A stretch of 64,000 nt of DNA from Deltaproteobacteria bacterium TL4 (GTDB lineage: Bacteria > SAR324 > NAC60-12), in the NCBI GenBank assembly GCA_051382335.1, contig JBBCAX010000090.1:2075-66074 (forward strand), in the 5' to 3' direction. Positions 1-64,000 of this stretch are shown here, one piece after another. Each line of letters opens with the position of its first letter. Within the stretch, counting starts at the first letter, position 1. Made by a program: the position numbers and the translations under genes. The notes beneath the pieces are model-generated. The model ran no database searches and was not told where the DNA came from. It worked only from the letters and a program-made list of their open reading frames with translations.

Positions 1-3000
1 ATTACGACTGGGGTTTTCACGGGTGTATTGTGCGTCCATGAGACTCACTAAGAACTGACCTGATTTAAGAAGGGATTACGACGACATTATCCGCGCTACC
101 AACGCCTAATTGGTAGAGGTCTAAGAACTGACCTGATTTAAGAAGGGATTACGACGTTCCTTCGCGAAGTACCGCATTCCGGCCTATGTGGTATACTAAG
201 AACTGACCTGATTTAAGAAGGGATTACGACATTAAGGTGAAGACCTGAGGCGAGGGATAGAATGCATCTAAGAACTGACCTGATTTAAGAAGGGATTACG
301 ACGTAATGACGCGAACGCTTAAGGACCGCATAGTCACCTCTAAGAACTGACCTGATTTAAGAAGGGATTACGACGTTGTAGAGCCCAGTCCCTTGCGGAA
401 CTGGGGTGCTCTTCTAAGAACTGACCTGATTTAAGAAGGGATTACGACAGGGACGGAATGCATAGCATTCTATCCCTGCCTGGGACTAAGAACTGACCTG
501 ATTTAAGAAGGGATTACGACGCGGTTCCCGCTAGAGGTTCCGTTAAGGAACCTCCTTCTAAGAACTGACCTGATTTAAGAAGGGATTACGACGTAACTAC
601 CCTGGCTCCCTGCAGGTCCACTTGGGAGACACTAAGAACTGACCTGATTTAAGAAGGGATTACGACGTTGTAGAGCCCAGTCCCTTGCGGCACTGGGGTG
701 TTCTTCTAAGAACTGACCTGATTTAAGAAGGGATTACGACTCGTTTTTGTGTCAGGATGTCCCACGAAATGTGGGATTCCTAAGAACTGACCTGATTTAA
801 GAAGGGATTACGACTTAGGCCTCCTCGGGGAGGCTGTAGTACTCTACAGCCTCCTAAGAACTGACCTGATTTAAGAAGGGATTACGACCTCAGTAGACGT
901 GTTAGATAACATGGGCTAATTAAAGGCTAAGAACTGACCTGATTTAAGAAGGGATTACGACGATTGCCCAGTTAAGCCCAATTTTGGGCAAAAAAAAGCG
1001 CTAAGAACTGACCTGATTTAAGAAGGGATTACGACCGGAACTGGGGTGGTTTTGCACGTATCTCTGATCCATGAGCTAAGAACTGACCTGATTTAAGAAG
1101 GGATTACGACTTGATAAGGTCAGGACCGTTAGCAAAGATCCAATCCAACTAAGAACTGACCTGATTTAAGAAGGGATTACGACACGTAGTTGCGGCTACC
1201 TAAGTAGCCGCTGTAGACTTGCTAAGAACTGACCTGATTTAAGAAGGGATTACGATACGGCTCGGCCCGCCGTTCTTCGCCATTTACATACACTAAGAAC
1301 TGACCTGATTTAAGAAGGGATTACGATAAGCTTGCGGACCGTCGTTGGTACCCGTACACCTTACTAAGAACTGACCTGATTTAAGAAGGGATTACGATCA
1401 TTTCAGAACATTTGCCAGGCCTCAATGGACGTGTTAGACTAAGAACTGACCTGATTTAAGAAGGGATTACGATGCTTAATGACGACATACTGACGGCTTG
1501 ATTGGGGCTTGCTAAGAACTGACCTGATTTAAGAAGGGATTACGATTCGTAAACGTATGCTGGGTCCATGAGGCTTAGAGCTTGCTAAGAACTGACCTGA
1601 TTTAAGAAGGGATTACGATCGGAACTAGGGTGGTCGTAAACGTATGCAGGGTCCATCTAAGAACTGACCTGATTTAAGAAGGGATTACGATTTTTCCCTG
1701 GTTACCTCAATCATGGTAGAAACATCTTCTAAGAACTGACCTGATTTAAGAAGGGATTACGATATCACGGTGAAGACCCCGTCAGAGGACGGGTAGAACG
1801 CTCTAAGAACTGACCTGATTTAAGAAGGGATTACGATTTGCCCAGTCCCTTGCGGAACTAGGGTGGTCGTAAACGTCTAAGAACTGACCTGATTTAAGAA
1901 GGGATTACGATCTTTCCCTGTTGAATGGGAAAGCTGAGGCAAGCTTCCCCTAAGAACTGACCTGATTTAAGAAGGGATTACGATCAGGTCACCTGCTTCC
2001 TTGAGTCGTTTCGTCACCTGGACTAAGAACTGACCTGATTTAAGAAGGGATTACGATTAGGCTCTAGTTGTAGAGCCTATACGCTTTTTTTTGCCGGCTA
2101 AGAACTGACCTGATTTAAGAAGGGATTACGATGTTAATTAACTCAAGCTGAGCGTCTTGCATAAGCCTAACCTAAGAACTGACCTGATTTAAGAAGGGAT
2201 TACGATGCTACGTAGTTAGGTTCCATGAGGCTTAGAGCCTGCCTCTAAGAACTGACCTGATTTAAGAAGGGATTACGATTTCGCGGACGCACACTCCAAT
2301 GTAATCTCTTACATTATCCCTAAGAACTGACCTGATTTAAGAAGGGATTACGATCCTAGACAGTTAAGCGGTTCCCGCTAGAGGTTCCGTTCTAAGAACT
2401 GACCTGATTTAAGAAGGGATTACGATCTACCCCCTCGTTCGCCCTATTTGACTTTCCCTGTTGAATCTAAGAACTGACCTGATTTAAGAAGGGATTACGA
2501 TCAGTCCCTTGCGGAACTGGGATAGTTTATCACGTAGTCGCTAAGAACTGACCTGATTTAAGAAGGGATTACGATATCGCGTAGTCGGGTTCCATGAGGC
2601 TTAGCGCCTGCTCTAAGAACTGACCTGATTTAAGAAGGGATTACGATTCGTTCGCCCTATTGGACTTCCCCTGCTGGATGGGGAACTAAGAACTGACCTG
2701 ATTTAAGAAGGGATTACGATCATTCCACCCGTCCTTGTGTCCCTAAGGACACAATTCTCCTAAGAACTGACCTGATTTAAGAAGGGATTACGATCGGCCC
2801 GCTGTTCTTCGCCATTCACATACATGGCGAAGCTAAGAACTGACCTGATTTAAGAAGGGATTACGATATGATGGAGCCAAGCCCGTTGTCACGTAACCAC
2901 TGATGCTAAGAACTGACCTGATTTAAGAAGGGATTACGATCGATTCTTGTCAGTATGCGAGCATTTAAGCTCGACATACTTCTAAGAACTGACCTGATTT

Positions 3001-6000
3001 AAGAAGGGATTACGATCGACGTGTTAGATAACATGGTCCAATCAAAGGAGCTGCACTAAGAACTGACCTGATTTAAGAAGGGATTACGATCGGCCCGCTG
3101 TTCTTTGCCATTTATGTACATGGCGAAGGTCTAAGAACTGACCTGATTTAAGAAGGGATTACGATACTAAGGCACGGGTACCGATTTGCGCCAGGGTAAC
3201 TACCTAAGAACTGACCTGATTTAAGAAGGGATTACGATCGGACGCACATTTCAATGTAATCCCTTGCGTTATCCATACTAAGAACTGACCTGATTTAAGA
3301 AGGGATTACGATTAGCATACTAGTACGGACATTATCCGCGCTACCAATGCCCTAAGAACTGACCTGATTTAAGAAGGGATTACGATTGGGATAGTTTCGG
3401 ACGTATTCCACGTCCATGAAGCTTAGCTAAGAACTGACCTGATTTAAGAAGGGATTACGATCCGTAAGTTCTTCTCCTGATTTCATGTCCATTTTAGTCT
3501 AAGAACTGACCTGATTTAAGAAGGGATTACGATATTAGCGTGATATACCCCTAAATGGGGGGTTACACGCCTAAGAACTGACCTGATTTAAGAAGGGATT
3601 ACGATTCTACAACTAGAGCCTATACGCTTTTTGCCGGTTAACTAAGAACTGACCTGATTTAAGAAGGGATTACGATCCATGAGACTCAAAGCGAGTCTCA
3701 TGGAAACAGGAACTAAGAACTGACCTGATTTAAGAAGGGATTACGATTCAATGTAATCCCTTGCATTATCCATAATATTCTCCGCTAAGAACTGACCTGA
3801 TTTAAGAAGGGATTACGATATTGCCCCATTAAGCCCAAAATTGGGCAAAAAAAAAGCGCTAAGAACTGACCTGATTTAAGAAGGGATTACGATCCTCTAA
3901 GAAGAGGCTGTGTTGTGCCACAGCCTCTTCTTGCTAAGAACTGACCTGATTTAAGAAGGGATTACGATCTTCGTTTAGTCCGTCTCATATGCTACTCCTA
4001 GCGATATTCTAAGAACTGACCTGATTTAAGAAGGGATTACGATTCTAAGAAGAGGCTGTGTTGTGCCACAGCCTCTTCTTCTAAGAACTGACCTGATTTA
4101 AGAAGGGATTACGATCTTTTACTTTGGGTTTTTGTTAGCATGGCGTTTCCTTTTCTAAGAACTGACCTGATTTAAGAAGGGATTACGATGAATACATTGC
4201 TTGACGCACTCGTCAATGTAATCCCTTGCTAAGAACTGACCTGATTTAAGAAGGGATTACGATGTAGGCTTTAGCATCTCTGCTGTGCATGAACGCTGAT
4301 TTCCTAAGAACTGACCTGATTTAAGAAGGGATTACGATTGACTCCAGAGCTGTAGGCCCCTCAAGTAGCATCTCGAAACTAAGAACTGACCTGATTTAAG
4401 AAGGGATTACGATGCTGTGTTGTGCCACAGCCTCCTCTTCTAGTTGTAACGCTAAGAACTGACCTGATTTAAGAAGGGATTACGATTACACGGCGAAGGA
4501 AGCGGACCGTCTCTGGTACCCATACGCTAAGAACTGACCTGATTTAAGAAGGGATTACGATTTGCGCGTATACGCTTTTTGCCAGTTAAGGTACTGGCAA
4601 ACCTAAGAACTGACCTGATTTAAGAAGGGATTACGATTTGCCCCATTTTTTTACCCATTTTGGGCAAAAAAAAGCGTACTAAGAACTGACCTGATTTAAG
4701 AAGGGATTACGATCTAAACACTCTGCCAGTGCTGCCACAGTCTCGCTATGCTAAGAACTGACCTGATTTAAGAAGGGATTACGATCCTTTTTGACGCAAT
4801 CGTCAATGTAATCCCTTGCATTATCTAAGAACTGACCTGATTTAAGAAGGGATTACGATATTGCCACATATCCCATAATATTCTCCTATGGAATGTTCTA
4901 AGAACTGACCTGATTTAAGAAGGGATTACGATTCCGCATACTAGTACGGACATTATCCGCGCTACCAACCTAAGAACTGACCTGATTTAAGAAGGGATTA
5001 CGATTACATGGCGAAGGTTGCGGACCGTCTTTGGTACCCATACTAAGAACTGACCTGATTTAAGAAGGGATTACGATTTGCCATACGCCATCTGAGGATT
5101 CCCAATAGGTATTATGCTAAGAACTGACCTGATTTAAGAAGGGATTACGATAATAGGCCCTATAATGCTTAAGGCCGCTTTTAAGACTCTAAGAACTGAC
5201 CTGATTTAAGAAGGGATTACGATACGCTCTACCACTAGAGTGTATATGCTTTTTGCCAGTTACTAAGAACTGACCTGATTTAAGAAGGGATTACGATATA
5301 TGCTACTCCTAGCGATATTAGCGTGATATACCCCCTAAGAACTGACCTGATTTAAGAAGGGATTACGATAAGGTGAAGATCCCGTCAGAGGACGGATAGA
5401 ATGCATACTAAGAACTGACCTGATTTAAGAAGGGATTACGATAAGTCTCATGGAAAAGGAGATTCCCTTTTTGACGCAATCGCTAAGAACTGACCTGATT
5501 TAAGAAGGGATTACGATAAAGGCGTCTTCCTCTTTCTGTGAAAGAGGAGGAACATAACTAAGAACTGACCTGATTTAAGAAGGGATTACGATGAGGGAAT
5601 CAGGGACACTGCCTTCATTTCACGCAGTATCTCTAAGAACTGACCTGATTTAAGAAGGGATTACGATCCTGCCGCCTTGCAGGTCTACCTGAGAGACAAT
5701 CGTCCCTCTAAGAACTGACCTGATTTAAGAAGGGATTACGATCCTTGGAGAGGCCGGTTGTAAGGGAGAAACTCTTCAGTTCTAAGAACTGACCTGATTT
5801 AAGAAGGGATTACGATTCCGCATACTACTACGGACATTATCCGCGCTACCAATGCTAAGAACTGACCTGATTTAAGAAGGGATTACGATCTTTTCGCGTC
5901 AGTGCCTAGTGTCACAATGTGACAATCTAAGAACTGACCTGATTTAAGAAGGGATTACGATCAGTGTCTAGTGTCACAATGTGACAATAGACTATGTCAA

Positions 6001-9000
6001 CTAAGAACTGACCTGATTTAAGAAGGGATTACGATTCGAACGAGTCCACGCCGATTAGTGTCCCTAGGGACACTAAGAACTGACCTGATTTAAGAAGGGA
6101 TTACGATCATGGAAAATGAGACTCCCCTCCTGACGCAATCGTCAATCTAAGAACTGACCTGATTTAAGAAGGGATTACGATAAGATTAGGCGATTCCTGC
6201 TGTACCGTATAGGCCTAGACTAAGAACTGACCTGATTTAAGAAGGGATTACGATCGGCACTGGGGTTGCTTAGGACGTAGTTTGCGTCCATGAGCTAAGA
6301 ACTGACCTGATTTAAGAAGGGATTACGATATGAACTCGAACGAGTCCACGCCGATTAGTGTCCCTAGGCTAAGAACTGACCTGATTTAAGAAGGGATTAC
6401 GATCGAGGGAGCACAGTTGTGCTCAGAATCGCTACATATTCCCTAAGAACTGACCTGATTTAAGAAGGGATTACGACCCGCTCTTCTAAAAGTTGTTTAG
6501 TGTCTGGGTGCCCCACCCAAGAACTGACCTGATTTAAGAAGGGATTACGACCTTGCAGACCTTCTTTGGTAGCCGTATGCCTTAATCAACCAAGAACTGA
6601 CCTGATTTAAGAAGGGATTACGACTTTTGTCTTTTTGTAAGGATCTAGGGGTTTTTCTTACAGCCAAGAACTGACCTGATTTAAGAAGGGATTACGACAT
6701 GGCTTGCAACCGTGTGATATCGCTACAAATAGAGATTTCCAAGAACTGACCTGATTTAAGAAGGGATTACGACGGTGGATTTCTGCTGTGCCTTAATGGT
6801 CTTGACAGTTCCAAGAACTGACCTGATTTAAGAAGGGATTACGACCACACCCCTTTTTCAGAGGTTCTGAGAGTTTTGGAGTATGCCAAGAACTGACCTG
6901 ATTTAAGAAGGGATTACGACATGAACTCATACGAGTCCACCCCGGTTAGTGTCCCAACCAAGAACTGACCTGATTTAAGAAGGGATTACGACCCATATCT
7001 CTACCTCCCCAGATAAAGTTAACAATAATTCCAAGAACTGACCTGATTTAAGAAGGGATTACGACTTGAAATTCGAAGTATGCAATGCCTTGATTGCCAT
7101 TGACCCAAGAACTGACCTGATTTAAGAAGGGATTACGACTTCCTCTCGATACAACCTGAATACCCCCATTGGAGGTATTCCAAGAACTGACCTGATTTAA
7201 GAAGGGATTACGACTTCTTCACTTGAGAGGAGTACCCATTGCAGGGTATCCTCATCCAAGAACTGACCTGATTTAAGAAGGGATTACGACCTCCCGGAAT
7301 CTGGCGCTACATGGCCTTCATCATAGCGAACCAAGAACTGACCTGATTTAAGAAGGGATTACGACTACGAATTCGCTTGCTCTGCATTTATATTTTCCAT
7401 TTTACCAAGAACTGACCTGATTTAAGAAGGGATTACGACAGCAGGGTCACAAACCTGCTCCCCTGCAGGTCTACCCTCCAAGAACTGACCTGATTTAAGA
7501 AGGGATTACGACCATCACACTACCCCTTTCGGGTAACTTCGTTTAGTCCGTCCAAGAACTGACCTGATTTAAGAAGGGATTACGACCGGCCATAACAGCC
7601 GATTTATACTCTTCATTGTTGGAACCAAGAACTGACCTGATTTAAGAAGGGATTACGACAAAGGCAACACAGTGGTGCTCAATATAGCTACAAATTCCCC
7701 AAGAACTGACCTGATTTAAGAAGGGATTACGACCGGGTTAGACACGCTTGATGTGTTAAGGGAGTTTATCCCCCAAGAACTGACCTGATTTAAGAAGGGA
7801 TTACGACCATCGAAATTCGTATAGTCGCTCCATTGAGCGCCTTTTGCGACCAAGAACTGACCTGATTTAAGAAGGGATTACGACCATCTCCTCCACCGAA
7901 AACGCATCGTAAAGATGCGATTCGGCCAAGAACTGACCTGATTTAAGAAGGGATTACGACAGGGATGATCGGACATTCTTCTCCAAGTTACTGGTTAAGC
8001 CAAGAACTGACCTGATTTAAGAAGGGATTACGACGCAGTACCCTAGCGTTTGGACGGTATACGTTCCGTCCAACCAAGAACTGACCTGATTTAAGAAGGG
8101 ATTACGACTTCCTCGCTGGATAGGAGTACCCATTGCAGGGTATCCTCCAAGAACTGACCTGATTTAAGAAGGGATTACGACAGTCGGTTTGTGACTAGGA
8201 CGTCTTCAGAAGAAGGCGCACCAAGAACTGACCTGATTTAAGAAGGGATTACGACTCTAGGTCTTGCTCCTCACCCTCGATGCTTCCCACAACCAAGAAC
8301 TGACCTGATTTAAGAAGGGATTACGACTCAGGGCATTTCTCCAGCGTTTGGACGGAATAAGTTCCGCCAAGAACTGACCTGATTTAAGAAGGGATTACGA
8401 CATCATAAAGATGCGATTCGGTGTCTGAAATTACAAGCACATCCAAGAACTGACCTGATTTAAGAAGGGATTACGACCCATTACTGGGGTCATCTCCTCG
8501 CTGGTGAGGAGTACCCATCCAAGAACTGACCTGATTTAAGAAGGGATTACGACCGTAACTGTCACGACTTGGTTTTCACGAACAGACTTGACCCAAGAAC
8601 TGACCTGATTTAAGAAGGGATTACGACTTTTATTAGCCCTGCGGCTAATAAAACCGCGGGCTCTGCCCAAGAACTGACCTGATTTAAGAAGGGATTACGA
8701 CAGGCCGACAAAATTGTTACTTCCTAAGTAGCAACCGTACCAAGAACTGACCTGATTTAAGAAGGGATTACGACGTTCTGGAGCCTGCTCTGAAGCCCCT
8801 GTTTCGCCCTGACCAAGAACTGACCTGATTTAAGAAGGGATTACGACCCTTGTTGACTTCCCTTGTTGAATAGGGACACACAGACACCAAGAACTGACCT
8901 GATTTAAGAAGGGATTACGACCTGGTTTCACGAACAGACTAGACCTATAAGGTCTAGTCCAAGAACTGACCTGATTTAAGAAGGGATTACGACCCGGATA

Positions 9001-11714
9001 TGATTTCCAGGTCTTCAACGATTAAGGTGAAGACCCAAGAACTGACCTGATTTAAGAAGGGATTACGACGTTTCCCAAAGGATTCCATTATACATATCCC
9101 TCCTTAACCAAGAACTGACCTGATTTAAGAAGGGATTACGACTTAATTTCATGGTTCGTGTACTGTAGCACACCTCGCAAGTCCAAGAACTGACCTGATT
9201 TAAGAAGGGATTACGACTCTGCATAACCCTTTCTCCATTAGGGGTTTTTTGGGCAAGCCAAGAACTGACCTGATTTAAGAAGGGATTACGACGCCCGCAT
9301 TGCTTCACCATTCACATACATGGTGAAGCTGCCAAGAACTGACCTGATTTAAGAAGGGATTACGACATAGGGTGTTCAGCCTCATTTAGAAAGACCAGTA
9401 CTTCCAAGAACTGACCTGATTTAAGAAGGGATTACGACAATTCGGCCATAACAGCCGATTTATAAGCCGATTTATATCCAAGAACTGACCTGATTTAAGA
9501 AGGGATTACGACAGCATAGATATTCCTATCAAATGCCCCGATATGGTCCTTGCCAAGAACTGACCTGATTTAAGAAGGGATTACGACAAATTCCATAAAT
9601 CTCCTTTATGGCAAGTTTTTTGGGCAACCAAGAACTGACCTGATTTAAGAAGGGATTACGACAATAGGAGCCGTACACTACACTGGACCCCATTACAGGG
9701 CCAAGAACTGACCTGATTTAAGAAGGGATTACGACGAGCTTTTTTCTGCCACAATCTGGACGCCCCAGCGTCCCCAAGAACTGACCTGATTTAAGAAGGG
9801 ATTACGACATAGCACTCTACCCCCGCTTGAGTACCTAAGCTCTCAACCAAGAACTGACCTGATTTAAGAAGGGATTACGACCCGCCCGCCTAGCTTCACC
9901 ATGTATGTACATGGTGAAACTGCCAAGAACTGACCTGATTTAAGAAGGGATTACGACAATTCACTCCTGAAGGTTTCAATGCTTACCACATCGACCAAGA
10001 ACTGACCTGATTTAAGAAGGGATTACGACCGGTTACAGTAGCTGGGACTGCTACTTTGTATGTGTCCGACCAAGAACTGACCTGATTTAAGAAGGGATTA
10101 CGACGTCGTTAACCCTTTAGTGAACTTGCGTACCTGCGCCAAGTCCAAGAACTGACCTGATTTAAGAAGGGATTACGACGCTCTGTCAGAAAACCCTCTT
10201 CACGTATAAATTTGCCTCCAAGAACTGACCTGATTTAAGAAGGGATTACGACAGCTTCTCGTTAGTGTTGGGATTACGGTAGGTCCCCTGCCAAGAACTG
10301 ACCTGATTTAAGAAGGGATTACGACTCCGGAATTGTTCAGCTTGGGTAGCAATCCAATTCAGGACCAAGAACTGACCTGATTTAAGAAGGGATTACGACC
10401 CAGGAGTAAGACATTGGTATAAATCCTGATCGCAAGACCAAGAACTGACCTGATTTAAGAAGGGATTACGACGCTCCGCCCAGATTTCTACCCTGAAATA
10501 ATTTTGTTCAGCCAAGAACTGACCTGATTTAAGAAGGGATTACGACGTCTTAGACCTCTGTTATATTTTTAACAGATTTTTGTTCCAAGAACTGACCTGA
10601 TTTAAGAAGGGATTACGACATCTACTAAGTCCCTCACGTCTGTGAGGGAAGTGCATTTTCCAAGAACTGACCTGATTTAAGAAGGGATTACGACAAGCAA
10701 TTCGCGTCAATACACGCACGCTTAAATTCGCCCCAAGAACTGACCTGATTTAAGAAGGGATTACGACGGGTTCCAAGACGCAATGCTTATTGTAAGGGTT
10801 TCCATACCAAGAACTGACCTGATTTAAGAAGGGATTACGACCCTAACTTTCAGGCCGGCAAACAGTTTGGAAGGAGCCGGGATCCAAGAACTGACCTGAT
10901 TTAAGAAGGGATTACGACCCTCTGAACTCCATCACCCTGTCTTCTTTAATAAGGAGACCCAAGAACTGACCTGATTTAAGAAGGGATTACGACGTGCCTT
11001 CATTCCAGCCGTTGTGGCCAGAAACTACTCGACCAAGAACTGACCTGATTTAAGAAGGGATTACGACCTTCTCCATAATCGATGTTATCTTCATTTTAGT
11101 CTCTCCCAAGAACTGACCTGATTTAAGAAGGGATTACGACGATTTAATATTATCACGTCTCCTGAGAGCATGTCTTCTGCCAAGAACTGACCTGATTTAA
11201 GAAGGGATTACGACTTATGACTTATCTCAGGTCATTTAGTTATTTTCCCCAAACCAAGAACTGACCTGATTTAAGAAGGGATTACGACTAAATGTCTTGT
11301 ACTCGGGTCTTGATAGTGCTTACAGCCAAGAACTGACCTGATTTAAGAAGGGATTACGACCTTACCACATTTCGAGTAATCTGACGATTTGACAACACAT
11401 CCAAGAACTGACCTGATTTAAGAAGGGATTACGACATGTGTATCATTTCTTGGATATACCTCCCCTTGGAGGCCGAGAACTGACCTGATTTAAGAAGGGA
11501 TTACGACTAATAAGTTTATATAATTATAAATGTTTTCTCTTTATTCCGAGAACTGACCTGATTTAAGAAGGGATTACGACTGCTCAGTAGTATACTCAAC
11601 CACTGAGCACCCTTTTTACCGAGAACTGACCTGATTTAAGAAGAGATTACGACCGGACGTCCTCGCGGTCCGTCCAGAAGTTCAGAGCATCCCCGAGAAC
11701 TGACCTGATTTAAG
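1..11714 (+). CRISPR. Large CRISPR array (~160 repeat-spacer units, 35-bp repeat C(T/C)(A/G)AGAACTGACCTGATTTAAGAAGGGATTACGA(C/T), spacers ~36-41 bp), type III-like; begins before the window
   Basis: Repeat recurs every ~73 bp from position 1 (partial) to a mutated repeat at 11619 and a truncated one at 11693-11714. The degenerate right end and the ATTACGAC 3' end (8-nt handle-like) imply + strand transcription with the leader to the left. Unit count is estimated from length/period. No cas genes in the window. Confidence 0.98.
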
Positions 11715-11737
11715 TAAGACGGGACAGCCATCATTTC

Positions 11738-11826
11738 AGTAGGTTGGGTAGAGCGGTAGCGAAACCCAACATCCAGGCAGTAATGTCCGTTTTTCGTTGG
11801 GTTTCGCTACGCTCTACCCAACCTAC
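11738..11826. repeat. REP doublet (REPIN-like), GTAG-family palindromic element
   Basis: GTAGGTTGGGTAGAGCGGTAGCGAAACCCAAC followed by its near-perfect inverted copy GTTGGGTTTCGCTACGCTCTACCCAACCTAC. Confidence 0.75.
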
Positions 11827-11849
11827 GTTTTTGTCCCACTTTAGACCGG

Positions 11850-11999
11850 TAGCCCTTTTTTTAACCACGAAAAACACTAAAAACACGAAATAAAACCTGC
11901 AAAATAGGGTTTCACGGAGGAATTCATTTATTAAAAAATCATTTATTTCGTGTTTTTCGTGTTTTTCTTGGTTAATTTTCAAACCACCTGCACAGCTCG
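11850..11999. mobile_element. MITE-like element, copy 1 (left terminal repeat missing)
   Basis: Near-identical to 19245-19390; internal inverted AACCACGAAAAACAC.../GTGTTTTTCGTG...GGTT arms; ends in ACCTGCACAGCTCG. Confidence 0.7.
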
Positions 12000-12019
12000 A
12001 AAAATATCAAAATCTTTTT

Positions 12020-14141
12020 TTGTGGAGGGGGTCTATTCGTAGTAAATATGCCAACCTTGAACCAGTTTCCAAAATCATTCGTAGCGTCAATGAATACTAT
12101 TATCTGACTCAGGGACATTGGGATGACCATGAAATGCACTATTTCCGTTCTGCCTTGATGGAAATTGGGATGGATCAAAAGGTTCCCCTTCAGGCAAACC
12201 AGTTTTTTGAGGCAATCCTTCAGGATCGAAGCCAGATTGATAAATTATTTGAAGGCATTGGCTCTGAAAACATCATGCCCATTCCTCCCCAACAACGGTT
12301 TTATCAGCCCTTGCTCAAAGGGCTTGAACTGGTGCAGGAGCATGAAAACATGAATCTGGAAACCCTGACCCATTCCTTGAGGGATGAACTGGAAATGGAT
12401 TCCGGCGCTGAACTCAATGCTCTGGACTTTGCCTCTGACCTTCTGGCTTCCCGCAGAATGGCGGACCGGCGAAAAAACGCCTGGACTGGGGAGAAGCAAC
12501 AGACCTTGAGAGAAAGGTATTTGGAACAACTGCAAGCCTGTGCTCAAATTTGCGAGCAACATCACCTGGAAGCCACCTTTCTGAAAAAAAATAAATCTTC
12601 TCAAAGAGGAAATCGCCCGTTTTGCCATCATCGTCCCTCTGATGGGTAAAACGTCTGCGGGAAAGAGCCGTTTATTGAACACCTGGCTCGAAAAAGAGAT
12701 CCTGGGTGTGGATACCTTGCCTGAAACCACCATCGCTACTGAATTGCGGTATGGGATGAAGGAAAAGTTGATCCTGCATTACCTCAACGAAAAGGTGGAA
12801 GAACGAGAACTGGGGGATTTGAAAACACTCAGTAAAAATACAAAAGACATTCTTTTTGCTGAACTCTATCTGAATAACATCAAGCTCAAGCACCGACCGT
12901 CATTGGTTCTGGTGGACATGCCGGGGATTGGCTCCAATTACGAAAACCATACCAAAGCCCTTGTGAACTATGTCCAAAGGGGGCACTACTACGTTCTGGT
13001 GCTGGATGTGCAGAATTATTCCGATGCGGATGTCCTCAACTTTATCAGGGAACTGACCTCCTACAAACAAAATTTTTCCGCAATCATCACCAAAGTGGCA
13101 CGCAAATCCAAAGATCAACTTGCGGGTATCAAACAGATTGTTCAGGAGCGTTGTCTGCAACTGACAAAAAATCAGGTGGAAGTGGGGTTGGTGGAGTGTG
13201 ATACCCCGGATATTCGAGATTTTGAAGTCCATCTGGGAGTGATTTTCAGCAAGGAAGAATCTATCTTCCAAACTCAATTTGCGCACCCAATGGAGGAGCT
13301 GTTCCAGGGGCTTCAACAGTATTTCAACCGCTTATTGGCTGGAGACAACCTGTCAGGGCGTGAAGTTGACGAGAAAATTGCGGAATGTAGCAAAAACCAG
13401 AAAAAACTGGAGCGAGACCTCCATGAAATGTTGGAAACATTGAATTATCAACTTCAGGAGGTTGCGACCGAAAGAGTGGTCAACGAGGTACAAAACGCTC
13501 TCAACGCAAATCTGTCTGCGCTGGTCAGTGCCTCCGAAAGTGGAAGTACCACCTTGAACAAGACTCTCACCAACATCCTTCGTCTCCTTATTTTGAAAAG
13601 TGTTCAGCGAGAGGCCTCCTCCGAAATTGAAAAAATTTCAGGACAACTGGAGAGCCTCCTCCAGAATGCTTTTCCTGACTTCCATTTTAACCTGACTCCC
13701 TCCTATGAGATTGGCAAAAATGGAGCCATTGCCGGAGGCCTCACAGGCGCAGCGGCGGGAAGCGCCTGGTTGTTGGGAAGTGCGGTTTTGGTTCCTATTG
13801 CAGGAATAACCCTCCCGGTTTTAGGTCTGATTGCGGCAATCACCGGATATGGAATCCGTGCCCAAAAAAAGGCGCTGGAGGCTCAAGTTCGTGATGAAAT
13901 TATTCCTCATGCGGTGGCTCAGTCCAGAACGGCCATCAGGGAATGTATGACCCAAATCCAAAAGGACATTGCCTCGAAGATCACAAAGGAACTGCAACAG
14001 AAAAAAGCTGAATACGAAAAGGCTTTGGAAACCCTGAAGTCCCAAAAAATAGAGTCTCAACAAACCTATAACCAAAACAAAGTGAAGTGGGAGGCGGCGT
14101 TGGTTCAATTGTCAGGGTTTGCAGAACAAATCAGACTGTGA
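12020..14141 (+). pseudogene. Dynamin-like GTPase (LeoA-like, Eleos-type), split by a +1 frameshift in an A8 tract at 12584-12591
   Basis: ORF 12642-14141 has G1 GKTSAGKS, G2 PETTIATELRY, G3 DMPG, G4 TKVA and a glycine-rich hydrophobic hairpin. Removing one A joins ORF 12020-12649 in frame via KKINLLKEEIARFAIIVPLMGKTSAGKS. Confidence 0.75.
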
Positions 14142-14234
14142 AATTGAAGGGGCAATTCCCTCTTTTATTATCCGGAATATTCATGATACAACTTGAGAGT
14201 CTTATTTTTGAAAAACCTTAAATGGAGATGCCGT

Positions 14235-14456
14235 ATGGTACTACCAGAAACTGTAACACTGGATGAATTCAAATTATTTCCAATTGAAGAAATTTTTGTA
14301 TCCATTTCCACGTTGCAAAAAAGTGTTAATGTTAAACTCCCTGATGGAAAAGAAGTCCTGATTCAGTCGAAACCTCAACTCAAACCGTTGCCTATCTTGC
14401 AAAGCTATATCCCACAAGGATGGAAAGAGGGCATTTACAGAAAAACTACCGTGTAA
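14235..14456 (+). CDS. Small hypothetical protein, possible orphan antitoxin
   Basis: GGAG RBS before ATG 14235; 73 aa; C-terminal LKPLPILQSYIPQGWKEGIY resembles tails of small PIN-toxin antitoxins (recollection, unverified). Confidence 0.45.
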   Translation: MVLPETVTLDEFKLFPIEEIFVSISTLQKSVNVKLPDGKEVLIQSKPQLKPLPILQSYIPQGWKEGIYRKTTV

Positions 14457-14457
14457 A

Positions 14458-14545
14458 ATCCCCTGAAAGGGGTTCCTATACCAGCCCAGGGCATCGCCCT
14501 GGGGCATGAATGATTCATAAACATTAGCCCTGTAAGGGCGTCCTA
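14458..14545. repeat. REP-like palindromes left of the Y1 transposase
   Basis: CCCTGAAAGGGG...AGCCCAGGGCATCGCCCTGGG...AGCCCTGTAAGGGCG hairpin units. Confidence 0.75.
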
Positions 14546-14562
14546 TAAGAAAGGTGGTCATT

Positions 14563-15015
14563 GTGTCCCAATCTTTATCAAAAATTCTCCTCCATCTGGT
14601 GTTCAGTACCAAGAACCGAATCGATATGATTCCAACCGAGCTTTTGCACGAGGTACACGCTTATTTAGCGACAGTCTGCCGTACTCAGGAGAGTGAGGCT
14701 TTTCGTGTGGGTGGAACGGGAAACCATGTCCATATCGCCTGTACCTTGCCTCGAACCTTAACGGTGAGCAAATTGCTTGAAGAAATCAAAAAATCATCCT
14801 CTCTCTGGATAAAACAACGAGATGCACGTTGTTCCGATTTTTCATGGCAAGCGGGATATGGAGCGTTCTCTTTGGGACAGTCTCAGTTAGATAGTCTCAT
14901 TCGTTACATAGACACTCAAAGAGAACATCATCAGAAAATGACGTTTCAGGAAGAATTATTGGAACTTCTTCGCAAATATAACGTGGCCTATGATGAAAAA
15001 TATTTGTGGGATTGA
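14563..15015 (+). mobile_element. tnpA: IS200/IS605-family Y1 (HUH) transposase, REP-associated (RAYT-like)
   Basis: HLVFSTKNR, HUH motif NHVHI, FSWQAGYGAFS, catalytic Y in YIDTQREHH; flanked by palindromic REPs. Confidence 0.9.
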
Positions 15016-15024
15016 ATCCCTACA

Positions 15025-15925
15025 GAACGCCCTTACAGAACCCAGGGCTTCACCCTGGGCTGGTATAGAAACCCCTTTCAGGGGATTAAAGGTGAAAACC
15101 TGAAGGGGATTAAAGGTGAAAACCCTGAAGGGGTTGAATATACCAGCCTGGGGCATCGCCCCAGGTGATAGAATTCGCCCAAGAGATTAGCCCTGTAAGG
15201 GCGTAATATCCATTGCAATAGAACGCCCTTACAGGGCTGTGTTTGTTTGGGGTTGCTGGTTCCCAGGGCTTCACCCTGGGCTGGGATAGGAACCCCTTTC
15301 AGGGGATTAAAGTTGAAAACCTGAAGGGGATTAAAGGTGAAAACCCTGAAGGGGATTAAAGGTGAAAACCCTGAAGGGGATTAAAGGTAAAACCCTGAAG
15401 GGGATTAAAGGTGAAAACCCTGAAGGGGATTAAAGGTGAAAACCCTGAAGGGGATTAAAGGTGAAAACCCTGAAGGGGATTAAAGGTGAAAACCCTGAAG
15501 GGGATTAAAGGTGAAAACCCTGAAGGGGATTAAAGTTGAAAACCCTGAAGGGGATTAAAGGTGAAAACCCTGAAGGGGATTAAAGTTGAAAACCCTGAAG
15601 GGGATTAAAGGTGAAAACCCTGAAGGGGATTAAAGGTGAAAACCTGAAGGGGATTAAAGGTGAAAACCTGAAGGGGATTAAAGGTGAAAACCTGAAGGGG
15701 ATTAAAGGTGAAAACCTGAAGGGGATTAAAGGTGAAAACCCTGAAGGGGTTGAATATACCAGCCTGGGGCATCGCCCCAGGATTAGAATTCATCCGAGAA
15801 CTTAGCCCTGTAAGGGCGTAATATCCATTGTAATATAACGCCCTTACAGGGCTGTGTTTGTTGGTGTTTGCTGCTTCCCAGGGCGTTGCCCTGGGCTGGG
15901 ATAGGAACCCCTTTCAGGGGATCAA
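15025..15925. repeat. REP cluster with a ~20-copy 21/22-bp tandem repeat GGGGATTAAAGGTGAAAACC(C)TGAA (15300-15750)
   Basis: Direct reading; a ~200-bp REP module (15120-15310) is duplicated at 15740-15920. Confidence 0.9.
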
Positions 15926-16058
15926 AAGTGCAATCCCTCGTGGTTGCCCTTTTTGACAATCACATACATTTTTTGACATTCACATAGAGAGGAACCTCTT
16001 TCAGGGGATTTTAAGGGCAATCTGGTTGCCCTTTTTGACATTCACATAGAGAAGAAAA

Positions 16059-17162
16059 ATGTCTTTATTTAATATGAATCCCGATGAATCAACGGAATCC
16101 CCAGAGGAAGAGGGGATTGGAACCGAGAACCGCTATCTCCAGAAAACGTCTGAAGGCATGAAACTGGTGGCCAAATTGGTTTCAGTGGGAGAGAAAAGAG
16201 GAAAAACGGATGAGTTGATGCTGGAAATGAATCGACTGATTGAGGAAAAATTTCTCACACTTTCCAAGGACGATGAGGCTCCTGGGGGTGCGGATACCTA
16301 TGCGGATTTGCAAAAAGCCTATGACGATCTGGAGGCGTTGGTCAGCTTTCCTCAATTTGAAAACCACACCATTGTCGCGGTGGGAGGATGCTTTAGTTCA
16401 GGCAAGTCCTGTTTTCTGAATTCCTTGTTGGAGGAAACCAACCTGCTGCCTTCGGATACCACGCCCACCACCTCGATTCCTACCTACATCATGGCAGGAA
16501 ACGAGGATGCCTTTTATGCCCTGAACAAGCATCAAAACAAGGTGGTGATTGATCGGGACGCACTGGATGCGATCACGCATCAGTTTCTCACACATTACAA
16601 GGTGTCGTTCAGTCATATTTTGAGGATACTGACTGTTGAGCGCAAAAACTTCAAGCACCCCAACCTCATGTTTCTGGACACGCCAGGGTACAGTAAAAGT
16701 GATCACCTCAAACGCAAAGAAGACAACACCGATGAAAATATCGCCCGAGAACACTTGAGGAACGCAGATTTTCTGATCTGGCTGATGGACATCCAAAATG
16801 GAACGGTTCCTCAAACCGATATTGAGTTCATCAAGTCACTCCAGTTTAAGAAACCCATTCTGTTCATTTTCAACAAAGCCGATAAGAAGCCTGCCAAAGA
16901 TGTTACAAACATCATCGAGGTCGCCAGCAAAAACCTGAGCAAACAGGAAATTCAGGTCTATGACGTCATTGGCTATTCCTCCAATGAAATCCGGGAATAT
17001 TCTCCTCAGGGAAAGGCTCAGGATCAAAGACTTTTGGAAGCCCTGGAGTCCGCTGTTTCAGTTTCAGACAAGGGAGAGCTGACTTCCCCCCTTTTCATCT
17101 CTAGCATGTGTTACAATATCGCCAGGCATTTTCACTCCCTGAACGAGGAAAGCACATTCTGA
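16059..17162 (+). CDS. Dynamin-like GTPase (LeoB/LeoC-like), probably truncated and fused
   Basis: TIVAVGGCFSSGKS (G1), PTTSIPTY (G2), DTPGY (G3), FNKADK (G4); the C-terminal PLFISSMCY segment looks like part of a second dynamin. Confidence 0.75.
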   Translation: MSLFNMNPDESTESPEEEGIGTENRYLQKTSEGMKLVAKLVSVGEKRGKTDELMLEMNRLIEEKFLTLSKDDEAPGGADTYADLQKAYDDLEALVSFPQFENHTIVAVGGCFSSGKSCFLNSLLEETNLLPSDTTPTTSIPTYIMAGNEDAFYALNKHQNKVVIDRDALDAITHQFLTHYKVSFSHILRILTVERKNFKHPNLMFLDTPGYSKSDHLKRKEDNTDENIAREHLRNADFLIWLMDIQNGTVPQTDIEFIKSLQFKKPILFIFNKADKKPAKDVTNIIEVASKNLSKQEIQVYDVIGYSSNEIREYSPQGKAQDQRLLEALESAVSVSDKGELTSPLFISSMCYNIARHFHSLNEESTF

Positions 17163-18223
17163 AGGCGTTAAACAAGATGTATTCCGGTCTGAATCTTGAT
17201 CCTGAATCCTTGATGCAGTTGGCTAATTTTGAGGGGGTGCGGAAGAACCTGGAACTGATCAAACCCCGAAAAGACAGCATCCTTGCCCAAGCCTTTGAAA
17301 GTCTGATGCGGCAATCTGGCGAGGCTTTCAAAAAACAATTGGAGAAAATTCAGAAAGACATCCGTGCTAAACACAAAAATTTTTGTGAGGGGGATATTCA
17401 ACAATTATCCCAAAAACAAGAACTCACCAAGCAGCGACTCAATAACGGGAAGGTCAAGGTGAACGGAATTTTTCAGCGTCATCTGAATCAAATCGAAGGC
17501 AAATTTTCAAAATTATTGCTGGAAATTGAACAAGCCTCCATCAAAGCCAAACGAGTCAAAGCCGGGCAAAAGACAGAAACCTACAGTTCTGAAGTGAGTG
17601 ACTCAACCTGGTATAAATTCTGGACTTGGGGTTCTACCAGAACAGTCTATCACAGCATTGATTATGTCTATGCCAGGGTGAATAACGCTTTGGAGCAGCT
17701 TGAAGACTATGTGATGAATTCCAAAACCATGATTTATGAGGCGATTCAGGAGATTGTCAATATTGAACAGTTTCGCAAGGAGATCAAGGAAAGTGTGATG
17801 GGCTTATTTGATTTGAACGATGACAACTTTGATCCCCAGTCCATTCTCATTCCTGTGGAAAACGCTGTGGATCGCATCAAAATCCCACCGGATGTGCAGA
17901 TCAACGTCAATCAGCATATTGACACCGTCCGTAACAAATTCAAGAGCGGGGAAGTCCGTGATGATGAGGTCTCCAGCCTGCGAAGCGAACAAGGCCGTGT
18001 GGTGGAAATCATTGAGAATGATATCAAAAATGAGGTGCGTGGTATTACCCAAAAAATTATAGTAAAACTCACTACCATCCAAAACATCTTTATCCCTGAC
18101 CTAACCCAAAGAATGGAGAACGAGCTGAACCAATTGCAACAACAACTTCAGGACAAAGAACGCTATAAAGCCCGCTATGAAACTCTGATCAAGGTGCTGG
18201 GAAACGATTTGAGGGGGTTATAG
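17010..18223 (+). pseudogene. C-terminal helical part of another dynamin-like protein, lacking its own GTPase domain and frameshifted near 17148
   Basis: ...PLFISSMCYNIARHFHSLNEE continues in another frame as KHILKALNKMY...LANFEGV; helical stalk with WYKFWTWG membrane-proximal motif; ORF 17108-18223 has no convincing RBS/start. Confidence 0.55.
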
Positions 18224-18232
18224 ACTATCGTT

Positions 18233-18619
18233 TCACCACACAATTTCCACTGAATAGTGGGAAAATGCTGGATCGGCAGTGAGGATCGGCAAGTGTTCCA
18301 CAAGGGATTGAGCAATCAAAAGGCGGTCAAAGGGATCTTTGTGATAGGATGGAAGATTTTGTAGCGCAAAGATGTAACGCAATTCAATCGGCAAGATTTC
18401 CAATCCATTGGTTTCTTGCTGTTTTTTGATTAAATCCGGTAAGGGAAGCTTCAGCTTCAACTTTCCCAGTTGTATTTTGATTTGCATCTCCCAAACGCTA
18501 GCCACACTCAGGATCAAGTCATTGGTTCTATCTGCGCAAAGCAATCTGGCTTGCTCTGAAAGATGGTCAGGTTCGCTGTCACACCACATAAACACATGAG
18601 TATCCAATAACAGTCTCAT
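18233..18619 (-). CDS. vapC: PIN-domain toxin, VapC family
   Basis: MRLLLDTHVFMW...SVASVWEMQIK...HKDPFDRLLIAQS...LTAD. Confidence 0.92.
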   Translation of the reverse strand: MRLLLDTHVFMWCDSEPDHLSEQARLLCADRTNDLILSVASVWEMQIKIQLGKLKLKLPLPDLIKKQQETNGLEILPIELRYIFALQNLPSYHKDPFDRLLIAQSLVEHLPILTADPAFSHYSVEIVW

Positions 18620-18855
18620 TCTTCTCCTGTCCAAAAACTATCAGGCAAAGGTTCATCGAAATCTTTGCTCACCCAGATTTGCCCCTTATGCAACCCAAGA
18701 ATTCTGTTGGAAGAAGCAGAACTCTTTTCTCTCATTTTCTGTTTTTCCTCAATGACCACTACCACATGCGCTTCTCCCACAGAAATGGTGTCCGGTAAAC
18801 GAATGTGTAAAAAATGATCGTCCCCAATGAGGGTTGTGGTTTCAATGGTCTGCAT
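18616..18855 (-). CDS. Cognate antitoxin (DUF2281/VapB-like)
   Basis: GGAG RBS, 79 aa, C-terminal RILGLHKGQIWVSKDFDEPLPDSFW; ATGA overlap with the toxin. Confidence 0.8.
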   Translation of the reverse strand: MQTIETTTLIGDDHFLHIRLPDTISVGEAHVVVVIEEKQKMREKSSASSNRILGLHKGQIWVSKDFDEPLPDSFWTGEE

Positions 18856-18889
18856 AGAAAACTCCTTATTTTTTGTCTTTTGCTTTGAT

Positions 18890-19030
18890 AGGACGCCCTT
18901 ACAGGGCTTTATTTTATTAGGGATTCCCAGAACCCAGGGCTTCACCCTGGGCTGGTATAGCAACCCCTTTCAGGGGATTAAAGTTCCCAGGGCTTCACCC
19001 TGGGCTGGTATATTGTGCTCTTTCAGAGCT
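18890..19030. repeat. REP-like palindromes of the same family as 14458-15925
   Basis: CGCCCTTACAGGGCT and two CCCAGGGCTTCACCCTGGGCTGGTATA units. Confidence 0.75.
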
Positions 19031-19229
19031 TGAACTACTCAAGCATTATTTTTAGAAAACCTGAGGTTCTCTTCATTGTTCACTCCTTACCCTTTTTCCA
19101 TTCATGCCTGTTTTCAAAGCCCTCATCCGTCCACAACTGTAACCTAAAAATCATATCCGGCACAATGTCCTGACGGCCAATGCTGGTACCATCTATTGAC
19201 ACATGCTTAGACAATGTATAAAAATTATT

Positions 19230-19390
19230 CGAGCTGTGCAGGTACCTTTTTTTAACCACGAAAAACACCAAAAACACGAAAGAAAACCTGCAAAATAGGG
19301 TTTCACGGAGGAATTCATTCATTAAAAAATCATTTCTTTCGTGTTTTTCGTGTTTTTCGTGGTTAATTTTCAAACCACCTGCACAGCTCG
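19230..19390. mobile_element. MITE-like element, copy 2, with 14-bp TIRs
   Basis: CGAGCTGTGCAGGT ... ACCTGCACAGCTCG; body near-identical to 11850-11999. Confidence 0.8.
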
Positions 19391-19642
19391 GATTTTTTGT
19401 TCAATATCCACAGACTTTCCAGGGTGTCCTTCCATTTTACGTATTTGTCGTTTTGCTTGTTTGACGATGTCCAGAATATTCTTCATAGTGACCTGATCCG
19501 GGTGAGAGTTCGCCCACAGACTGAAAAACTCTTGTGAATTCAAGACTCGATTTCAGAACGAACTCTAATGGATAAAATGAGAGCAACGGTTATTCTTGTT
19601 AGTAACAAAGGATTGTCTTAAAAACAAGAATAACTTTAGTAT

Positions 19643-19838
19643 ACTCGACTTTGAACAATTTGCTCAATATTACTCCTGAATAAAATCAGAGACTTATAAA
19701 GTCGTATTAGAATTAATGATAGGTTTGGCCTGAAAAACGGGAAATAATAACCTTGCATTAATTCATTCATAAAATAAAACCACTGATATTATTGAATAAT
19801 TAAAACTAAAACCATGAATCAAATGTTCAAAGTCCAGT
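19643..19838. mobile_element. MITE with 15-bp TIRs and a TAGTAT direct flank
   Basis: ACTCGACTTTGAACA ... TGTTCAAAGTCCAGT (1 mismatch); TAGTAT at 19637-19642 and 19839-19844. Confidence 0.65.
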
Positions 19839-19843
19839 TAGTA

Positions 19844-20024
19844 TATAGACATGCATTTAAATAAATTCAGCATGTATATTTTGGATGACCCATTTAATCG
19901 ACTCATGATTAGGAGTGTCAAAGCTTGCTTTGACCAGAAAAGCCAAAGCTTTTCTTTGAATTTTGCCAAAGCAAGCTTTGGTACTCCACAGTGATTCCAG
20001 AAATTATTTAAATGAACGTCTATA
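19844..20024. mobile_element. MITE with ~21-bp TIRs and an internal palindrome
   Basis: TATAGACATGCATTTAAATAA ... TTATTTAAATGAACGTCTATA; internal GGAGTGTCAAAGCTTGCTTTG / CAAAGCAAGCTTTGGTACTCC. Confidence 0.6.
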
Positions 20025-20029
20025 GTTAT

Positions 20030-20168
20030 AGAATTCTCCCAAGAGATTAGCCCTGTAAGGGCGTAATATCAATTGCAATATAACACCCTTTCAGGGCTGT
20101 GTTTGTTTGTGTTTCCAGATTCCCAGGGCGTTGCCCTGGGCTGGTACAGGAACCCCTTTCAGGGGATT
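20030..20168. repeat. REP module, near copy of 15170-15310
   Basis: AAGAGATTAGCCCTGTAAGGGCGTAATATC...CCCAGGGCGTTGCCCTGGGCTGG...CCCCTTTCAGGGG. Confidence 0.8.
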
Positions 20169-20204
20169 TTATCGTTTTCTCGCACCTGCGTGGAGGCCTG
20201 GTAG

Positions 20205-20318
20205 TAGGCTGTAGCAATTCGATAGATTAGACACTAGGTACCTGGCGTTGTTTGCACAATAGAACAAAGGAGATGAAACCCTAACCCTGAAGGGGGGTAG
20301 CGAATTGCTACAGTCTTA
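20205..20318. mobile_element. Small MITE-like element
   Basis: GGCTGTAGCAATTCG ... CGAATTGCTACAGTC terminal inverted repeats. Confidence 0.55.
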
Positions 20319-20376
20319 GGTTATATCACCTCATAATTTTTGTTTGTAGTTAGTTTCTGCTGAAAAATGGACCAGG

Positions 20377-20541
20377 TGTAACTACTCAGCCGCAGATAAA
20401 CGCGGATAAACGCAGATTTTTAAATGTTTTTATGACAGTTCTGTCTCTGTTTTTACGAGTGAACACCAGATTTAAAAACTATTTTAAAAAAATCAACGTC
20501 TATCTGCTAAAATCTGCGGCCAACATGCCTGAGTAGTTACA
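20377..20541. mobile_element. MITE with 13-bp perfect TIRs
   Basis: TGTAACTACTCAG ... CTGAGTAGTTACA; internal CGCAGATAAACGCGGATAAACGCAGAT repeats. Confidence 0.7.
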
Positions 20542-20595
20542 GGAATTTTTGGATAATATCTGGAAGAAGTCATTAATGATACGATTGTATTCTGG

Positions 20596-22389
20596 TTAAG
20601 AATGATTATAGTTTGGCGGAATTAAAGGGAGGTGAACGGAGAAGGTACTTCCTTTTCCAGTAGCACTTTGGACGGAGACACGCCCGCCGTGAATTTGAGC
20701 AATGTGTTTGACAATGGAAAGTCCCAACCCTGTTCCTCCAATTTTGCGGCTTCGGGATTTATCGACCCTGTAAAAGCGTTCAAACAGACGGTCCAGATGT
20801 TCTTTTGCAATACCACAACCTTGATCACGAACGTGGACAGAAAATTCGAGATCGTTGGCTACCGCCGATACCAAAATCGGTGACCGGGTTTGGCTATATT
20901 TAACCGCGTTATCAATCAGGTTGATGATCGCGCTTTCGAATATGGAAGGGGCGACACAAACCCTAAGGGCAGGATTGCACTCCATTTGAATCTCGATGCC
21001 TTTTTCAGCGGCATTGACGGAACATTCCTGAATCGCCTTTTGCAGGAGTTCCCGCAGGTCAACCTGTGCAAACAAAATATTCGAAAGGTCTTCGGATTTT
21101 TCAAACCGGGAAAGGTTCAGCAAGTCTTCAATTATAGCGATCAGCCGATCCGTGTGTCTGTCGATAATGTCAACAAAACGTTTAGCTTCGGCTGGATGAT
21201 TGAGGGCATCGTCAATTAAGGCTTCTACCGCGCCTTTGATGGAGGTAATGGGGGTTTTCAATTCATGGGAGACATTGGAGACAAAATCCTTTCGCATGTT
21301 TTCCAGTTGTCGAATTCGGGTTACATCGTTTAATACAATTAACGCTCCAATGTTCTGCTGTTCCGCACTTCGAAGAACGGTTCCCTGCGCCTGTAGATGG
21401 ATTTCTTCTTCTTTATGAATCACCACCTCTCCTTCAACAGGAAGATGGCTCTGCAGTACGGTTTTGGCAAAGTCCTGCAAGTCAACATTCCGAATCACTT
21501 CTTGTAAATAACGACCCACGATGGCGTTTTCAGAAATCCCAAAAAGCTGGGCGGCCGCATGGTTGATTTTTATCAGACGTTCATGGGGGTCAAGGGCTAG
21601 AACACTTTCAACCATACTGGAAAACACCGCTTCTTGTTCGTTGTGTTGCTGGCTGATGGTGTTGATTCTGTCATCCAGCAGTGTTGCCATTTGGTTCAAG
21701 GTTTGCGCAAGACTTTTCATTTCTTCAACTTCAGGGATTTTTAACCAATGTTTTAAATCTCCTTGCGCAAATAACTCAGCGCCTTGCTTCATCTCTTCCA
21801 AAGGACGGCTGATGGAGCGTGAAATCCAGAAACTAAAAATCGTGACAAGAAGGATGGTGACTAAGCCTCCCAGCAGAAATTCAGGAAAAATCCCGCCTAA
21901 GGCGGTATCAATTCTCGTTAGCGGAATCGAAACACGGACGACACCCATCAATTGATTTTCTTTTTTACTTGAAATCGCGACGTACATCATCGGCTTTTGG
22001 AGCGTGTCACTATACCGAATCGTACTTCCGATCAACCCCTTAAACGCTTCCTGGATCTCAGGCCGATTAGCGTGATTTTCCATGTGGGACGCAATTTCGT
22101 CGGAATCGCCAAGCACTTCGCCTGAAGGAAGAATCGTCGTGATCCGTGTTGCTGTGCGCCTCCCCAGTTCTTGGCATAAGGCATTGATTGCCACTTTGTT
22201 GTGGAAAAGGGATTCCCGCGAAATTTGATATTCTATGAAGGTGGCTCTTGCGAGTAAGTCGTTTTTGATTTGTACCAAATCAAACTCTCGAAAGGAGTGG
22301 GCAACATACCAGCTAAAGGGTAAAATGGTCAGGAGGATGATAAAAAGGTAAGAAGGATAAAGCTGCCAAATTAAACGTTTTCCCCGCAT
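20596..22389 (-). CDS. phoR: Phosphate regulon sensor histidine kinase
   Basis: TM-HAMP-PAS-HisKA (DFVSNVSHELKTP)-HATPase (FERFYRVDKSRSR, GTGLGLSIV); downstream of phoB and the pst genes. Confidence 0.92.
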   Translation of the reverse strand: MRGKRLIWQLYPSYLFIILLTILPFSWYVAHSFREFDLVQIKNDLLARATFIEYQISRESLFHNKVAINALCQELGRRTATRITTILPSGEVLGDSDEIASHMENHANRPEIQEAFKGLIGSTIRYSDTLQKPMMYVAISSKKENQLMGVVRVSIPLTRIDTALGGIFPEFLLGGLVTILLVTIFSFWISRSISRPLEEMKQGAELFAQGDLKHWLKIPEVEEMKSLAQTLNQMATLLDDRINTISQQHNEQEAVFSSMVESVLALDPHERLIKINHAAAQLFGISENAIVGRYLQEVIRNVDLQDFAKTVLQSHLPVEGEVVIHKEEEIHLQAQGTVLRSAEQQNIGALIVLNDVTRIRQLENMRKDFVSNVSHELKTPITSIKGAVEALIDDALNHPAEAKRFVDIIDRHTDRLIAIIEDLLNLSRFEKSEDLSNILFAQVDLRELLQKAIQECSVNAAEKGIEIQMECNPALRVCVAPSIFESAIINLIDNAVKYSQTRSPILVSAVANDLEFSVHVRDQGCGIAKEHLDRLFERFYRVDKSRSRKIGGTGLGLSIVKHIAQIHGGRVSVQSATGKGSTFSVHLPLIPPNYNHS

Positions 22390-22392
22390 GAT

Positions 22393-23082
22393 TTAATCCT
22401 TAAACCGGTAACCAACACCGCGTATCGTTTCAATATAGTTCCCCGCCTCTCCCAATTTTTTACGAATTGCCAAAATTTGAACATCAATGGTACGGTCTGT
22501 GACGGCATAAGCCTCACCACGGGTGGCATTGACAATCTGATAACGACTGAATACCTGCCCGGGAGAACTGGATAAAAAATATAAAATATTAAACTCTGAC
22601 AGTGTCAACTTAATCGGTTCTTGTTTATACTGAACCTCATAACGCTGGGGGTCCATCAATAAATCATGAATCTGAACCAGTGCGGATTTGTCGAGGAGAG
22701 GTGTCGGCTGTTTATGTTGCAATACGGATTTGATTCGGGCAATCAAGACTTTGGAACTGAAGGGTTTGGTGACATAATCCACGGCTCCCTCTTCAAACCC
22801 CTTGAGGATATCCGCCTCTTCGTCTTTGGCGGTAAGCATGATAACGGGGATCTTTTGTGTCTTGGAATCCTCTTTCATTTTCCGACAGACGTCCATTCCA
22901 CTCATACCGGGAAGCATCAAGTCCAAGATGAGCAAATGCGGCATTTGTGCCTGGATTTCTTCCAACGCTTCCTCTCCCGAGGTGACACACGTTACTTTAA
23001 ATCCAGCCTTTGCCAAGTGGTAAACCAGGACTTCCAGTATATCTTCTTCATCTTCAACAACAAGAATATGTTCTCTGGACAT
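22393..23082 (-). CDS. phoB: OmpR/PhoB-family response regulator
   Basis: Receiver domain plus winged helix (RTIDVQI..IRKKLG, IETIRGVGYRF); pst context. Confidence 0.9.
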   Translation of the reverse strand: MSREHILVVEDEEDILEVLVYHLAKAGFKVTCVTSGEEALEEIQAQMPHLLILDLMLPGMSGMDVCRKMKEDSKTQKIPVIMLTAKDEEADILKGFEEGAVDYVTKPFSSKVLIARIKSVLQHKQPTPLLDKSALVQIHDLLMDPQRYEVQYKQEPIKLTLSEFNILYFLSSSPGQVFSRYQIVNATRGEAYAVTDRTIDVQILAIRKKLGEAGNYIETIRGVGYRFKD

Positions 23083-23113
23083 GTTTCCACCTTTTCTATA
23101 GATTAATTACGTC

Positions 23114-23800
23114 TCAGCCAACATCGCGCAAAACAAGCTCAGGTCTGAAATTCTGATGTCGAACAACGGCTCCTTCCAGCAGGAATATTACATTTTCAGC
23201 GATTTTTTTGGCATGGTCCCCGATGCGCTCAAGGTAGCTAGTAATCGACAGTAAATCAAGCATGATTTCCAGACGCTGAGGGTTTTGCTGAATATGCTGT
23301 TTAATTTCCGCATAGAGGGTTTCATTCATTTCATCGACCTCTTCTTCGAGAAATAACGTCTTTTTCGCAAGTTCCAGGTTGGGTCCCATCAAGGCGTCCA
23401 AACTGATTTTGACCATCAAGCGTACTTTCGTAATAATTTCATCAAGATTGAAAGGAATTGAAGCGTTTCTATTGAGAATCATATGAATTACTCGTTCCGC
23501 GATATTCGCCGCTAAATCTCCAATTTGTTCCAATTCACTGTTGACTTTGAGGATGGTCACAATAAACCGAAGATTTGTTGAGGAAGGCTGATGGCGTGCG
23601 ATGATTCTCACGCATTGGGCCTCAATCTCGATTTCGGTATGATCAATTATTTTTTCGCGTAGCAGCACGTCTTCAGCAAGTTTCCTGTTTTGGGTATCCA
23701 GCGCATAGGTGGCTTTGTAGACGCTTTCCTCCACTACGGCACTTAATTCCAATACTTGTTTTTTTAACTCGTCAATATTGTCGCCTAGCGTTTGAATCAT
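23114..23800 (-). CDS. phoU: Phosphate signalling protein PhoU
   Basis: ELEQIGDLAANIAE and YLERIGDHAKKIAE motifs. Confidence 0.92.
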   Translation of the reverse strand: MIQTLGDNIDELKKQVLELSAVVEESVYKATYALDTQNRKLAEDVLLREKIIDHTEIEIEAQCVRIIARHQPSSTNLRFIVTILKVNSELEQIGDLAANIAERVIHMILNRNASIPFNLDEIITKVRLMVKISLDALMGPNLELAKKTLFLEEEVDEMNETLYAEIKQHIQQNPQRLEIMLDLLSITSYLERIGDHAKKIAENVIFLLEGAVVRHQNFRPELVLRDVG

Positions 23801-23873
23801 GCGATCTCCATAGTATCAGGGGGCAAAGGGAGAGGACGGCATACGTTTGCGCTCATTCCCTCCCTTAGGATCA

Positions 23874-24671
23874 TCATCCGTAGCGTCCTTCAATGTAGTT
23901 TGACGTTTCTTGATATGCCGGTGTGACAAATATTTTTTCGGTCAGGTCATGCTCCACCAGTTTTCCCATCAACATAAACGCGCACTCATCACTAGCGCGT
24001 CGGGCTTGCGCCATGTTGTGAGTCACAATGAGGATGGTGTATTCTCCTCGTAACTCCCAAATGAGTTCTTCTACCGCTTCTGTGCCTTTGGGGTCCAAGG
24101 CAGAGCACGGTTCATCCATCAGCAGAACACTTGGTTTGACCGGCAGCAAGCGGGCAATGCAGAGCTTTTGCTGTTCTTCCAAAGAGAGGTCGGTTGCTTT
24201 GCGTTTGAGCTGATCTTTGACTTTATCCCAAAGCAGCACCTGTTTTAAGGCGTCTTCTACAATTTGATCCTCCTCCTGATGCGTGACTTTTTGTGCTTTG
24301 AGTCGATGCAAACGGTGACTGAAGATAATGTTATCCCTGACGGAAATGGGTAAAGGATTAGGTCTTTGAAAGACCATCCCTACCTGTTTGCGTAACTGTG
24401 CCACGGCGACACCGGGGTCCAGAATATTTGAATCCATCACCTCAATACTTCCATTGACACGGACATATCCGAGTCGGTCATTGATGCGGTTGATACTGCG
24501 CAATAAGGTAGATTTCCCACAGCCTGAGGGGCCGATTAAGGAAGTAATGATGCCGCTTTTTACTTTAAACGTTACGTCAAATAAGGCTTGAAACGTCCCG
24601 TACCACAAATTAAAAGCGGTGGTAGTAATCCCATATTTTATTTTTTCTTTGCTTTCAGCAGAATTCATCAA
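23874..24671 (-). CDS. pstB: Phosphate ABC transporter ATPase
   Basis: GPSGCGKS, GMVFQRPNP, LLMDEPCSALDP, YIEGRYG; ABC signature degenerate (LSLEEQQ). Confidence 0.9.
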   Translation of the reverse strand: MMNSAESKEKIKYGITTTAFNLWYGTFQALFDVTFKVKSGIITSLIGPSGCGKSTLLRSINRINDRLGYVRVNGSIEVMDSNILDPGVAVAQLRKQVGMVFQRPNPLPISVRDNIIFSHRLHRLKAQKVTHQEEDQIVEDALKQVLLWDKVKDQLKRKATDLSLEEQQKLCIARLLPVKPSVLLMDEPCSALDPKGTEAVEELIWELRGEYTILIVTHNMAQARRASDECAFMLMGKLVEHDLTEKIFVTPAYQETSNYIEGRYG

Positions 24672-24729
24672 TCCTCTGGTTTTAAATTAGCGCGCTGCGT
24701 GCGGACTTTTTCGTGAGGGACGTTCTTTT

Positions 24730-25539
24730 TTACCCAAAACGTCCTTCAACATAATCTCGGGTTCGTTGATCTTTCACTTCCCCTGTAAATAAAGCTTCGG
24801 TCTCACCGACTTCAATAACCTCCCCATTTAGAAAAAAAGCGGTACGATCGGCCAAACGACGGGCTTGCTGTACCAGGTTTGTGACCAGAATGATGGTCAT
24901 TTCACTTTTCAATTCTTTAAGGATGTCTTCAATTCGCATGGTGGTGACAGGGTCAACCGCGATGGAAAACTCGTCAAGCATCAGCAGATCCGGTTTCTGA
25001 GACAAAGCCCTGGCAATGGTTAACCGTTGCTGCTGTCCTCCGGAAAGCATACTCCCCAGGGAGTTCAGGCGGTCTTTCACTTCGTCCCATAACGCGGCAC
25101 GTGTCAGACAGCGTTCGACAATGACATCCAACTCTGATTTTTTGCGGATCCCTACTAAACGGGGAGCCAGCGCGACGTTATCATAAACAGTCATGGGTAA
25201 ACCAACGGGTAGGGGAAAAACGACTCCAATCCGGTTACGCAGCGAATACACATTTCTCCATTGATGAATATTTTTTCCATTGAATAAAATGCTTCCATTC
25301 ACACGCATACCCTCTGTAAAAAGATCCATGCGGTTTAAAGATTTCAGAAATGAGGTTTTTCCACTATTGGCAGGACCAATAATCCCAAAAACCTCATTTT
25401 CATAGACCTCGATATTCACCTCACGGAGTATGGTCTTGACTCCATAGGCAATAGAGACCTCTCTGACTTCCAATTTAAGCTTTCGTTGTCCTTCTGATGC
25501 CCCTGTCATAGAATTTACCTTGTTCAAAGTGCTTACCAT
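24730..25539 (-). CDS. pstB: Second phosphate ABC transporter ATPase
   Basis: GPANSGKT, LSGGQQQR, MLDEF, YVEGRFG. Confidence 0.88.
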   Translation of the reverse strand: MVSTLNKVNSMTGASEGQRKLKLEVREVSIAYGVKTILREVNIEVYENEVFGIIGPANSGKTSFLKSLNRMDLFTEGMRVNGSILFNGKNIHQWRNVYSLRNRIGVVFPLPVGLPMTVYDNVALAPRLVGIRKKSELDVIVERCLTRAALWDEVKDRLNSLGSMLSGGQQQRLTIARALSQKPDLLMLDEFSIAVDPVTTMRIEDILKELKSEMTIILVTNLVQQARRLADRTAFFLNGEVIEVGETEALFTGEVKDQRTRDYVEGRFG

Positions 25540-26405
25540 TTTTTCTTACCCCGAATATAAGTCCGGAAGACAATTGATGTCACATTCATCGCCAAAACCA
25601 TCGCAATCAGAACGAGCGCGACCCCGAAGGGAAGCTGTTCCGGGACATTGGGAACCTGAGTCGCCACCACAAATAAATGCAGGGCCAAAGCCATGGTTTG
25701 ATCAAAAACACTCTCTGGCAAAAATGGTAAAAAGAACGCGGCTCCAGTAAACATGATCGGGGCGGTTTCGCCAGCGGTTCGGGAAACATTAAGAATAATT
25801 CCGGTTAAAATGCCACTGATTGAGTTGGGGAGCACTACCCTCCAAATGGTTTGCCATCGAGTCGCGCCCATACTCCAGCAAGCTTCACGAAAGGCTTGAG
25901 GAACCGCTTGGAGTGATTCAAAGGCCGCTACAATAACCACAGGCAGAGACATAATGGCCAAGGTTAAACTTGCCGATAAAATACTGGTGCCAAAGCCAAA
26001 AAAGAGGACAAAGGCGCCCACCCCAAACAAAGCATGCACAATCGAAGGAACTCCAGCCAAGTTAATAATGGCGAGGTTAATGATTCGTGTTAACCAATTA
26101 TCTCCAGCATATTCACTTAAGTAGATCGCGGCGGCAATCCCAAGAGGAACCGAGGCCAGAATCGCGACAGTCACCAACCAAACCGTCCCCATCAGCGCGG
26201 GAAAGATCCCTCCCGCCGTCATTCCATTGGTGGGGTAGGTGAATAAAAAGTCGAAGGATAGCGCGGGGCCTCCTTTGTAAATCAAGATAGTCATAATGAT
26301 TAACACCGGAATCATTAAAAACCAGGCCATTGCCATAAAGAGCATCCGAAATCGATTTTCGATTTTTTGATTGGCAAGATTTAATTCACTGGCTTCAAAC
26401 ATCAT
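25533..26405 (-). CDS. pstA: Phosphate ABC permease PstA
   Basis: AAIYLSEY, NLAGVPSIV, RTAGETAP. Confidence 0.93.
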   Translation of the reverse strand: MMFEASELNLANQKIENRFRMLFMAMAWFLMIPVLIIMTILIYKGGPALSFDFLFTYPTNGMTAGGIFPALMGTVWLVTVAILASVPLGIAAAIYLSEYAGDNWLTRIINLAIINLAGVPSIVHALFGVGAFVLFFGFGTSILSASLTLAIMSLPVVIVAAFESLQAVPQAFREACWSMGATRWQTIWRVVLPNSISGILTGIILNVSRTAGETAPIMFTGAAFFLPFLPESVFDQTMALALHLFVVATQVPNVPEQLPFGVALVLIAMVLAMNVTSIVFRTYIRGKKKW

Positions 26406-26410
26406 GGCGA

Positions 26411-27550
26411 TTACTCCTTACGTACGCCGCGAACAATCAAGTCCGCGGTAAGGTTAATCAGGAAGGTAATGATAAACAAGAAGATCCCCAGCGTGAACAA
26501 GGCTCGATAGTGATCCGAACCCACTGAGGTTTCTCCAAGTTCCGCCGCAATGGTGGCCGTCAACGCGCGAACGGAATCAAAAATGCTGGAAGGCATGTTG
26601 ATGGAGTGTCCTGTGGCCATTAATACTGCCATCGTTTCCCCAAAAGCTCGTCCCACTCCCAAAAGCACAGCGGCGATCAATCCGTTTTTTCCCGCAGGCA
26701 AAACCACCTTGTAAATCACTTGCCAGCGGGTGGCGCCCATGGCTTCCGCAGCTTCACGGTATTTGTCCGGAACCGCTTTTAACGCGTCTTCGGCAATGGT
26801 GGTCATAATGGGCGCCGCCATCAATCCCAGAATGATCCCCGCATTAAGAATGTTTAACCCAATCGGAACATTAAAGGTTTTAATGATGAAAGGATTCATG
26901 ATACTCAAACCAATAAATCCCCAGACCACCGAGGGGATGGCCGCCAGCATTTCAATCAGGATTTTTAAAGCTTCACGGGATTTGCCTGTCGCGAATTCTC
27001 CAATATAAATCGCGGCTCCCAGCGAGAAGGGAATCGCCACGATCATCGCCAGAATCGTCACACTTGCCGTTCCAACCAACAACGCCCACGAACCATAAGC
27101 GGGATTCCACCGGGAAGTCGGTTTCCACTTGGGCGAAAAGAAAAACTCTGAAAACTTGAAGGGCTGATGAAAGACTTCTTTCGCGATGAGGTCCTTATAT
27201 TGATCCGAATTTTCCTGGCCTATCACCTTTTCCAAAGCAAGCACAAAGGCTTCCTTGGTGGCATAAGAATCGCCTAACATCGTTTCCAGTCCCTCAAGAA
27301 CTTCTCCTGAAAAATCGCCTTTTTCAGTAAATATAGAGATGGCTTTAGCGTTGACCACATAATCAGCTTCGAAAATAAAACTGATCCCTTCTTTTGTGAT
27401 AAAAACAAAGATCCCGATAATGAATACAATGGCTGAAATCCCTCCAACAAAGACCATCAGTTGAACCAGCTTATCCAAGTACCAATCGAAATTCCGTTGA
27501 TCCATGTTGGAAGACCTCTCATCACCTGCTTGATTCGCATGATCCCTCAT
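26411..27550 (-). CDS. pstC: Phosphate ABC permease PstC (with a periplasmic insert)
   Basis: EMLAAIPSVVWG, GRAFGETMAV. Confidence 0.92.
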   Translation of the reverse strand: MRDHANQAGDERSSNMDQRNFDWYLDKLVQLMVFVGGISAIVFIIGIFVFITKEGISFIFEADYVVNAKAISIFTEKGDFSGEVLEGLETMLGDSYATKEAFVLALEKVIGQENSDQYKDLIAKEVFHQPFKFSEFFFSPKWKPTSRWNPAYGSWALLVGTASVTILAMIVAIPFSLGAAIYIGEFATGKSREALKILIEMLAAIPSVVWGFIGLSIMNPFIIKTFNVPIGLNILNAGIILGLMAAPIMTTIAEDALKAVPDKYREAAEAMGATRWQVIYKVVLPAGKNGLIAAVLLGVGRAFGETMAVLMATGHSINMPSSIFDSVRALTATIAAELGETSVGSDHYRALFTLGIFLFIITFLINLTADLIVRGVRKE

Positions 27551-28638
27551 GAAGCCTCCTTTCCCCGAATGATTTCCATTAAACTGTGAAGCTGATGAGA
27601 AATATCTTTGTACATGGTTTCAAGCACTTGATCTTTCTGGTTCTCAGGAACTTCTGACAAATTTTGATCCATATTCCATTCCAGCGCGATAGAGTGAAAG
27701 GGAAGCTCGGTAAGATAGGACAGAATCGGTCCTTGAAGACTCACAATCACATCAAAATCATCAAATTTCGAAATCAGGCTTAGAGCTTTGGGAATAGTCA
27801 ACTCTACGTTAAAACCGCTACGATCCATAAACGCGATAAACTTGGGGTCTAAGGAAGCCGCGGGCTTTATTCCGGCACTTGAAGCTCGGGTTGAGTTAGG
27901 AAACGCTTTTTGCGCGATACTTTCCGCAATCAAACTCTGACAGCTATTCGTCTGGTCCAAAAACAGAAAACGGATCGGCTTTCTTTTCTTCGTTTCTCCT
28001 GTCGAGACAAAGACGGTTTCTTCACAAATATTTCTAGACTGATCGCTAACTCTTGAAAGCACAGCGAAAATAGATAACAACCCGAAGAGATCCTTAAGCT
28101 CCCACGAGTTTTTAATATCGTCCCGGGTTAACTCCTTAAACACTTTCTCAAAGTTGCGTCCTGAACTTTTTTTCGCGAAATCGGAGATTGTTTTGGCGGT
28201 TTCCGCATTTTCTTCAACAAAGGCGGTGGTCGCCTGATGTAAAATTTGCCTTGCTTCCTCCGATATGAGTTCCACGTTTGAACTCAGGTCTTTGTCTAAA
28301 GGCTTTGAGAGCTGAACCGTTTGTCGAGAAATCGTAACGGCGTAATCTCCGACTCTTTCCAATTCAACACAGAACCGAAGAATCGCCGTGATCCGTCGGA
28401 GATGTCCCGCACTCGGCAGGTGTCTGGCGACAAACGCGTAGCAGGCCTGAGTGATGTCTTCAATTTCACGATTGATGATATTATCGCCAATGATCGTATC
28501 CGAGGCTAACTTGTGGTTTTTTATCAGTAGGGCATTGACCGCATTCCTTAAGGCTTCTTCAACGCGAACCGAAACGGCTGTTATTTTTTGACGAATCCTC
28601 GCCAAATCTTTTTCCAACCGTTCTTCATAATGAGCCAT
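27547..28638 (-). CDS. PhoU fused to an LMW-PTP/ArsC-like domain
   Basis: N-terminal PhoU (ELERVGDYAVTI); C-terminal RFLFLDQTNSCQSLIAE...ASSAGIKPA resembles the LMW-PTP/ArsC fold. Confidence 0.8.
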   Translation of the reverse strand: MAHYEERLEKDLARIRQKITAVSVRVEEALRNAVNALLIKNHKLASDTIIGDNIINREIEDITQACYAFVARHLPSAGHLRRITAILRFCVELERVGDYAVTISRQTVQLSKPLDKDLSSNVELISEEARQILHQATTAFVEENAETAKTISDFAKKSSGRNFEKVFKELTRDDIKNSWELKDLFGLLSIFAVLSRVSDQSRNICEETVFVSTGETKKRKPIRFLFLDQTNSCQSLIAESIAQKAFPNSTRASSAGIKPAASLDPKFIAFMDRSGFNVELTIPKALSLISKFDDFDVIVSLQGPILSYLTELPFHSIALEWNMDQNLSEVPENQKDQVLETMYKDISHQLHSLMEIIRGKEAS

Positions 28639-28758
28639 AGTCCATACTCCCTAGAACAATTAATCTCTTATAGGAATTTCCATTTTGATTCCTGGTTTTA
28701 AGCTTGGGAATGAGTCGGAAATGAGCCCTATTCCAGTGGCGCATTCTCGAGCAGACAA

Positions 28759-29634
28759 CTAATTACAATGAACCTCACGAATGGGAGCATACCCTTTTTT
28801 TAACAGGATGCATTGACCGATGTCACTAAGAATCCAATCCATATATTTTTTGACCTCGCCTTTAGGCTTCCCATTGGTGTACATCATGAGCGGACGGGCA
28901 ATAGGGTAACTGCCATCACTTGCGCTCGCGACCGAAGGATTGATACAATTCTGCCCACTTTTCTTGGCGATACAAAGCATCTTAACCCGTGGGGTCGCAT
29001 AAGCTAAACCGCTATAGCCAATAGCACAGGGGGTTTTTTCCACAAGGTCTACCACATCTTTGGACCCCTGCATGTCCAGAGAGCCTGATTTATAATCACG
29101 TCGTTCTCCAAGGACAGCTTCTCTGAAATAGGCATAGGTTCCGGAGTTGTTCTGACGACTGACTCGAATGATTTTCTGACCTTCACAGCCCTTCACGTTT
29201 TGGGTGATTTTTCCCCAGTTATCAAGGGTTCCATCTTCACCATAGATATCCGCGAGTTGATCAAGCGTTATGGACTGGAGAGGGTTATTGAGATTGATGA
29301 ACACGGAGACCGCGTCATAGCCAACCACAAACTCAAGAGGGTCATTTCCATTCTTTTTGGCTAACCTTATTTCTTTGTCCTCAATAGAACGACTGGCGTT
29401 AGCGATATCCACCGTTCCATTAATGAGCGCGGCAATTCCTGTCCCAGAACCCCCGCCTGTTACAGCAATTGCCACTTCACTATCCACTTTCTGATAGGCT
29501 TCCGCCCAGGCCTGCGCGACATTGACCAGCGTATCCGAACCTTTATTTTGTAGGACTTTTCTACTGGCATGAACGGATGACACCAAGATCATGAGACTGC
29601 CGAACAGTGTTACTAAAGCTAATAACCGCTTCAT
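28759..29634 (-). CDS. pstS: Phosphate-binding protein PstS
   Basis: Signal peptide, KGSDT, GGGSGTGIAAL, SRQNNSGTY, YPIARPL. Confidence 0.93.
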   Translation of the reverse strand: MKRLLALVTLFGSLMILVSSVHASRKVLQNKGSDTLVNVAQAWAEAYQKVDSEVAIAVTGGGSGTGIAALINGTVDIANASRSIEDKEIRLAKKNGNDPLEFVVGYDAVSVFINLNNPLQSITLDQLADIYGEDGTLDNWGKITQNVKGCEGQKIIRVSRQNNSGTYAYFREAVLGERRDYKSGSLDMQGSKDVVDLVEKTPCAIGYSGLAYATPRVKMLCIAKKSGQNCINPSVASASDGSYPIARPLMMYTNGKPKGEVKKYMDWILSDIGQCILLKKGYAPIREVHCN

Positions 29635-29722
29635 ATATTTCTCCAAATGTTAATGATTACTTTCATCGTGGAATATTAAAAATCCACAACCTAAAACGAA
29701 TACTTTTCAAGAAAGTAAACCA

Positions 29723-29777
29723 ATTCTAGCACTTGAATATGAAACGGTGATGAACGGAATATTAAAATTTGATGAAA
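29723..29777 (-). promoter_or_regulatory. Putative Pho box promoter of the pst-pho operon
   Basis: Minus strand: TTTCAT/TTTAAT/GTTCAT/TTTCAT at an exact 11-bp period (29777-29739), ending 10 nt upstream of a TAGAAT -10 box (29728-29723). Confidence 0.7.
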
Positions 29778-30187
29778 TATATGAAACTCTGAAACGTGAG
29801 TTATAAGATTTCACAACGTCTAAATTTGTGACCCTACTTTGAAGCAAGCGAAGGGACAAGCGGTTCAAAGATATTTATCGTGTTATTTTTATCGTTTCAT
29901 GGCACAATGCCCCGGTGATTTGTCAGTGACAATTCATTTTTTTACCTGAGTCTTCCCTCGTATGAGATGAGGCTTTACCTACGACAACGAGGTGGTTATG
30001 TTTATGAAACTTTTCCCTCCAACCAGAGCCCTTCTAAGAAGCTGGATACAGTCAAAAATTGAGATCCACGTCCAAACGACAGGAATGTCACAACCGAATA
30101 AGATCAAAGTGGTTGGGGATAATTACGATGATTGACGGTTCTTCGCCTTTCAAGACTTTTGACACAGGATACCCTTTGAGTTTTCTA

Positions 30188-30946
30188 ATGAAACAACGTA
30201 TTGATCTATTATTGGTTGAAAAGGGGCTGGTTCCCTCTCGAGAAAAAGCGCAGGCATTGATTATGGCGGGAAAGGTCCGTGTTGACAGTCAACTCGTGGA
30301 TAAAGTCGGGAAAAAAGTAGCCGTTGATGTTGAGATTGAAGTCCTTGAAAAAGATCACCCTTACGTAAGTCGTGGCGGCGTTAAACTGCAAGCGGCTTTA
30401 GAGGCGTTTCAACTGTCGCCGCAGGGAATGACGGTGCTGGATATTGGTGCCTCAACAGGAGGATTTACGCACTGCCTTTTACTGCAAGGTGCCCGACATG
30501 TGTATAGTGTTGACGTGGGGTATGGACAACTGGCCTGGGAACTTCAGCAACATCCCCAAGTGACATCGATTGAGCGGACAAATATTCGAAAAATGGAATT
30601 TGACCGCATCGGTACGTTAGTGGATCTGGTTGTTGTCGATGCCTCTTTCATTTCGTTACGATTGATATTTCCGGCAGTGTGGCGCTTTCTAAAACCGGAG
30701 GGCCGGGTTATCGCGCTCGTCAAACCTCAATTTGAAGCTGGGAAACGTGAAATTGGCAAAGGAGGTCGGGTAACCAGTAGTGACACGCACCTCAGAGTTC
30801 AACAGGATGTGACCGATGCCGCACAAACACAAGGTTTTGAAATACTGGGCTGGATCGAGTCTTCCATCGTTGGAAAAAAAAGTGGCAATAAAGAGTTTTT
30901 ATTATTATTAGGTAAACCTTCAAAAACCCAAGAGTTCCCCCATTAA
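30188..30946 (+). CDS. tlyA: TlyA-family rRNA methyltransferase/hemolysin
   Basis: S4 domain, YVSRGGVKL, DIGASTGGFT, LVKPQFEAG, GNKEF. Confidence 0.93.
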   Translation: MKQRIDLLLVEKGLVPSREKAQALIMAGKVRVDSQLVDKVGKKVAVDVEIEVLEKDHPYVSRGGVKLQAALEAFQLSPQGMTVLDIGASTGGFTHCLLLQGARHVYSVDVGYGQLAWELQQHPQVTSIERTNIRKMEFDRIGTLVDLVVVDASFISLRLIFPAVWRFLKPEGRVIALVKPQFEAGKREIGKGGRVTSSDTHLRVQQDVTDAAQTQGFEILGWIESSIVGKKSGNKEFLLLLGKPSKTQEFPH

Positions 30947-30950
30947 TTTT

Positions 30951-31805
30951 ATGATGCAGCCTGAGCCAAAAGAGATTTTGCTACAACTGTCTCTTGAGCA
31001 AATTCACCCGAATCCTCAACAACCGCGAAAACACTTTGATGAGGAAACCCTTCAGGGGTTAGCACGATCCATCCAGTCCCAAGGTATCATCCAACCGCTT
31101 GTTGTCCGAAAATCATTGATTCACCCCGACCACTATGAACTCGTCACCGGAGAGCGTCGCTGGAGAGCCTTGCACTTAACCGATATATCGACGGTCCCCT
31201 GTGTTTGTAAAACTATTTCTGATCATGAGCTGCTGGAGGTCGCGTTACTGGAGAACATTCAACGCGAAAACTTAACACCGATTGAAGAAGCCTCAAGTTA
31301 TCAGCAGTTACTTCAAACCCATGGTTATACGCATGAACAGTTGGCAAGACGTTTAGGAAAAAACAGAACAACCCTTACGAATATGATGCGTTTATTGCAA
31401 CTCCCTGACGCGATACAAAATGATTTGGAAGAAGGACGCCTTACAGGAGGACATGCCCGAGCGCTATTGGCCTTGCCAACCGCAGAAGAACAATTGCGGA
31501 TGAGAACCTTGATTCTTAAACACACCTGGTCTGTGCGGGAAACGGAAAAGCAGGTTCGGAGTCAATTGACTCATCTTGAGCCTCATCGGCAACAAAAAAG
31601 TTCTTCCGAAGCAGAACAACCGACACGTCAAGAGCTGAACCTTGAATTAAAAAACCTGGAAAGTGAGATGCAACGGCATTTAGGCACAAAAGTGACCTTG
31701 AAATATCATCGGGGAAAGGGCAGTATCACGATTGAATATTACTCTCTTGACGAATTTGAACGAATCCAAGCCATACTTCTTGGAAAAAAGAAGGCCTTCC
31801 ATTGA
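30951..31805 (+). CDS. parB: ParB/Spo0J-family partition protein
   Basis: PNPQQPRKHF, GERRWRA, ALLENIQRENL, HTH, GHARALL. Confidence 0.9.
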   Translation: MMQPEPKEILLQLSLEQIHPNPQQPRKHFDEETLQGLARSIQSQGIIQPLVVRKSLIHPDHYELVTGERRWRALHLTDISTVPCVCKTISDHELLEVALLENIQRENLTPIEEASSYQQLLQTHGYTHEQLARRLGKNRTTLTNMMRLLQLPDAIQNDLEEGRLTGGHARALLALPTAEEQLRMRTLILKHTWSVRETEKQVRSQLTHLEPHRQQKSSSEAEQPTRQELNLELKNLESEMQRHLGTKVTLKYHRGKGSITIEYYSLDEFERIQAILLGKKKAFH

Positions 31806-31822
31806 TTTTTTTTGGAGTGACC

Positions 31823-32593
31823 ATGAAAATTATTCCGATACCCTGCTTAAACGATAATTACGCTTATTTGATCATCTGTCCTGAAACTCAGAAAGCGGGA
31901 GTGGTAGACCCCGCGGAAGCGGGGCCTGTTTTAAAAGAAATCCGCAAACAAAAGGTCCTGCTTACCGCAATTCTGAATACCCATCACCATTGGGATCATG
32001 TGAGTGGAAATGAGGAACTGTTGAGAAAAATTCCAGGACTTTCTATCTACGGTCACGTTTCTGACAAAGACCGAATTCCCAAGCAAAACGTGTTTCTGGT
32101 TGAAGGGGATAAAATCTCCATTGGAAATCTGGAAGGAACCTTTACACATAGTCCAGGGCACACTTCAGGTTCGGTAATTTATTACTTTGGCGATGCCGCA
32201 TTTACAGGCGATACCCTTTTTTCGTCGGGATGCGGACGTTTGTTTGAAGGTTCACCCGAGGAAATGTTTCATTCGCTTCATGACATTGCCAGTAAGCCAC
32301 CGGCAACAAAAATTTATTTTGGACATGAGTACACCGAGTTGAACTTAAAATTCGCATTGTCGATAGAGCCACACAACCAGGATCTGCGTGATAAAGCGGC
32401 ATCCGTCAAACGAACAAGAGCCGCTGGCGCGTTTTCTACCCCTTCACCCTTGGAAAACGAAATGCGGACAAATCCATTCTTACGCTGGAATATCCAGGAA
32501 ATTCAAGAATCAGTCAAGCGGCATGAGCCTTTGAATGAGCTGACTCCTGTCGCTGTTTTTAGGGTGATACGTCAATTAAAAGATCAGTTTTAA
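31823..32593 (+). CDS. gloB: Hydroxyacylglutathione hydrolase (glyoxalase II)
   Basis: DNYAYL, THHHWDH, PGHT, GDTLF..GCGRLFEG, GHEYT, TNPFLR. Confidence 0.93.
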   Translation: MKIIPIPCLNDNYAYLIICPETQKAGVVDPAEAGPVLKEIRKQKVLLTAILNTHHHWDHVSGNEELLRKIPGLSIYGHVSDKDRIPKQNVFLVEGDKISIGNLEGTFTHSPGHTSGSVIYYFGDAAFTGDTLFSSGCGRLFEGSPEEMFHSLHDIASKPPATKIYFGHEYTELNLKFALSIEPHNQDLRDKAASVKRTRAAGAFSTPSPLENEMRTNPFLRWNIQEIQESVKRHEPLNELTPVAVFRVIRQLKDQF

Positions 32594-32612
32594 CATAAAT
32601 TTGAGGTCCCTG

Positions 32613-33017
32613 ATGCAAACCAAACCCTCCTGGTATTACGAGCAATCTGCCGTGATCCCTTATCGCCTGAATGGCGAGGAAATTGAAATACTCATGATTA
32701 CGTCCAGAAAAAAAAAGAGATGGGTTATTCCCAAAGGCATTGTTGAAACGCAAATGAGTCCTGAAGAATCCGCCGCAAAAGAAGCTTTGGAAGAAGCAGG
32801 CGTCGAAGGTCAGGTTGAACCTAACGCGATTGGCGAATATTTTTATGAAAAATGGGGTGGCATTTGCCGTGTTCAGGTGTTTTTGCTCGAAATCACAATG
32901 ATGTATAGTAATTGGATGGAAGCGGATTTCAGAGAACGACGCTGGGTCAGCGTCACTGAAGCCTGTGAATTAATCAGAGAAGAGACCTTAAAAGATATTA
33001 TTTTAAATGCGTTCTAA
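32613..33017 (+). CDS. Nudix hydrolase (DIPP/Ap6A-like)
   Basis: WVIPKG...ESAAKEALEEAG Nudix box. Confidence 0.88.
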   Translation: MQTKPSWYYEQSAVIPYRLNGEEIEILMITSRKKKRWVIPKGIVETQMSPEESAAKEALEEAGVEGQVEPNAIGEYFYEKWGGICRVQVFLLEITMMYSNWMEADFRERRWVSVTEACELIREETLKDIILNAF

Positions 33018-33108
33018 AGAGTTGACAAAACGGGCATGAGCCTGTTTTCGGCCATTACCACAGGTCCTTATCTTTATTATTTCGGTTTTTCCGGTTTAGG
33101 TAGATTAA

Positions 33109-34941
33109 ATGAGATATAAAAGTACTGAAGCATGTGTCTTGGATCTGGAACAACATGGACACCTTGTTCGTGTAACAGAAGAAGTCAATCCTTTCTTGGA
33201 AATGGCTGAAATCCAGAGGCGGGTTTACCAGGCCCAAGGGCCGGCTTTATTATTTGAACGGGTTAAGGGGAGTCCCTTTCCCGCAGTGTCCAATCTTTAT
33301 GGGACCTTGAATCGTGCCCGTTTCATTTTCCGCTCCACTTTAAAGTGGGTTCAGCGTTTGATTGAAATGAAAGCCGACCCGGCTCAGATCCTGAAACGGC
33401 CCTGGCGTTATGCGGGGATCGCGTTGATTGCGTTCACTATTCTTCCGAAACGTCAAACCACCGGACCGGTTTTTGAAAATCAAACGACCATTGCTCAATT
33501 GCCGCAAATTCAAAGTTGGCCTGACGATGGCGGCGCGTTCATTCTTCTGCCTCAAGTTTATACAGAAGACCCCGAACAGCCCGGTATTTTGCACTCTAAT
33601 CTTGGAATGTATCGGATTCAACTCTCAGGCAATGACTACGTTCCCAGCCAAAATATAGGCTTGCATTATCAAATCCGACGGGACATCGGAATACATCATA
33701 CCAAAGCCCTAAGACGCGGAGAAGCCTTAAAAGTCAGCATTTTTGTCGGAGGACCTCCCGCTCATGCTTTTGCCGCAGTGATGCCGTTACCCGAAGGCTT
33801 ACCGGAAGTTGCCTTTGCGGGGGGCTTGGCCGGAAGACGATTTCGCTATGCAGAGAAAAATGGATATGTTTACTCCACAGAGGCGGATTTTTGTATTACC
33901 GGGTACATCGAACCTGGAAAAACATTGCCCGAAGGACCGTTTGGGGATCATTTGGGATACTACAGCTTAAAACATCAATTTCCCTTCATCACGCTGGATT
34001 CCGTCTATCATCGGAACGGTGCCATCTGGCCGTTTACGATCGTCGGTCGTCCGCCTCAGGAAGACACGTCTTTTGGCGAACTCATTCATGAAATTACCGG
34101 CCCCCTGGTTCCTAAAGAAATGCCGGGAGTGAAAGCGATTCATGCCGTTGATGCCGCGGGAGTGCATCCTTTGATGCTCGCCATTGGAAATGAACGCTAT
34201 GTTCCCTTCAAAGAAAGGATTCCGCAGGAATTATTAGCGGTGGCCAATGCCATCTTGGGCTTTGGTCATTGTGCGTTGAGCAAATATTTGTTGATTGTCG
34301 CGTGGGAAGATAATCCGCATCTGGATGTACACGATATTGAAGGTTTTTTTTCGCATCTCCTTCAGCGGGTTGACTGGAGACGGGATCTTCATTTTCAAAC
34401 GCGGACCACTATCGACACATTGGATTACACCGGTACAGGCTTAAATGAAGGTTCTAAAGTGATCATTGCCGCGGCAGGTCACCCCAAACGCAGACTGGCC
34501 ACTCAACTCCCCCCTGAGTTTAACCTCCCCGAAGGTTTCCATTCCCCCAACATGGCCTTGCCTGGAGTGATCGTTATCGCAAGTCCCGAATATCAATCAG
34601 AACAACAGGCGTTAAGTCAAATTCAAAATCTGACCTCGCACCTGGAAAAAAAGCCTCCCCTTGAAAATTACCCCCTCCTTATTCTTGTGAATGACAGCGA
34701 ATTTACGAGTCGGAATCTCAATAATCTGATGTGGGTCACCTTCACACGATCCAATCCGTCTCATGATATTCACGGCGTTCAGAGCTTTACCGATCACAAA
34801 CACTGGGGATGTTATGGTTCGCTCATTATTGATGCCCGCCTCAAACCTCATCACGCACCCCCCTTGATTGAAGACCCCCAAATAACCAGACAAGTCAATG
34901 AATTAGGCAAAAAAGGCGGGAGCCTCTATGGTTTGATTTGA
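33109..34941 (+). CDS. UbiD-family prFMN-dependent decarboxylase
   Basis: NLGMYR, EGPFGDHLGYY, VGRPPQED, DTLDY. Confidence 0.9.
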   Translation: MRYKSTEACVLDLEQHGHLVRVTEEVNPFLEMAEIQRRVYQAQGPALLFERVKGSPFPAVSNLYGTLNRARFIFRSTLKWVQRLIEMKADPAQILKRPWRYAGIALIAFTILPKRQTTGPVFENQTTIAQLPQIQSWPDDGGAFILLPQVYTEDPEQPGILHSNLGMYRIQLSGNDYVPSQNIGLHYQIRRDIGIHHTKALRRGEALKVSIFVGGPPAHAFAAVMPLPEGLPEVAFAGGLAGRRFRYAEKNGYVYSTEADFCITGYIEPGKTLPEGPFGDHLGYYSLKHQFPFITLDSVYHRNGAIWPFTIVGRPPQEDTSFGELIHEITGPLVPKEMPGVKAIHAVDAAGVHPLMLAIGNERYVPFKERIPQELLAVANAILGFGHCALSKYLLIVAWEDNPHLDVHDIEGFFSHLLQRVDWRRDLHFQTRTTIDTLDYTGTGLNEGSKVIIAAAGHPKRRLATQLPPEFNLPEGFHSPNMALPGVIVIASPEYQSEQQALSQIQNLTSHLEKKPPLENYPLLILVNDSEFTSRNLNNLMWVTFTRSNPSHDIHGVQSFTDHKHWGCYGSLIIDARLKPHHAPPLIEDPQITRQVNELGKKGGSLYGLI

Positions 34942-35208
34942 GCACGTACTTTTCCTTGAGTTCGTACCCTGTCAAGCCGCCTCGTTCCGGGGCTCCCACT
35001 GCTTACGTAGACGCGCCGACCTTTCCGGCTCAGCTCCATCTGAAATACAAAAATGATTTTTAAAGAGGAGTCTTTTTTTTTATTGCATGTTCTCATCCTC
35101 TTCGTTATTGCTTTAAACAGAGTATTTTTTTTCAATAATTTGAAAGTCTTAGTGTGTTTAAGCTAACACTTCATTTAGGAAAGCTCATCAGCTTGAGCGG
35201 GAGACGAT

Positions 35209-35844
35209 ATGTTTTACAAAAAACAATATGTGATAGAAGGAAAGATCAAAGTTTATCTGGAGCGTCTTGAAGATGTCATATTTGATTTTCGGGAAGCTTT
35301 GAGTGCCTATTTTGAAAAAAATAAAAACTTTGAAACTCGTGTGCATCGAATTGAAGAGTTGGAAAGTGAGTTAGACACACTGCGTCGGGAAATTCAGGTG
35401 TCGATGTATGAACAATCGCTCATGCCGGGGATGCGGGAGGATATCCTCTACCTGATGAATAGTCTGGATCAAATACCCAATCTTGCGGAACACATGATTC
35501 TTGATTTGTATGTGGAACAGCCTGACATCCCCGAATCCCTGCATTCCGATTTAAACAGCCTAATGGATAAGATCTGCAAGGAAGTGAAAGAACTGATTGT
35601 CGCCACTGAACTTTTGTTTACAGACCTTAGATCCGTGAGAAGACACGCCACAGAAGTAATGCGAGAAGAGTCTGAGGCGGATGAAGTGGAGTTTTCCCTG
35701 ATGCATAGTGTGTTTAGCATGAATATCGACCTTGCTCATAAACTTCAATTGAAAATGTTGATTCGCGCGATTACGGATATCTCAGATTACACTGAGGATG
35801 CGGCAGAAACGGTTTTGGTCATTGCTACCAAACATGCACAGTAA
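35209..35844 (+). CDS. DUF47/PhoU-like phosphate transport regulator
   Basis: LESELD..RR, REDI..L..LD, ESEADEVE, ISDYTEDAA; adjacent to PiT. Confidence 0.85.
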   Translation: MFYKKQYVIEGKIKVYLERLEDVIFDFREALSAYFEKNKNFETRVHRIEELESELDTLRREIQVSMYEQSLMPGMREDILYLMNSLDQIPNLAEHMILDLYVEQPDIPESLHSDLNSLMDKICKEVKELIVATELLFTDLRSVRRHATEVMREESEADEVEFSLMHSVFSMNIDLAHKLQLKMLIRAITDISDYTEDAAETVLVIATKHAQ

Positions 35845-35874
35845 ATCATACTTTATGAATGAGGGAGATGCGAT

Positions 35875-36945
35875 ATGGGTTGGTTATTAAGCGGGGGCTT
35901 TTTGGGGTGGTCCCTTGGGGCAAATGATGCTTCGAATATTTTTGGTACGGCTGTGGCATCCAAGATGGTCCGGTTCAGAACGGCGGCGATTATCACCTCG
36001 GTGATGGTGTTGCTGGGTGGAGTGGTCCTTGGACCGAATGGGGTTGAACGCATTGGAAAATTAGGAGCGATTGATTCTCTTCAAGGCGCGTTTACCGCGG
36101 CCTTGGCAGCGGCCTTAACGGTTTTATGGATGACAAAATTAAACTTACCTGTTTCAACCACTCAGGCGGTTGTAGGATCGGCACTCGCCTGGAGCTATTT
36201 TTCGGGCAATGCGATTGCCTGGGGGCAGTTGATTCCTATTGTGATTGCATGGTTTGCGTCGCCGCTACTGTGCGCTATAGGTTCGATTTTGCTGTATTAT
36301 ATATTCAAACTGGTTTTGAGTCATACGAATGTCCACGTCTTGATGTTAGACCAGTTTCTCAGGTACGGTTTAATCGTTGTTGGGGCCTATGGGGCATGGG
36401 CCTTGGGGGGAAATAACATGGGAAACGTCGTTGGGGTTTTCAATCACACCGGTATTTTCCATCGCTTTGAATTTATGGGATATGCGATCAGTGAAGCGAG
36501 ACAACTGAGTTTCTTTGGTGCACTCGCAATCGCGCTTGGCGTGTGTACCTATTCCTATGGCGTAATGATGACGGTTGGAAGTGACCTGGTTAAACTGGAT
36601 TCCATGAGCGCCTTTATTTCCATTGCTTCAGAGTCTATTGTTTTAGACCTCTTCGGTTGGATGGGGATTCCTGTTTCATCATCTCAAGCGGTCGTGGGTG
36701 CCGTGCTTGGAATTGGCTTGGTACGAGGTGCGGACACCATCAAAATGCGGGTTTTGGGAAGAATTGTCATGGGATGGATTGCAACGCCCCTCATTGCGGC
36801 GTTTATTTGTATTTTGAGTCTGTATGTCACCAAAAATGTTTTTGAACAACATGTTGTTAAAACCTATCAATGCGCTGATGGATCTTTTGCGACACATCCA
36901 GGCTGCGAATTAGGTCAAAAAGTATTAAAGGAGGAGAAAAAATAA
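35875..36945 (+). CDS. pit: PiT-family inorganic phosphate transporter
   Basis: GANDASN, PVSTTQAVVG, GGNNMGN, PVSSSQAVVG. Confidence 0.92.
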   Translation: MGWLLSGGFLGWSLGANDASNIFGTAVASKMVRFRTAAIITSVMVLLGGVVLGPNGVERIGKLGAIDSLQGAFTAALAAALTVLWMTKLNLPVSTTQAVVGSALAWSYFSGNAIAWGQLIPIVIAWFASPLLCAIGSILLYYIFKLVLSHTNVHVLMLDQFLRYGLIVVGAYGAWALGGNNMGNVVGVFNHTGIFHRFEFMGYAISEARQLSFFGALAIALGVCTYSYGVMMTVGSDLVKLDSMSAFISIASESIVLDLFGWMGIPVSSSQAVVGAVLGIGLVRGADTIKMRVLGRIVMGWIATPLIAAFICILSLYVTKNVFEQHVVKTYQCADGSFATHPGCELGQKVLKEEKK

Positions 36946-37589
36946 TGGGATTTCTTTTTAAAGTCCAAGAAGAGATGGAAGGTCAAATGGCCCACTATTT
37001 TGACTCAATCGGAGATATTGTTCAAAAATATCGAATGGCCGTTGGACTCTATTTTAACAACGATCCAGAAGGCTTTGAAAAAATTGCCTATGAGATCATC
37101 GCACTCAAAAAGAGAATGGCGAAAGTAAGAGAAAAGTTGATCCTGACGATGTATGAAAAGTCGCTTGTTCCTGATTCGCGTGAAGACATCACTCAACTGC
37201 TTGGAGTGCTTGATGAAATACCAAAGCGCGTCGTCAAGCAAATTAATGTGATCTTGAGAGAAGCTATTGTGTTTCCCCAAGAGATTCATGGGGAAATGCG
37301 TAATCTTTTCAAGCAGCTTCAAATCGAAATTGAAACGGTGATGGCAGCGTGTCATGCGTTTTTTAAAGATTTGAACTCTGTGCAAGCTCTTTCAAATGAC
37401 GTCATGAACCAGGAAGCCGCAGCGGATGTGCTGGAATTTGAAGCCTTAAAAAAAGTATTTTCCATGGATCTCGACTTAGGACACAAATTGCATTTAAAAG
37501 CTTTTATCCGCCGAATTGCTCTCCTTGCGGATATGGGTGAAGAAGCGGCTCAGTACCTGTTGATTTTTGCCACCAAACGTAGGATATAG
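36945..37589 (+). CDS. Second DUF47/PhoU-like protein
   Basis: Paralogue of 35209-35844 (MYEKSLVPDSREDI, DLGHKLHLK). Confidence 0.82.
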   Translation: MGFLFKVQEEMEGQMAHYFDSIGDIVQKYRMAVGLYFNNDPEGFEKIAYEIIALKKRMAKVREKLILTMYEKSLVPDSREDITQLLGVLDEIPKRVVKQINVILREAIVFPQEIHGEMRNLFKQLQIEIETVMAACHAFFKDLNSVQALSNDVMNQEAAADVLEFEALKKVFSMDLDLGHKLHLKAFIRRIALLADMGEEAAQYLLIFATKRRI

Positions 37590-37591
37590 CG

Positions 37592-38473
37592 ATGATGAAT
37601 CAAGTGATTAAGCAACTCATAGGCAAGGTACGAATTGTTCCTGTTCCTTATGATTTGACGACATGCTATCACCCTGGAACCCGCTTTGCTCCCGCGGCTA
37701 TTCTTGGCTCAATGTCACAACTCGAACTCTTTGACGAAGAGCTGGAGTGGGATCCCTCTCAGTATGTCCGTTTTACTGAAGAAGAGGCCATTCCTCCCAA
37801 TGCCAAAGGGCCTCAGGCCATGAAGGAAGCGATCTTTCATTGTGTCTCCGACCTTTTGGAGTCAGAGGAGTTTATCTTAACGCTTGGGGGAGAGCATTCC
37901 ATCACTGCCGCAGTGATTGACGCCTATCTTCAGCGATATCCAAAGCTTCACGTGGTCCAAATTGACGCGCATTGTGACTTGAGAGATACTTGGGACGGAA
38001 CCCCTCACTCTCACGCTTGTGTGATGCGAAGGATCGTTGAAAAAGGCCTTCCCCTGACTCAAATTGGAATCCGTAATATTTCTGAGGAAGAACATCACTT
38101 CTTGAAAGAGCATCCGGAATTGGCCATCAGTGTTTGGAAAGCTCAAGAACTAAAGAAAGAAGAGATCTGGGAACAATTACGCGACACCTTAAAAGAAACG
38201 ATCCAGGATCCCATTTATCTGACAATCGATTTGGATGGACTGGATCCCTCAGTCATCCCTGCCGTAGGGACTCCAGAGCCAGGAGGTTTAAGCTGGTATG
38301 AAACACTGAAAATCTTGAAAACGTTGTGTTTTAATAACCAGATTGTCGGAGCCGATGTGGTTGAACTTTCTCCCCTACTCGGGGCTCCCTACGCAACTTT
38401 CGCCGCTGCCAAATTATGTTATAAACTCGTTTCCTATGTTTTCTATTCTCAATGGAAAGCGTCTCAGGAATGA
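37592..38473 (+). CDS. speB: Agmatinase
   Basis: GGEHSIT, DAHCDLRD, SHAC, DLDGLDPS..PAVGTPEPGGL. Confidence 0.9.
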   Translation: MMNQVIKQLIGKVRIVPVPYDLTTCYHPGTRFAPAAILGSMSQLELFDEELEWDPSQYVRFTEEEAIPPNAKGPQAMKEAIFHCVSDLLESEEFILTLGGEHSITAAVIDAYLQRYPKLHVVQIDAHCDLRDTWDGTPHSHACVMRRIVEKGLPLTQIGIRNISEEEHHFLKEHPELAISVWKAQELKKEEIWEQLRDTLKETIQDPIYLTIDLDGLDPSVIPAVGTPEPGGLSWYETLKILKTLCFNNQIVGADVVELSPLLGAPYATFAAAKLCYKLVSYVFYSQWKASQE

Positions 38474-38477
38474 AGGC

Positions 38478-39614
38478 TTAAGAAAGTCTGGATTTATAGT
38501 ATTCATAACCGAAGTCTTTCACCATTCGTAGGCCTTTTTCCTCAGACCATATAGCAATCGAAGGTAGGGACATGCCATTGAACATGGTGTTTTTGACCAT
38601 TGTGTATTGAAGCATATCTCCAAAAATTAATTTTGTTCCAACTTCCAGCGGTTTCTGAAAGGAATAATCACCGATGACATCTCCGGAAAGACAAGTATTT
38701 CCTGTTAACCGGTAGGTGTGAGGCAAGATTCCTGGACGTTGTGCGCCTACGATATCAGATCGATACGGCATTTCCAGGATATCAGGCATGTGAGCCGTTG
38801 CAGAGGTATCCAGCACCGCAATACTCATCCCGTTTTTAAAAATATCCAGCACGGAGCTTACTAAAACACCCGCGTTGGAAACAACCGCCTCTCCAGGCTC
38901 GATATAAACGTCAACCTGATATTTTTGTTTGATTTGCTGGATTAGCTGACAAAGCTTCTCAAGATCGTAGTTCACATCTGTAATTAAATGCCCACCTCCA
39001 AAATTTATCCAGTCCACTTGTTCCAAAAGCCAGGCAAAGTCGCGTTCCACCACTTTGAGCGTCTGCTCCAATGTTTCTGCTTGATTGCCGCAGTGTGTAT
39101 GAAAATGGAGGCCATTGATCCAATCCGTCTTTTCACCTTCGAACCTGTCCAATGTTACGCCTAAACGAGAGTAAGGAACACAAGGATTATAAAGCAGAGT
39201 TTTCACTGCTGAATATTCGGGATTAATTCTGATTCCAAGTTGAAGGGGCTTTTTGGCTTGATGAAGCTTATCCTTAAAACGATGCCATTGGCTAAAGGAA
39301 TTAAAAACGATATGATCGGCATAAAATGCTAATTCCTCAAATTCCCGATCCGCATAAGCCGGTGCGTATAAATGAATCTCCCCACCAAATTCCTCATATC
39401 CCAGTTTTGCTTCATTTAAAGAGCTTGCGGTTGTTCCTTTAAGGAATTTCTTCATCAAAGGAAATACACTAAACATCGCAAAACTTTTCAAAGCCAAAAT
39501 GATCTTACAACCTGCTTGCTGTTGAATTTTATCTAATATTTCCAAATTGCGTTGAAGTTTCTCTTCCTCACATACATAACAGGGCGTTTGGATTTTACTT
39601 AAATCAATACTCAT
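38478..39614 (-). CDS. nspC: Carboxynorspermidine decarboxylase
   Basis: TPCYV, LALKSF, NFGGGH, IEPGEA, HMPDILEMPY, YTMVKN..FNG. Confidence 0.93.
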   Translation of the reverse strand: MSIDLSKIQTPCYVCEEEKLQRNLEILDKIQQQAGCKIILALKSFAMFSVFPLMKKFLKGTTASSLNEAKLGYEEFGGEIHLYAPAYADREFEELAFYADHIVFNSFSQWHRFKDKLHQAKKPLQLGIRINPEYSAVKTLLYNPCVPYSRLGVTLDRFEGEKTDWINGLHFHTHCGNQAETLEQTLKVVERDFAWLLEQVDWINFGGGHLITDVNYDLEKLCQLIQQIKQKYQVDVYIEPGEAVVSNAGVLVSSVLDIFKNGMSIAVLDTSATAHMPDILEMPYRSDIVGAQRPGILPHTYRLTGNTCLSGDVIGDYSFQKPLEVGTKLIFGDMLQYTMVKNTMFNGMSLPSIAIWSEEKGLRMVKDFGYEYYKSRLS

Positions 39615-40789
39615 AGAAACTTCTCCTCCCAAGGCAAACCATACTTGCCCAACTCCTCCATAAAAGGAGAGGGATCCAGTTGTTCCACATTAAAAACACC
39701 GGCGCCACGCCAAACCTTTTGAAGTAAAAGTTTTGCCCCGATCATTGCCGGAACGCCAGTAGTATATGAAATGGCCTGAGAACTCACATCCTGGAAACAG
39801 GCCTCATGATCGCAAACATTATAAATATAATACTTTCGAGGTTGATTGTTTTTCACCCCTTCTATCATACAGCCAATGCATGTCTTACCTTTGGTTCGAC
39901 CGCCCAACATCGAAGGATCCGGCAAAACAGTCTTTAAGAATTGTAAAGGTATTATCGCTTTCCCTTCAAAATCAACAGGTTTGATGGAGGTCATCCCTAC
40001 ATTCTCAAGTACCTGTAAATGATTGATGTACTGCTTTGAAAAAGTCATCCAAAAGCGCATTCTTTCTATTTCCGGAAAATGTTTTACCAGCGATTCCATT
40101 TCCTCATGATACAGCAAATACATTTCTTTTTCGCCAATTCCCGGAAAATCAAAAGTTTTGTGGACAGAGAGCGGGAGGACGGATTTCCATTCCCCTTGCT
40201 CAAAAAAACGGCCTTCTTGAGTTATCTCCCGAATGTTGATTTCAGAATTAAAGTTGGTTGCAAACGGATGGCCATGATCTCCGCCATTCGCATCCATAAT
40301 ATCAATGAAACGCATCTGGTCAAAATGATACTTTTTGGCATAGGCACAAAAAATATTCGTAACTCCCGGATCAAATCCACAGCCCAACAACGCCATGATG
40401 CCGCGATCTTTGAAACGCTCATGATAGTTCCACTGCCAATGATATTCAAACTTTGCAATGTCAGGAGCTTCGTAGTTTGCGGTATCCAAATAATGAACCC
40501 CTGTTTCCAAACAAGCGCCCATAATAGAAAGATCCTGGTAAGGCAAGGCGGTATTGATCACAAGATCGGGTTGAAACTTGTTGATGACGCAGACCACCTC
40601 ATGAACCTGGTCGGCATCCACTTGAGCTGTTTCAATTCGAGGATCTCCAATTTTATTTTTGATGGCCTCACATTTAGACAACGTGCGGCTGGCAAGGCAA
40701 ATTTTTGTGAAGACATCCGGAACTTGATGACACTTGTGTGCCACCACATTTCCGACACCACCTGCACCAATGATCAGAACGGTTCCCAT
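39611..40789 (-). CDS. Carboxy(nor)spermidine dehydrogenase (saccharopine dehydrogenase family)
   Basis: IIGAGGVG, YLDTANYE, GFDPG, ATNFN.EIN.RE; directly upstream of nspC. Confidence 0.9.
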   Translation of the reverse strand: MGTVLIIGAGGVGNVVAHKCHQVPDVFTKICLASRTLSKCEAIKNKIGDPRIETAQVDADQVHEVVCVINKFQPDLVINTALPYQDLSIMGACLETGVHYLDTANYEAPDIAKFEYHWQWNYHERFKDRGIMALLGCGFDPGVTNIFCAYAKKYHFDQMRFIDIMDANGGDHGHPFATNFNSEINIREITQEGRFFEQGEWKSVLPLSVHKTFDFPGIGEKEMYLLYHEEMESLVKHFPEIERMRFWMTFSKQYINHLQVLENVGMTSIKPVDFEGKAIIPLQFLKTVLPDPSMLGGRTKGKTCIGCMIEGVKNNQPRKYYIYNVCDHEACFQDVSSQAISYTTGVPAMIGAKLLLQKVWRGAGVFNVEQLDPSPFMEELGKYGLPWEEKFL

Positions 40790-40962
40790 AACTATTTATT
40801 CCAAGAAGGGAGTTTACTTATGTGGAGTAGAGTAGTGTGCTTTGTTATCTCACCTTCAAAATTTTAGGCAAACGTAAACGATAACAAAGCACCATGGCAA
40901 GTCAGAAGGAGATCCCCCACACCATCTCATAATCATGAACCTGCTAAAAAATATCAGGTTCT

Positions 40963-42483
40963 TTACAAAATGGCCAAAAGGATTCCTGCCGCAACGGCTG
41001 AACCAATAACTCCAGAGACGTTAGGTCCCATGGCATGCATCATCAGAAAGTTTTGGGAGTTTGATTCCAAACCCACTTTATTAACGACGCGGGCAGCCAT
41101 AGGAACAGCGGAAACACCGGCTGCCCCAATTAAAGGATTAATAGGAGATGATGAGAATTTATTCATTATTTTAGCCATGATAACCCCACCCGCAGTTCCA
41201 AGACCGAAGGCAATAACTCCCAGAACCAAGATTCCCAGAGTTTCCATATTCAAGAATTGTCCTGCGGATAATTTACTACCAACACCTAACCCTAAAAAGA
41301 TGGTCACCGTGTTAATCAGCGCATTCTGTACGGTGTCCGAAAGGCGTTCCACAACACCGCATTCCCTCAATAAATTCCCAAACATGAGACATCCAATTAA
41401 AGGTGCGGCTGTAGGTAACAAAAGCACACACAGCCCTAATATAACAAAAGGAAACAGAATCTTTTCCAGTCTGGAGACATACCGGAGCTGCTTCATTTGA
41501 ATATTTCGTTCCGCTTCTGTGGTCAACCATCGCATAATTGGAGGTTGTATTAAAGGAACCAACGCCATATAAGAGTAGGCGGCAACAGCAATGGCACCCA
41601 ACAACCGGGGAGAAAGTTGCGTGGAAAGGAAAATGGCGGTCGGTCCATCGGCCCCACCGATGATACCAATCGATGCCGCATCTCGTAGCGTGAAATTAAT
41701 TCCTGGGATTCCATTCAACGCCAAGGCCCCCATCATTGTGACAAAAATTCCAATCTGTGCGGCTCCACCCAATAAAGCCGTTTTGGGGTTTGCGATCATC
41801 GGGCCAAAATCAGTCAAGGCGCCAACCCCCATAAAAATGACTAAGGGGAAAACTCCTGTCTTGATACCGATGTGGTACACATAATAAAGCAAACCGCCTG
41901 TGTCTGAAATTCCTGCGATCGGAATGTTTGAAAGGAGGCAGCCAAAGCCAATGGGGACCAGGAGCAAAGGCTCAAACTGTCTGGCAATTCCCAAGTATAG
42001 CAGCAACCCTCCCACTAGGATCATCAGGACACGTCCAATGCCATCAGTCCAATCCTTTCCCTGTCCTTCAATGATACTGCCGACCCCGGTTGATTCATAA
42101 AGTCGGGTTAGAAGACTGGAAACAGAGACAAGGGAGTTTGTCGTCTGTTGCTTGATTTCTTCCAGGACAATAGCAGACGTCTCAACTTGCCCGAGAACCT
42201 GGTCTCGAAGAATGGAATCAAATTTCGCTCCACTCCATTTTACAACGTTTCCAGAAACACCAGCACGTAAAATGCTTTTGGATCCATCCTGTTGTTTTAA
42301 TTCCGCGATGACATCCCCACTGTAAATATAATCGCCTTGTTTAATCTCAACTCGTATCAAGGTCGCATCAAATGGCGCGACAATAGATATCTGTTCACTG
42401 CCATAAAGAAAAGGCGTGTACAGCATACAAAACAGAACACTCCAAGACTGGAGCAATCTTAATAATATTTTATTTGATTTCAT
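40963..42483 (-). CDS. oadB: Na+-translocating decarboxylase beta subunit with N-terminal extension
   Basis: [36 protein letters not shown]. Confidence 0.92.
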
Positions 42484-42493
42484 ATATCAACAA

Positions 42494-44290
42494 TCAGCCG
42501 ATGGTTAACAAAGGAGTATCCGCTTGGACCTGTGCACCAATAGTGACATCAATGCTTAGAACTTTTCCACTATGAGGCGCTCTAATTTCGGTTTCCATTT
42601 TCATAGCTTCCATAACAACCACTATCTGCTCTTTTTCGATAGTATCACCTGCATTAACTAATATTTTGAGTATTACGCCAAGCATTGGAGCTTTCACTTC
42701 AGTGCCGGCTGGTTTTGCGGCAACCTGGGCCACCGCTGGCGCTGGAGTTGCACGAATCCCACCTGTACCTTCGTGCACATTCACTTGGTAGGCTGTTCCA
42801 TTAACAGTGATCGTATAATCTCTTTCTTTAGCGACGGATGAAAGCGCGGGCGCTGAGGTAACCGCTGCGGCTGGTTTGTTCTCAGCGGCCTTCTTTTCTG
42901 TGCTTATTTTACGAACATTGACCTGGCCTTTACCTAATAGAAAATCCAACCCCTTGCTTTCACAGCTTGCGATAATAAAAATATTTTCATCGTTCACCGG
43001 TAAGTTGTTGTCTTTTAATATTTTAGTAGCGGCAGGAATTCCCGGCTCCAAGACATCCAGAGGATCATCTTTAAAGACAGGTTTCTTCAACTGTTCTGAA
43101 GCGATTCTTACAATTTCGGGATCAGGTGCCACGGGAGTTCTGCCAAAATATCCGAGCACCATTTCTCCATAACCCGGAGTTATTTTTTTCCATTTTCCCA
43201 TCACTACATTCGCATAGGCCTGTTGAAAATAGAATTGAGAGACAGGAGTTACCGAAGTCGCAAAGCCACCAAGTCTGACAACCTCGGACATTTCTTTGAT
43301 CACTTGAGGATAAAGGTGTAAGGTTCCATTATCACGCATCATCATCGTATTCGCTGTTAAAGCGCCGCCAGGCATTGGAGAAAGAGGAATCATCGGCGAA
43401 ACTTGTTTTGCTTCAGGCGGTACAAAGTAATCTTTCATGGCTTCTTCAAATACTTCTTCGGCCTTTAAGACTTTTTCATAGTCAATATCTAAAGTATAAT
43501 TGGTACCTTTCAAGGCATGCCACATGGAAAGGATGTCTGGTTGACAGGTCCCTCCGCAAACAGGGCTTTTCGCAAGATCAATTCCCGTAGTGCCGCCATT
43601 GATTGCGGCAAGACACTGAGAAATACCCGTGCCTGCGGTATCATGCGTATGAAACCAAAGGACGGTATCTTCACCCACGAGTTTTCGGGCTCCCTTAAAG
43701 GTGTCAAAAACTTTCTGAGGATTGGCGGTTCCTGAAGCGTCTTTGAAACAGATAGATTGATAAGGAATACTGGAATCCAAAATTTGTTTCAAACGATCCA
43801 AATAAAACTCTGCGGTATGCGCTCCTTCACAACCGGGAGGCAAGTCCATCATTGAGATCACAATCTGATGGTGTAAGCCATGATGTACGATGCGTTCTCC
43901 GGAATACTGAAGATTTCGAATATCATTCAGCGCATCAAAGTTGCGAATGGTGGTCATTCCATGCTTTTTGAACATTTTCGCGTGTAAATCAATAATATCT
44001 CTCGGCTGTTGACTTAAGGCAACCACATTAATGCCACGCGCCAAGGTTTGCAGATTTGCGTCAGGACCGACTTCTTTACGAAAACGATCCATCATATCGA
44101 ACGCAGACTCGTTACAATAAAAAAACAAGCTTTGAAAACGGGCGCCACCTCCAGCTTCCATGTGAGTAATACCAGCGTCCATACTGGCTTTTAACGCAGG
44201 CAAAAAATCATCGGTAAGTACTCGTGCGCCATAAACGGACTGGAAGCCATCCCGAAATGATGTGTCCATAAACTTAATTACTTTCGTCAC
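42494..44290 (-). CDS. oadA: Oxaloacetate decarboxylase alpha subunit
   Basis: DTSFRDGFQS, FHTHDT, VTPVSQ, C-terminal biotinyl EAMKM. Confidence 0.9.
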   Translation of the reverse strand: MTKVIKFMDTSFRDGFQSVYGARVLTDDFLPALKASMDAGITHMEAGGGARFQSLFFYCNESAFDMMDRFRKEVGPDANLQTLARGINVVALSQQPRDIIDLHAKMFKKHGMTTIRNFDALNDIRNLQYSGERIVHHGLHHQIVISMMDLPPGCEGAHTAEFYLDRLKQILDSSIPYQSICFKDASGTANPQKVFDTFKGARKLVGEDTVLWFHTHDTAGTGISQCLAAINGGTTGIDLAKSPVCGGTCQPDILSMWHALKGTNYTLDIDYEKVLKAEEVFEEAMKDYFVPPEAKQVSPMIPLSPMPGGALTANTMMMRDNGTLHLYPQVIKEMSEVVRLGGFATSVTPVSQFYFQQAYANVVMGKWKKITPGYGEMVLGYFGRTPVAPDPEIVRIASEQLKKPVFKDDPLDVLEPGIPAATKILKDNNLPVNDENIFIIASCESKGLDFLLGKGQVNVRKISTEKKAAENKPAAAVTSAPALSSVAKERDYTITVNGTAYQVNVHEGTGGIRATPAPAVAQVAAKPAGTEVKAPMLGVILKILVNAGDTIEKEQIVVVMEAMKMETEIRAPHSGKVLSIDVTIGAQVQADTPLLTIG

Positions 44291-44316
44291 TGCTCTACTC
44301 CTTATTTTTGGTTCAG

Positions 44317-44571
44317 TTATTGATTCTGTTTATCTGCTTCAAAAGCAGCCACTGCCGCAGCAAAAACCGCAATGGGAAGCTCTCCACTGCTGGAAACCCT
44401 TTTTTGAGAGGCTTGTTTTGCAAGTTTTGCTACCTGAATTTTCGCAAGTTCCTGCTCGGCCACTCCTTGCGTGAGCCAAGCAACTCCATTAATGAGCACA
44501 ACCATTAATGATAAAAAAAGCATGACTAAGGTCATGCCAACTATCATTATTTGAAAACCTTCTAATATCAT
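44317..44571 (-). CDS. oadG: Decarboxylase gamma subunit
   Basis: EG..IM.VGM..V.LFL TM segment, C-terminal IAVFAAAV; first gene of the oad operon. Confidence 0.85.
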   Translation of the reverse strand: MILEGFQIMIVGMTLVMLFLSLMVVLINGVAWLTQGVAEQELAKIQVAKLAKQASQKRVSSSGELPIAVFAAAVAAFEADKQNQ

Positions 44572-44650
44572 CCACTTCCTCTTATCAATAGTCAATTATT
44601 ACAATAATTTCCCACTTCTCGTTGGTTGATAGCACCTCTGAGTAAGATAG

Positions 44651-44870
44651 TCAAAACTCTTTCAAATAATTTTTTAACTTTTTTGATGAAGACACTTCAT
44701 CCGGTGGAATGTAATCGCCAAAGTCAAATTCAAGCTTAGAGACAGTGGCAACAGGTAATAATGGAGGCGCTCTTTGTGTTTCTTCTCCAATGTGCTTTAA
44801 TATTTTCTTAACTTCCTGATAGTCGGTAATAAAGGCGATGATTCTCATTTCCTTGCCGCATTTGGAGCCT
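44651..44870 (-). pseudogene. C-terminal remnant of an IS91/ISCR-like transposase
   Basis: (S)KCGKEMRIIAFITD...VKKILKHIG...APP matches the typical IS91-family C-terminal zinc-knuckle segment; remainder absent. Confidence 0.65.
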
Positions 44871-44931
44871 CAGAGTAGTGGCGGGAGTGGCGGGAGTGAT
44901 CAAAGATTTTCTTCACGCATGATCAAACCGG

Positions 44932-47900
44932 CTATCTACTTTTTAAAGGATCCTCCGGCGCAATCTGAAGAACCACAACGGGTCGAGCCTGATTGTCGTA
45001 AATGGGGCAAAAAATTCCATTACCTTCCCGTTCCGCATCCCATTGATCTATCGCTTTAAGCATCTTGTCAAACGCGGCCATTTGATCGGCGTCGATTGGT
45101 ACTTCCGTTTGACGGTCAGACTCCCCCTCACCGTCGGTGTCCTTTTCAAAAACCAGTTTTTCTATTTGATGAGAAGGCGCACTGAAGGCGTCTTTGACAC
45201 GAATGGAATCTTGAGAGCCTTCAATCTGCATGATCATATCCTGAGCCATTTTGGAAATTCTCAGATCCTCTGGAGAAATTTGGGAACCAAAATGAATCAC
45301 ATCTTTTCCTTCATACTCCTCGATGACCAACTCACCAGCACCTCGATGAAATTCATAGAGGTCATTGACGGGGTCTGCCTCACTTTCTGATTCGGGTTCT
45401 GTATCATCAGTATCCGATGGAGTGTCGCTGTTTGTATCAATTAAAACTTCTTCGACGCCATCATCCATTTCCGTGAGATATTCCGTCGGAATTAAACTAT
45501 CCGTAAAATAATCCTCAAACTCCTCTGCCGTCAAAAGTTCCTGAGCAAAAACGAGATTGGGAATAGGCCGTTCCGTCTGTGAAAACCAGTCCGCGATTTC
45601 AAGACCGTCCTCTTGTCCAATAAAACCCAGTTTCAATAAATCACCCTCTCGCCGTACCTGTAGGTCCGCAGGAGTTATACCATCCCCAAATAATAAGACA
45701 TCCCCTTGAAGAGCTGAAATTTGCGCATATAAAGGATGGGTCTCCGTAAGGGAAATCTGTTCAATGGTAAAAGGAAATTCATCTGAAGGCGTTTTGTGAA
45801 AATAGTAAATCTGATCTCCTGCTTTATCAACCAAATGAGCGTTTGAAGTTTCAGCACTCGTTTCATCAGTTGTATTTGGTTTTGCTTCTGTTGAGCCTGT
45901 TTCTTGATCGATTTCAGTAGAGTCTGTTGTTTCTCCAGAATCGGAATGAATCAAAAACGTTTCAGGTGCGGCTTTTGCTGCATTGGGGCGGATATTCTGG
46001 ATCACAAAACTTTCTACCTCACTCGCACCCATTATTTCCGGTTCTCTTTCTTCGGAAAACGTCATAAAATAATATGCGGGGAGTTCTCCAGTATACCAAT
46101 TTTTTATGGTGACACCACCTCCTTGTCGCATGGTCACGACTAGATCTTGTCCCTCTCTTGAAAAACTTAAGTCCGATCGTTGCGCTGCATATTCCCTTTC
46201 AGCAAAGTAGACAATATGGCCCGTTCCCTCAATGCCAAATTCACTCAGAAAAGGATTCGTGGTATCAGTTCCAGTATCAATGATGGTATGATGACCCCCT
46301 CCTGGTGCAATCATGTAGACATCACCACCTTCTCCACCCATTAAAATATCATCACCGTAACCTCCCGATATTATATTAGTATTATCATCCCCTTCAATTA
46401 GATCATTGAGAAAAGTACCTGAAAGCATACCCTGACGATCCAATTGCTCTGCGGTAATATGGGTGTCTAATTGTTCTATGACAGGACTTAGATCAAGGGC
46501 AGAACCGTCGTTTAACAAAATTTGTTCAATATGATTTGTTCTTGATAATACCCAATCATTTATTATAACCATGTCATTCGTTCCAATTCTGTGAATCACC
46601 AGGTTTTTTTCTTCGATTCGTATGTCCAAATCATCAGAACTGATCCCCTCTCCAAATCTTAGTGTGTCATTGCCCCCATACTCATAGATGGTGTATTTCC
46701 CTGCCCCTTTGTTAAATACAAAATTGTCATCGTCTTCAGTACCTTCCTTTCTAGCTATCGTAGTAGAATGATCCTCAAGCCATTTGGCTTTCTGAATATT
46801 GATTTCAGTTTCAATCTGATCCGCTGGAATGAGGGTATTATCGCTGAAGACCAAATCCATTGAATTTTTATCATTAAACCATGACCTTAAAGTGACTTGA
46901 TCTTCTGTTCCTCGAATCTGAAGTATCAAGTTCTTATCTTTCTGAATGTATTCGATATCTGTTTTTGAAATATCAGAACCAAATTTTAACTGATTGGTTT
47001 CATAGTTAAGGTCATATAAATTAATGGTATCTTTGCCATCACCTCTGTTGAATAAATAAGTATCCTCCCCCTCTTCGTCAATATAGGTATCATCGCCAAG
47101 TCCGCCATTTAAAACATCGTCACCCTGTCTTCCTAAAATAAAATCATTTCCCTCTGAACCTGAAATGAGGTCCGCTTCGTCATGTCCTTCAAGAAAATCA
47201 TCTTGGGCGGTCCCTTCATATAATGTGATGTGATTGTTTATCGTTTCATTATTCCAACGGGTTCCATCATTAAAAATGAAAGCACTCACTTGAAAAGAAG
47301 CGCTGGCTCCCCAGAGTGTAAATGTGATTTGATCGGTTGTGTCTTTGATTTTGAGAACAAGATCTTTTCCGTGTCTTTCCAAAATCAAATCGTCAGGGCC
47401 GATTCCTTCACCTAGGTTCACGCTCCCGTCAGTTGAAAGCTTATGGAAATTTTTATAAGTTTGTTCCCCCTGTTCCCTGTCGAGACTATAGGTAGGATTG
47501 TCTTCAATGACTTCGCCAGGGTTAAGCCATTCTTGTATTTCTTCATAGGCTATCGTTTGCCCATTAAATATGTTCTGGGCGATGATGATATTAAAGACGG
47601 GAGGGTTTTCTTGAAACCAGTTTTTGATGGTAGCTCCACCGGAATGATTAGTGATGGTAATTACAAGGTCATTCTCATTTCTTATTAAAGAAAGATCATC
47701 AGGAGTAAGGGGAATCTTTTCATAATCTGAAGAGTTGTTACTATCTTTGAACATAAAACAAAGCGTATTTCCAAAAGGAATAGTTCCAGAACGTGTCACT
47801 GTTTGGATGGATATTCCCGTCTCAATGATGGTATGGTGACCGCCCTCAGGATCAATGAAATACATATCGCCACCTTCGCCGCCGATCAAGGTATCTTGAC

Positions 47901-50900
47901 CTTCTCCTCCATAAAGGTCGTCTTCTCCCTCTCCACCTTCCAGAATATCATCCCCTACACCACTTTTTAAACTGTCACTAGAATCACTTCCAACTATATG
48001 TTGATTTTCAATCTCACGTATGGACTGCATATCCACAGGGGTTCCATCGTTGAGCAGAATTTGTTCTATTTGATTTTGCTTGCTTTGAAACCAGTTATAA
48101 AACACAACTTGATCCTGTGACTCTGCTATAGAAAGTACTAAATGCTCTCCTTGCTGAGCAAAACTCAAATCATCAGCATTAATGCCTGCTCCCAGTTTGA
48201 AAACATCAGCACTTCCTCCGGAATCCGTTATCGTATCACTGCCGTCACCCGAGTTATAGAGGTAAGTATCATTCCCTTTTCCGCCACTTATCCGGTCATC
48301 TCCTTTTCCTCCGCGAATGGTGTCATTGCCTCGTCCTCCTTCCAGATATTCACTTTCATCAGTTCCTTCGATTTGTTGACTCTGACAAAAAATGGCATTA
48401 ATGGATTCTTGGGAAACGCTGGAACCATCCTTAAAACGAATCTGCTCAATCGGAAACTGTATCGCGTTTCCACCTCTGACTAATATTCGATCGGTAGAAT
48501 CTTTGATTTGAAGAAGTAGGTCTTCACCTTCCATTTTGATTTCCAGGTTGGTTTCAGTGATCCCTTCACCAAACTGAAGGACATCCTGCTCCCCATCAAA
48601 ATCCTGAATGATATCCTGTCCATCTCCCAAATTGAAATGATAAGTATCGGAGCCTGAATTTCCCACAAGCAAATCATTTCCAGATCCTCCTGTCAGCGTA
48701 TCGTCTCCCGCCATCCCAGCCAGCGTATCATTACCGCCGAGGCCATCCAATTCATTGGCTTCCGCGTTTCCTATCATATCATCAGAAGATTCCGTTGCTT
48801 CGAAAATCCATTGCGGGTCGATTTCATCCACGGTGAATTCTGTTCCATCGGCAAACTTGATGCGCGCTAAATTTACCCAGCCAATTTGATCACTGGAATC
48901 CTTGATTCGAAGGAGAGAATAACCTGGTTTTTTTATCCATATCAAATCATCGTAGGTGATGCCTTCTCCAAATTGTAGCGTGCATTGTCCTTCGAAGTCA
49001 TAAATGCTGTCTTGTCCATCTCCTCGGTTGAATCGATAAACATCATTCCCTAGCATTCCGTAGAGAACATCATTCCCTTTTCCTCCTATGAGCGTATCAT
49101 TACCGGCCAAACCAAAGATCTCGTCATCTCCACCTAATCCACTAATTTCTTCAGAAAGTGCTGTCCCATAAATTTCTTCTGACTCATCGGAACTGTAAAT
49201 GGAAGTATTTTCAAAAATCATCTCTGGATTCAACTCAGTTCCATCTGAAAACTCCAATTTTGCCAAATGAGCTGAAGTATAAACTACACCGGAAACCAGA
49301 GTGATTTGATCTGAAGAATCTTTCAGGCGGATGATTATATCACGTCCCTTTTGCTCAAACTCTAAACTGTCAGGACTAATCCCTTCTCCAAACTTGATGC
49401 TATCTTTCTTCGTTCTATCACTGGAATAAAGTTCTATTCTATCTTGTCCATCACCCCTATTAAAGATATATGTGTCTTGTCCATCTCCTCCTGTTAATGT
49501 ATCATTTCCTTTTCCACCCGTTAACAAGTCATCGCCGCCGTTGCCCTCAATCGTGTCATTCCCGTCGAATCCTGAGATAACGTTATCAAATAAATTTCCC
49601 AAGAGGGTGTCGTCATTGTCTGTTGCCTCAAAGATGATTTGAGCCATAATGTCTTCAGTGCTCAAAACCTGAGTGCTTGAGTGAAAGGTGATTTGTTTGA
49701 GTTGCGCTCGACTGTCTTCATTCCAATTGAGCAGTGTGAGTTGATCCGTTGTCCCTGAAATTTTTATGATTAAATCATTCCCGATTTGTACAAACTCCAA
49801 ATCTTCCGGAGCGATTTCTTCTCCAAAGTGCAGGGTGTCTTCAGGGGTGTTCACATTATATTGATTGGAGGATTTAAAAATTTTAAATAGGTCGAGTTCC
49901 AATGTATCCTGACCATCGCCCCTGTTAAAAATGTAGGTATCCCTTCCTTCATTTCCATGTAACTGGTCGTTTCCTGTCCCACCAACAAGAATATCATTCC
50001 CCTCTCCTCCATCAATTACATCATCGCCACTATCGCCCTGCAAATGATCGTCCGAAAAACCTCCTTTAATAGTGTCGTTTCCACCTGATCCATAAATTTG
50101 AATAGGATTCAAAACTCCCCAAGAAAGATCATCATCTCCGTCCGTTCCTTCCCAGAGCAAGTGTTGCTCCATTTGCTCGGGTGTTAATGTCTGGTCAGAA
50201 AAAACCACTTGCGATAGACGGTTGGAATCATGTTTAAACCAATCGCTAAGGATAACCTGATCCGCCGTTTCTTTGAAACGTATTAACAAGTCATCAGCCT
50301 TCACTAAAAATTCTACTTCTGAAAAATTTACAGCGTCAAAATTCAGTTTGTCATTGGGTTCCGCTTGAATGGTGTCTTGACCATCTCCACGCTTGAATAC
50401 ATAAACATCGGAACCGTCATTTCCTTCCAATAAATCATTGCCTTCTCCTCCAATCAATGTGTCGTCTCCTTCTCCCCCGCTCAGGACATCATCCCCTGCG
50501 TCACCATTCAAAAGGTCATCGCCTTCAGCTCCTGTTATCGTATCTGAACCTCCCAACCCTGACAGTTCGTTGGCTTCAGAATCTCCATTAATAAAATCAT
50601 CAGTATCTCCAATAACTAATGAAACTAAAGGGGTATAAGATTCTTGAGAAACAACGGTTCCGTCCTGAAATTTTATATCTATCTTTTTAGAATGAGTGAC
50701 CCAATCCTTGATGGTGATTTGATCTTCGCTTTCATTGATTGAAATCACCAAATCCGGACCACGTTGAGTCATTGTCAGATCGTCCTGATTGATGTCATCT
50801 CCAAATTGAATCAAATCCCGTGTTGGGTCATCCAAGGAATACTGGGCTTCAAGAATAACCGTGTCTTGTCCATCCCCACGGTTGAATACGTAGACATTGT

Positions 50901-53900
50901 TTCCCTCTTCTCCCATTAATTGATCCTGACCTGTTCCACCAATCAAGGTATCATCTCCGGCTCCCCCTTTCAGAGTGTCATTCCCGCCTACCCCTGAAAG
51001 TATATCTGAAGAAGAGGTACCTACAATCGTATCATCCTCTGCATCCCCTTCCATAAGGGTAGATAAACGAGTGATTATCTCAGTGAGGGCTTCTTGTTGA
51101 ATCGACTGATCAGGAGCGTCTTTGAAGTTAATTTGACTCAACATACTCCCTTGTGACTCAAATACGTTTTTGATGATAACTTGGGTTTCAGAACCGTTCA
51201 CCTGAATCAGCAGGTCTTGTTGGACACGATCATACTTTAGATCCTCTGGTAAAATTCCAGGTCCAAATTGAAGAATGTTATTTCCTTCTGAATCAGAAAT
51301 AATATCGTGTCCGTCTCCCAGCTTGATGGTGTAAGTGTCCGCTCCTGAACCTCCCTCCAATTGATCATTTCCTAAGCCTCCTGTTAGGAAATCGTCGCCT
51401 TCCCCTCCACTCATGAGGTCTTGTCCTGAATCTCCCTCTAAACGATCATTTCCAGAGCCGCCAGATATCGTATCATCCCCTTCCATCCCTTTAATGAAGT
51501 CGTCTTGGCTCTCACCTTGAAGGATGTCGTTTTCCGCTGTACCTTCAATTAAATGAGGTTGAAGCGTACTTGTTTCCAGAACGGTTCCATCTTGTAATTG
51601 AATTTGGCTCAACGAATGCTGTTCTTCTATAAACCATTGAGGAAGGGTAATTTGGTCAGAGCTTAAGAGGCCATCACTATTTTTTATGTAAATATGTAAA
51701 TCATCACCGCGTTTTACGAAAAATAATTGATCCTGGTTGATGTCGGCACCGAGTACAAGAACATTGGAACCTTCCTGATCCGATAATGTGTCATGTCCAT
51801 CGCCCCTTGAAAATTGATAAATATCAGCGCCTTCTCCCCCTTGGAGTACATCGTTGCCTTTCCCTCCTTCGAGGAGGTCGTCACCTTTTCCACCTTCAAG
51901 GGTATCTTGTCCATCATGACCATGTAGCTGATCACTTAAAAGGGTTCCGGTAAGGTAATCATCATTCTCTGTTCCTGCAATAGCGATACTTTTTGAGATC
52001 AAATCATTAACATCCCAGCGTGTCCCATCTGAAAACGTTACATTTTCAACCCGTCGTAATTCTTCTGTAATCCACCCACCCAAAACAATGCGATCCTCTG
52101 TTCCTTTTATCTTTAATACCAGATCATTTCCCTCTCGTTGCACCAAAACCTCTTCAGGATTGAGGCTGTCGGTAAACGTTACAGTGTCCTCTCCTGATTC
52201 TTCATAAATGGTGTCATCCCCATCTCCACGGTTGAAGAGGTAAACATCCTCTCCTTCACCACCCAATAAACTATCATCCCCCTGTCCTCCAACGAGCGTA
52301 TCTGAACCACTCTGACCATAAAGACGGTCATCCCCTGCTTGACCCTCAAGATGATCTGCGCCACTTCCTCCCTCAAAATAATCCTTCCCTTCTTTTCCAT
52401 ACATAACGTTGTCATATTCAGTTCCTTGAATCATATCATCTTGTGCGGTTCCTTCAAAAATAAGCATGGATTCTATTTCCGATGGAATCACACTTGTACC
52501 ATTATCAAAAACAATAGACGATAATGGGGGTAGGCCAGTAATATTATTACGCCAGCTTATAATCGTTATTTGATCGGTTGTCTCTTCTCCTTGTGTGCCT
52601 TTAACTCTTAGAAGAAGATCTCTGCCTATCAGAACGTATTCAATTTGCTCAGGAGTGATCTCTTTTCCAAACGTTAATGTGTTATTTTGCTCGGAGTCTA
52701 AAATAACGTCTTGTCCATCGCCCCTGTTAAAAATGTAGGTATCGCTTCCCTCTCCTCCATATAAAATGTCAGCACCTTCTCCTCCCTCCAACGAATTATC
52801 GCCAACTCCTCCATCAAGCGTATCGTTCCCGCCTCCTCCCTCCAACAAATCATCGCCAACTCCTCCATCAAGCGTATCGTTCCCGCCCAACCCCTGTAAA
52901 TGATCCGCAAGGTCTGAGCCTTGGAGTGAGTTTGACTCGTCATTGCCGTAAGTATGAAAACTTTGTTTCAATATATCCTGCACACCCCATTGAACGGTGT
53001 GGTCCGCAAAGGAAATAAGTTCAATTTTCGCTGTGTCATCTTGATTAAATTTTTTTAAAGTGACCTGATCTTCTGTCTCCCGAATTCGAATAATGACGTC
53101 ATTTCCTGAACGCTCCATTTGTAATTCATCAGGCTGAATACCACTTCCAAACTGTAATTGATCATTGCCGGAAAGTTCAATAATGGTATCTTTTCCATCA
53201 TTACGATTAAAACGATAAACATCCGAACCTTCGCCCCCAACGAGTGTGTCTTGTCCTTGTCCTCCAACTAATGTATCATCGCCTTCGCCTCCATCGAGAT
53301 AGTCATTATCGGCACCGCCATCAACAAAATCGTTTCCTCCTCCCGCATAGACGGAGTCATTATTTTCAAAAGACCTGATTTCATCGTCCCGTTCTCTGCC
53401 CTGAATCTCATCTCCATACCAATCGCCTTCAAACACAACATGATCTTCAATATCTTCCGCATCTAAAATACTGTTATCATTGAAAACAAGTTGCAGGAGG
53501 GATTTATTGCTCTGAGTTCTTCCCTTTTCAATCGTGATCTGATCATTGCTGAGATTTCCTTCCGCATCTTTAAAACGTAAAATCAAATCATCTCGTTTAT
53601 AAACAAAATCGATTTGATCCACAGAAATGCCTTCTCCAAACTTTAATAAAGTGGCTCCTTCCGCATCTTTGATGAGGTCTTGCCCATCACCAGGATTAAA
53701 AACATAAGTATCTGTTCCAGCACCTCCTTCAAGAATATCCTTGCCTTGTTCGCCTTCAAGTGAATCCTCCCCTTCCAAACCTTGCAATGTGTCGTTTCCG
53801 AGACCTCCAGACAGTACGTTATCAGCGATATTCCCTGTCATGAGATCATCAACATCTGTGGACTCAAACCGGATTTCCTCCACAATCTTTTGCGTATCCC

Positions 53901-56900
53901 AAACGCTATTGGAATCTGTAAAGACCAACTGCTCCAACTGGAACAAGGGGTTATTCCCCCAATTCGTAATAATAATTTTATCCTCAGTGTTTTTGACCCT
54001 GATTTCCAAAGTGTTTTGAATTTGGACAAACTCCAGCTCTTCAGGAGCAATGCCCTGTAATTCCAAAGTGTCGAAACCCGAATTTTCTGAAATCGTATCC
54101 TGACCATCTCCTCGACGGAAGACATAGGTGTCGTTTCCAGTACCTCCAGACAAACGGTCATTTCCTTCATATCCAATAAATCGTTCATTTCCTGAAGTTC
54201 CTTGAAGAGCCTCATCTCCAACGTCTCCTTCCACCAAAATATCTTTAGGAAAATCTTCTGAGTGAACCATGGTTTTTCCTTCATCAAATATTAATTGATC
54301 AATTTTATAACTGGCGCCCGCAAAGTGATTTTCTATGAGAAGTTGATCATCACTATTTTCAAACTCAATGATTAAATCGTCTATACGTCTTCTGAACTTT
54401 AAATCCTCATAACGTAGTCCTTTACCAAATTGAATCACATCCTGTTTTAGAGGATTTGCCATATCATTTATAATCCGATCTTGCCCATCCCCACGATTGA
54501 ATAGGTATGTGTCAGAACCTTCATATCCTCTTAAAACGTCATTCCCTTGTCCTCCGCTCAGAACTTCGTCTTGAGCACTTCCTAAAAGCAGATCATCTCC
54601 GTCAAACCCTTCCACTGTTCCTGAAATATCCGCATGGTCGATTGCCTCCAATGTTCGAACCTCTCCTCCAGGAAACAGCAATTCTTCCACACGGTATTGC
54701 GCGTTTTCATAATACTTCAACAAACGCACTTGATCTGCAGTTCCTTTCAACTGAATGATTAAATCCTTATCGCTTCGAATGAGTTGTAATTCGTCAAAGC
54801 CAATGCCTTTAAATTCAATCCGGTCGATCGCGTTTGAATCTTCGCTTTCCAGGAGGGTGTCTTGTCCCATCCCTCTTTGAAATACGTAGGTGTCCGATCC
54901 TGTGCCCCCTTCCAAACGATCCTCGCCGCTATCGCCCTGAAGAATATCATCGCCTTCTCCACCCAACAGTGTGTCGTCTCCGCTGCCTCCGTATAAACGA
55001 TCATTTCCGGCTTGGCCATCCAGTGTGTCCTGACCTTCGTAGCCTAAGATTTGATCATCGTGGTCGGTGCCCGTTATAACATTGTTCTTCTCATCACCTT
55101 GCAGTAAATCCACTGTCCCGGCAATAGCGATAGCGTCTTTAATTGCGGCAAACGCATCCTCTAAACCTGCGTCCTCAACCGCTCTGTTGACGTTGGTGTC
55201 TATGCCGGAAGTCTGGAGTATGGAAGCCTCTTTTTCAATGGCGGAATAGGTAAAAGCAAACTGAATCACCTCAAAAGGATGGCTCCAGGCGTACCAGTTT
55301 TTAATGGTAACCGAGGCGGGCGGGAGCATTTCCCACTGACTATTCGGATGGAGCGTTTCGATGACCTCAATCTTTAGATCATCACCCAAACGTTGAAATT
55401 GTAATTGGCTGGAAAGAATCAGGTCCCCGAAATACAAGGTGTTTTTGAGATCGGTTGGAACTTCTATAATCGTATCATTCCCCTCCCCCCGATTGAGGTA
55501 ATAAGTGTCTTTTCCGCTGCCGCCTTCCAACTGATCATCGCCTTCTCCCCCAAAGATTCGATCGGCTCCCGCTCCTCCAAAAATCTGATCGTGTCCGCTT
55601 CCGCCTTCCAAATGATCGCTGCCTTCGCCCCCTAACAACACATCGTTTCCGGAACCGCCGTCCAGCATGTCACTCGAACCTCCGCCATCCAGAAAATCGT
55701 TTCCGCCTTGACCCACCAGCACATCGCTTCCAAATTTTCCTGTAATGTGATCTTTTGCGTCTGAACCCATTAAAACATCAGCGTCCTCGGTTCCTTCAAG
55801 ATTCCAGGTTCTTTCCGCCAAATCCGCGTGATTCCAGATCGTGCCATTTTCAAACGCGATCCACTCCACCCGCGTTTCTTCAAAATTTGAAAGTCCATTG
55901 ATGAGGATTACTTGATCATCGGTTTCCTCAAGGCGGAGGATCAGATTATTTCCTTCACGGGTGATCGCAACCTCTTCTGGATGGATTCCCACTCCAAAAC
56001 GTAAGGTCTCATGTCCTTGCGTATCCAAGAGTACATCCTTGCCATCTCCTCGGTTGAACAGATAAACATCATCTCCGTCTCCACCTCTGAGTTGATCATC
56101 GCCTGTACCGCCAAATAGATGATCCGCTTGATCTGAACCGTAAATTTGATCATCTCCGGAACTTCCATGAATTTCGATGGAATCCCCGATTAACTGCCCC
56201 TCCTTCCAGATCACCCCATTGTCAAAACGCAGCTCCTCAACCCTTGCTTCCTTTTGAGCAAGCCACCCTTTCAGCGTGATTTGATCCCCACTATTTCCTG
56301 CATGGATCACCAAATCGTTAACCACTCGCTGTAGCTTGACTTGCTCTGGGGAAATCCCTTTGAGTTCTATCGCCTTTTTATTGTCTCCAGTTTCTATAAC
56401 AACCTTCTGTCCCGCTCCGGCTTCAAAAATGTAGACATCGCTTTCTTCTTCCTCGCTTGGAAGCTCATTGCCCTCCTCCTCCTCTTCACTTCCAGATTCC
56501 TCCCCTTCTGTTCCCTCAAGGGACTGCTCTGCGATTGTCTCAAAATTCAGAATACTGCTGTCCTCCAGTTCAATCCGTTCCAAGGGAGGTTTGTTTTCGC
56601 TGAACCATCCCTGAATGGTTATTTGATCAGCAGAGTCCTGCACGTTTATCAATAAATCCTGTCCGTCATTAACTCTGGAAAACACCAACCGGGATGCTGT
56701 AATTCCAGGACCCAGTTTCAAGGTGTCAACCCCTTCATCGCTCTTTTCAATAATCAGATCCTGACCATCTCCCTGGTTGAAAAAATAGACATCATCCCCT
56801 GAACCTCCAGCCAGAATGTCATTCCCTTCTTTTCCATAAAAACGCTCATTTAAATCACTGCCCAAAATGACATTATCGTCTTGAGTACCAATGACCTTCA

Positions 56901-59900
56901 AATCCTGAAGCAGATCACGCAAAGTCATTGGCTCATGACCATAAAGTTGAAGCTGTTCAATGGTTCCCGCTTCAGCTTGTGTGTGCTCCCCCCAGACATC
57001 TCCTGTGGGTGCCCACCAGTTATGGACCACAATTTGATCCCCTTGATCTCCAATGGCTATTTGCAGGTGAAATTTGTCAAACTGATGCAATTCAATATCA
57101 GGGGGATCCTCCAATAATTTGACTTCTTGAACCCGTTCAGTGACACGTCTGAAGGTTAAATCGGTTAATGAGATATTTTCAGAAAATTTTAAGGTATCCC
57201 TCTCACCTTCCTGATCAGGAACTTCAGCCAAGAAATCCAGTCCATCCCCTTGACGATAAATGAAAACATCCGCGCCTTTTCCTCCCTGAATCAAATCATG
57301 TCCTTGTCCCCCGTCCAGAATGTCGTTCCCCTCGCCCCCGGAAAGGATGTCATGCCCCGAGCCTCCTTCCAACTCATCATTTCCGAGATCTCCCGAAAGA
57401 ACGTCATCCCCTTCACCGCCAAATAGCTGATCTTGTCCGCCTCCACCATATAACTGATCGGCTCCATCCAGTCCGTGAACTTCTTCATCCTGCGCGTTCC
57501 CCATGTAGGTGGAATCGCCTGCGGCATTGAACTCTGGAATCAAAAAAGGTTGTAATGAAATAGAAAAATCAGTGTCATTCTCGGGTAAATCCTCCCACTG
57601 ACGGACACTGCCCAAATACAGATCCCGCTGTAGCCAATCTCTTAAGATCATGGTGTGTTGAACAAAAGCAGCGGGAGGGTTCGCTTGAATTTTTTCTTGA
57701 ATGAGCAAATGTCCATTTTCTAGCTGATAATCAAATGCTGAGGAATCCTTGACACTGAGAGTCAGTACCGGAGTTTGGTTGGGGTCAAGGGTGGAACCAT
57801 CGGCAAATTGAAGTATCTCCGGTCGGAAGTAAGGTTGTTCAAACCAGCCTTCCAGGGTAATGCGGTCGTCAGAACCAATGAGCTGGATGATCAAATGCTG
57901 GCCTTGACGTAAAAATACCAGGTGATCCGCGTCAATGCCTGCTTTAAAACTTACGGTGTCAAAAGCAGACGCGTCCAGATTTCGCACAACGTCCTGTCCA
58001 CTGCCTCTGCCGAATAAATAAACATCCTCTCCCAAGCCGCCGGATAAAATGTCGTTTCCTGCACCGCCATCCAACAGGTCATTTCCTTCGCCTCCCAGCA
58101 ACAGGTCATTTCCCTCTTCTCCTCTTAAAATGTCATTACCGGAGCCTCCGTCCAGTTGATCCTGGTCCTGTCCTCCCAGCAACGTATCATCCCCACTGTC
58201 GCCGGACAGTACATCATGTCCGCTGCCTCCTTCAAGCTGATCAGAACCCTCTCCTCCTGCCAGATAGTCTGAACCGGAACCCCCAAAAAGACGATCATTC
58301 CCAGTCTCACCATAAAGTGAATCCGCACCGGAACCTCCTGCCAAATGATCATCTCCGCTTCCCCCGTAAAGAGCATCACTGCCGCTGCCTCCGCTTAACT
58401 GATCATTCCCTGAACCTCCGTAGAGCTGATCCTTTCCAGAACCACCCTCCAGAATGTCGTCCCCTTCACCTCCAAACAGGAGATCAGCCCCCACACCTCC
58501 GTTGTATTGATCCGCACCCTCTGTACCTTCCCAACGCTCATGCTGACTGTCCGGTACAAGCAACTCTCCCAGCATCCCGACGTTGACCGCTCGTAAATCA
58601 ATCACCGTTCCGTCTGCAAGAATCGCCTGCTCAAGCTGTGCGTCTTCTGTCACAAACCAATCCCGAATAATGAGCTGATCCTGTCCGTTCTCAGTCTCGC
58701 CTTCAAGACCTGAAATTTGAAGCACCAAATGGTTTTTATACCTTAAAAATTGTAAGGCTTCCTGCTTGATTCCAAGTCCCAATTGCAGGGTGTCTTTTCC
58801 ATAAACGTCTTCAATGAAGTCCGTTCCGTCTCCGCGATTGAACAGATAAATATCATCGCCCGATCCGCCTTTAAGTGTGTCGGTGCCTTGACCACCAATC
58901 AAAACATCAGCACCCGATCCGCCTTCAAGAACATCATCATCGGCTCCCCCTTCCAAAACATCTTCTCCGGAGCCCCCTAATAAATGGTCTGCCCCTTCAC
59001 CCCCCAAAAGATCGTCATTCCCCCTCGAACCTTCCAACAGGTCATCACCAGCACCGCCTTCCAGAATATCCTTACCTCCCGCGCCAAAAAGAGTATCATC
59101 GCCCTGACCTCCCATCAGATGATCCGCACCGTCAACAACCTGATATTTGGGAGCCCATAAATATTCAGAACTTCCATCAGGAATAACATCATGTGAACCG
59201 CTCAGGATGACATCGTCCCCCTCTCCGCCATCAACCCGATTGGAACCGCCTCCGGCCTCAACAATATCGTCCCCTTGACCCGCGGAAATGTCTTTTGCGA
59301 CCTCATTGGTGTAATAAAGCGCTTCGTCATGATCCGCGCCTCGAATTACAACCCGTTCCAGTAACTGCTCATTGATCACTCTGGCACTGATGGAACTACC
59401 GTCATTAAACACAAATTTTTCAATTTCATTTTCAGGATCATTGAACCATTGACTGATCGCCAACTTGTCATCAAGACCTTCAAACTCAATGATCAAATGA
59501 TCCCCGTTTTTACGGAATTTGATTTTGTCCGCGGAAAATCCTGCTCCAAAAACAACCTGATCCCGACCTTCAACATCGTAAATCGTGTTCCTCCCATCCC
59601 CCGCTTTGAAGTGATAGGTATCCGCCCCCTCACCTCCTGAAAGGTAGTCATTCCCCTGCCCACCAATGAGCGTGTCATCTTCTTCGTAACCTCTGAGTAA
59701 TTCCGCTTGATCGCTGCCTTGAATCACTCTGGCTGAGGCTTCGATTTCCGCTTGACTCAGCGTGGTGTTGTCACTGAAGCTGAGGTGATCCAGCCGTGAG
59801 CGTTTAACTCCATAAATGTCAGGTTTATACCATTCCTGAACCACCACCTGATCCTGACTGTTTTGAATCCGGATGATCAAATCCCACCCTGAACGCCTGA

Positions 59901-62900
59901 AGAGGAGGTCCGAACGACTGATCTGGTCCCCGAAACGAAGCTCATCCTGACCGGAGGAGTTGTCTTCATTAAGAATTAAATCCTGTCCATCGCCCAGGTT
60001 GAATTGATAAACATCACTTCCCCGACCGCCTCTTAAGGTATCGTCGCCTTTGCCGCCAATCAGCGTATCGTCGCCTGAACTTCCATCGAGATCATCGGTG
60101 CCCTCTCCGCCATGTAAATAATCATCCCCGGCTTTACCAAAAAGTACATCGTTTCCTTCGTTGCCGAACATTTGATCAGCCCGATAGGTGCCAATGAGAT
60201 CCCCCTGTCCAACAAAGAGTTCAACGCCATTGATGACAAGAAGTTCGCCATGCTTGTCTCTTCGGTGATAATCGCTATCAACTGTTCCTTCAATCCGGAT
60301 AAAACGGTCAGTGATTTGGTTGGAGGTCAATTTTTGCTGATCTGAAAATTCCCAGTTTTCAAGCGAATACAATTCGCCTTTGAACCAATCGTTGACCCTG
60401 ATCGAATCGTCTGGAACCCCTTCTTCCAACGCCTTGATACGGGCGATTAAATCAAAGCCGTCTCGTTCAAACTCAACATTTTCAGGATTGATGCCTGCTC
60501 CAAATCTCAACGTATCCACGTTTCCGGCTATTGAGTCCAAATCATGAATGATATCATTTCCATCACCTCGGTTGAAAAGATACACCTCATCCCCACTGCC
60601 GCCATCGAGGACATCATCGCCTGTTCCGCCGGAAATCAAATCATCCCCTGTGCTTCCCTGAAGCAGATCATTTCCTCGTCCGCCATACAGTTCATCGTCG
60701 TCACTGCCTCCGTGCAACCGGTCATCTCCGCTTTCGCCATAAAGCTGATCCTCACCCTGAAGCCCCACTAATTCGTCATTACCCGCGCCTCCCAACAGCA
60801 TGTCGTCCCCTTCTCCCGCGCCAATAAAATCGTCTCCACGCCCCCCATCTGTAAAATCATCTCCTCCCTGGTGGGAAATATATTGATCCAGCTCATCCGC
60901 GACACTTTCTGTTTCTGTAAAGTCATGTTCCTGAAAACCCAATTGCTGTTGTAGGGCTTCGACTTCTTCCTCAGTAGGGCCTTCCACTTCAGGTAATTCC
61001 GCTTTGAGCTTTTCGGTTTCTTCAATCAATACTTCTAACTGCTCATACCGATTTAAAAACTCCAAAAGTTCAGGTAGCGTCACGGAGCCGCCAGCCCTCG
61101 CAAACCCTGCGGTAACTGTTCTGCTGATATCCAGGCTCCCTGTGACAACCGGCGTATGCGTGCTGTATTTTTGGGCGTTCCAATTCGAGATATCCTCAAA
61201 TTGTTCTGCTTTTAAAAGCTCCCGTCCTCGGTCATCTCTCATTAAAGGTGAGTTTGAACCCTCCAAAGAATCAGCGTAAGGATTCACCACCGCGACCTGA
61301 TTTTGCCCTGCTTCGTTTACAGTCGTTTTTAAATCATTTTGAAAGCCTGTGATCGCGCTCATTAAACTTTCATATTGCTGTATCGGTGAGGTGGCCGTTT
61401 TATCATTTAAGTCCAATTCCAAGTTCTTGGCCTCCAAGTCCTTAAATTTAAATCTGGAAACCTCTCCATTTTCACCAAACAGGATTTCATCAAAACTGCC
61501 TTTACCGTCTTGACCAAAATCTTCAACCACGACCTCTTCGTCACCATAACGCCTGAGATTGGTGGGACTGGCCAATATTTTTTCCACTTCCTGATTGTCC
61601 AAAACAAGCTTGAGTCCTCCGCCTTTTTCGTAAAGTGCCAGCCACTCCGGTTGGAATGGATCTTCCCCAACCTCTACTTCACCCGCTGTTCCCGCATCCC
61701 TGGCTTTCAGCGCGGTCTCAACCGCTTTTTCAAACTCACCCAGCATCATTCCCATCACTCGTTTATAGGCTTTTTCTTTTGATGCCAATTCCAAATCCCT
61801 GTTCTGGGTCAAGGCGTAAGCTTCCCGCTCCGCGTCAGTTTCGACGTTGATTTCTGTATCCTGAACCACCCTTTCTTCTTCAAGTTGTCCAGGCTCAGGA
61901 ACTCCCGTTTCTCCCTCCTCACCAAAAGGATTTTCCGCGAACTCATTGCCCCTTTCCGATAAGCCGGCTCCCGATTCAATCGTTTCTAAACTTTTGGCGT
62001 TTAATACATCAGAGTTTTGCTGGAAAAAATCGCTCAAATCCAAATGGTCCAAGTCAAACGTGCCCTGAATTTCGCCTTCCTCTTCCAAAAAATTTTCATA
62101 CCGACTGACCACTTCTTCCCATAAATTCCGCTCTTTTAAAAGCTGATACGCTTTTTCCGGATTGCTAATCTCCGGAAAATATCCGCTTAAACTTTTCAAA
62201 AGATGGGCATAGCGGGTGTCAAAGGATTTTAGAAATTCACTGAGTTCCCCATCCAGCGAAAGGCCGACAGGTTCATATAAATTCGAGGGATCACTTTCCG
62301 AAGACTCCAGCGGAAGTTGCCCCGTTTCAACCCAGGAATAAATAGCCTCAACATCCAGGATTCTGCCATCCCCAAAGGAAATCCGTTCCACTTGATGCGC
62401 TTGTCCGTCGAACCAGTTTCGCACCGTAATCGTATCTACTCCCACAAGCCAATCGTCCATCTCGGCTTCTACTTCCTGGAAATGAGTTTGAGTCTCTTCG
62501 AAAAGATCCTTGGCGTTTTCAACCTGTGTGCTCAATGCTCCAAGAACCTCTTCAGCGTTTTCGATCACCTCTTCCGCATCTTCGACTTGTGAAGTATGAG
62601 CCTCCAAAACGGCTTGAGCTTCCAACACTTCATTTTCTTCCTCTTGAAGCGCGTCTTTTGCGCTTTCCAATTGCAGGGTGCTGATATCCGACTGCTCTTT
62701 GGCGGCCTTGGCAATGTACTCCAATTCATCCAATTCCGCTTGCGCCGCATCCCTCGTTTGATAGGCTTCCTCAAGCAAACTTTCCCGGGTCACTAAATCA
62801 CTTTCCGCCTGAGCACGAACTTCTTCCTGCGCGTCGACCTCGTTTTCCAAGGCCTTCAACCGCTCCATTGAAGCCGCCAGCAATGAGAGTTTTTCACTCA

Positions 62901-64000
62901 CCAAGACCTCCGCCCGTTCCAAAATGGCCAGGACCTCCTGGGCTTCCGCCCGTTCTTTAGCAACGACCAGTGCTTGAGTATCTTCCTCATTTTGCGCTAC
63001 ATGCAGAGCGTTGGTTGAGTCTTCAACGACAGTTTTTTGCGAGTTCATCAGCGTCAGGTTTTTGTTTAATAATTCGGACTGCTCCGAGAATTCGTCTGCC
63101 AGAGCCTGATAGTCATTCTGCTCCTTGCCATAAAGATCCTTTTTAGTTTGGACTTCCTCCACCAGGGTTCCGATCGCCGCTAAAAGGGCATCAAGCTGTT
63201 TGGTTTCAGAAGCATATTCCGTTTGAATGGGTTGGAGATTCGTTTGATTTTCAGCGATCTGACTTCGCAAGTTTTCCGCTTCGGCAAGCAAATCCTCTAA
63301 CGAGGTTTCCGCGAGATCCAAACGCGCTTTGATTTCGTTTAACGCGGCTCTTGCCGCCTGGGCTTCCTCAACTTCCAACGCGGTTATCGGTTCTTGACTT
63401 TGATAGGCGGAAAGCGCTGCTTCTTCCTGGGTGTGCTTGCTTTGATAGGTCCCGAAAAGTTCTTCAAAAACAGCCAATTCCTTCTGAGCCGTTTCCGCTT
63501 CCTCCCTTTGCTGAAGAGTGATGCGTTCCTGAGCGGGTAACTCTGTTTCGGATTTTTCCAAAGCCTGTTCCGCGTCGCGTAAATCTTCTTTAGTTTGCGA
63601 TAAATCCAACTGGGCGTGATCCGCCTGTAAACGCTCCTGCTCCGCTTGATCCACCAATAGCGCCAGAGCCGTTTGCGCGTCATTGGCTGTTGCGATTTTC
63701 GCGTCACGGTCGAGGGTCAGTTGATCCAGATTTTCATGGGCCAGTTCCGCTTCCAAAATATCCTTCAACCACCTGATTTGCTCAGCGCTCCACCCTTCAG
63801 GTGCCCATGAAGAAGCTTCGGGCAGATTTTCCAATGCGGTGTTTGCTTCAGCGAGATCCGTCTGAGTCTGCGTCAAAGCTGCTTCCAAATCGACCAGGGT
63901 TTTTTCGGCGGCATCAATCGCTTCAGCAAGACGCTCTTCCGTCACTTGCGCCCGTAACCAGATTTCTTCCTTGTCCATCAAAGTCGCTTCTGTTGAATCC
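44932..64000 (-). CDS. Giant RTX/hemolysin-type Ca-binding repeat protein (>6349 aa; start lies beyond the window), likely T1SS-secreted adhesin
   Basis: Dozens of GGxGxDxLx nonapeptides alternating with YxFxRGDGxDxI...LxFG...DLII...DxITI.NWF modules; frame stays open to the window edge; acidic; N-terminal coiled coil. Confidence 0.92.
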   Translation of the reverse strand, partial: DSTEATLMDKEEIWLRAQVTEERLAEAIDAAEKTLVDLEAALTQTQTDLAEANTALENLPEASSWAPEGWSAEQIRWLKDILEAELAHENLDQLTLDRDAKIATANDAQTALALLVDQAEQERLQADHAQLDLSQTKEDLRDAEQALEKSETELPAQERITLQQREEAETAQKELAVFEELFGTYQSKHTQEEAALSAYQSQEPITALEVEEAQAARAALNEIKARLDLAETSLEDLLAEAENLRSQIAENQTNLQPIQTEYASETKQLDALLAAIGTLVEEVQTKKDLYGKEQNDYQALADEFSEQSELLNKNLTLMNSQKTVVEDSTNALHVAQNEEDTQALVVAKERAEAQEVLAILERAEVLVSEKLSLLAASMERLKALENEVDAQEEVRAQAESDLVTRESLLEEAYQTRDAAQAELDELEYIAKAAKEQSDISTLQLESAKDALQEEENEVLEAQAVLEAHTSQVEDAEEVIENAEEVLGALSTQVENAKDLFEETQTHFQEVEAEMDDWLVGVDTITVRNWFDGQAHQVERISFGDGRILDVEAIYSWVETGQLPLESSESDPSNLYEPVGLSLDGELSEFLKSFDTRYAHLLKSLSGYFPEISNPEKAYQLLKERNLWEEVVSRYENFLEEEGEIQGTFDLDHLDLSDFFQQNSDVLNAKSLETIESGAGLSERGNEFAENPFGEEGETGVPEPGQLEEERVVQDTEINVETDAEREAYALTQNRDLELASKEKAYKRVMGMMLGEFEKAVETALKARDAGTAGEVEVGEDPFQPEWLALYEKGGGLKLVLDNQEVEKILASPTNLRRYGDEEVVVEDFGQDGKGSFDEILFGENGEVSRFKFKDLEAKNLELDLNDKTATSPIQQYESLMSAITGFQNDLKTTVNEAGQNQVAVVNPYADSLEGSNSPLMRDDRGRELLKAEQFEDISNWNAQKYSTHTPVVTGSLDISRTVTAGFARAGGSVTLPELLEFLNRYEQLEVLIEETEKLKAELPEVEGPTEEEVEALQQQLGFQEHDFTETESVADELDQYISHQGGDDFTDGGRGDDFIGAGEGDDMLLGGAGNDELVGLQGEDQLYGESGDDRLHGGSDDDELYGGRGNDLLQGSTGDDLISGGTGDDVLDGGSGDEVYLFNRGDGNDIIHDLDSIAGNVDTLRFGAGINPENVEFERDGFDLIARIKALEEGVPDDSIRVNDWFKGELYSLENWEFSDQQKLTSNQITDRFIRIEGTVDSDYHRRDKHGELLVINGVELFVGQGDLIGTYRADQMFGNEGNDVLFGKAGDDYLHGGEGTDDLDGSSGDDTLIGGKGDDTLRGGRGSDVYQFNLGDGQDLILNEDNSSGQDELRFGDQISRSDLLFRRSGWDLIIRIQNSQDQVVVQEWYKPDIYGVKRSRLDHLSFSDNTTLSQAEIEASARVIQGSDQAELLRGYEEDDTLIGGQGNDYLSGGEGADTYHFKAGDGRNTIYDVEGRDQVVFGAGFSADKIKFRKNGDHLIIEFEGLDDKLAISQWFNDPENEIEKFVFNDGSSISARVINEQLLERVVIRGADHDEALYYTNEVAKDISAGQGDDIVEAGGGSNRVDGGEGDDVILSGSHDVIPDGSSEYLWAPKYQVVDGADHLMGGQGDDTLFGAGGKDILEGGAGDDLLEGSRGNDDLLGGEGADHLLGGSGEDVLEGGADDDVLEGGSGADVLIGGQGTDTLKGGSGDDIYLFNRGDGTDFIEDVYGKDTLQLGLGIKQEALQFLRYKNHLVLQISGLEGETENGQDQLIIRDWFVTEDAQLEQAILADGTVIDLRAVNVGMLGELLVPDSQHERWEGTEGADQYNGGVGADLLFGGEGDDILEGGSGKDQLYGGSGNDQLSGGSGSDALYGGSGDDHLAGGSGADSLYGETGNDRLFGGSGSDYLAGGEGSDQLEGGSGHDVLSGDSGDDTLLGGQDQDQLDGGSGNDILRGEEGNDLLLGGEGNDLLDGGAGNDILSGGLGEDVYLFGRGSGQDVVRNLDASAFDTVSFKAGIDADHLVFLRQGQHLIIQLIGSDDRITLEGWFEQPYFRPEILQFADGSTLDPNQTPVLTLSVKDSSAFDYQLENGHLLIQEKIQANPPAAFVQHTMILRDWLQRDLYLGSVRQWEDLPENDTDFSISLQPFLIPEFNAAGDSTYMGNAQDEEVHGLDGADQLYGGGGQDQLFGGEGDDVLSGDLGNDELEGGSGHDILSGGEGNDILDGGQGHDLIQGGKGADVFIYRQGDGLDFLAEVPDQEGERDTLKFSENISLTDLTFRRVTERVQEVKLLEDPPDIELHQFDKFHLQIAIGDQGDQIVVHNWWAPTGDVWGEHTQAEAGTIEQLQLYGHEPMTLRDLLQDLKVIGTQDDNVILGSDLNERFYGKEGNDILAGGSGDDVYFFNQGDGQDLIIEKSDEGVDTLKLGPGITASRLVFSRVNDGQDLLINVQDSADQITIQGWFSENKPPLERIELEDSSILNFETIAEQSLEGTEGEESGSEEEEEGNELPSEEEESDVYIFEAGAGQKVVIETGDNKKAIELKGISPEQVKLQRVVNDLVIHAGNSGDQITLKGWLAQKEARVEELRFDNGVIWKEGQLIGDSIEIHGSSGDDQIYGSDQADHLFGGTGDDQLRGGDGDDVYLFNRGDGKDVLLDTQGHETLRFGVGIHPEEVAITREGNNLILRLEETDDQVILINGLSNFEETRVEWIAFENGTIWNHADLAERTWNLEGTEDADVLMGSDAKDHITGKFGSDVLVGQGGNDFLDGGGSSDMLDGGSGNDVLLGGEGSDHLEGGSGHDQIFGGAGADRIFGGEGDDQLEGGSGKDTYYLNRGEGNDTIIEVPTDLKNTLYFGDLILSSQLQFQRLGDDLKIEVIETLHPNSQWEMLPPASVTIKNWYAWSHPFEVIQFAFTYSAIEKEASILQTSGIDTNVNRAVEDAGLEDAFAAIKDAIAIAGTVDLLQGDEKNNVITGTDHDDQILGYEGQDTLDGQAGNDRLYGGSGDDTLLGGEGDDILQGDSGEDRLEGGTGSDTYVFQRGMGQDTLLESEDSNAIDRIEFKGIGFDELQLIRSDKDLIIQLKGTADQVRLLKYYENAQYRVEELLFPGGEVRTLEAIDHADISGTVEGFDGDDLLLGSAQDEVLSGGQGNDVLRGYEGSDTYLFNRGDGQDRIINDMANPLKQDVIQFGKGLRYEDLKFRRRIDDLIIEFENSDDQLLIENHFAGASYKIDQLIFDEGKTMVHSEDFPKDILVEGDVGDEALQGTSGNERFIGYEGNDRLSGGTGNDTYVFRRGDGQDTISENSGFDTLELQGIAPEELEFVQIQNTLEIRVKNTEDKIIITNWGNNPLFQLEQLVFTDSNSVWDTQKIVEEIRFESTDVDDLMTGNIADNVLSGGLGNDTLQGLEGEDSLEGEQGKDILEGGAGTDTYVFNPGDGQDLIKDAEGATLLKFGEGISVDQIDFVYKRDDLILRFKDAEGNLSNDQITIEKGRTQSNKSLLQLVFNDNSILDAEDIEDHVVFEGDWYGDEIQGRERDDEIRSFENNDSVYAGGGNDFVDGGADNDYLDGGEGDDTLVGGQGQDTLVGGEGSDVYRFNRNDGKDTIIELSGNDQLQFGSGIQPDELQMERSGNDVIIRIRETEDQVTLKKFNQDDTAKIELISFADHTVQWGVQDILKQSFHTYGNDESNSLQGSDLADHLQGLGGNDTLDGGVGDDLLEGGGGNDTLDGGVGDNSLEGGEGADILYGGEGSDTYIFNRGDGQDVILDSEQNNTLTFGKEITPEQIEYVLIGRDLLLRVKGTQGEETTDQITIISWRNNITGLPPLSSIVFDNGTSVIPSEIESMLIFEGTAQDDMIQGTEYDNVMYGKEGKDYFEGGSGADHLEGQAGDDRLYGQSGSDTLVGGQGDDSLLGGEGEDVYLFNRGDGDDTIYEESGEDTVTFTDSLNPEEVLVQREGNDLVLKIKGTEDRIVLGGWITEELRRVENVTFSDGTRWDVNDLISKSIAIAGTENDDYLTGTLLSDQLHGHDGQDTLEGGKGDDLLEGGKGNDVLQGGEGADIYQFSRGDGHDTLSDQEGSNVLVLGADINQDQLFFVKRGDDLHIYIKNSDGLLSSDQITLPQWFIEEQHSLSQIQLQDGTVLETSTLQPHLIEGTAENDILQGESQDDFIKGMEGDDTISGGSGNDRLEGDSGQDLMSGGEGDDFLTGGLGNDQLEGGSGADTYTIKLGDGHDIISDSEGNNILQFGPGILPEDLKYDRVQQDLLIQVNGSETQVIIKNVFESQGSMLSQINFKDAPDQSIQQEALTEIITRLSTLMEGDAEDDTIVGTSSSDILSGVGGNDTLKGGAGDDTLIGGTGQDQLMGEEGNNVYVFNRGDGQDTVILEAQYSLDDPTRDLIQFGDDINQDDLTMTQRGPDLVISINESEDQITIKDWVTHSKKIDIKFQDGTVVSQESYTPLVSLVIGDTDDFINGDSEANELSGLGGSDTITGAEGDDLLNGDAGDDVLSGGEGDDTLIGGEGNDLLEGNDGSDVYVFKRGDGQDTIQAEPNDKLNFDAVNFSEVEFLVKADDLLIRFKETADQVILSDWFKHDSNRLSQVVFSDQTLTPEQMEQHLLWEGTDGDDDLSWGVLNPIQIYGSGGNDTIKGGFSDDHLQGDSGDDVIDGGEGNDILVGGTGNDQLHGNEGRDTYIFNRGDGQDTLELDLFKIFKSSNQYNVNTPEDTLHFGEEIAPEDLEFVQIGNDLIIKISGTTDQLTLLNWNEDSRAQLKQITFHSSTQVLSTEDIMAQIIFEATDNDDTLLGNLFDNVISGFDGNDTIEGNGGDDLLTGGKGNDTLTGGDGQDTYIFNRGDGQDRIELYSSDRTKKDSIKFGEGISPDSLEFEQKGRDIIIRLKDSSDQITLVSGVVYTSAHLAKLEFSDGTELNPEMIFENTSIYSSDESEEIYGTALSEEISGLGGDDEIFGLAGNDTLIGGKGNDVLYGMLGNDVYRFNRGDGQDSIYDFEGQCTLQFGEGITYDDLIWIKKPGYSLLRIKDSSDQIGWVNLARIKFADGTEFTVDEIDPQWIFEATESSDDMIGNAEANELDGLGGNDTLAGMAGDDTLTGGSGNDLLVGNSGSDTYHFNLGDGQDIIQDFDGEQDVLQFGEGITETNLEIKMEGEDLLLQIKDSTDRILVRGGNAIQFPIEQIRFKDGSSVSQESINAIFCQSQQIEGTDESEYLEGGRGNDTIRGGKGDDRISGGKGNDTYLYNSGDGSDTITDSGGSADVFKLGAGINADDLSFAQQGEHLVLSIAESQDQVVFYNWFQSKQNQIEQILLNDGTPVDMQSIREIENQHIVGSDSSDSLKSGVGDDILEGGEGEDDLYGGEGQDTLIGGEGGDMYFIDPEGGHHTIIETGISIQTVTRSGTIPFGNTLCFMFKDSNNSSDYEKIPLTPDDLSLIRNENDLVITITNHSGGATIKNWFQENPPVFNIIIAQNIFNGQTIAYEEIQEWLNPGEVIEDNPTYSLDREQGEQTYKNFHKLSTDGSVNLGEGIGPDDLILERHGKDLVLKIKDTTDQITFTLWGASASFQVSAFIFNDGTRWNNETINNHITLYEGTAQDDFLEGHDEADLISGSEGNDFILGRQGDDVLNGGLGDDTYIDEEGEDTYLFNRGDGKDTINLYDLNYETNQLKFGSDISKTDIEYIQKDKNLILQIRGTEDQVTLRSWFNDKNSMDLVFSDNTLIPADQIETEINIQKAKWLEDHSTTIARKEGTEDDDNFVFNKGAGKYTIYEYGGNDTLRFGEGISSDDLDIRIEEKNLVIHRIGTNDMVIINDWVLSRTNHIEQILLNDGSALDLSPVIEQLDTHITAEQLDRQGMLSGTFLNDLIEGDDNTNIISGGYGDDILMGGEGGDVYMIAPGGGHHTIIDTGTDTTNPFLSEFGIEGTGHIVYFAEREYAAQRSDLSFSREGQDLVVTMRQGGGVTIKNWYTGELPAYYFMTFSEEREPEIMGASEVESFVIQNIRPNAAKAAPETFLIHSDSGETTDSTEIDQETGSTEAKPNTTDETSAETSNAHLVDKAGDQIYYFHKTPSDEFPFTIEQISLTETHPLYAQISALQGDVLLFGDGITPADLQVRREGDLLKLGFIGQEDGLEIADWFSQTERPIPNLVFAQELLTAEEFEDYFTDSLIPTEYLTEMDDGVEEVLIDTNSDTPSDTDDTEPESESEADPVNDLYEFHRGAGELVIEEYEGKDVIHFGSQISPEDLRISKMAQDMIMQIEGSQDSIRVKDAFSAPSHQIEKLVFEKDTDGEGESDRQTEVPIDADQMAAFDKMLKAIDQWDAEREGNGIFCPIYDNQARPVVVLQIAPEDPLKSR

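Follow-up and report, generated by a model that had tools for sequence, protein, structure and literature searches.

A type III-A CRISPR array with more than half of its spacers probably drawn, repeatedly, from a few transcribed stretches of one diverged mobile element family

The CRISPR array that opens the window (the whole stretch analysed, 64,000 nucleotides of contig JBBCAX010000090.1 of Deltaproteobacteria bacterium TL4) belongs to a type III-A (Csm) CRISPR-Cas system. Over half of the spacers in it were probably acquired from a small number of short, transcribed segments in a single diverged family of mobile DNA elements, phage or plasmid.

Results

The array (positions 1..11652, + strand) comprises 158 spacers of 36-42 nt in the window, with a 35-nt repeat. 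Its leader lies to the left, off the window: the end of contig C45 carries the leader and the first repeats, and the last spacer of C45 is the first spacer of C90. Taking together the window, the upstream part of C90 and the end of C45, the genome holds at least 187 spacers of this array. Because the leader is at the left, low coordinates correspond to the newest spacers. The younger block (9..6442, +) has the repeat variants CTAAG..GAC and CTAAG..GAT and makes up, with 29 upstream spacers, 117 leader-proximal spacers. The older block (6478..11618, +) has the variant CCAAG..GAC, and a degenerate terminal repeat with 2 mismatches (11619..11653, +) marks the old end of the array. The 3' end of the repeat, ...GGGATTACGAC, is kept in the arrays of relatives and in that of a Methylocaldum plasmid. 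The array is transcribed left to right, and its crRNAs carry the + strand of the spacers, pairing with RNAs that read as spacer reverse complements. Given this orientation and the conserved repeat end, the 8-nt crRNA 5' handle is likely to be ATTACGAC.

A complete type III-A locus adjoins the array, in the order cas6, cas10 (HD and palm), csm2-5, a Card1-like CARF nuclease, a CARF-adenosine deaminase, cas1, an AddA/RecB-like helicase-nuclease, two cas2, leader and array. Cas6 is present, and the array with its leader lies beside the adaptation genes (Cas1, two Cas2). NCBIfam matches over the cut-off were obtained for Csm1 (1.3e-81), Csm2, Csm3 (1.8e-56) and Csm4, the Csm5 match being weak (34.3 bits versus a cut-off of 38.3), and the Pfam domains HD, Csm1_B and palm2 were found in Cas10/Csm1. 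As a type III locus, it is predicted to carry out transcription-dependent interference.

All 187 spacers were compared with one another, an overlap being scored at 12 or more. Among 17391 pairs, 100 overlapped on the same strand and 4 on opposite strands, versus 0 and 0 in three shuffles, which bears out the original prediction that the spacers overlap one another. For the window spacers only, the counts were 65 and 4 of 12403 pairs. Overlap clusters hold 84 of the 158 window spacers, or 84 of the 135 lying within 9-9921. The span first proposed, 9-9921, thus contains every clustered window spacer, but the array itself extends to 11652 and, leftward, off the window. Of the four opposite-strand pairs, two consist of palindromes for which the same-strand alignment is the better one, and the remaining two share the spacer at 2058..2097 (+), a terminator-like sequence with a G+C-rich hairpin followed by T8. 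It may be the sole clustered spacer of opposite orientation, giving a strand bias of about 103 to 1. No conserved flanking base was seen, hence no PAM for the type III-A spacers.

In total, 104 of the 187 spacers assemble into 28 tiles with a summed length of 1665 nt, and 83 are singletons. Tile sizes are uneven (14, 9, 9, 7, 6... spacers), so hotspots exist whatever the genome size of the target. Some overlapping spacers are shifted by 1, 2, 6 or 7 nt within identical sequence, and must therefore stem from separate acquisition events. The claim that a large share of the array is devoted to a small sequence space was also upheld: 86 of the 117 leader-proximal spacers overlap another, corresponding to about 4 kb under uniform sampling, and 48 spacers fall on 588 nt (summed) of tiles around ORF A. 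In the older block 18 of 70 spacers overlap another, and some are diverged versions of loci that young spacers match too (6552, 9293 and 9882 in ORF B; 8848; 7513).

All the spacer start coordinates of the original prediction are those of real spacers, and its groups reappeared in our clustering: ORF A as components 1, 0, 22, 11 and 17, ORF B as component 2, the core of ORF C as component 19, and four further peptides as components 13, 7, 24 and 6. Several proposed joins fared less well. Spacers 375/667 are joined to 4414 by only 6-7 nt and 156 to 5668 by about 5 nt; low scores, of 9 and 8, make the links 5668-7440 and 8478-9663 weak, and spacer 2427 reads ...NEGV instead of NEG-stop.

The most sampled stretch consists, in order, of a non-coding hairpin cluster, a terminator-like hairpin, an intergenic stretch with palindromes, and ORF A, a putative small ORF of roughly 60-65 aa. 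The spacer at 3748..3784 (-) marks the start of ORF A, its reverse complement having a Shine-Dalgarno motif and ATG. Eight more spacers tile the N-terminal stretch (3239, 2280, 4786, 4190, 6108 and 5443 in the window, two upstream of it). The spacer at 375..413 (-) is the distal end of a 14-spacer tile over the variable middle of ORF A (pN/pS 0.62), shared with 667, 1838, 2502, 1620, 1036, 6255, 9, 1547 and 3677 in the window and four spacers upstream of it. In ORF B, the spacer at 2795..2832 (-) holds an in-frame hairpin in which a G-C pair is changed to A-T in spacers 9293 and 9882, a compensatory change. The peptides amount to 11-13 aa per spacer, and a PDB profile search with them gave E values of at least 0.85.

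A motif, TTGCCCAAA[A/C]AAC, is present in the reverse complement of five spacers, among them that at 9588..9627 (-). A Shine-Dalgarno motif and ATG follow it in four of the five, and the fifth ends within the Shine-Dalgarno motif. It precedes at least three different start regions and is found in young as well as old spacers. In all, 48 spacers lie on the terminator, the intergenic stretch and ORF A of a target known from spacers alone, with a conserved upstream motif and no convincing promoter call.

On the spacer reverse complements the proposed frames are open. Over components 0, 1, 2, 7, 13 and 19, 70 variable columns fall on third codon positions, versus 36 on first and 23 on second positions, and pN/pS is 0.45 in frame versus 1.02 and 1.34 in the wrong frames. 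The frames had been said to be backed by synonymous changes; the third-position excess and the in-frame ratio agree with this, and point to protein-coding, diverged targets. Between variants, synonymous sites have diverged very deeply (pS 0.4-0.75), and several tiles have a very low pN/pS of 0.06-0.14. Of the 187 reverse complements, 16 combine a Shine-Dalgarno motif and ATG with an open frame, as do 2 of 187 spacers read in the array sense and 2.3% of 5000 random host 38-mers. The restriction of open frames, third-position variation and start sites to the reverse complement, together with the 100 same-strand and 4 opposite-strand pairs, indicates that the spacers are antisense to the presumed target mRNAs.

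Overlapping spacers become less alike with distance along the array. Their identity is 0.89 when fewer than 10 spacers apart, versus 0.72-0.78 farther away (Spearman rho -0.36, reached by 0 of 2000 within-tile permutations). This shows a time-ordered divergence.

A complete type I-E locus with an 11-spacer array is present on contig C353 of the same assembly. Seven of its 11 spacers match III-A tiles, with orientations split 3 versus 4, and an eighth, IE604, resembles by eye a variant of IE482. For 3 of 4 protospacers, the flanks deduced from overlapping spacers are AAG, AAG and AGG. Spacers from both strands with such flanks require double-stranded DNA, and these putative PAMs indicate a DNA target. 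C353 has a G+C content of 47.1% (genome mean 43.6%, SD 1.6) and a lowish tetranucleotide correlation of 0.76; it is plausible that it resides in the same cell as the III-A locus. The III-A Cas1, a plain protein of 383 aa, showed no reverse transcriptase (RT) domain in Pfam and NCBIfam scans. The genome has only two Cas1 genes and 20 RT-domain matches; none lies beside either Cas1, all RVT_1 matches being off C45 and C353. The hint in the original prediction at RNA virus or viroid-like agents is not supported, given the two-strand origin of the I-E spacers, their putative AAG/AGG PAMs and the lack of an RT with Cas1.

Spacers of both arrays are rich in hairpins. A z below -2 was found for 29% of III-A spacers, versus 9% in arrays of relatives and 6.5% of host 39-mers, and for 4 of 11 I-E spacers, versus 7.7% of random 32-mers. 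Coding tiles are hairpin-rich too (29%). The signal of compensatory change is mixed: stems contain 27 double changes where slid controls have 6-10, yet among changed cells the fraction still pairing (0.34) is no higher than in these controls (0.34-0.43).

The target was sought by single-spacer BLAST and exact-motif scans, the sensitivity of which is limited to near-exact matches. Whole-array blastn against INPHARED phages and PLSDB gave only chance (E 0.1-0.6) or repeat-driven matches. Exact motifs gave 0 or chance matches in IMG/VR and 0 in JGI metagenomes, a GTDB scan gave 13 chance matches only, and near-exact searches found the target absent from the host assembly. An undescribed target, as had been suggested, is consistent with all these phage, plasmid, IMG/VR, metagenome, GTDB and host-genome searches, at the level of single spacers and exact motifs; the novelty of the element would be as firm as near-exact searches allow. 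As for its recovery from the immune memory, about 1.7 kb was indeed obtained, but in 28 pieces that do not amount to a genome.

Discussion

The array strikingly exemplifies a type of immune memory that is already known. In the explanation that we favour, Cas1-Cas2 would have taken spacers from DNA, and the near-total antisense orientation would result from selection on retained spacers, because type III needs a transcript of the target. The clustering would reflect a promoter-proximal, early-gene acquisition hotspot, better protection by such spacers, or both, and the host would have met successive diverged variants, re-sampling the same loci in many separate events. No sequence bearing a protospacer came up in the searches, so that a single target family, its identity as a phage or plasmid, and hotspots that are promoter-proximal and lie on early genes are provisional readings of the spacers. 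Tiles could be ordered only around ORF A, and some could come from unrelated elements. The strand bias exceeds the prediction of a hitch-hiking model, so acquisition itself may be strand-specific. The hairpin enrichment is left unexplained by the hotspot model.

Single-stranded DNA genomes are strongly folded, and single-stranded DNA phages carry their genes on one strand. It is possible, though on the doubtful side, that the target is a very small replicon of this sort or a rolling-circle one of a few kb (microvirus- or inovirus-like phage, or small plasmid), in which case tiling would follow from genome size, strand bias from a one-strand gene layout, and hairpins from genome-wide folding. 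This differs from the favoured explanation only in the identity of the target and the cause of clustering. The 4 kb estimated for the young block, the hairpins enriched in III-A and I-E spacers and also in coding tiles, some stems that keep pairing through double changes, and the many Shine-Dalgarno and ATG sites, implying short genes, are in its favour. Yet were 4 kb sampled uniformly, the largest tile should hold about 7 spacers and not 14, 83 spacers are singletons, and no Rep, coat or morphogenesis gene was recognised in the 11-13 aa spacer peptides. A broader version, which we regard as unlikely, would make the array the time-ordered chronicle of a protracted arms race. The opponent would be a family of DNA replicons, small and densely folded, that may be single-stranded or rolling-circle and is absent from the searched collections, with stems kept by compensatory changes even in genes and a private upstream motif. 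If true, hairpins would, besides an early promoter, help explain why both CRISPR systems repeatedly sampled identical spots; a conceivable route is breakage of the DNA at hairpins, followed by processing by the AddA/RecB-like enzyme whose gene lies between cas1 and cas2. Less probable still is that the tiles come from a mobile module, for instance an anti-defence or regulatory cassette bringing its own promoter motif, that is common to several otherwise unrelated phages or plasmids and not specific to one element family. The motif repeated before at least three start regions in young and old spacers, the variable middle of ORF A and the very deep synonymous divergence would fit, as would the variable small-gene regions behind early promoters described in PMC13575424; the tiles with pN/pS of 0.06-0.14, however, look like conserved core genes.

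Acquisition from RNA assisted by an RT, from an RNA replicon or abundant transcripts, would give the strand bias directly and suits hairpin-rich targets and a genome with 20 RT-domain matches elsewhere. It is nevertheless very improbable: the III-A Cas1 has no RT domain, C45 and C353 have no RT match, and the I-E spacers come from both strands with AAG/AGG flanks. Moreover, a strand bias due to selection alone is documented (PMC7515739). That the overlaps are an artefact, from segment duplications, collapse of strain variants in the assembly or chance similarity of low-complexity spacers, is largely refuted. One exact duplicate spacer pair does occur, in the array part that precedes the window, at the contig start forming the C45-C90 junction, and the assembly is a draft of 445 contigs with 2.6% contamination. 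But overlapping spacers are mutually offset and differ by 10-30%, which excludes duplication as their source; shuffles gave no overlaps, the differences track codon structure, and an independent array with another repeat matches the same sequences.

If the favoured explanation holds, one natural array provides a deep, dated variant series of one invader, the same 100 nt having been sampled independently up to 14 times. How the invader evolves under type III pressure could be read directly, as synonymous versus non-synonymous and stem-preserving changes, and so could a variable patch in a small promoter-proximal protein. The early-gene hotspot rule, experimental in Streptococcus, would extend to a very long array in an environmental lineage unrelated to that genus. 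For recovery of the element from environmental DNA, sequence tags totalling about 1.7 kb, a conserved motif of 13 nt and probes from two CRISPR systems are available.

Among known systems, type III systems with RT-Cas1 acquire spacers from RNA, matching transcripts. They resemble ours in type III context and transcript-matching spacers; they differ in that here Cas1 has no fused or adjacent RT, and the same target was also sampled by the DNA-targeting I-E system. The general phenomenon is already known for type III acquisition (PMC13575424, PMC7515739) and for spacer tiling (PMC6858448). In PMC13575424, on natural and laboratory III-A hotspots in early phage genes of S. thermophilus, natural III-A spacers concentrate on early genes immediately behind an early promoter, are strand-biased and have no PAM, while the co-resident I-E spacers are balanced. 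Antisense spacers, no PAM, and I-E spacers with a PAM and balanced strands were all found here too, with a plain Cas1-Cas2, and clustering on small early genes close behind a promoter may be a further resemblance, 'early' and 'promoter' being our interpretation. Unlike those arrays, with a mean of four spacers and tiling across 715 genomes, ours has at least 187 and is tiled within itself; its spacers are hairpin-rich, and an AddA/RecB-like gene pair lies between cas1 and cas2.

Type III acquisition from both strands, with a strong strand bias due to selection, is described in PMC7515739. That system resembles ours in having no RT and a very strong bias of retained spacers, most of them from the early region there; it was a laboratory infection with a known phage, whereas ours is an environmental record of many diverged variants. 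In the Sulfolobales CRISPRomes of PMC6858448, overlapping spacers were tiled into viral contigs, some without a known virus, and stretches of viral sequence were rebuilt as here. Their source was a community amplicon pool; here one array of one genome yielded them, together with a time order and a variant series.

Layout of the type III-A array and its cas locus

The CRISPR array extends over positions 1-11652 of the window on the + strand, with 158 spacers of 36-42 nt and a 35-nt repeat, C[T/C]AAGAACTGACCTGATTTAAGAAGGGATTACGA[C/T]. Between the window edge and the start of contig JBBCAX010000090.1, 28 further spacers are present, giving 186 on this contig. An A+T-rich leader and two repeats are located at the end of another contig of the assembly, C45, whose last spacer is identical to the first one of JBBCAX010000090.1. 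This brings the array to 187 spacers or more, with its newer end at low window coordinates. Degenerate repeats are found at the old end, at 11473 (1 mismatch) and 11619 (2 mismatches). The 3′ end of the repeat (...GGGATTACGAC) is common to the arrays of five relatives and to an array on a Methylocaldum plasmid, which is consistent with an 8-nt crRNA handle and with transcription of the array on the + strand. Target RNAs would then be the reverse complement of the spacers.

Repeat variants are arranged in blocks (repeat starts 48, 1222, 6443, 6517, 11473 and 11619). From old to new, these are CCGAG..GAC (degenerate), CCAAG..GAC, a single CTAAG..GAC, CTAAG..GAT, and CTAAG..GAC again, which amounts to a stepwise record of how the leader-proximal repeat changed, with an apparent reversion or a recombination. 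The plasmid array, which is unannotated, lies at 3001-3900 of L100 (NZ_OX458334.1, Methylocaldum szegediense, 25.7 kb); its repeat, ending in ...GAAGGGATTAAGAC, is of the same family, and no spacer is shared.

Upstream of the array, C45 carries cas6, cas10 (HD, Csm1_B and palm domains), csm2, csm3, csm4 and a weak csm5, a gene set that makes this a type III-A locus. Two predicted effectors of the cyclic-oligoadenylate type follow the csm genes (4842-5954 and 8120-10300 of L001, the C45 locus). One is a Card1-like CARF nuclease, the other a 726-aa fusion of a CARF-like domain to an adenosine deaminase; a 106-aa SAVED fragment separates them. The adaptation operon comes after, in the order cas1, a pair of large genes (L001 12950-18893), and two cas2. 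The first protein of the pair (921 aa) belongs to no Pfam or NCBIfam family; the second (1054 aa) is an AddA/RecB-like UvrD helicase with a C-terminal PD-(D/E)XK nuclease. The pair could possibly provide dedicated end-processing for prespacer supply.

Directly downstream of the array, two dynamin-family GTPase genes (12642-14141 and 16059-18223) surround an insertion made of an IS200-like Y1 transposase gene (14554-15015) and, after it, a tandemly repeated 25-nt unit, AGGGGATTAAAGGTGAAAACCCTGA, present in about 18 copies (15080-15749). Farther on, the minus strand (44932-63999) is occupied by one open frame, longer than 6349 aa, that continues past the window edge and contains several internal repeats of 27 nt and 54 nt.

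Spacers overlap on one strand

Among the 17391 pairs formed by the 187 spacers, 100 same-strand and 4 opposite-strand overlaps were found (ungapped score of at least 12), and none in three shuffles. Two of the opposite-strand pairs are palindromes with a better same-strand alignment, and the remaining two both involve spacer 2058 (III-A spacers are named by their window start), a terminator-like palindrome of ambiguous orientation. At a score of at least 11, 104 of the 187 spacers fell into 28 clusters of overlapping spacers, or tiles, totalling 1665 nt. Tile sizes were 14, 9, 9, 7 and 6 spacers, then 4 (four tiles), 3 (five tiles) and 2 (fourteen tiles). Within the window, 84 of 158 spacers were tiled, every one inside 9-9921.

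Duplication within the array, which could produce such overlaps artefactually, was rejected. Five pairs overlap with 100% identity, and four of these are offset by 1, 2, 6 or 7 nt, as expected of separate acquisitions rather than of duplications. The overlaps are real and far beyond chance. The original prediction had grouped the spacers by overlap and assembled their reverse complements into reading frames, an account that is mostly correct: all its groups were recovered in our clustering, but some of its joins were only 5-8 nt long, and one stop codon had been misread.

The sampled targets are genes and hairpin clusters

Where a tile had only one open frame, variable columns fell at codon positions 1, 2 and 3 in 36, 23 and 70 cases. 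The pooled pN/pS was 0.45 (pS 0.41), and rose to 1.02 and 1.34 when the tiles were read out of frame; per tile, the in-frame value ranged from 0.06 to 0.62, the maximum being in the variable middle of ORF A, a rebuilt frame of roughly 60-65 aa. A Shine-Dalgarno motif followed by ATG and an open frame was present in 16 of 187 reverse complements versus 2 of 187 spacers in array sense; among the controls, shuffled sets contained 4.1 on average, and 2.3% of 5000 host 38-mers drawn at random had it. The targets are genes; other tiles are non-coding hairpin clusters.

Around ORF A, weaker overlaps together with a single bridging I-E spacer allowed the tiles to be ordered as a hairpin cluster, a hairpin with a T-run, a palindromic intergenic stretch, a Shine-Dalgarno motif and ORF A. 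On these tiles, 588 nt in total, 48 spacers are found. Five reverse complements, and no spacer in array sense, carried the motif TTGCCCAAA[A/C]AAC, which lies upstream of at least three different start regions and occurs in both young and old spacers. Spacer 4860, considered as a sign of a replaced gene cassette, was dropped as too thin evidence.

Reverse complements of the III-A spacers (n=187) had a mean folding z of -1.34, with 29% below -2, versus -0.19 and 9% for spacers from related arrays (n=66), and -0.10 and 6.5% for random host 39-mers (n=200). Values were -1.79 and 39% for tiled spacers, -1.25 and 29% for coding tiles, and -0.91 and 20% for singletons. The type I-E spacers (n=11) gave -0.96, with 4 of 11 below -2. 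As two adaptation systems agree on hairpin richness, folding seems to be intrinsic to the target. Changes on both sides of a stem with pairing kept numbered 27, versus 6-10 with the partner slid, an in-frame stem in ORF B, another rebuilt frame, being among them; the share of changed cells still pairing was not above the slid controls.

The array as a time record

Identity within tiles was 0.89 for spacers less than 10 positions apart, and 0.72-0.78 at larger distance (Spearman rho of identity versus array distance -0.36, a value not reached in any of 2000 permutations of array position within tiles). Tiling concerned 86 of the 117 younger spacers (74%) versus 18 of the 70 older ones, and some of the old ones correspond, in diverged form, to loci that newer spacers continue to sample. 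If sampling were uniform, 86 of 117 would be expected from a single strand of about 4 kb; this figure does not give the size of a genome, as the uneven tile sizes show hotspots.

Evidence for a DNA form of the target

A complete type I-E locus (cas3, cse1, cse2, cas7, cas5, cas6e, cas1e, cas2e) with 11 spacers is present on another contig, C353. Its composition is somewhat atypical, and residence in the same cell as the III-A locus is likely, though unproven. Seven of the 11 I-E spacers matched III-A tiles, three in one orientation and four in the other; an eighth candidate, IE604, resembles a variant of IE482. In this array (1-790 of L099, the C353 locus), two pairs of diverged spacers (IE421/IE726 and IE482/IE604) each share one protospacer position and its boundaries, which we read as re-acquisition of the same sites from different target variants. 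Protospacer flanks, read from overlapping III-A spacers, were AAG for IE543 (three partners) and IE726, AGG for IE177, and CCT for IE238, this last from a diverged partner. In E. coli, AAG is the type I-E PAM. For the S. thermophilus I-E system, section 17 of PMC13575424 gives 5′-AA. A PAM for the III-A spacers was rejected.

A target existing only as RNA was rejected, given the acquisition of I-E spacers from both orientations with AAG/AGG flanks and the absence of reverse transcriptase from C45 and C353: the genome has only two Cas1 genes, those of these loci, and its 20 RT-domain matches are all on other contigs. These matches are spread over many small contigs, suggestive of abundant group II introns or retroelements. 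Self-targeting was likewise rejected, the only match of the 187 spacers in the host's own 6.6-Mb assembly (blastn-short) being the I-E array on C353; with 50 consensus peptides, the best E value in the same genome was 0.16 (tblastn). The target thus has a DNA form and is absent from the host assembly.

Searches for the target

BLAST of the array against 61 relatives returned only related-repeat arrays and low-complexity or repeat matches of 26-35 nt, and none of 113 spacers of relatives was common to our array. A degenerate ORF B pattern gave one match in the class (88 species genomes in the collection), with an in-frame stop inside. BLAST of the whole array against INPHARED phages and PLSDB revealed no target, all matches being due to chance (E 0.1-0.6) or to the repeat; the Methylocaldum plasmid match was rejected, being an array with a related repeat. 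In IMG/VR, 65 motif-pattern matches were all single, without a second spacer or peptide match. Motif scans gave 0 matches in JGI metagenomes and 13 in GTDB species genomes, where nothing agreed beyond the 20-23-nt pattern. A PDB profile search with the ORF A N-terminus had a best E value of 0.85. Provisionally, the target matches nothing in these collections; apart from the peptide tblastn and the PDB profile, searches were single-spacer BLAST or exact-motif scans, so the label "unknown" is provisional too.

Comparison with known systems

The mechanism is of an already known kind; its target element had no match in the collections searched. In the S. thermophilus system (PMC13575424), natural and experimental type III-A spacers cluster directly downstream of an early phage promoter, and are strand-biased and without PAM, whereas those of type II and I-E are dispersed and balanced between strands. 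Strand bias can come from selection alone (PMC7515739), and overlapping spacers have been tiled into viral contigs (PMC6858448). Like the S. thermophilus system, the present array is strand-biased, without PAM, and has a balanced I-E partner. What is unusual is the scale, with 187 spacers or more and tiling of 74% among the newer ones, together with variant series inside one array, hairpin richness, and an AddA/RecB-like pair in the adaptation operon.

Follow-up and report, generated by a model that had tools for sequence, protein, structure and literature searches.

Hairpin-rich spacers in a type III-A CRISPR array of Deltaproteobacteria bacterium TL4

What does a CRISPR array record when many of its spacers can fold back on themselves? 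The window that we analyzed, a stretch of 64,000 nt on contig C90 of the draft genome of Deltaproteobacteria bacterium TL4, begins with such an array. A sequence-only reading had described its spacers as packed with stems that covary between variants and lie inside coding frames. It offered three explanations: a single-stranded RNA or DNA replicon, messages folded to hide from Csm complexes, or an acquisition route such as RT-Cas1 that favours structured fragments. It also proposed folding the spacers against dinucleotide shuffles and other arrays, and looking left of the window for cas10 and RT-Cas1.

The array and its cas genes

Leftwards, the array extends out of the window as far as the beginning of C90. 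Altogether 186 spacers were parsed, 130 of which begin within 375-9921. The array leader and the first two repeats form the end of contig C45 (in the order cas2, cas2, an AT-rich leader of ~230 nt, two repeats), and the second spacer of C45 is identical to the first spacer of C90. This linkage spans the contig break, and the size of the array is to be read as at least 186 spacers. Within the window the array is arranged as follows.

1..11726, + strand: CRISPR array, type III-A, with 35-nt repeats and parsed spacers of 36-42 nt
1..1183, + strand: leader-side block within the window, repeats start CT and end ...ACGAC
1222..6403, + strand: middle block, repeats start CT and end ...ACGAT
6517..11653, + strand: oldest block, repeats start CC and end ...ACGAC, the last three starting CCGAG
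~11692-11726, + strand: decayed repeat after the oldest block; the last repeats of the array are degenerate

The array was oriented by the leader, which lies upstream, by the decay of the distal repeats and by the repeat 3' end GGGATTACGAC, which is kept in the arrays of relatives. In this orientation the predicted crRNAs have the + strand sequence and are antisense to the target transcripts. The type III crRNA tag is ATTGCGAC, and the repeats end in ATTACGAC, which we take to be similar to this 8-nt tag. The ending of the middle-block repeats thus alters the last base of the presumed tag.

The array is part of a type III-A (Csm) CRISPR-Cas locus. Cas10/Csm1 scored 628.6 bits (profile cut-off 170). 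Csm2 (44.2 bits), Csm3 (191.3 bits) and Csm4 (80.2 bits) all exceeded their cut-offs, Csm5 was slightly below its own (34.3 bits, cut-off 38.3), and the match to Cas6 was weak (24 bits, cut-off 58.65). The locus also encodes Card1 and a CARF-adenosine deaminase, along with its own AddA-like protein and a 921-aa partner resembling PD-(D/E)XK nuclease clusters. For adaptation it has Cas1 and two Cas2, after which come the AT-rich leader and the repeats. This Cas1 is a protein of 383 aa with Cas_Cas1 as its sole domain. Genome-wide there are two Cas1 genes, present on C45 and C353 only, and neither is fused to or adjoins a reverse transcriptase. A search for a reverse TRANSCRIPTASE with Cas1 found none, the 20 RVT_1 matches in the genome including none on C45, C90 or C353. 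RT-Cas1 is absent, and the RT-Cas1 form of the suggested acquisition route is not supported.

Hairpins in the spacers and their covariation

We folded all 186 spacers together with 200 dinucleotide shuffles of each and counted perfect stems with loops of 3-12 nt. The spacers were more stable than the shuffles (mean MFE -8.26 against -5.91 kcal/mol), with a mean z of -1.13 on the + strand and -1.21 on the - strand (Wilcoxon p ~1e-15). Stems of at least 6 bp were present in 57 of the 186 spacers, where 10.6 were expected and the shuffle maximum was 20. For stems of at least 7 bp the count was 31 against 2.7 expected from the shuffles, for at least 8 bp 24 against 0.6 (shuffle maximum 3) and for at least 9 bp 15 against 0.2. 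The subset at 375-9921 had a z of -1.19, and 39, 20 and 16 of its 130 spacers carried stems of at least 6, 7 and 8 bp, respectively. As a host baseline, 0.57% of 20,000 random 39-mers contained a stem of at least 8 bp, which predicts 1.1 per 186 spacers. When each overlap cluster was counted once, such a stem occurred at 16 of 109 loci against 0.6 expected. The spacers are enriched for inverted repeats relative to each of these backgrounds, and the hairpin excess is real. All the quoted hairpins that we checked are present, among them those at ~1192 (8 bp), in the spacer at 8035 (8 bp) and in the variant pair 3894/815, and the description of many spacers as packed with stems holds. The spacers discussed individually are listed here; ORF1 is a reading frame of the target, described below.

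3677..3712, + strand: spacer with an 11-bp stem CCATGAGACTC/GAGTCTCATGG; its reverse complement encodes part of ORF1
375..413, + strand: spacer at the downstream end of the spacer-covered ORF1 segment; near-identical variant at 667-705
2795..2832, + strand: spacer with the stem CTTCGCCAT/ATGGCGAAG; variants at 3091-3130, 9293-9331 and 9882-9922
1912..1949, + strand: spacer with the stem TTTCCC/GGGAAA, which is TTCCCC/GGGGAA in the variant at 2648-2685
2058..2097, + strand: spacer from the non-coding region that precedes ORF1; has a 9-bp stem followed by a T-run
8922..8958, + strand: spacer of the old block with a 9-bp stem ACTAGACCT/AGGTCTAGT

Covariation was counted from ungapped pairs of variant spacers. 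Stem pairs were unchanged between variants in 391 cases and changed on one side in 58 (24 mismatches, 18 G:T and 16 A:C), with no G-U strand asymmetry among the single changes. Both sides had changed in 7 stem pairs, 6 of which were still Watson-Crick. Removing reciprocal counts and one spurious case left ~4-5 independent compensatory events, some of them synonymous. Alignment folding of the 2795/3091/9293/9882 hairpin gave GC:2 AU:2 at one pair and CG to UG at another, so that among its variants a G-C pair is exchanged for A-U once and one G-U occurs. The spacers at 2427 and 2648 (III_61/III_64), which are overlapping variants, differ at 4 positions, all synonymous in the reverse-complement frame (4:0). 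On the other hand, both sides changed at a rate of 1.5% (7/456), as compared to 1.3% (23/1775) when the partners were slid by 2-3 columns, indicating that co-change is not commoner than chance and that, when present, it usually keeps the pair. The claim of covariation is thus right that compensatory changes exist, but they are no commoner than in the slid-partner controls. For this reason selection on the hairpin structure is suggested by these data and nothing firmer.

Strand, coding sense and DNA stage of the target

The target was absent from every collection searched, and we read its features from the spacers. Overlaps between type III spacers were of the same sense in 107 cases and of opposite sense in 4, with 0 among shuffled spacers; the opposite-sense overlaps involve spacers of a long palindrome. 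Three clusters contain 25 spacers, and the reverse complements of 24 of these encode overlapping parts of a single ORF (ORF1). The 24 tile its first 45 codons in many variants, and the frame is conserved at the amino-acid level among them. About 19 further spacers cover a hairpin-dense non-coding stretch upstream of ORF1, and the spacers at 2058, 3606, 4562, 5224, 962, 3820 and 4638 jointly trace a palindrome (A-run, long stem, T-run) followed by more hairpins. In this way 43 of the 186 spacers come from one stretch of roughly 450-500 nt, with five or six hairpins and then the 45 codons. As assembled from the spacers, a hotspot is present at the structured non-coding run and just downstream of the start codon, in a putatively promoter-proximal position. 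Joins between spacer clusters have overlaps of 8-12 nt only, and that there is a single target element, with its size, nature and order of stretches, is what we infer from the spacers alone.

Comparison of variants in the best frame gave synonymous to non-synonymous differences of 101:111 in the target sense and 68:127 in the spacer sense, and some variant pairs were near-purely synonymous (three at 4:0, two at 5:1). Judged by these counts, the coding sense of the target is the reverse complement of the spacers, and several stems do lie inside coding frames as had been claimed. Distances between variant differences had no overall period of three (200, 261 and 219 for 0, 1 and 2 mod 3), suggesting that much of the sampled sequence is non-coding or fast-changing.

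Contig C353 carries a complete type I-E operon (Cas3, Cse1, Cse2, Cas7, Cas5, Cas6e, Cas1e and Cas2e) beside an array of 29-nt repeats and 32-nt spacers; its Cse1 is a weak match (52 bits, model cut-off 576). We found that 7 of the 11 type I-E spacers overlap type III spacer sequences; 3 of these overlaps are same-sense and 7 opposite-sense. The readable flanks of their protospacers, three cases read from overlapping type III spacers, were AAG, AAG and AGG. Since type I-E spacers with these flanks occur on both strands, the target has a double-stranded DNA stage. The type I-E sample is small, at 11 spacers; C353 is a contig of its own, and the contamination of the draft genome is estimated at 2.6%. 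One invader can be co-targeted by type I and type III arrays of one genome, and the present case is alike in that two arrays with different repeats match the same element. Unlike in general co-targeting, each array is served by adaptation genes of its own, and the different length of the type I-E spacers, their occurrence on both strands and their PAM flanks mark them as independent acquisitions.

Target composition and bias at capture

A hairpin and promoter-proximal preference of III-A adaptation is already published, as reported in PMC8860593 and PMC13575424. By the account in PMC8860593, the type III-A Cas1-Cas2 of Streptococcus thermophilus prefers spacers from hairpin-capable DNA, the hotspots being single-strand origins, attenuator leaders, promoters and the region 10-50 bp after a start codon. 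Integration is described as orientation-independent, the natural arrays being functional all the same (PMC8860593; Zhang, Garrett, Graveley, Terns 2021/22). A hotspot directly downstream of an early phage promoter, natural arrays included, is also reported (Noble-Molnar et al. 2026, PMC13575424), and in S. epidermidis host AddAB is said to raise III-A acquisition (PMC8860600). As these sources describe it (PMC8860593, PMC13575424), the S. thermophilus system is similar to ours in its plain Cas1-Cas2, in spacers enriched in partially palindromic DNA, in hotspots that fall on structured leaders or origins or closely follow start codons and early promoters, and in natural arrays that yield crRNAs antisense to transcripts. 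That work, as reported, used laboratory adaptation assays in a Gram-positive model, whereas we describe a natural array of at least 186 spacers from an uncultured-type draft genome, in which sites were sampled repeatedly across many diverged variants and the target is known from spacers alone. Our locus also differs in having an extra AddAB-like pair in the adaptation operon and a relative, with a 71%-identical Cas1, whose array has no hairpin enrichment. An acquisition route favouring structured fragments agrees with the published III-A preference, but not in its RT-Cas1 form. Type III systems with RT-Cas1, which acquire spacers from RNA, share the type III effector and the one-sense spacers; here, by contrast, a DNA-targeting type I-E array matches the target too.

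We consider it probable that this is a type III-A memory array in which a hairpin-dense, promoter-proximal stretch of a mobile element with a double-stranded DNA stage was sampled repeatedly. The host would have encountered many diverged variants of one element over a long time. The hairpin excess would stem mainly from the target, in which perfect 7-14-bp inverted repeats would be unusually dense, coding sequence included, and a few of those in coding sequence may be kept by paired substitutions. The reported III-A preference for foldable DNA downstream of strong or early promoters would account for the frequent sampling, and selection for RNA-pairing crRNAs would account for overlapping spacers sharing one direction.

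Indirect controls point rather to target composition than to bias at capture. The type I-E spacers are hairpin-rich too, with stems of at least 7 bp in 3 of 11 against 0.3 expected. A hairpin was contained whole in 35 of 81 spacers (21.5 expected), and spacer ends cut hairpins about as in random placement; after removing one discovering spacer for each of 19 loci, 16 of 62 contained the whole hairpin against ~16.5 expected. In the array of G015, the relative with the 71%-identical Cas1, stems of at least 6 bp were found in 0 of 35 unique spacers, and the mean z was +0.22 (44 parsed spacers, duplicates included). G015 has a type III-B effector and is without the helicase-nuclease pair found here, and is thus not a clean control for acquisition bias. 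Together these controls suggest that the target itself is unusually hairpin-dense.

The cause of this density we infer as well. One possible answer, to be held tentatively, is a small ssDNA replicon that passes through a dsDNA replicative form, be it a rolling-circle plasmid, a microvirus or an inovirus. Its folded strand would explain why hairpins occur both in genes and in a non-coding region that resembles an origin. The non-coding stretch resembles a single-strand origin, a III-A hotspot according to PMC8860593; overlapping spacers have one sense, as expected with all genes on one strand; and such replicons have the dsDNA stage that type I-E cross-targeting needs. The pairwise-overlap estimate of the sampled target is only a few kb, although hotspots bias it low. 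However, selection for functional type III crRNAs explains the one-sense bias just as well, the similar numbers of G:T and A:C changes mark no single folded strand, and no Rep, capsid or nick-site sequence was recognisable from the spacer fragments, which are too short to name proteins.

That acquisition bias alone produced the excess, from an ordinary dsDNA phage or plasmid, seems doubtful to us. The hairpin preference and the AddAB effect cited above speak for it, as do the AddA-like protein with its nuclease-like partner and the strong clustering of the sampling within ~0.5 kb. Against it stand the controls just given: hairpin-rich spacers from a different Cas1-Cas2, spacers that are not hairpin-centred, and the stem-free array of G015. 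Moreover, paired substitutions keep hairpins across variants, and the 16 loci with stems of at least 8 bp exceed the supply estimated, from the host 39-mers, for a typical genome of a few tens of kb.

We regard it as highly improbable that the hairpins are a counter-defence in which folded early transcripts block Csm-crRNA pairing. In its favour, hairpins occur in the promoter-proximal transcript that the spacers target most, and synonymous paired changes preserve some of them. The stems fold equally well on either strand, however, with no asymmetry in wobble pairs or folding energy, and the host both retains spacers directed at these very stems and continues to add them. The non-coding part is full of hairpins as well, and there a terminator-like or origin-like role is the simpler explanation. 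An RNA replicon with spacers reverse-transcribed from RNA is scarcely credible: dense structure, one-sense bias and an RNA-sensing type III effector would fit it, but neither Cas1 has an RT, and the double-stranded DNA stage shown by type I-E cross-targeting and its flanks leads us to reject a purely RNA replicon.

A bolder form of our preferred reading, which we think rather unlikely, is that the array records a long arms race with a family of small replicons, most probably of the ssDNA or rolling-circle kind, that has so far escaped sampling. Their genes and origin-like region would carry many perfect hairpins, maintained by compensatory, partly synonymous substitutions. The AddAB-like pair may then channel folded DNA to Cas1-Cas2; if so, this would explain why the relative without the pair has no hairpin-rich spacers.

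The finding reveals neither an RNA replicon nor a new acquisition route. To date, the sources cited document the III-A preference for structured, promoter-proximal DNA in laboratory assays and in S. thermophilus arrays; a comparable pattern is seen here in a natural array of a distant, environmental-type genome, at unusual depth. Two observations are added, an independent type I-E array on the same sequences and a close Cas1 relative whose array is without hairpins, and they suggest that target composition matters as much as capture bias. The spacers outline a mobile element that could be sought in the source community.

The CRISPR arrays and their cas loci

The array at the left of the window (C90 2075-66074) extended 2 kb further, up to the start of contig C90, and we parsed 186 spacers on this contig. 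The repeat was 35 nt long and read C[T/C]AAGAACTGACCTGATTTAAGAAGGGATTACGA[C/T]. At the end of a second contig of the same genome, C45, two cas2 genes were followed by an AT-rich leader and two repeats. The second spacer on C45 and the first on C90 were identical, indicating that the assembly was broken inside the array; the break point is probably a spacer present twice. The loci considered here are as follows.

C90, window 1-11726 (+): CRISPR array, 35-nt repeat, 36-42-nt spacers
C90, window ~11654-11726: far end of the array, with one more spacer and a decayed terminal repeat
C45, upstream of the array, in gene order: weak Cas6; Cas10/Csm1 (628.6 bits), Csm2, Csm3, Csm4, Csm5; Card1, CARF-adenosine deaminase; Cas1; 921-aa protein; 1054-aa AddA/RecB-like helicase-nuclease; two Cas2
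C45, region L001, 12950-18893: two extra genes of the adaptation operon, between cas1 and the two cas2
C353 (a third contig of the host), region L016, 87-786 and 969-10173: type I-E array with 11 spacers and complete operon

The C45 locus is type III-A. It held two effectors of the cyclic-oligoadenylate type, Card1 (CARF plus nuclease) and the CARF-adenosine deaminase fusion (L001 4842-5954 and 8120-10300), and the fusion was also found in G015, a relative with a 71% identical Cas1, as part of its type III-B locus. The 1054-aa protein combined a UvrD helicase with PD-(D/E)XK, as in the AddA/RecB kind. The 921-aa protein had no sequence match in Pfam or PDB, and its language-model features scored 0.99 to clusters of ~900-aa PD-(D/E)XK nucleases. 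On this model-based comparison the two proteins look like a candidate AddAB-like pair devoted to CRISPR adaptation. The helicase-nuclease pair was missing from the related G015 locus.

We set the + strand as the predicted transcribed strand of the array because of the leader position, the repeat end GGGATTACGAC, which is conserved in the arrays of relatives, and the decay of the leader-distal repeats. Blocks of repeat variants (window 1-11653) recorded the history of the array, from oldest to newest: CC...C, one CT...C at ~6443, CT...T (~71 repeats), and, next to the leader, a return to CT...C. In the presumed crRNA tag the final base is altered by the change in the last base of the repeat, a change that was afterwards reversed or replaced. 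An identical spacer occurred twice, five units apart (region L003, C90 27-63 and 393-429), and a near-duplicate pair, the spacer at window 9-47 and its immediate left neighbor, had the same sequence with a one-base shift; such duplicates reflect either duplication of a repeat-spacer unit or repeated capture at one site. In G015, two arrays lay face to face on its contig C27 (L023, ~100-2700 (+) and 2770-3440 (-)), and their leader-proximal spacers were reverse complements of each other, which points to duplication of the array with its leader in inverted orientation.

Directly beyond the array end there was a nearly perfect long inverted repeat (window ~11745-11976), which gave only weak microRNA-like matches in Rfam and may be a miniature inverted-repeat element. 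Further right, an IS200-like Y1 transposase gene (14554-15015) was followed by 25-bp tandem-repeat arrays of 2.2 and 18.2 copies (15080-15133 and 15301-15749), with sub-threshold Acido-Lenti-1 RNA matches at 15121-15165 and 15737-15781; two dynamin-like GTPase ORFs flanked this element. An open frame of >6349 aa (44932-63999 (-)), extending beyond the window, contained many RTX calcium-binding repeats together with HCBP-related and BapA-prefix-like domains, and its predicted product resembles a secreted adhesin of giant size.

Hairpins in the spacers and compensatory changes

The sequence-only reading had described the spacers as packed with stem-loops, and every hairpin it quoted was found in the sequence. 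The mean folding energy of the 186 spacers was -8.26 kcal/mol as compared to -5.91 for dinucleotide shuffles (mean z of -1.13 on the + strand and -1.21 on the - strand), and perfect stems were far more frequent than the shuffles predicted, so that the excess is both real and strong. The 130 spacers within 375-9921, the region originally described, behaved in the same way as the whole array. Random 39-mers of the host genome contained a stem of at least 8 bp in 0.57% of cases, which predicts 1.1 per 186 spacers. When each overlap cluster was counted once, stems of this length were present in 16 of 109 loci. An Rfam search of window 1-16000 at E <= 1 returned nothing credible within the array, the top match being symR (25.7 bits, E 0.32).

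Table. Spacers with a perfect stem, observed and expected from dinucleotide shuffles.
Stem length; spacers observed; expected
at least 6 bp; 57/186; 10.6
at least 7 bp; 31/186; 2.7
at least 8 bp; 24/186; 0.6
at least 9 bp; 15/186; 0.2

Covariation between stem arms had also been proposed, and this claim held for individual stems but not as a trend across the array. Genuine compensatory exchanges were seen from G-C to A-U in the stems of the spacers at 2795/9293 and in the spacer pair III_19/III_90, from A-U to G-C between the large hairpin of the 3677 type and its 2207-type variant, and from T-A to C-G in III_22/III_103. The Ala-to-Thr change noted for 2795/9293 was correct. In the ungapped variant pairs taken together, one-sided changes affected 58 stem pairs and two-sided changes 7, of which six were still paired; however, the rate of changes on both sides (1.5%) equaled that in slid controls (1.3%). 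Single changes leaving G:T or A:C were equally common (18 vs 16), and this absence of asymmetry gives no indication of which strand folds. An alignment fold of the four spacers with the 3677-type hairpin did not recover it, since three of the four hold its 5' arm only.

The sampled stretch and searches for its source

We found 107 same-sense and 4 opposite-sense overlaps among the spacers, as compared to none among shuffled spacers, and the four opposite-sense overlaps involved long-palindrome spacers. The overlap clusters joined into one stretch of ~0.5 kb, the source of ~43 of the 186 spacers. Read in reverse complement, the sense of the RNA with which the crRNAs would pair, this stretch consisted of a non-coding run of hairpins, a GGAGG box, an ATG and an open frame. 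The non-coding run included a palindrome composed of an A-run, a 14-bp stem and a T-run, of the bidirectional-terminator kind.

In the three clusters lying over the frame, 24 of 25 spacers translated to overlapping parts of one 45-residue N-terminus, with clear amino-acid conservation even where the DNA had strongly diverged. Stems do lie inside coding frames, as had been claimed: the 11-bp hairpin at 3677 is within this reverse-complement frame. Elsewhere, variant pairs read in the reverse-complement frame had synonymous to non-synonymous ratios of 4:0 (three pairs) and 5:1 (two pairs), and best-frame totals were 101:111 in the target sense vs 68:127 in the spacer sense. There was no global period of three in the variant differences since much of the sampled sequence is non-coding.

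The matched element was sought in several collections and found in none of them. With all spacers as queries, blastn-short against the host genome gave no match outside the array other than in the C353 type I-E array, and tblastn of the cluster peptides against the same genome gave nothing below E = 0.2. Window 1-8000 had no match in INPHARED (50,697 phage records) or PLSDB (72,556 plasmid records), and pattern scans of IMG/VR and of GTDB species genomes gave 0 matches. The JGI metagenome contig L004 was picked up by a pattern scan and discarded as a chance match because it carries the pattern alone and no other spacer. BLAST of the array against 200 relatives and the host genome, a search of low sensitivity with 2 candidates scored per genome, found nothing beyond related arrays and matches that were short and weak. 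When the start of the ORF was searched as a codon-degenerate pattern with up to 2 mismatches, the only hits in these 201 genomes were 5 spacers of the array itself.

The nature of the target and the origin of its hairpins

An RNA replicon, one of the targets initially proposed, was rejected by a dsDNA stage and by the absence of RT-Cas1 from the assembled sequence. Seven of the 11 type I-E spacers overlapped type III spacers, making up 3 same-sense and 7 opposite-sense overlaps, and the flanks that could be read from overlapping type III spacers in three cases were AAG, AAG and AGG. An AAG/AGG-type flank is the kind of motif used by type I-E systems. Since type I-E takes its spacers from, and attacks, dsDNA, the target has a dsDNA stage. 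Within the type I-E array itself, two pairs of spacers were diverged variants of one protospacer. No RT-Cas1 was found in the assembled genome: there were only two Cas1 loci, the C45 Cas1 (383 aa) had the Cas1 domain only, and none of the 20 reverse-transcriptase matches was on C45, C90 or C353. Selection for crRNAs able to pair with transcripts would yield the sense bias seen among the type III spacers. In PMC8860593, laboratory type III-A is described as integrating spacers in both orientations, and natural arrays are nonetheless functional.

The idea that acquisition favors structured fragments fared better, although not through RT-Cas1, as a preference of this kind has already been described for type III-A. 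The Cas1-Cas2 of the Streptococcus thermophilus type III-A system prefers DNA capable of secondary structure, with single-strand origins of rolling-circle plasmids, attenuator leaders and promoters, and positions 10-50 bp after start codons among the examples in PMC8860593. In the same system, PMC13575424 places a transcription-dependent hotspot directly downstream of an early phage promoter, in natural arrays too. Our sampled stretch, structured and then entering a start codon, looks exactly like these hotspots.

Three comparisons suggest that the target itself is unusually hairpin-dense. Stems of at least 7 bp were present in 3 of 11 type I-E spacers, acquired by a separate adaptation complex, as compared to 0.3 expected. 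Spacers appeared to hold hairpins whole more often than expected in the raw counts (35/81 vs 21.5), and after the discovering spacer was dropped at each of 19 loci the count was 16/62 vs ~16.5; preferential capture of whole hairpins was thus absent once ascertainment was corrected, and spacer ends cut hairpins as random placement predicts. In G015, which has a related repeat and is an imperfect control with its type III-B effector and without the helicase-nuclease pair, none of 35 unique spacers had a stem of at least 6 bp. In addition, hairpins were present in coding-like clusters as well, a few of them kept by paired, partly synonymous changes. On these controls and paired changes, we would place the main cause of the hairpin richness in the target, with the published capture preference accounting for the hotspot.

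All the observations would be compatible with a small replicon of the ssDNA or rolling-circle kind. With its depth, the array provides a new natural instance of a type III-A pattern already known, to which a hairpin-dense small DNA replicon as the target would be a reasonable, though unproven, addition.
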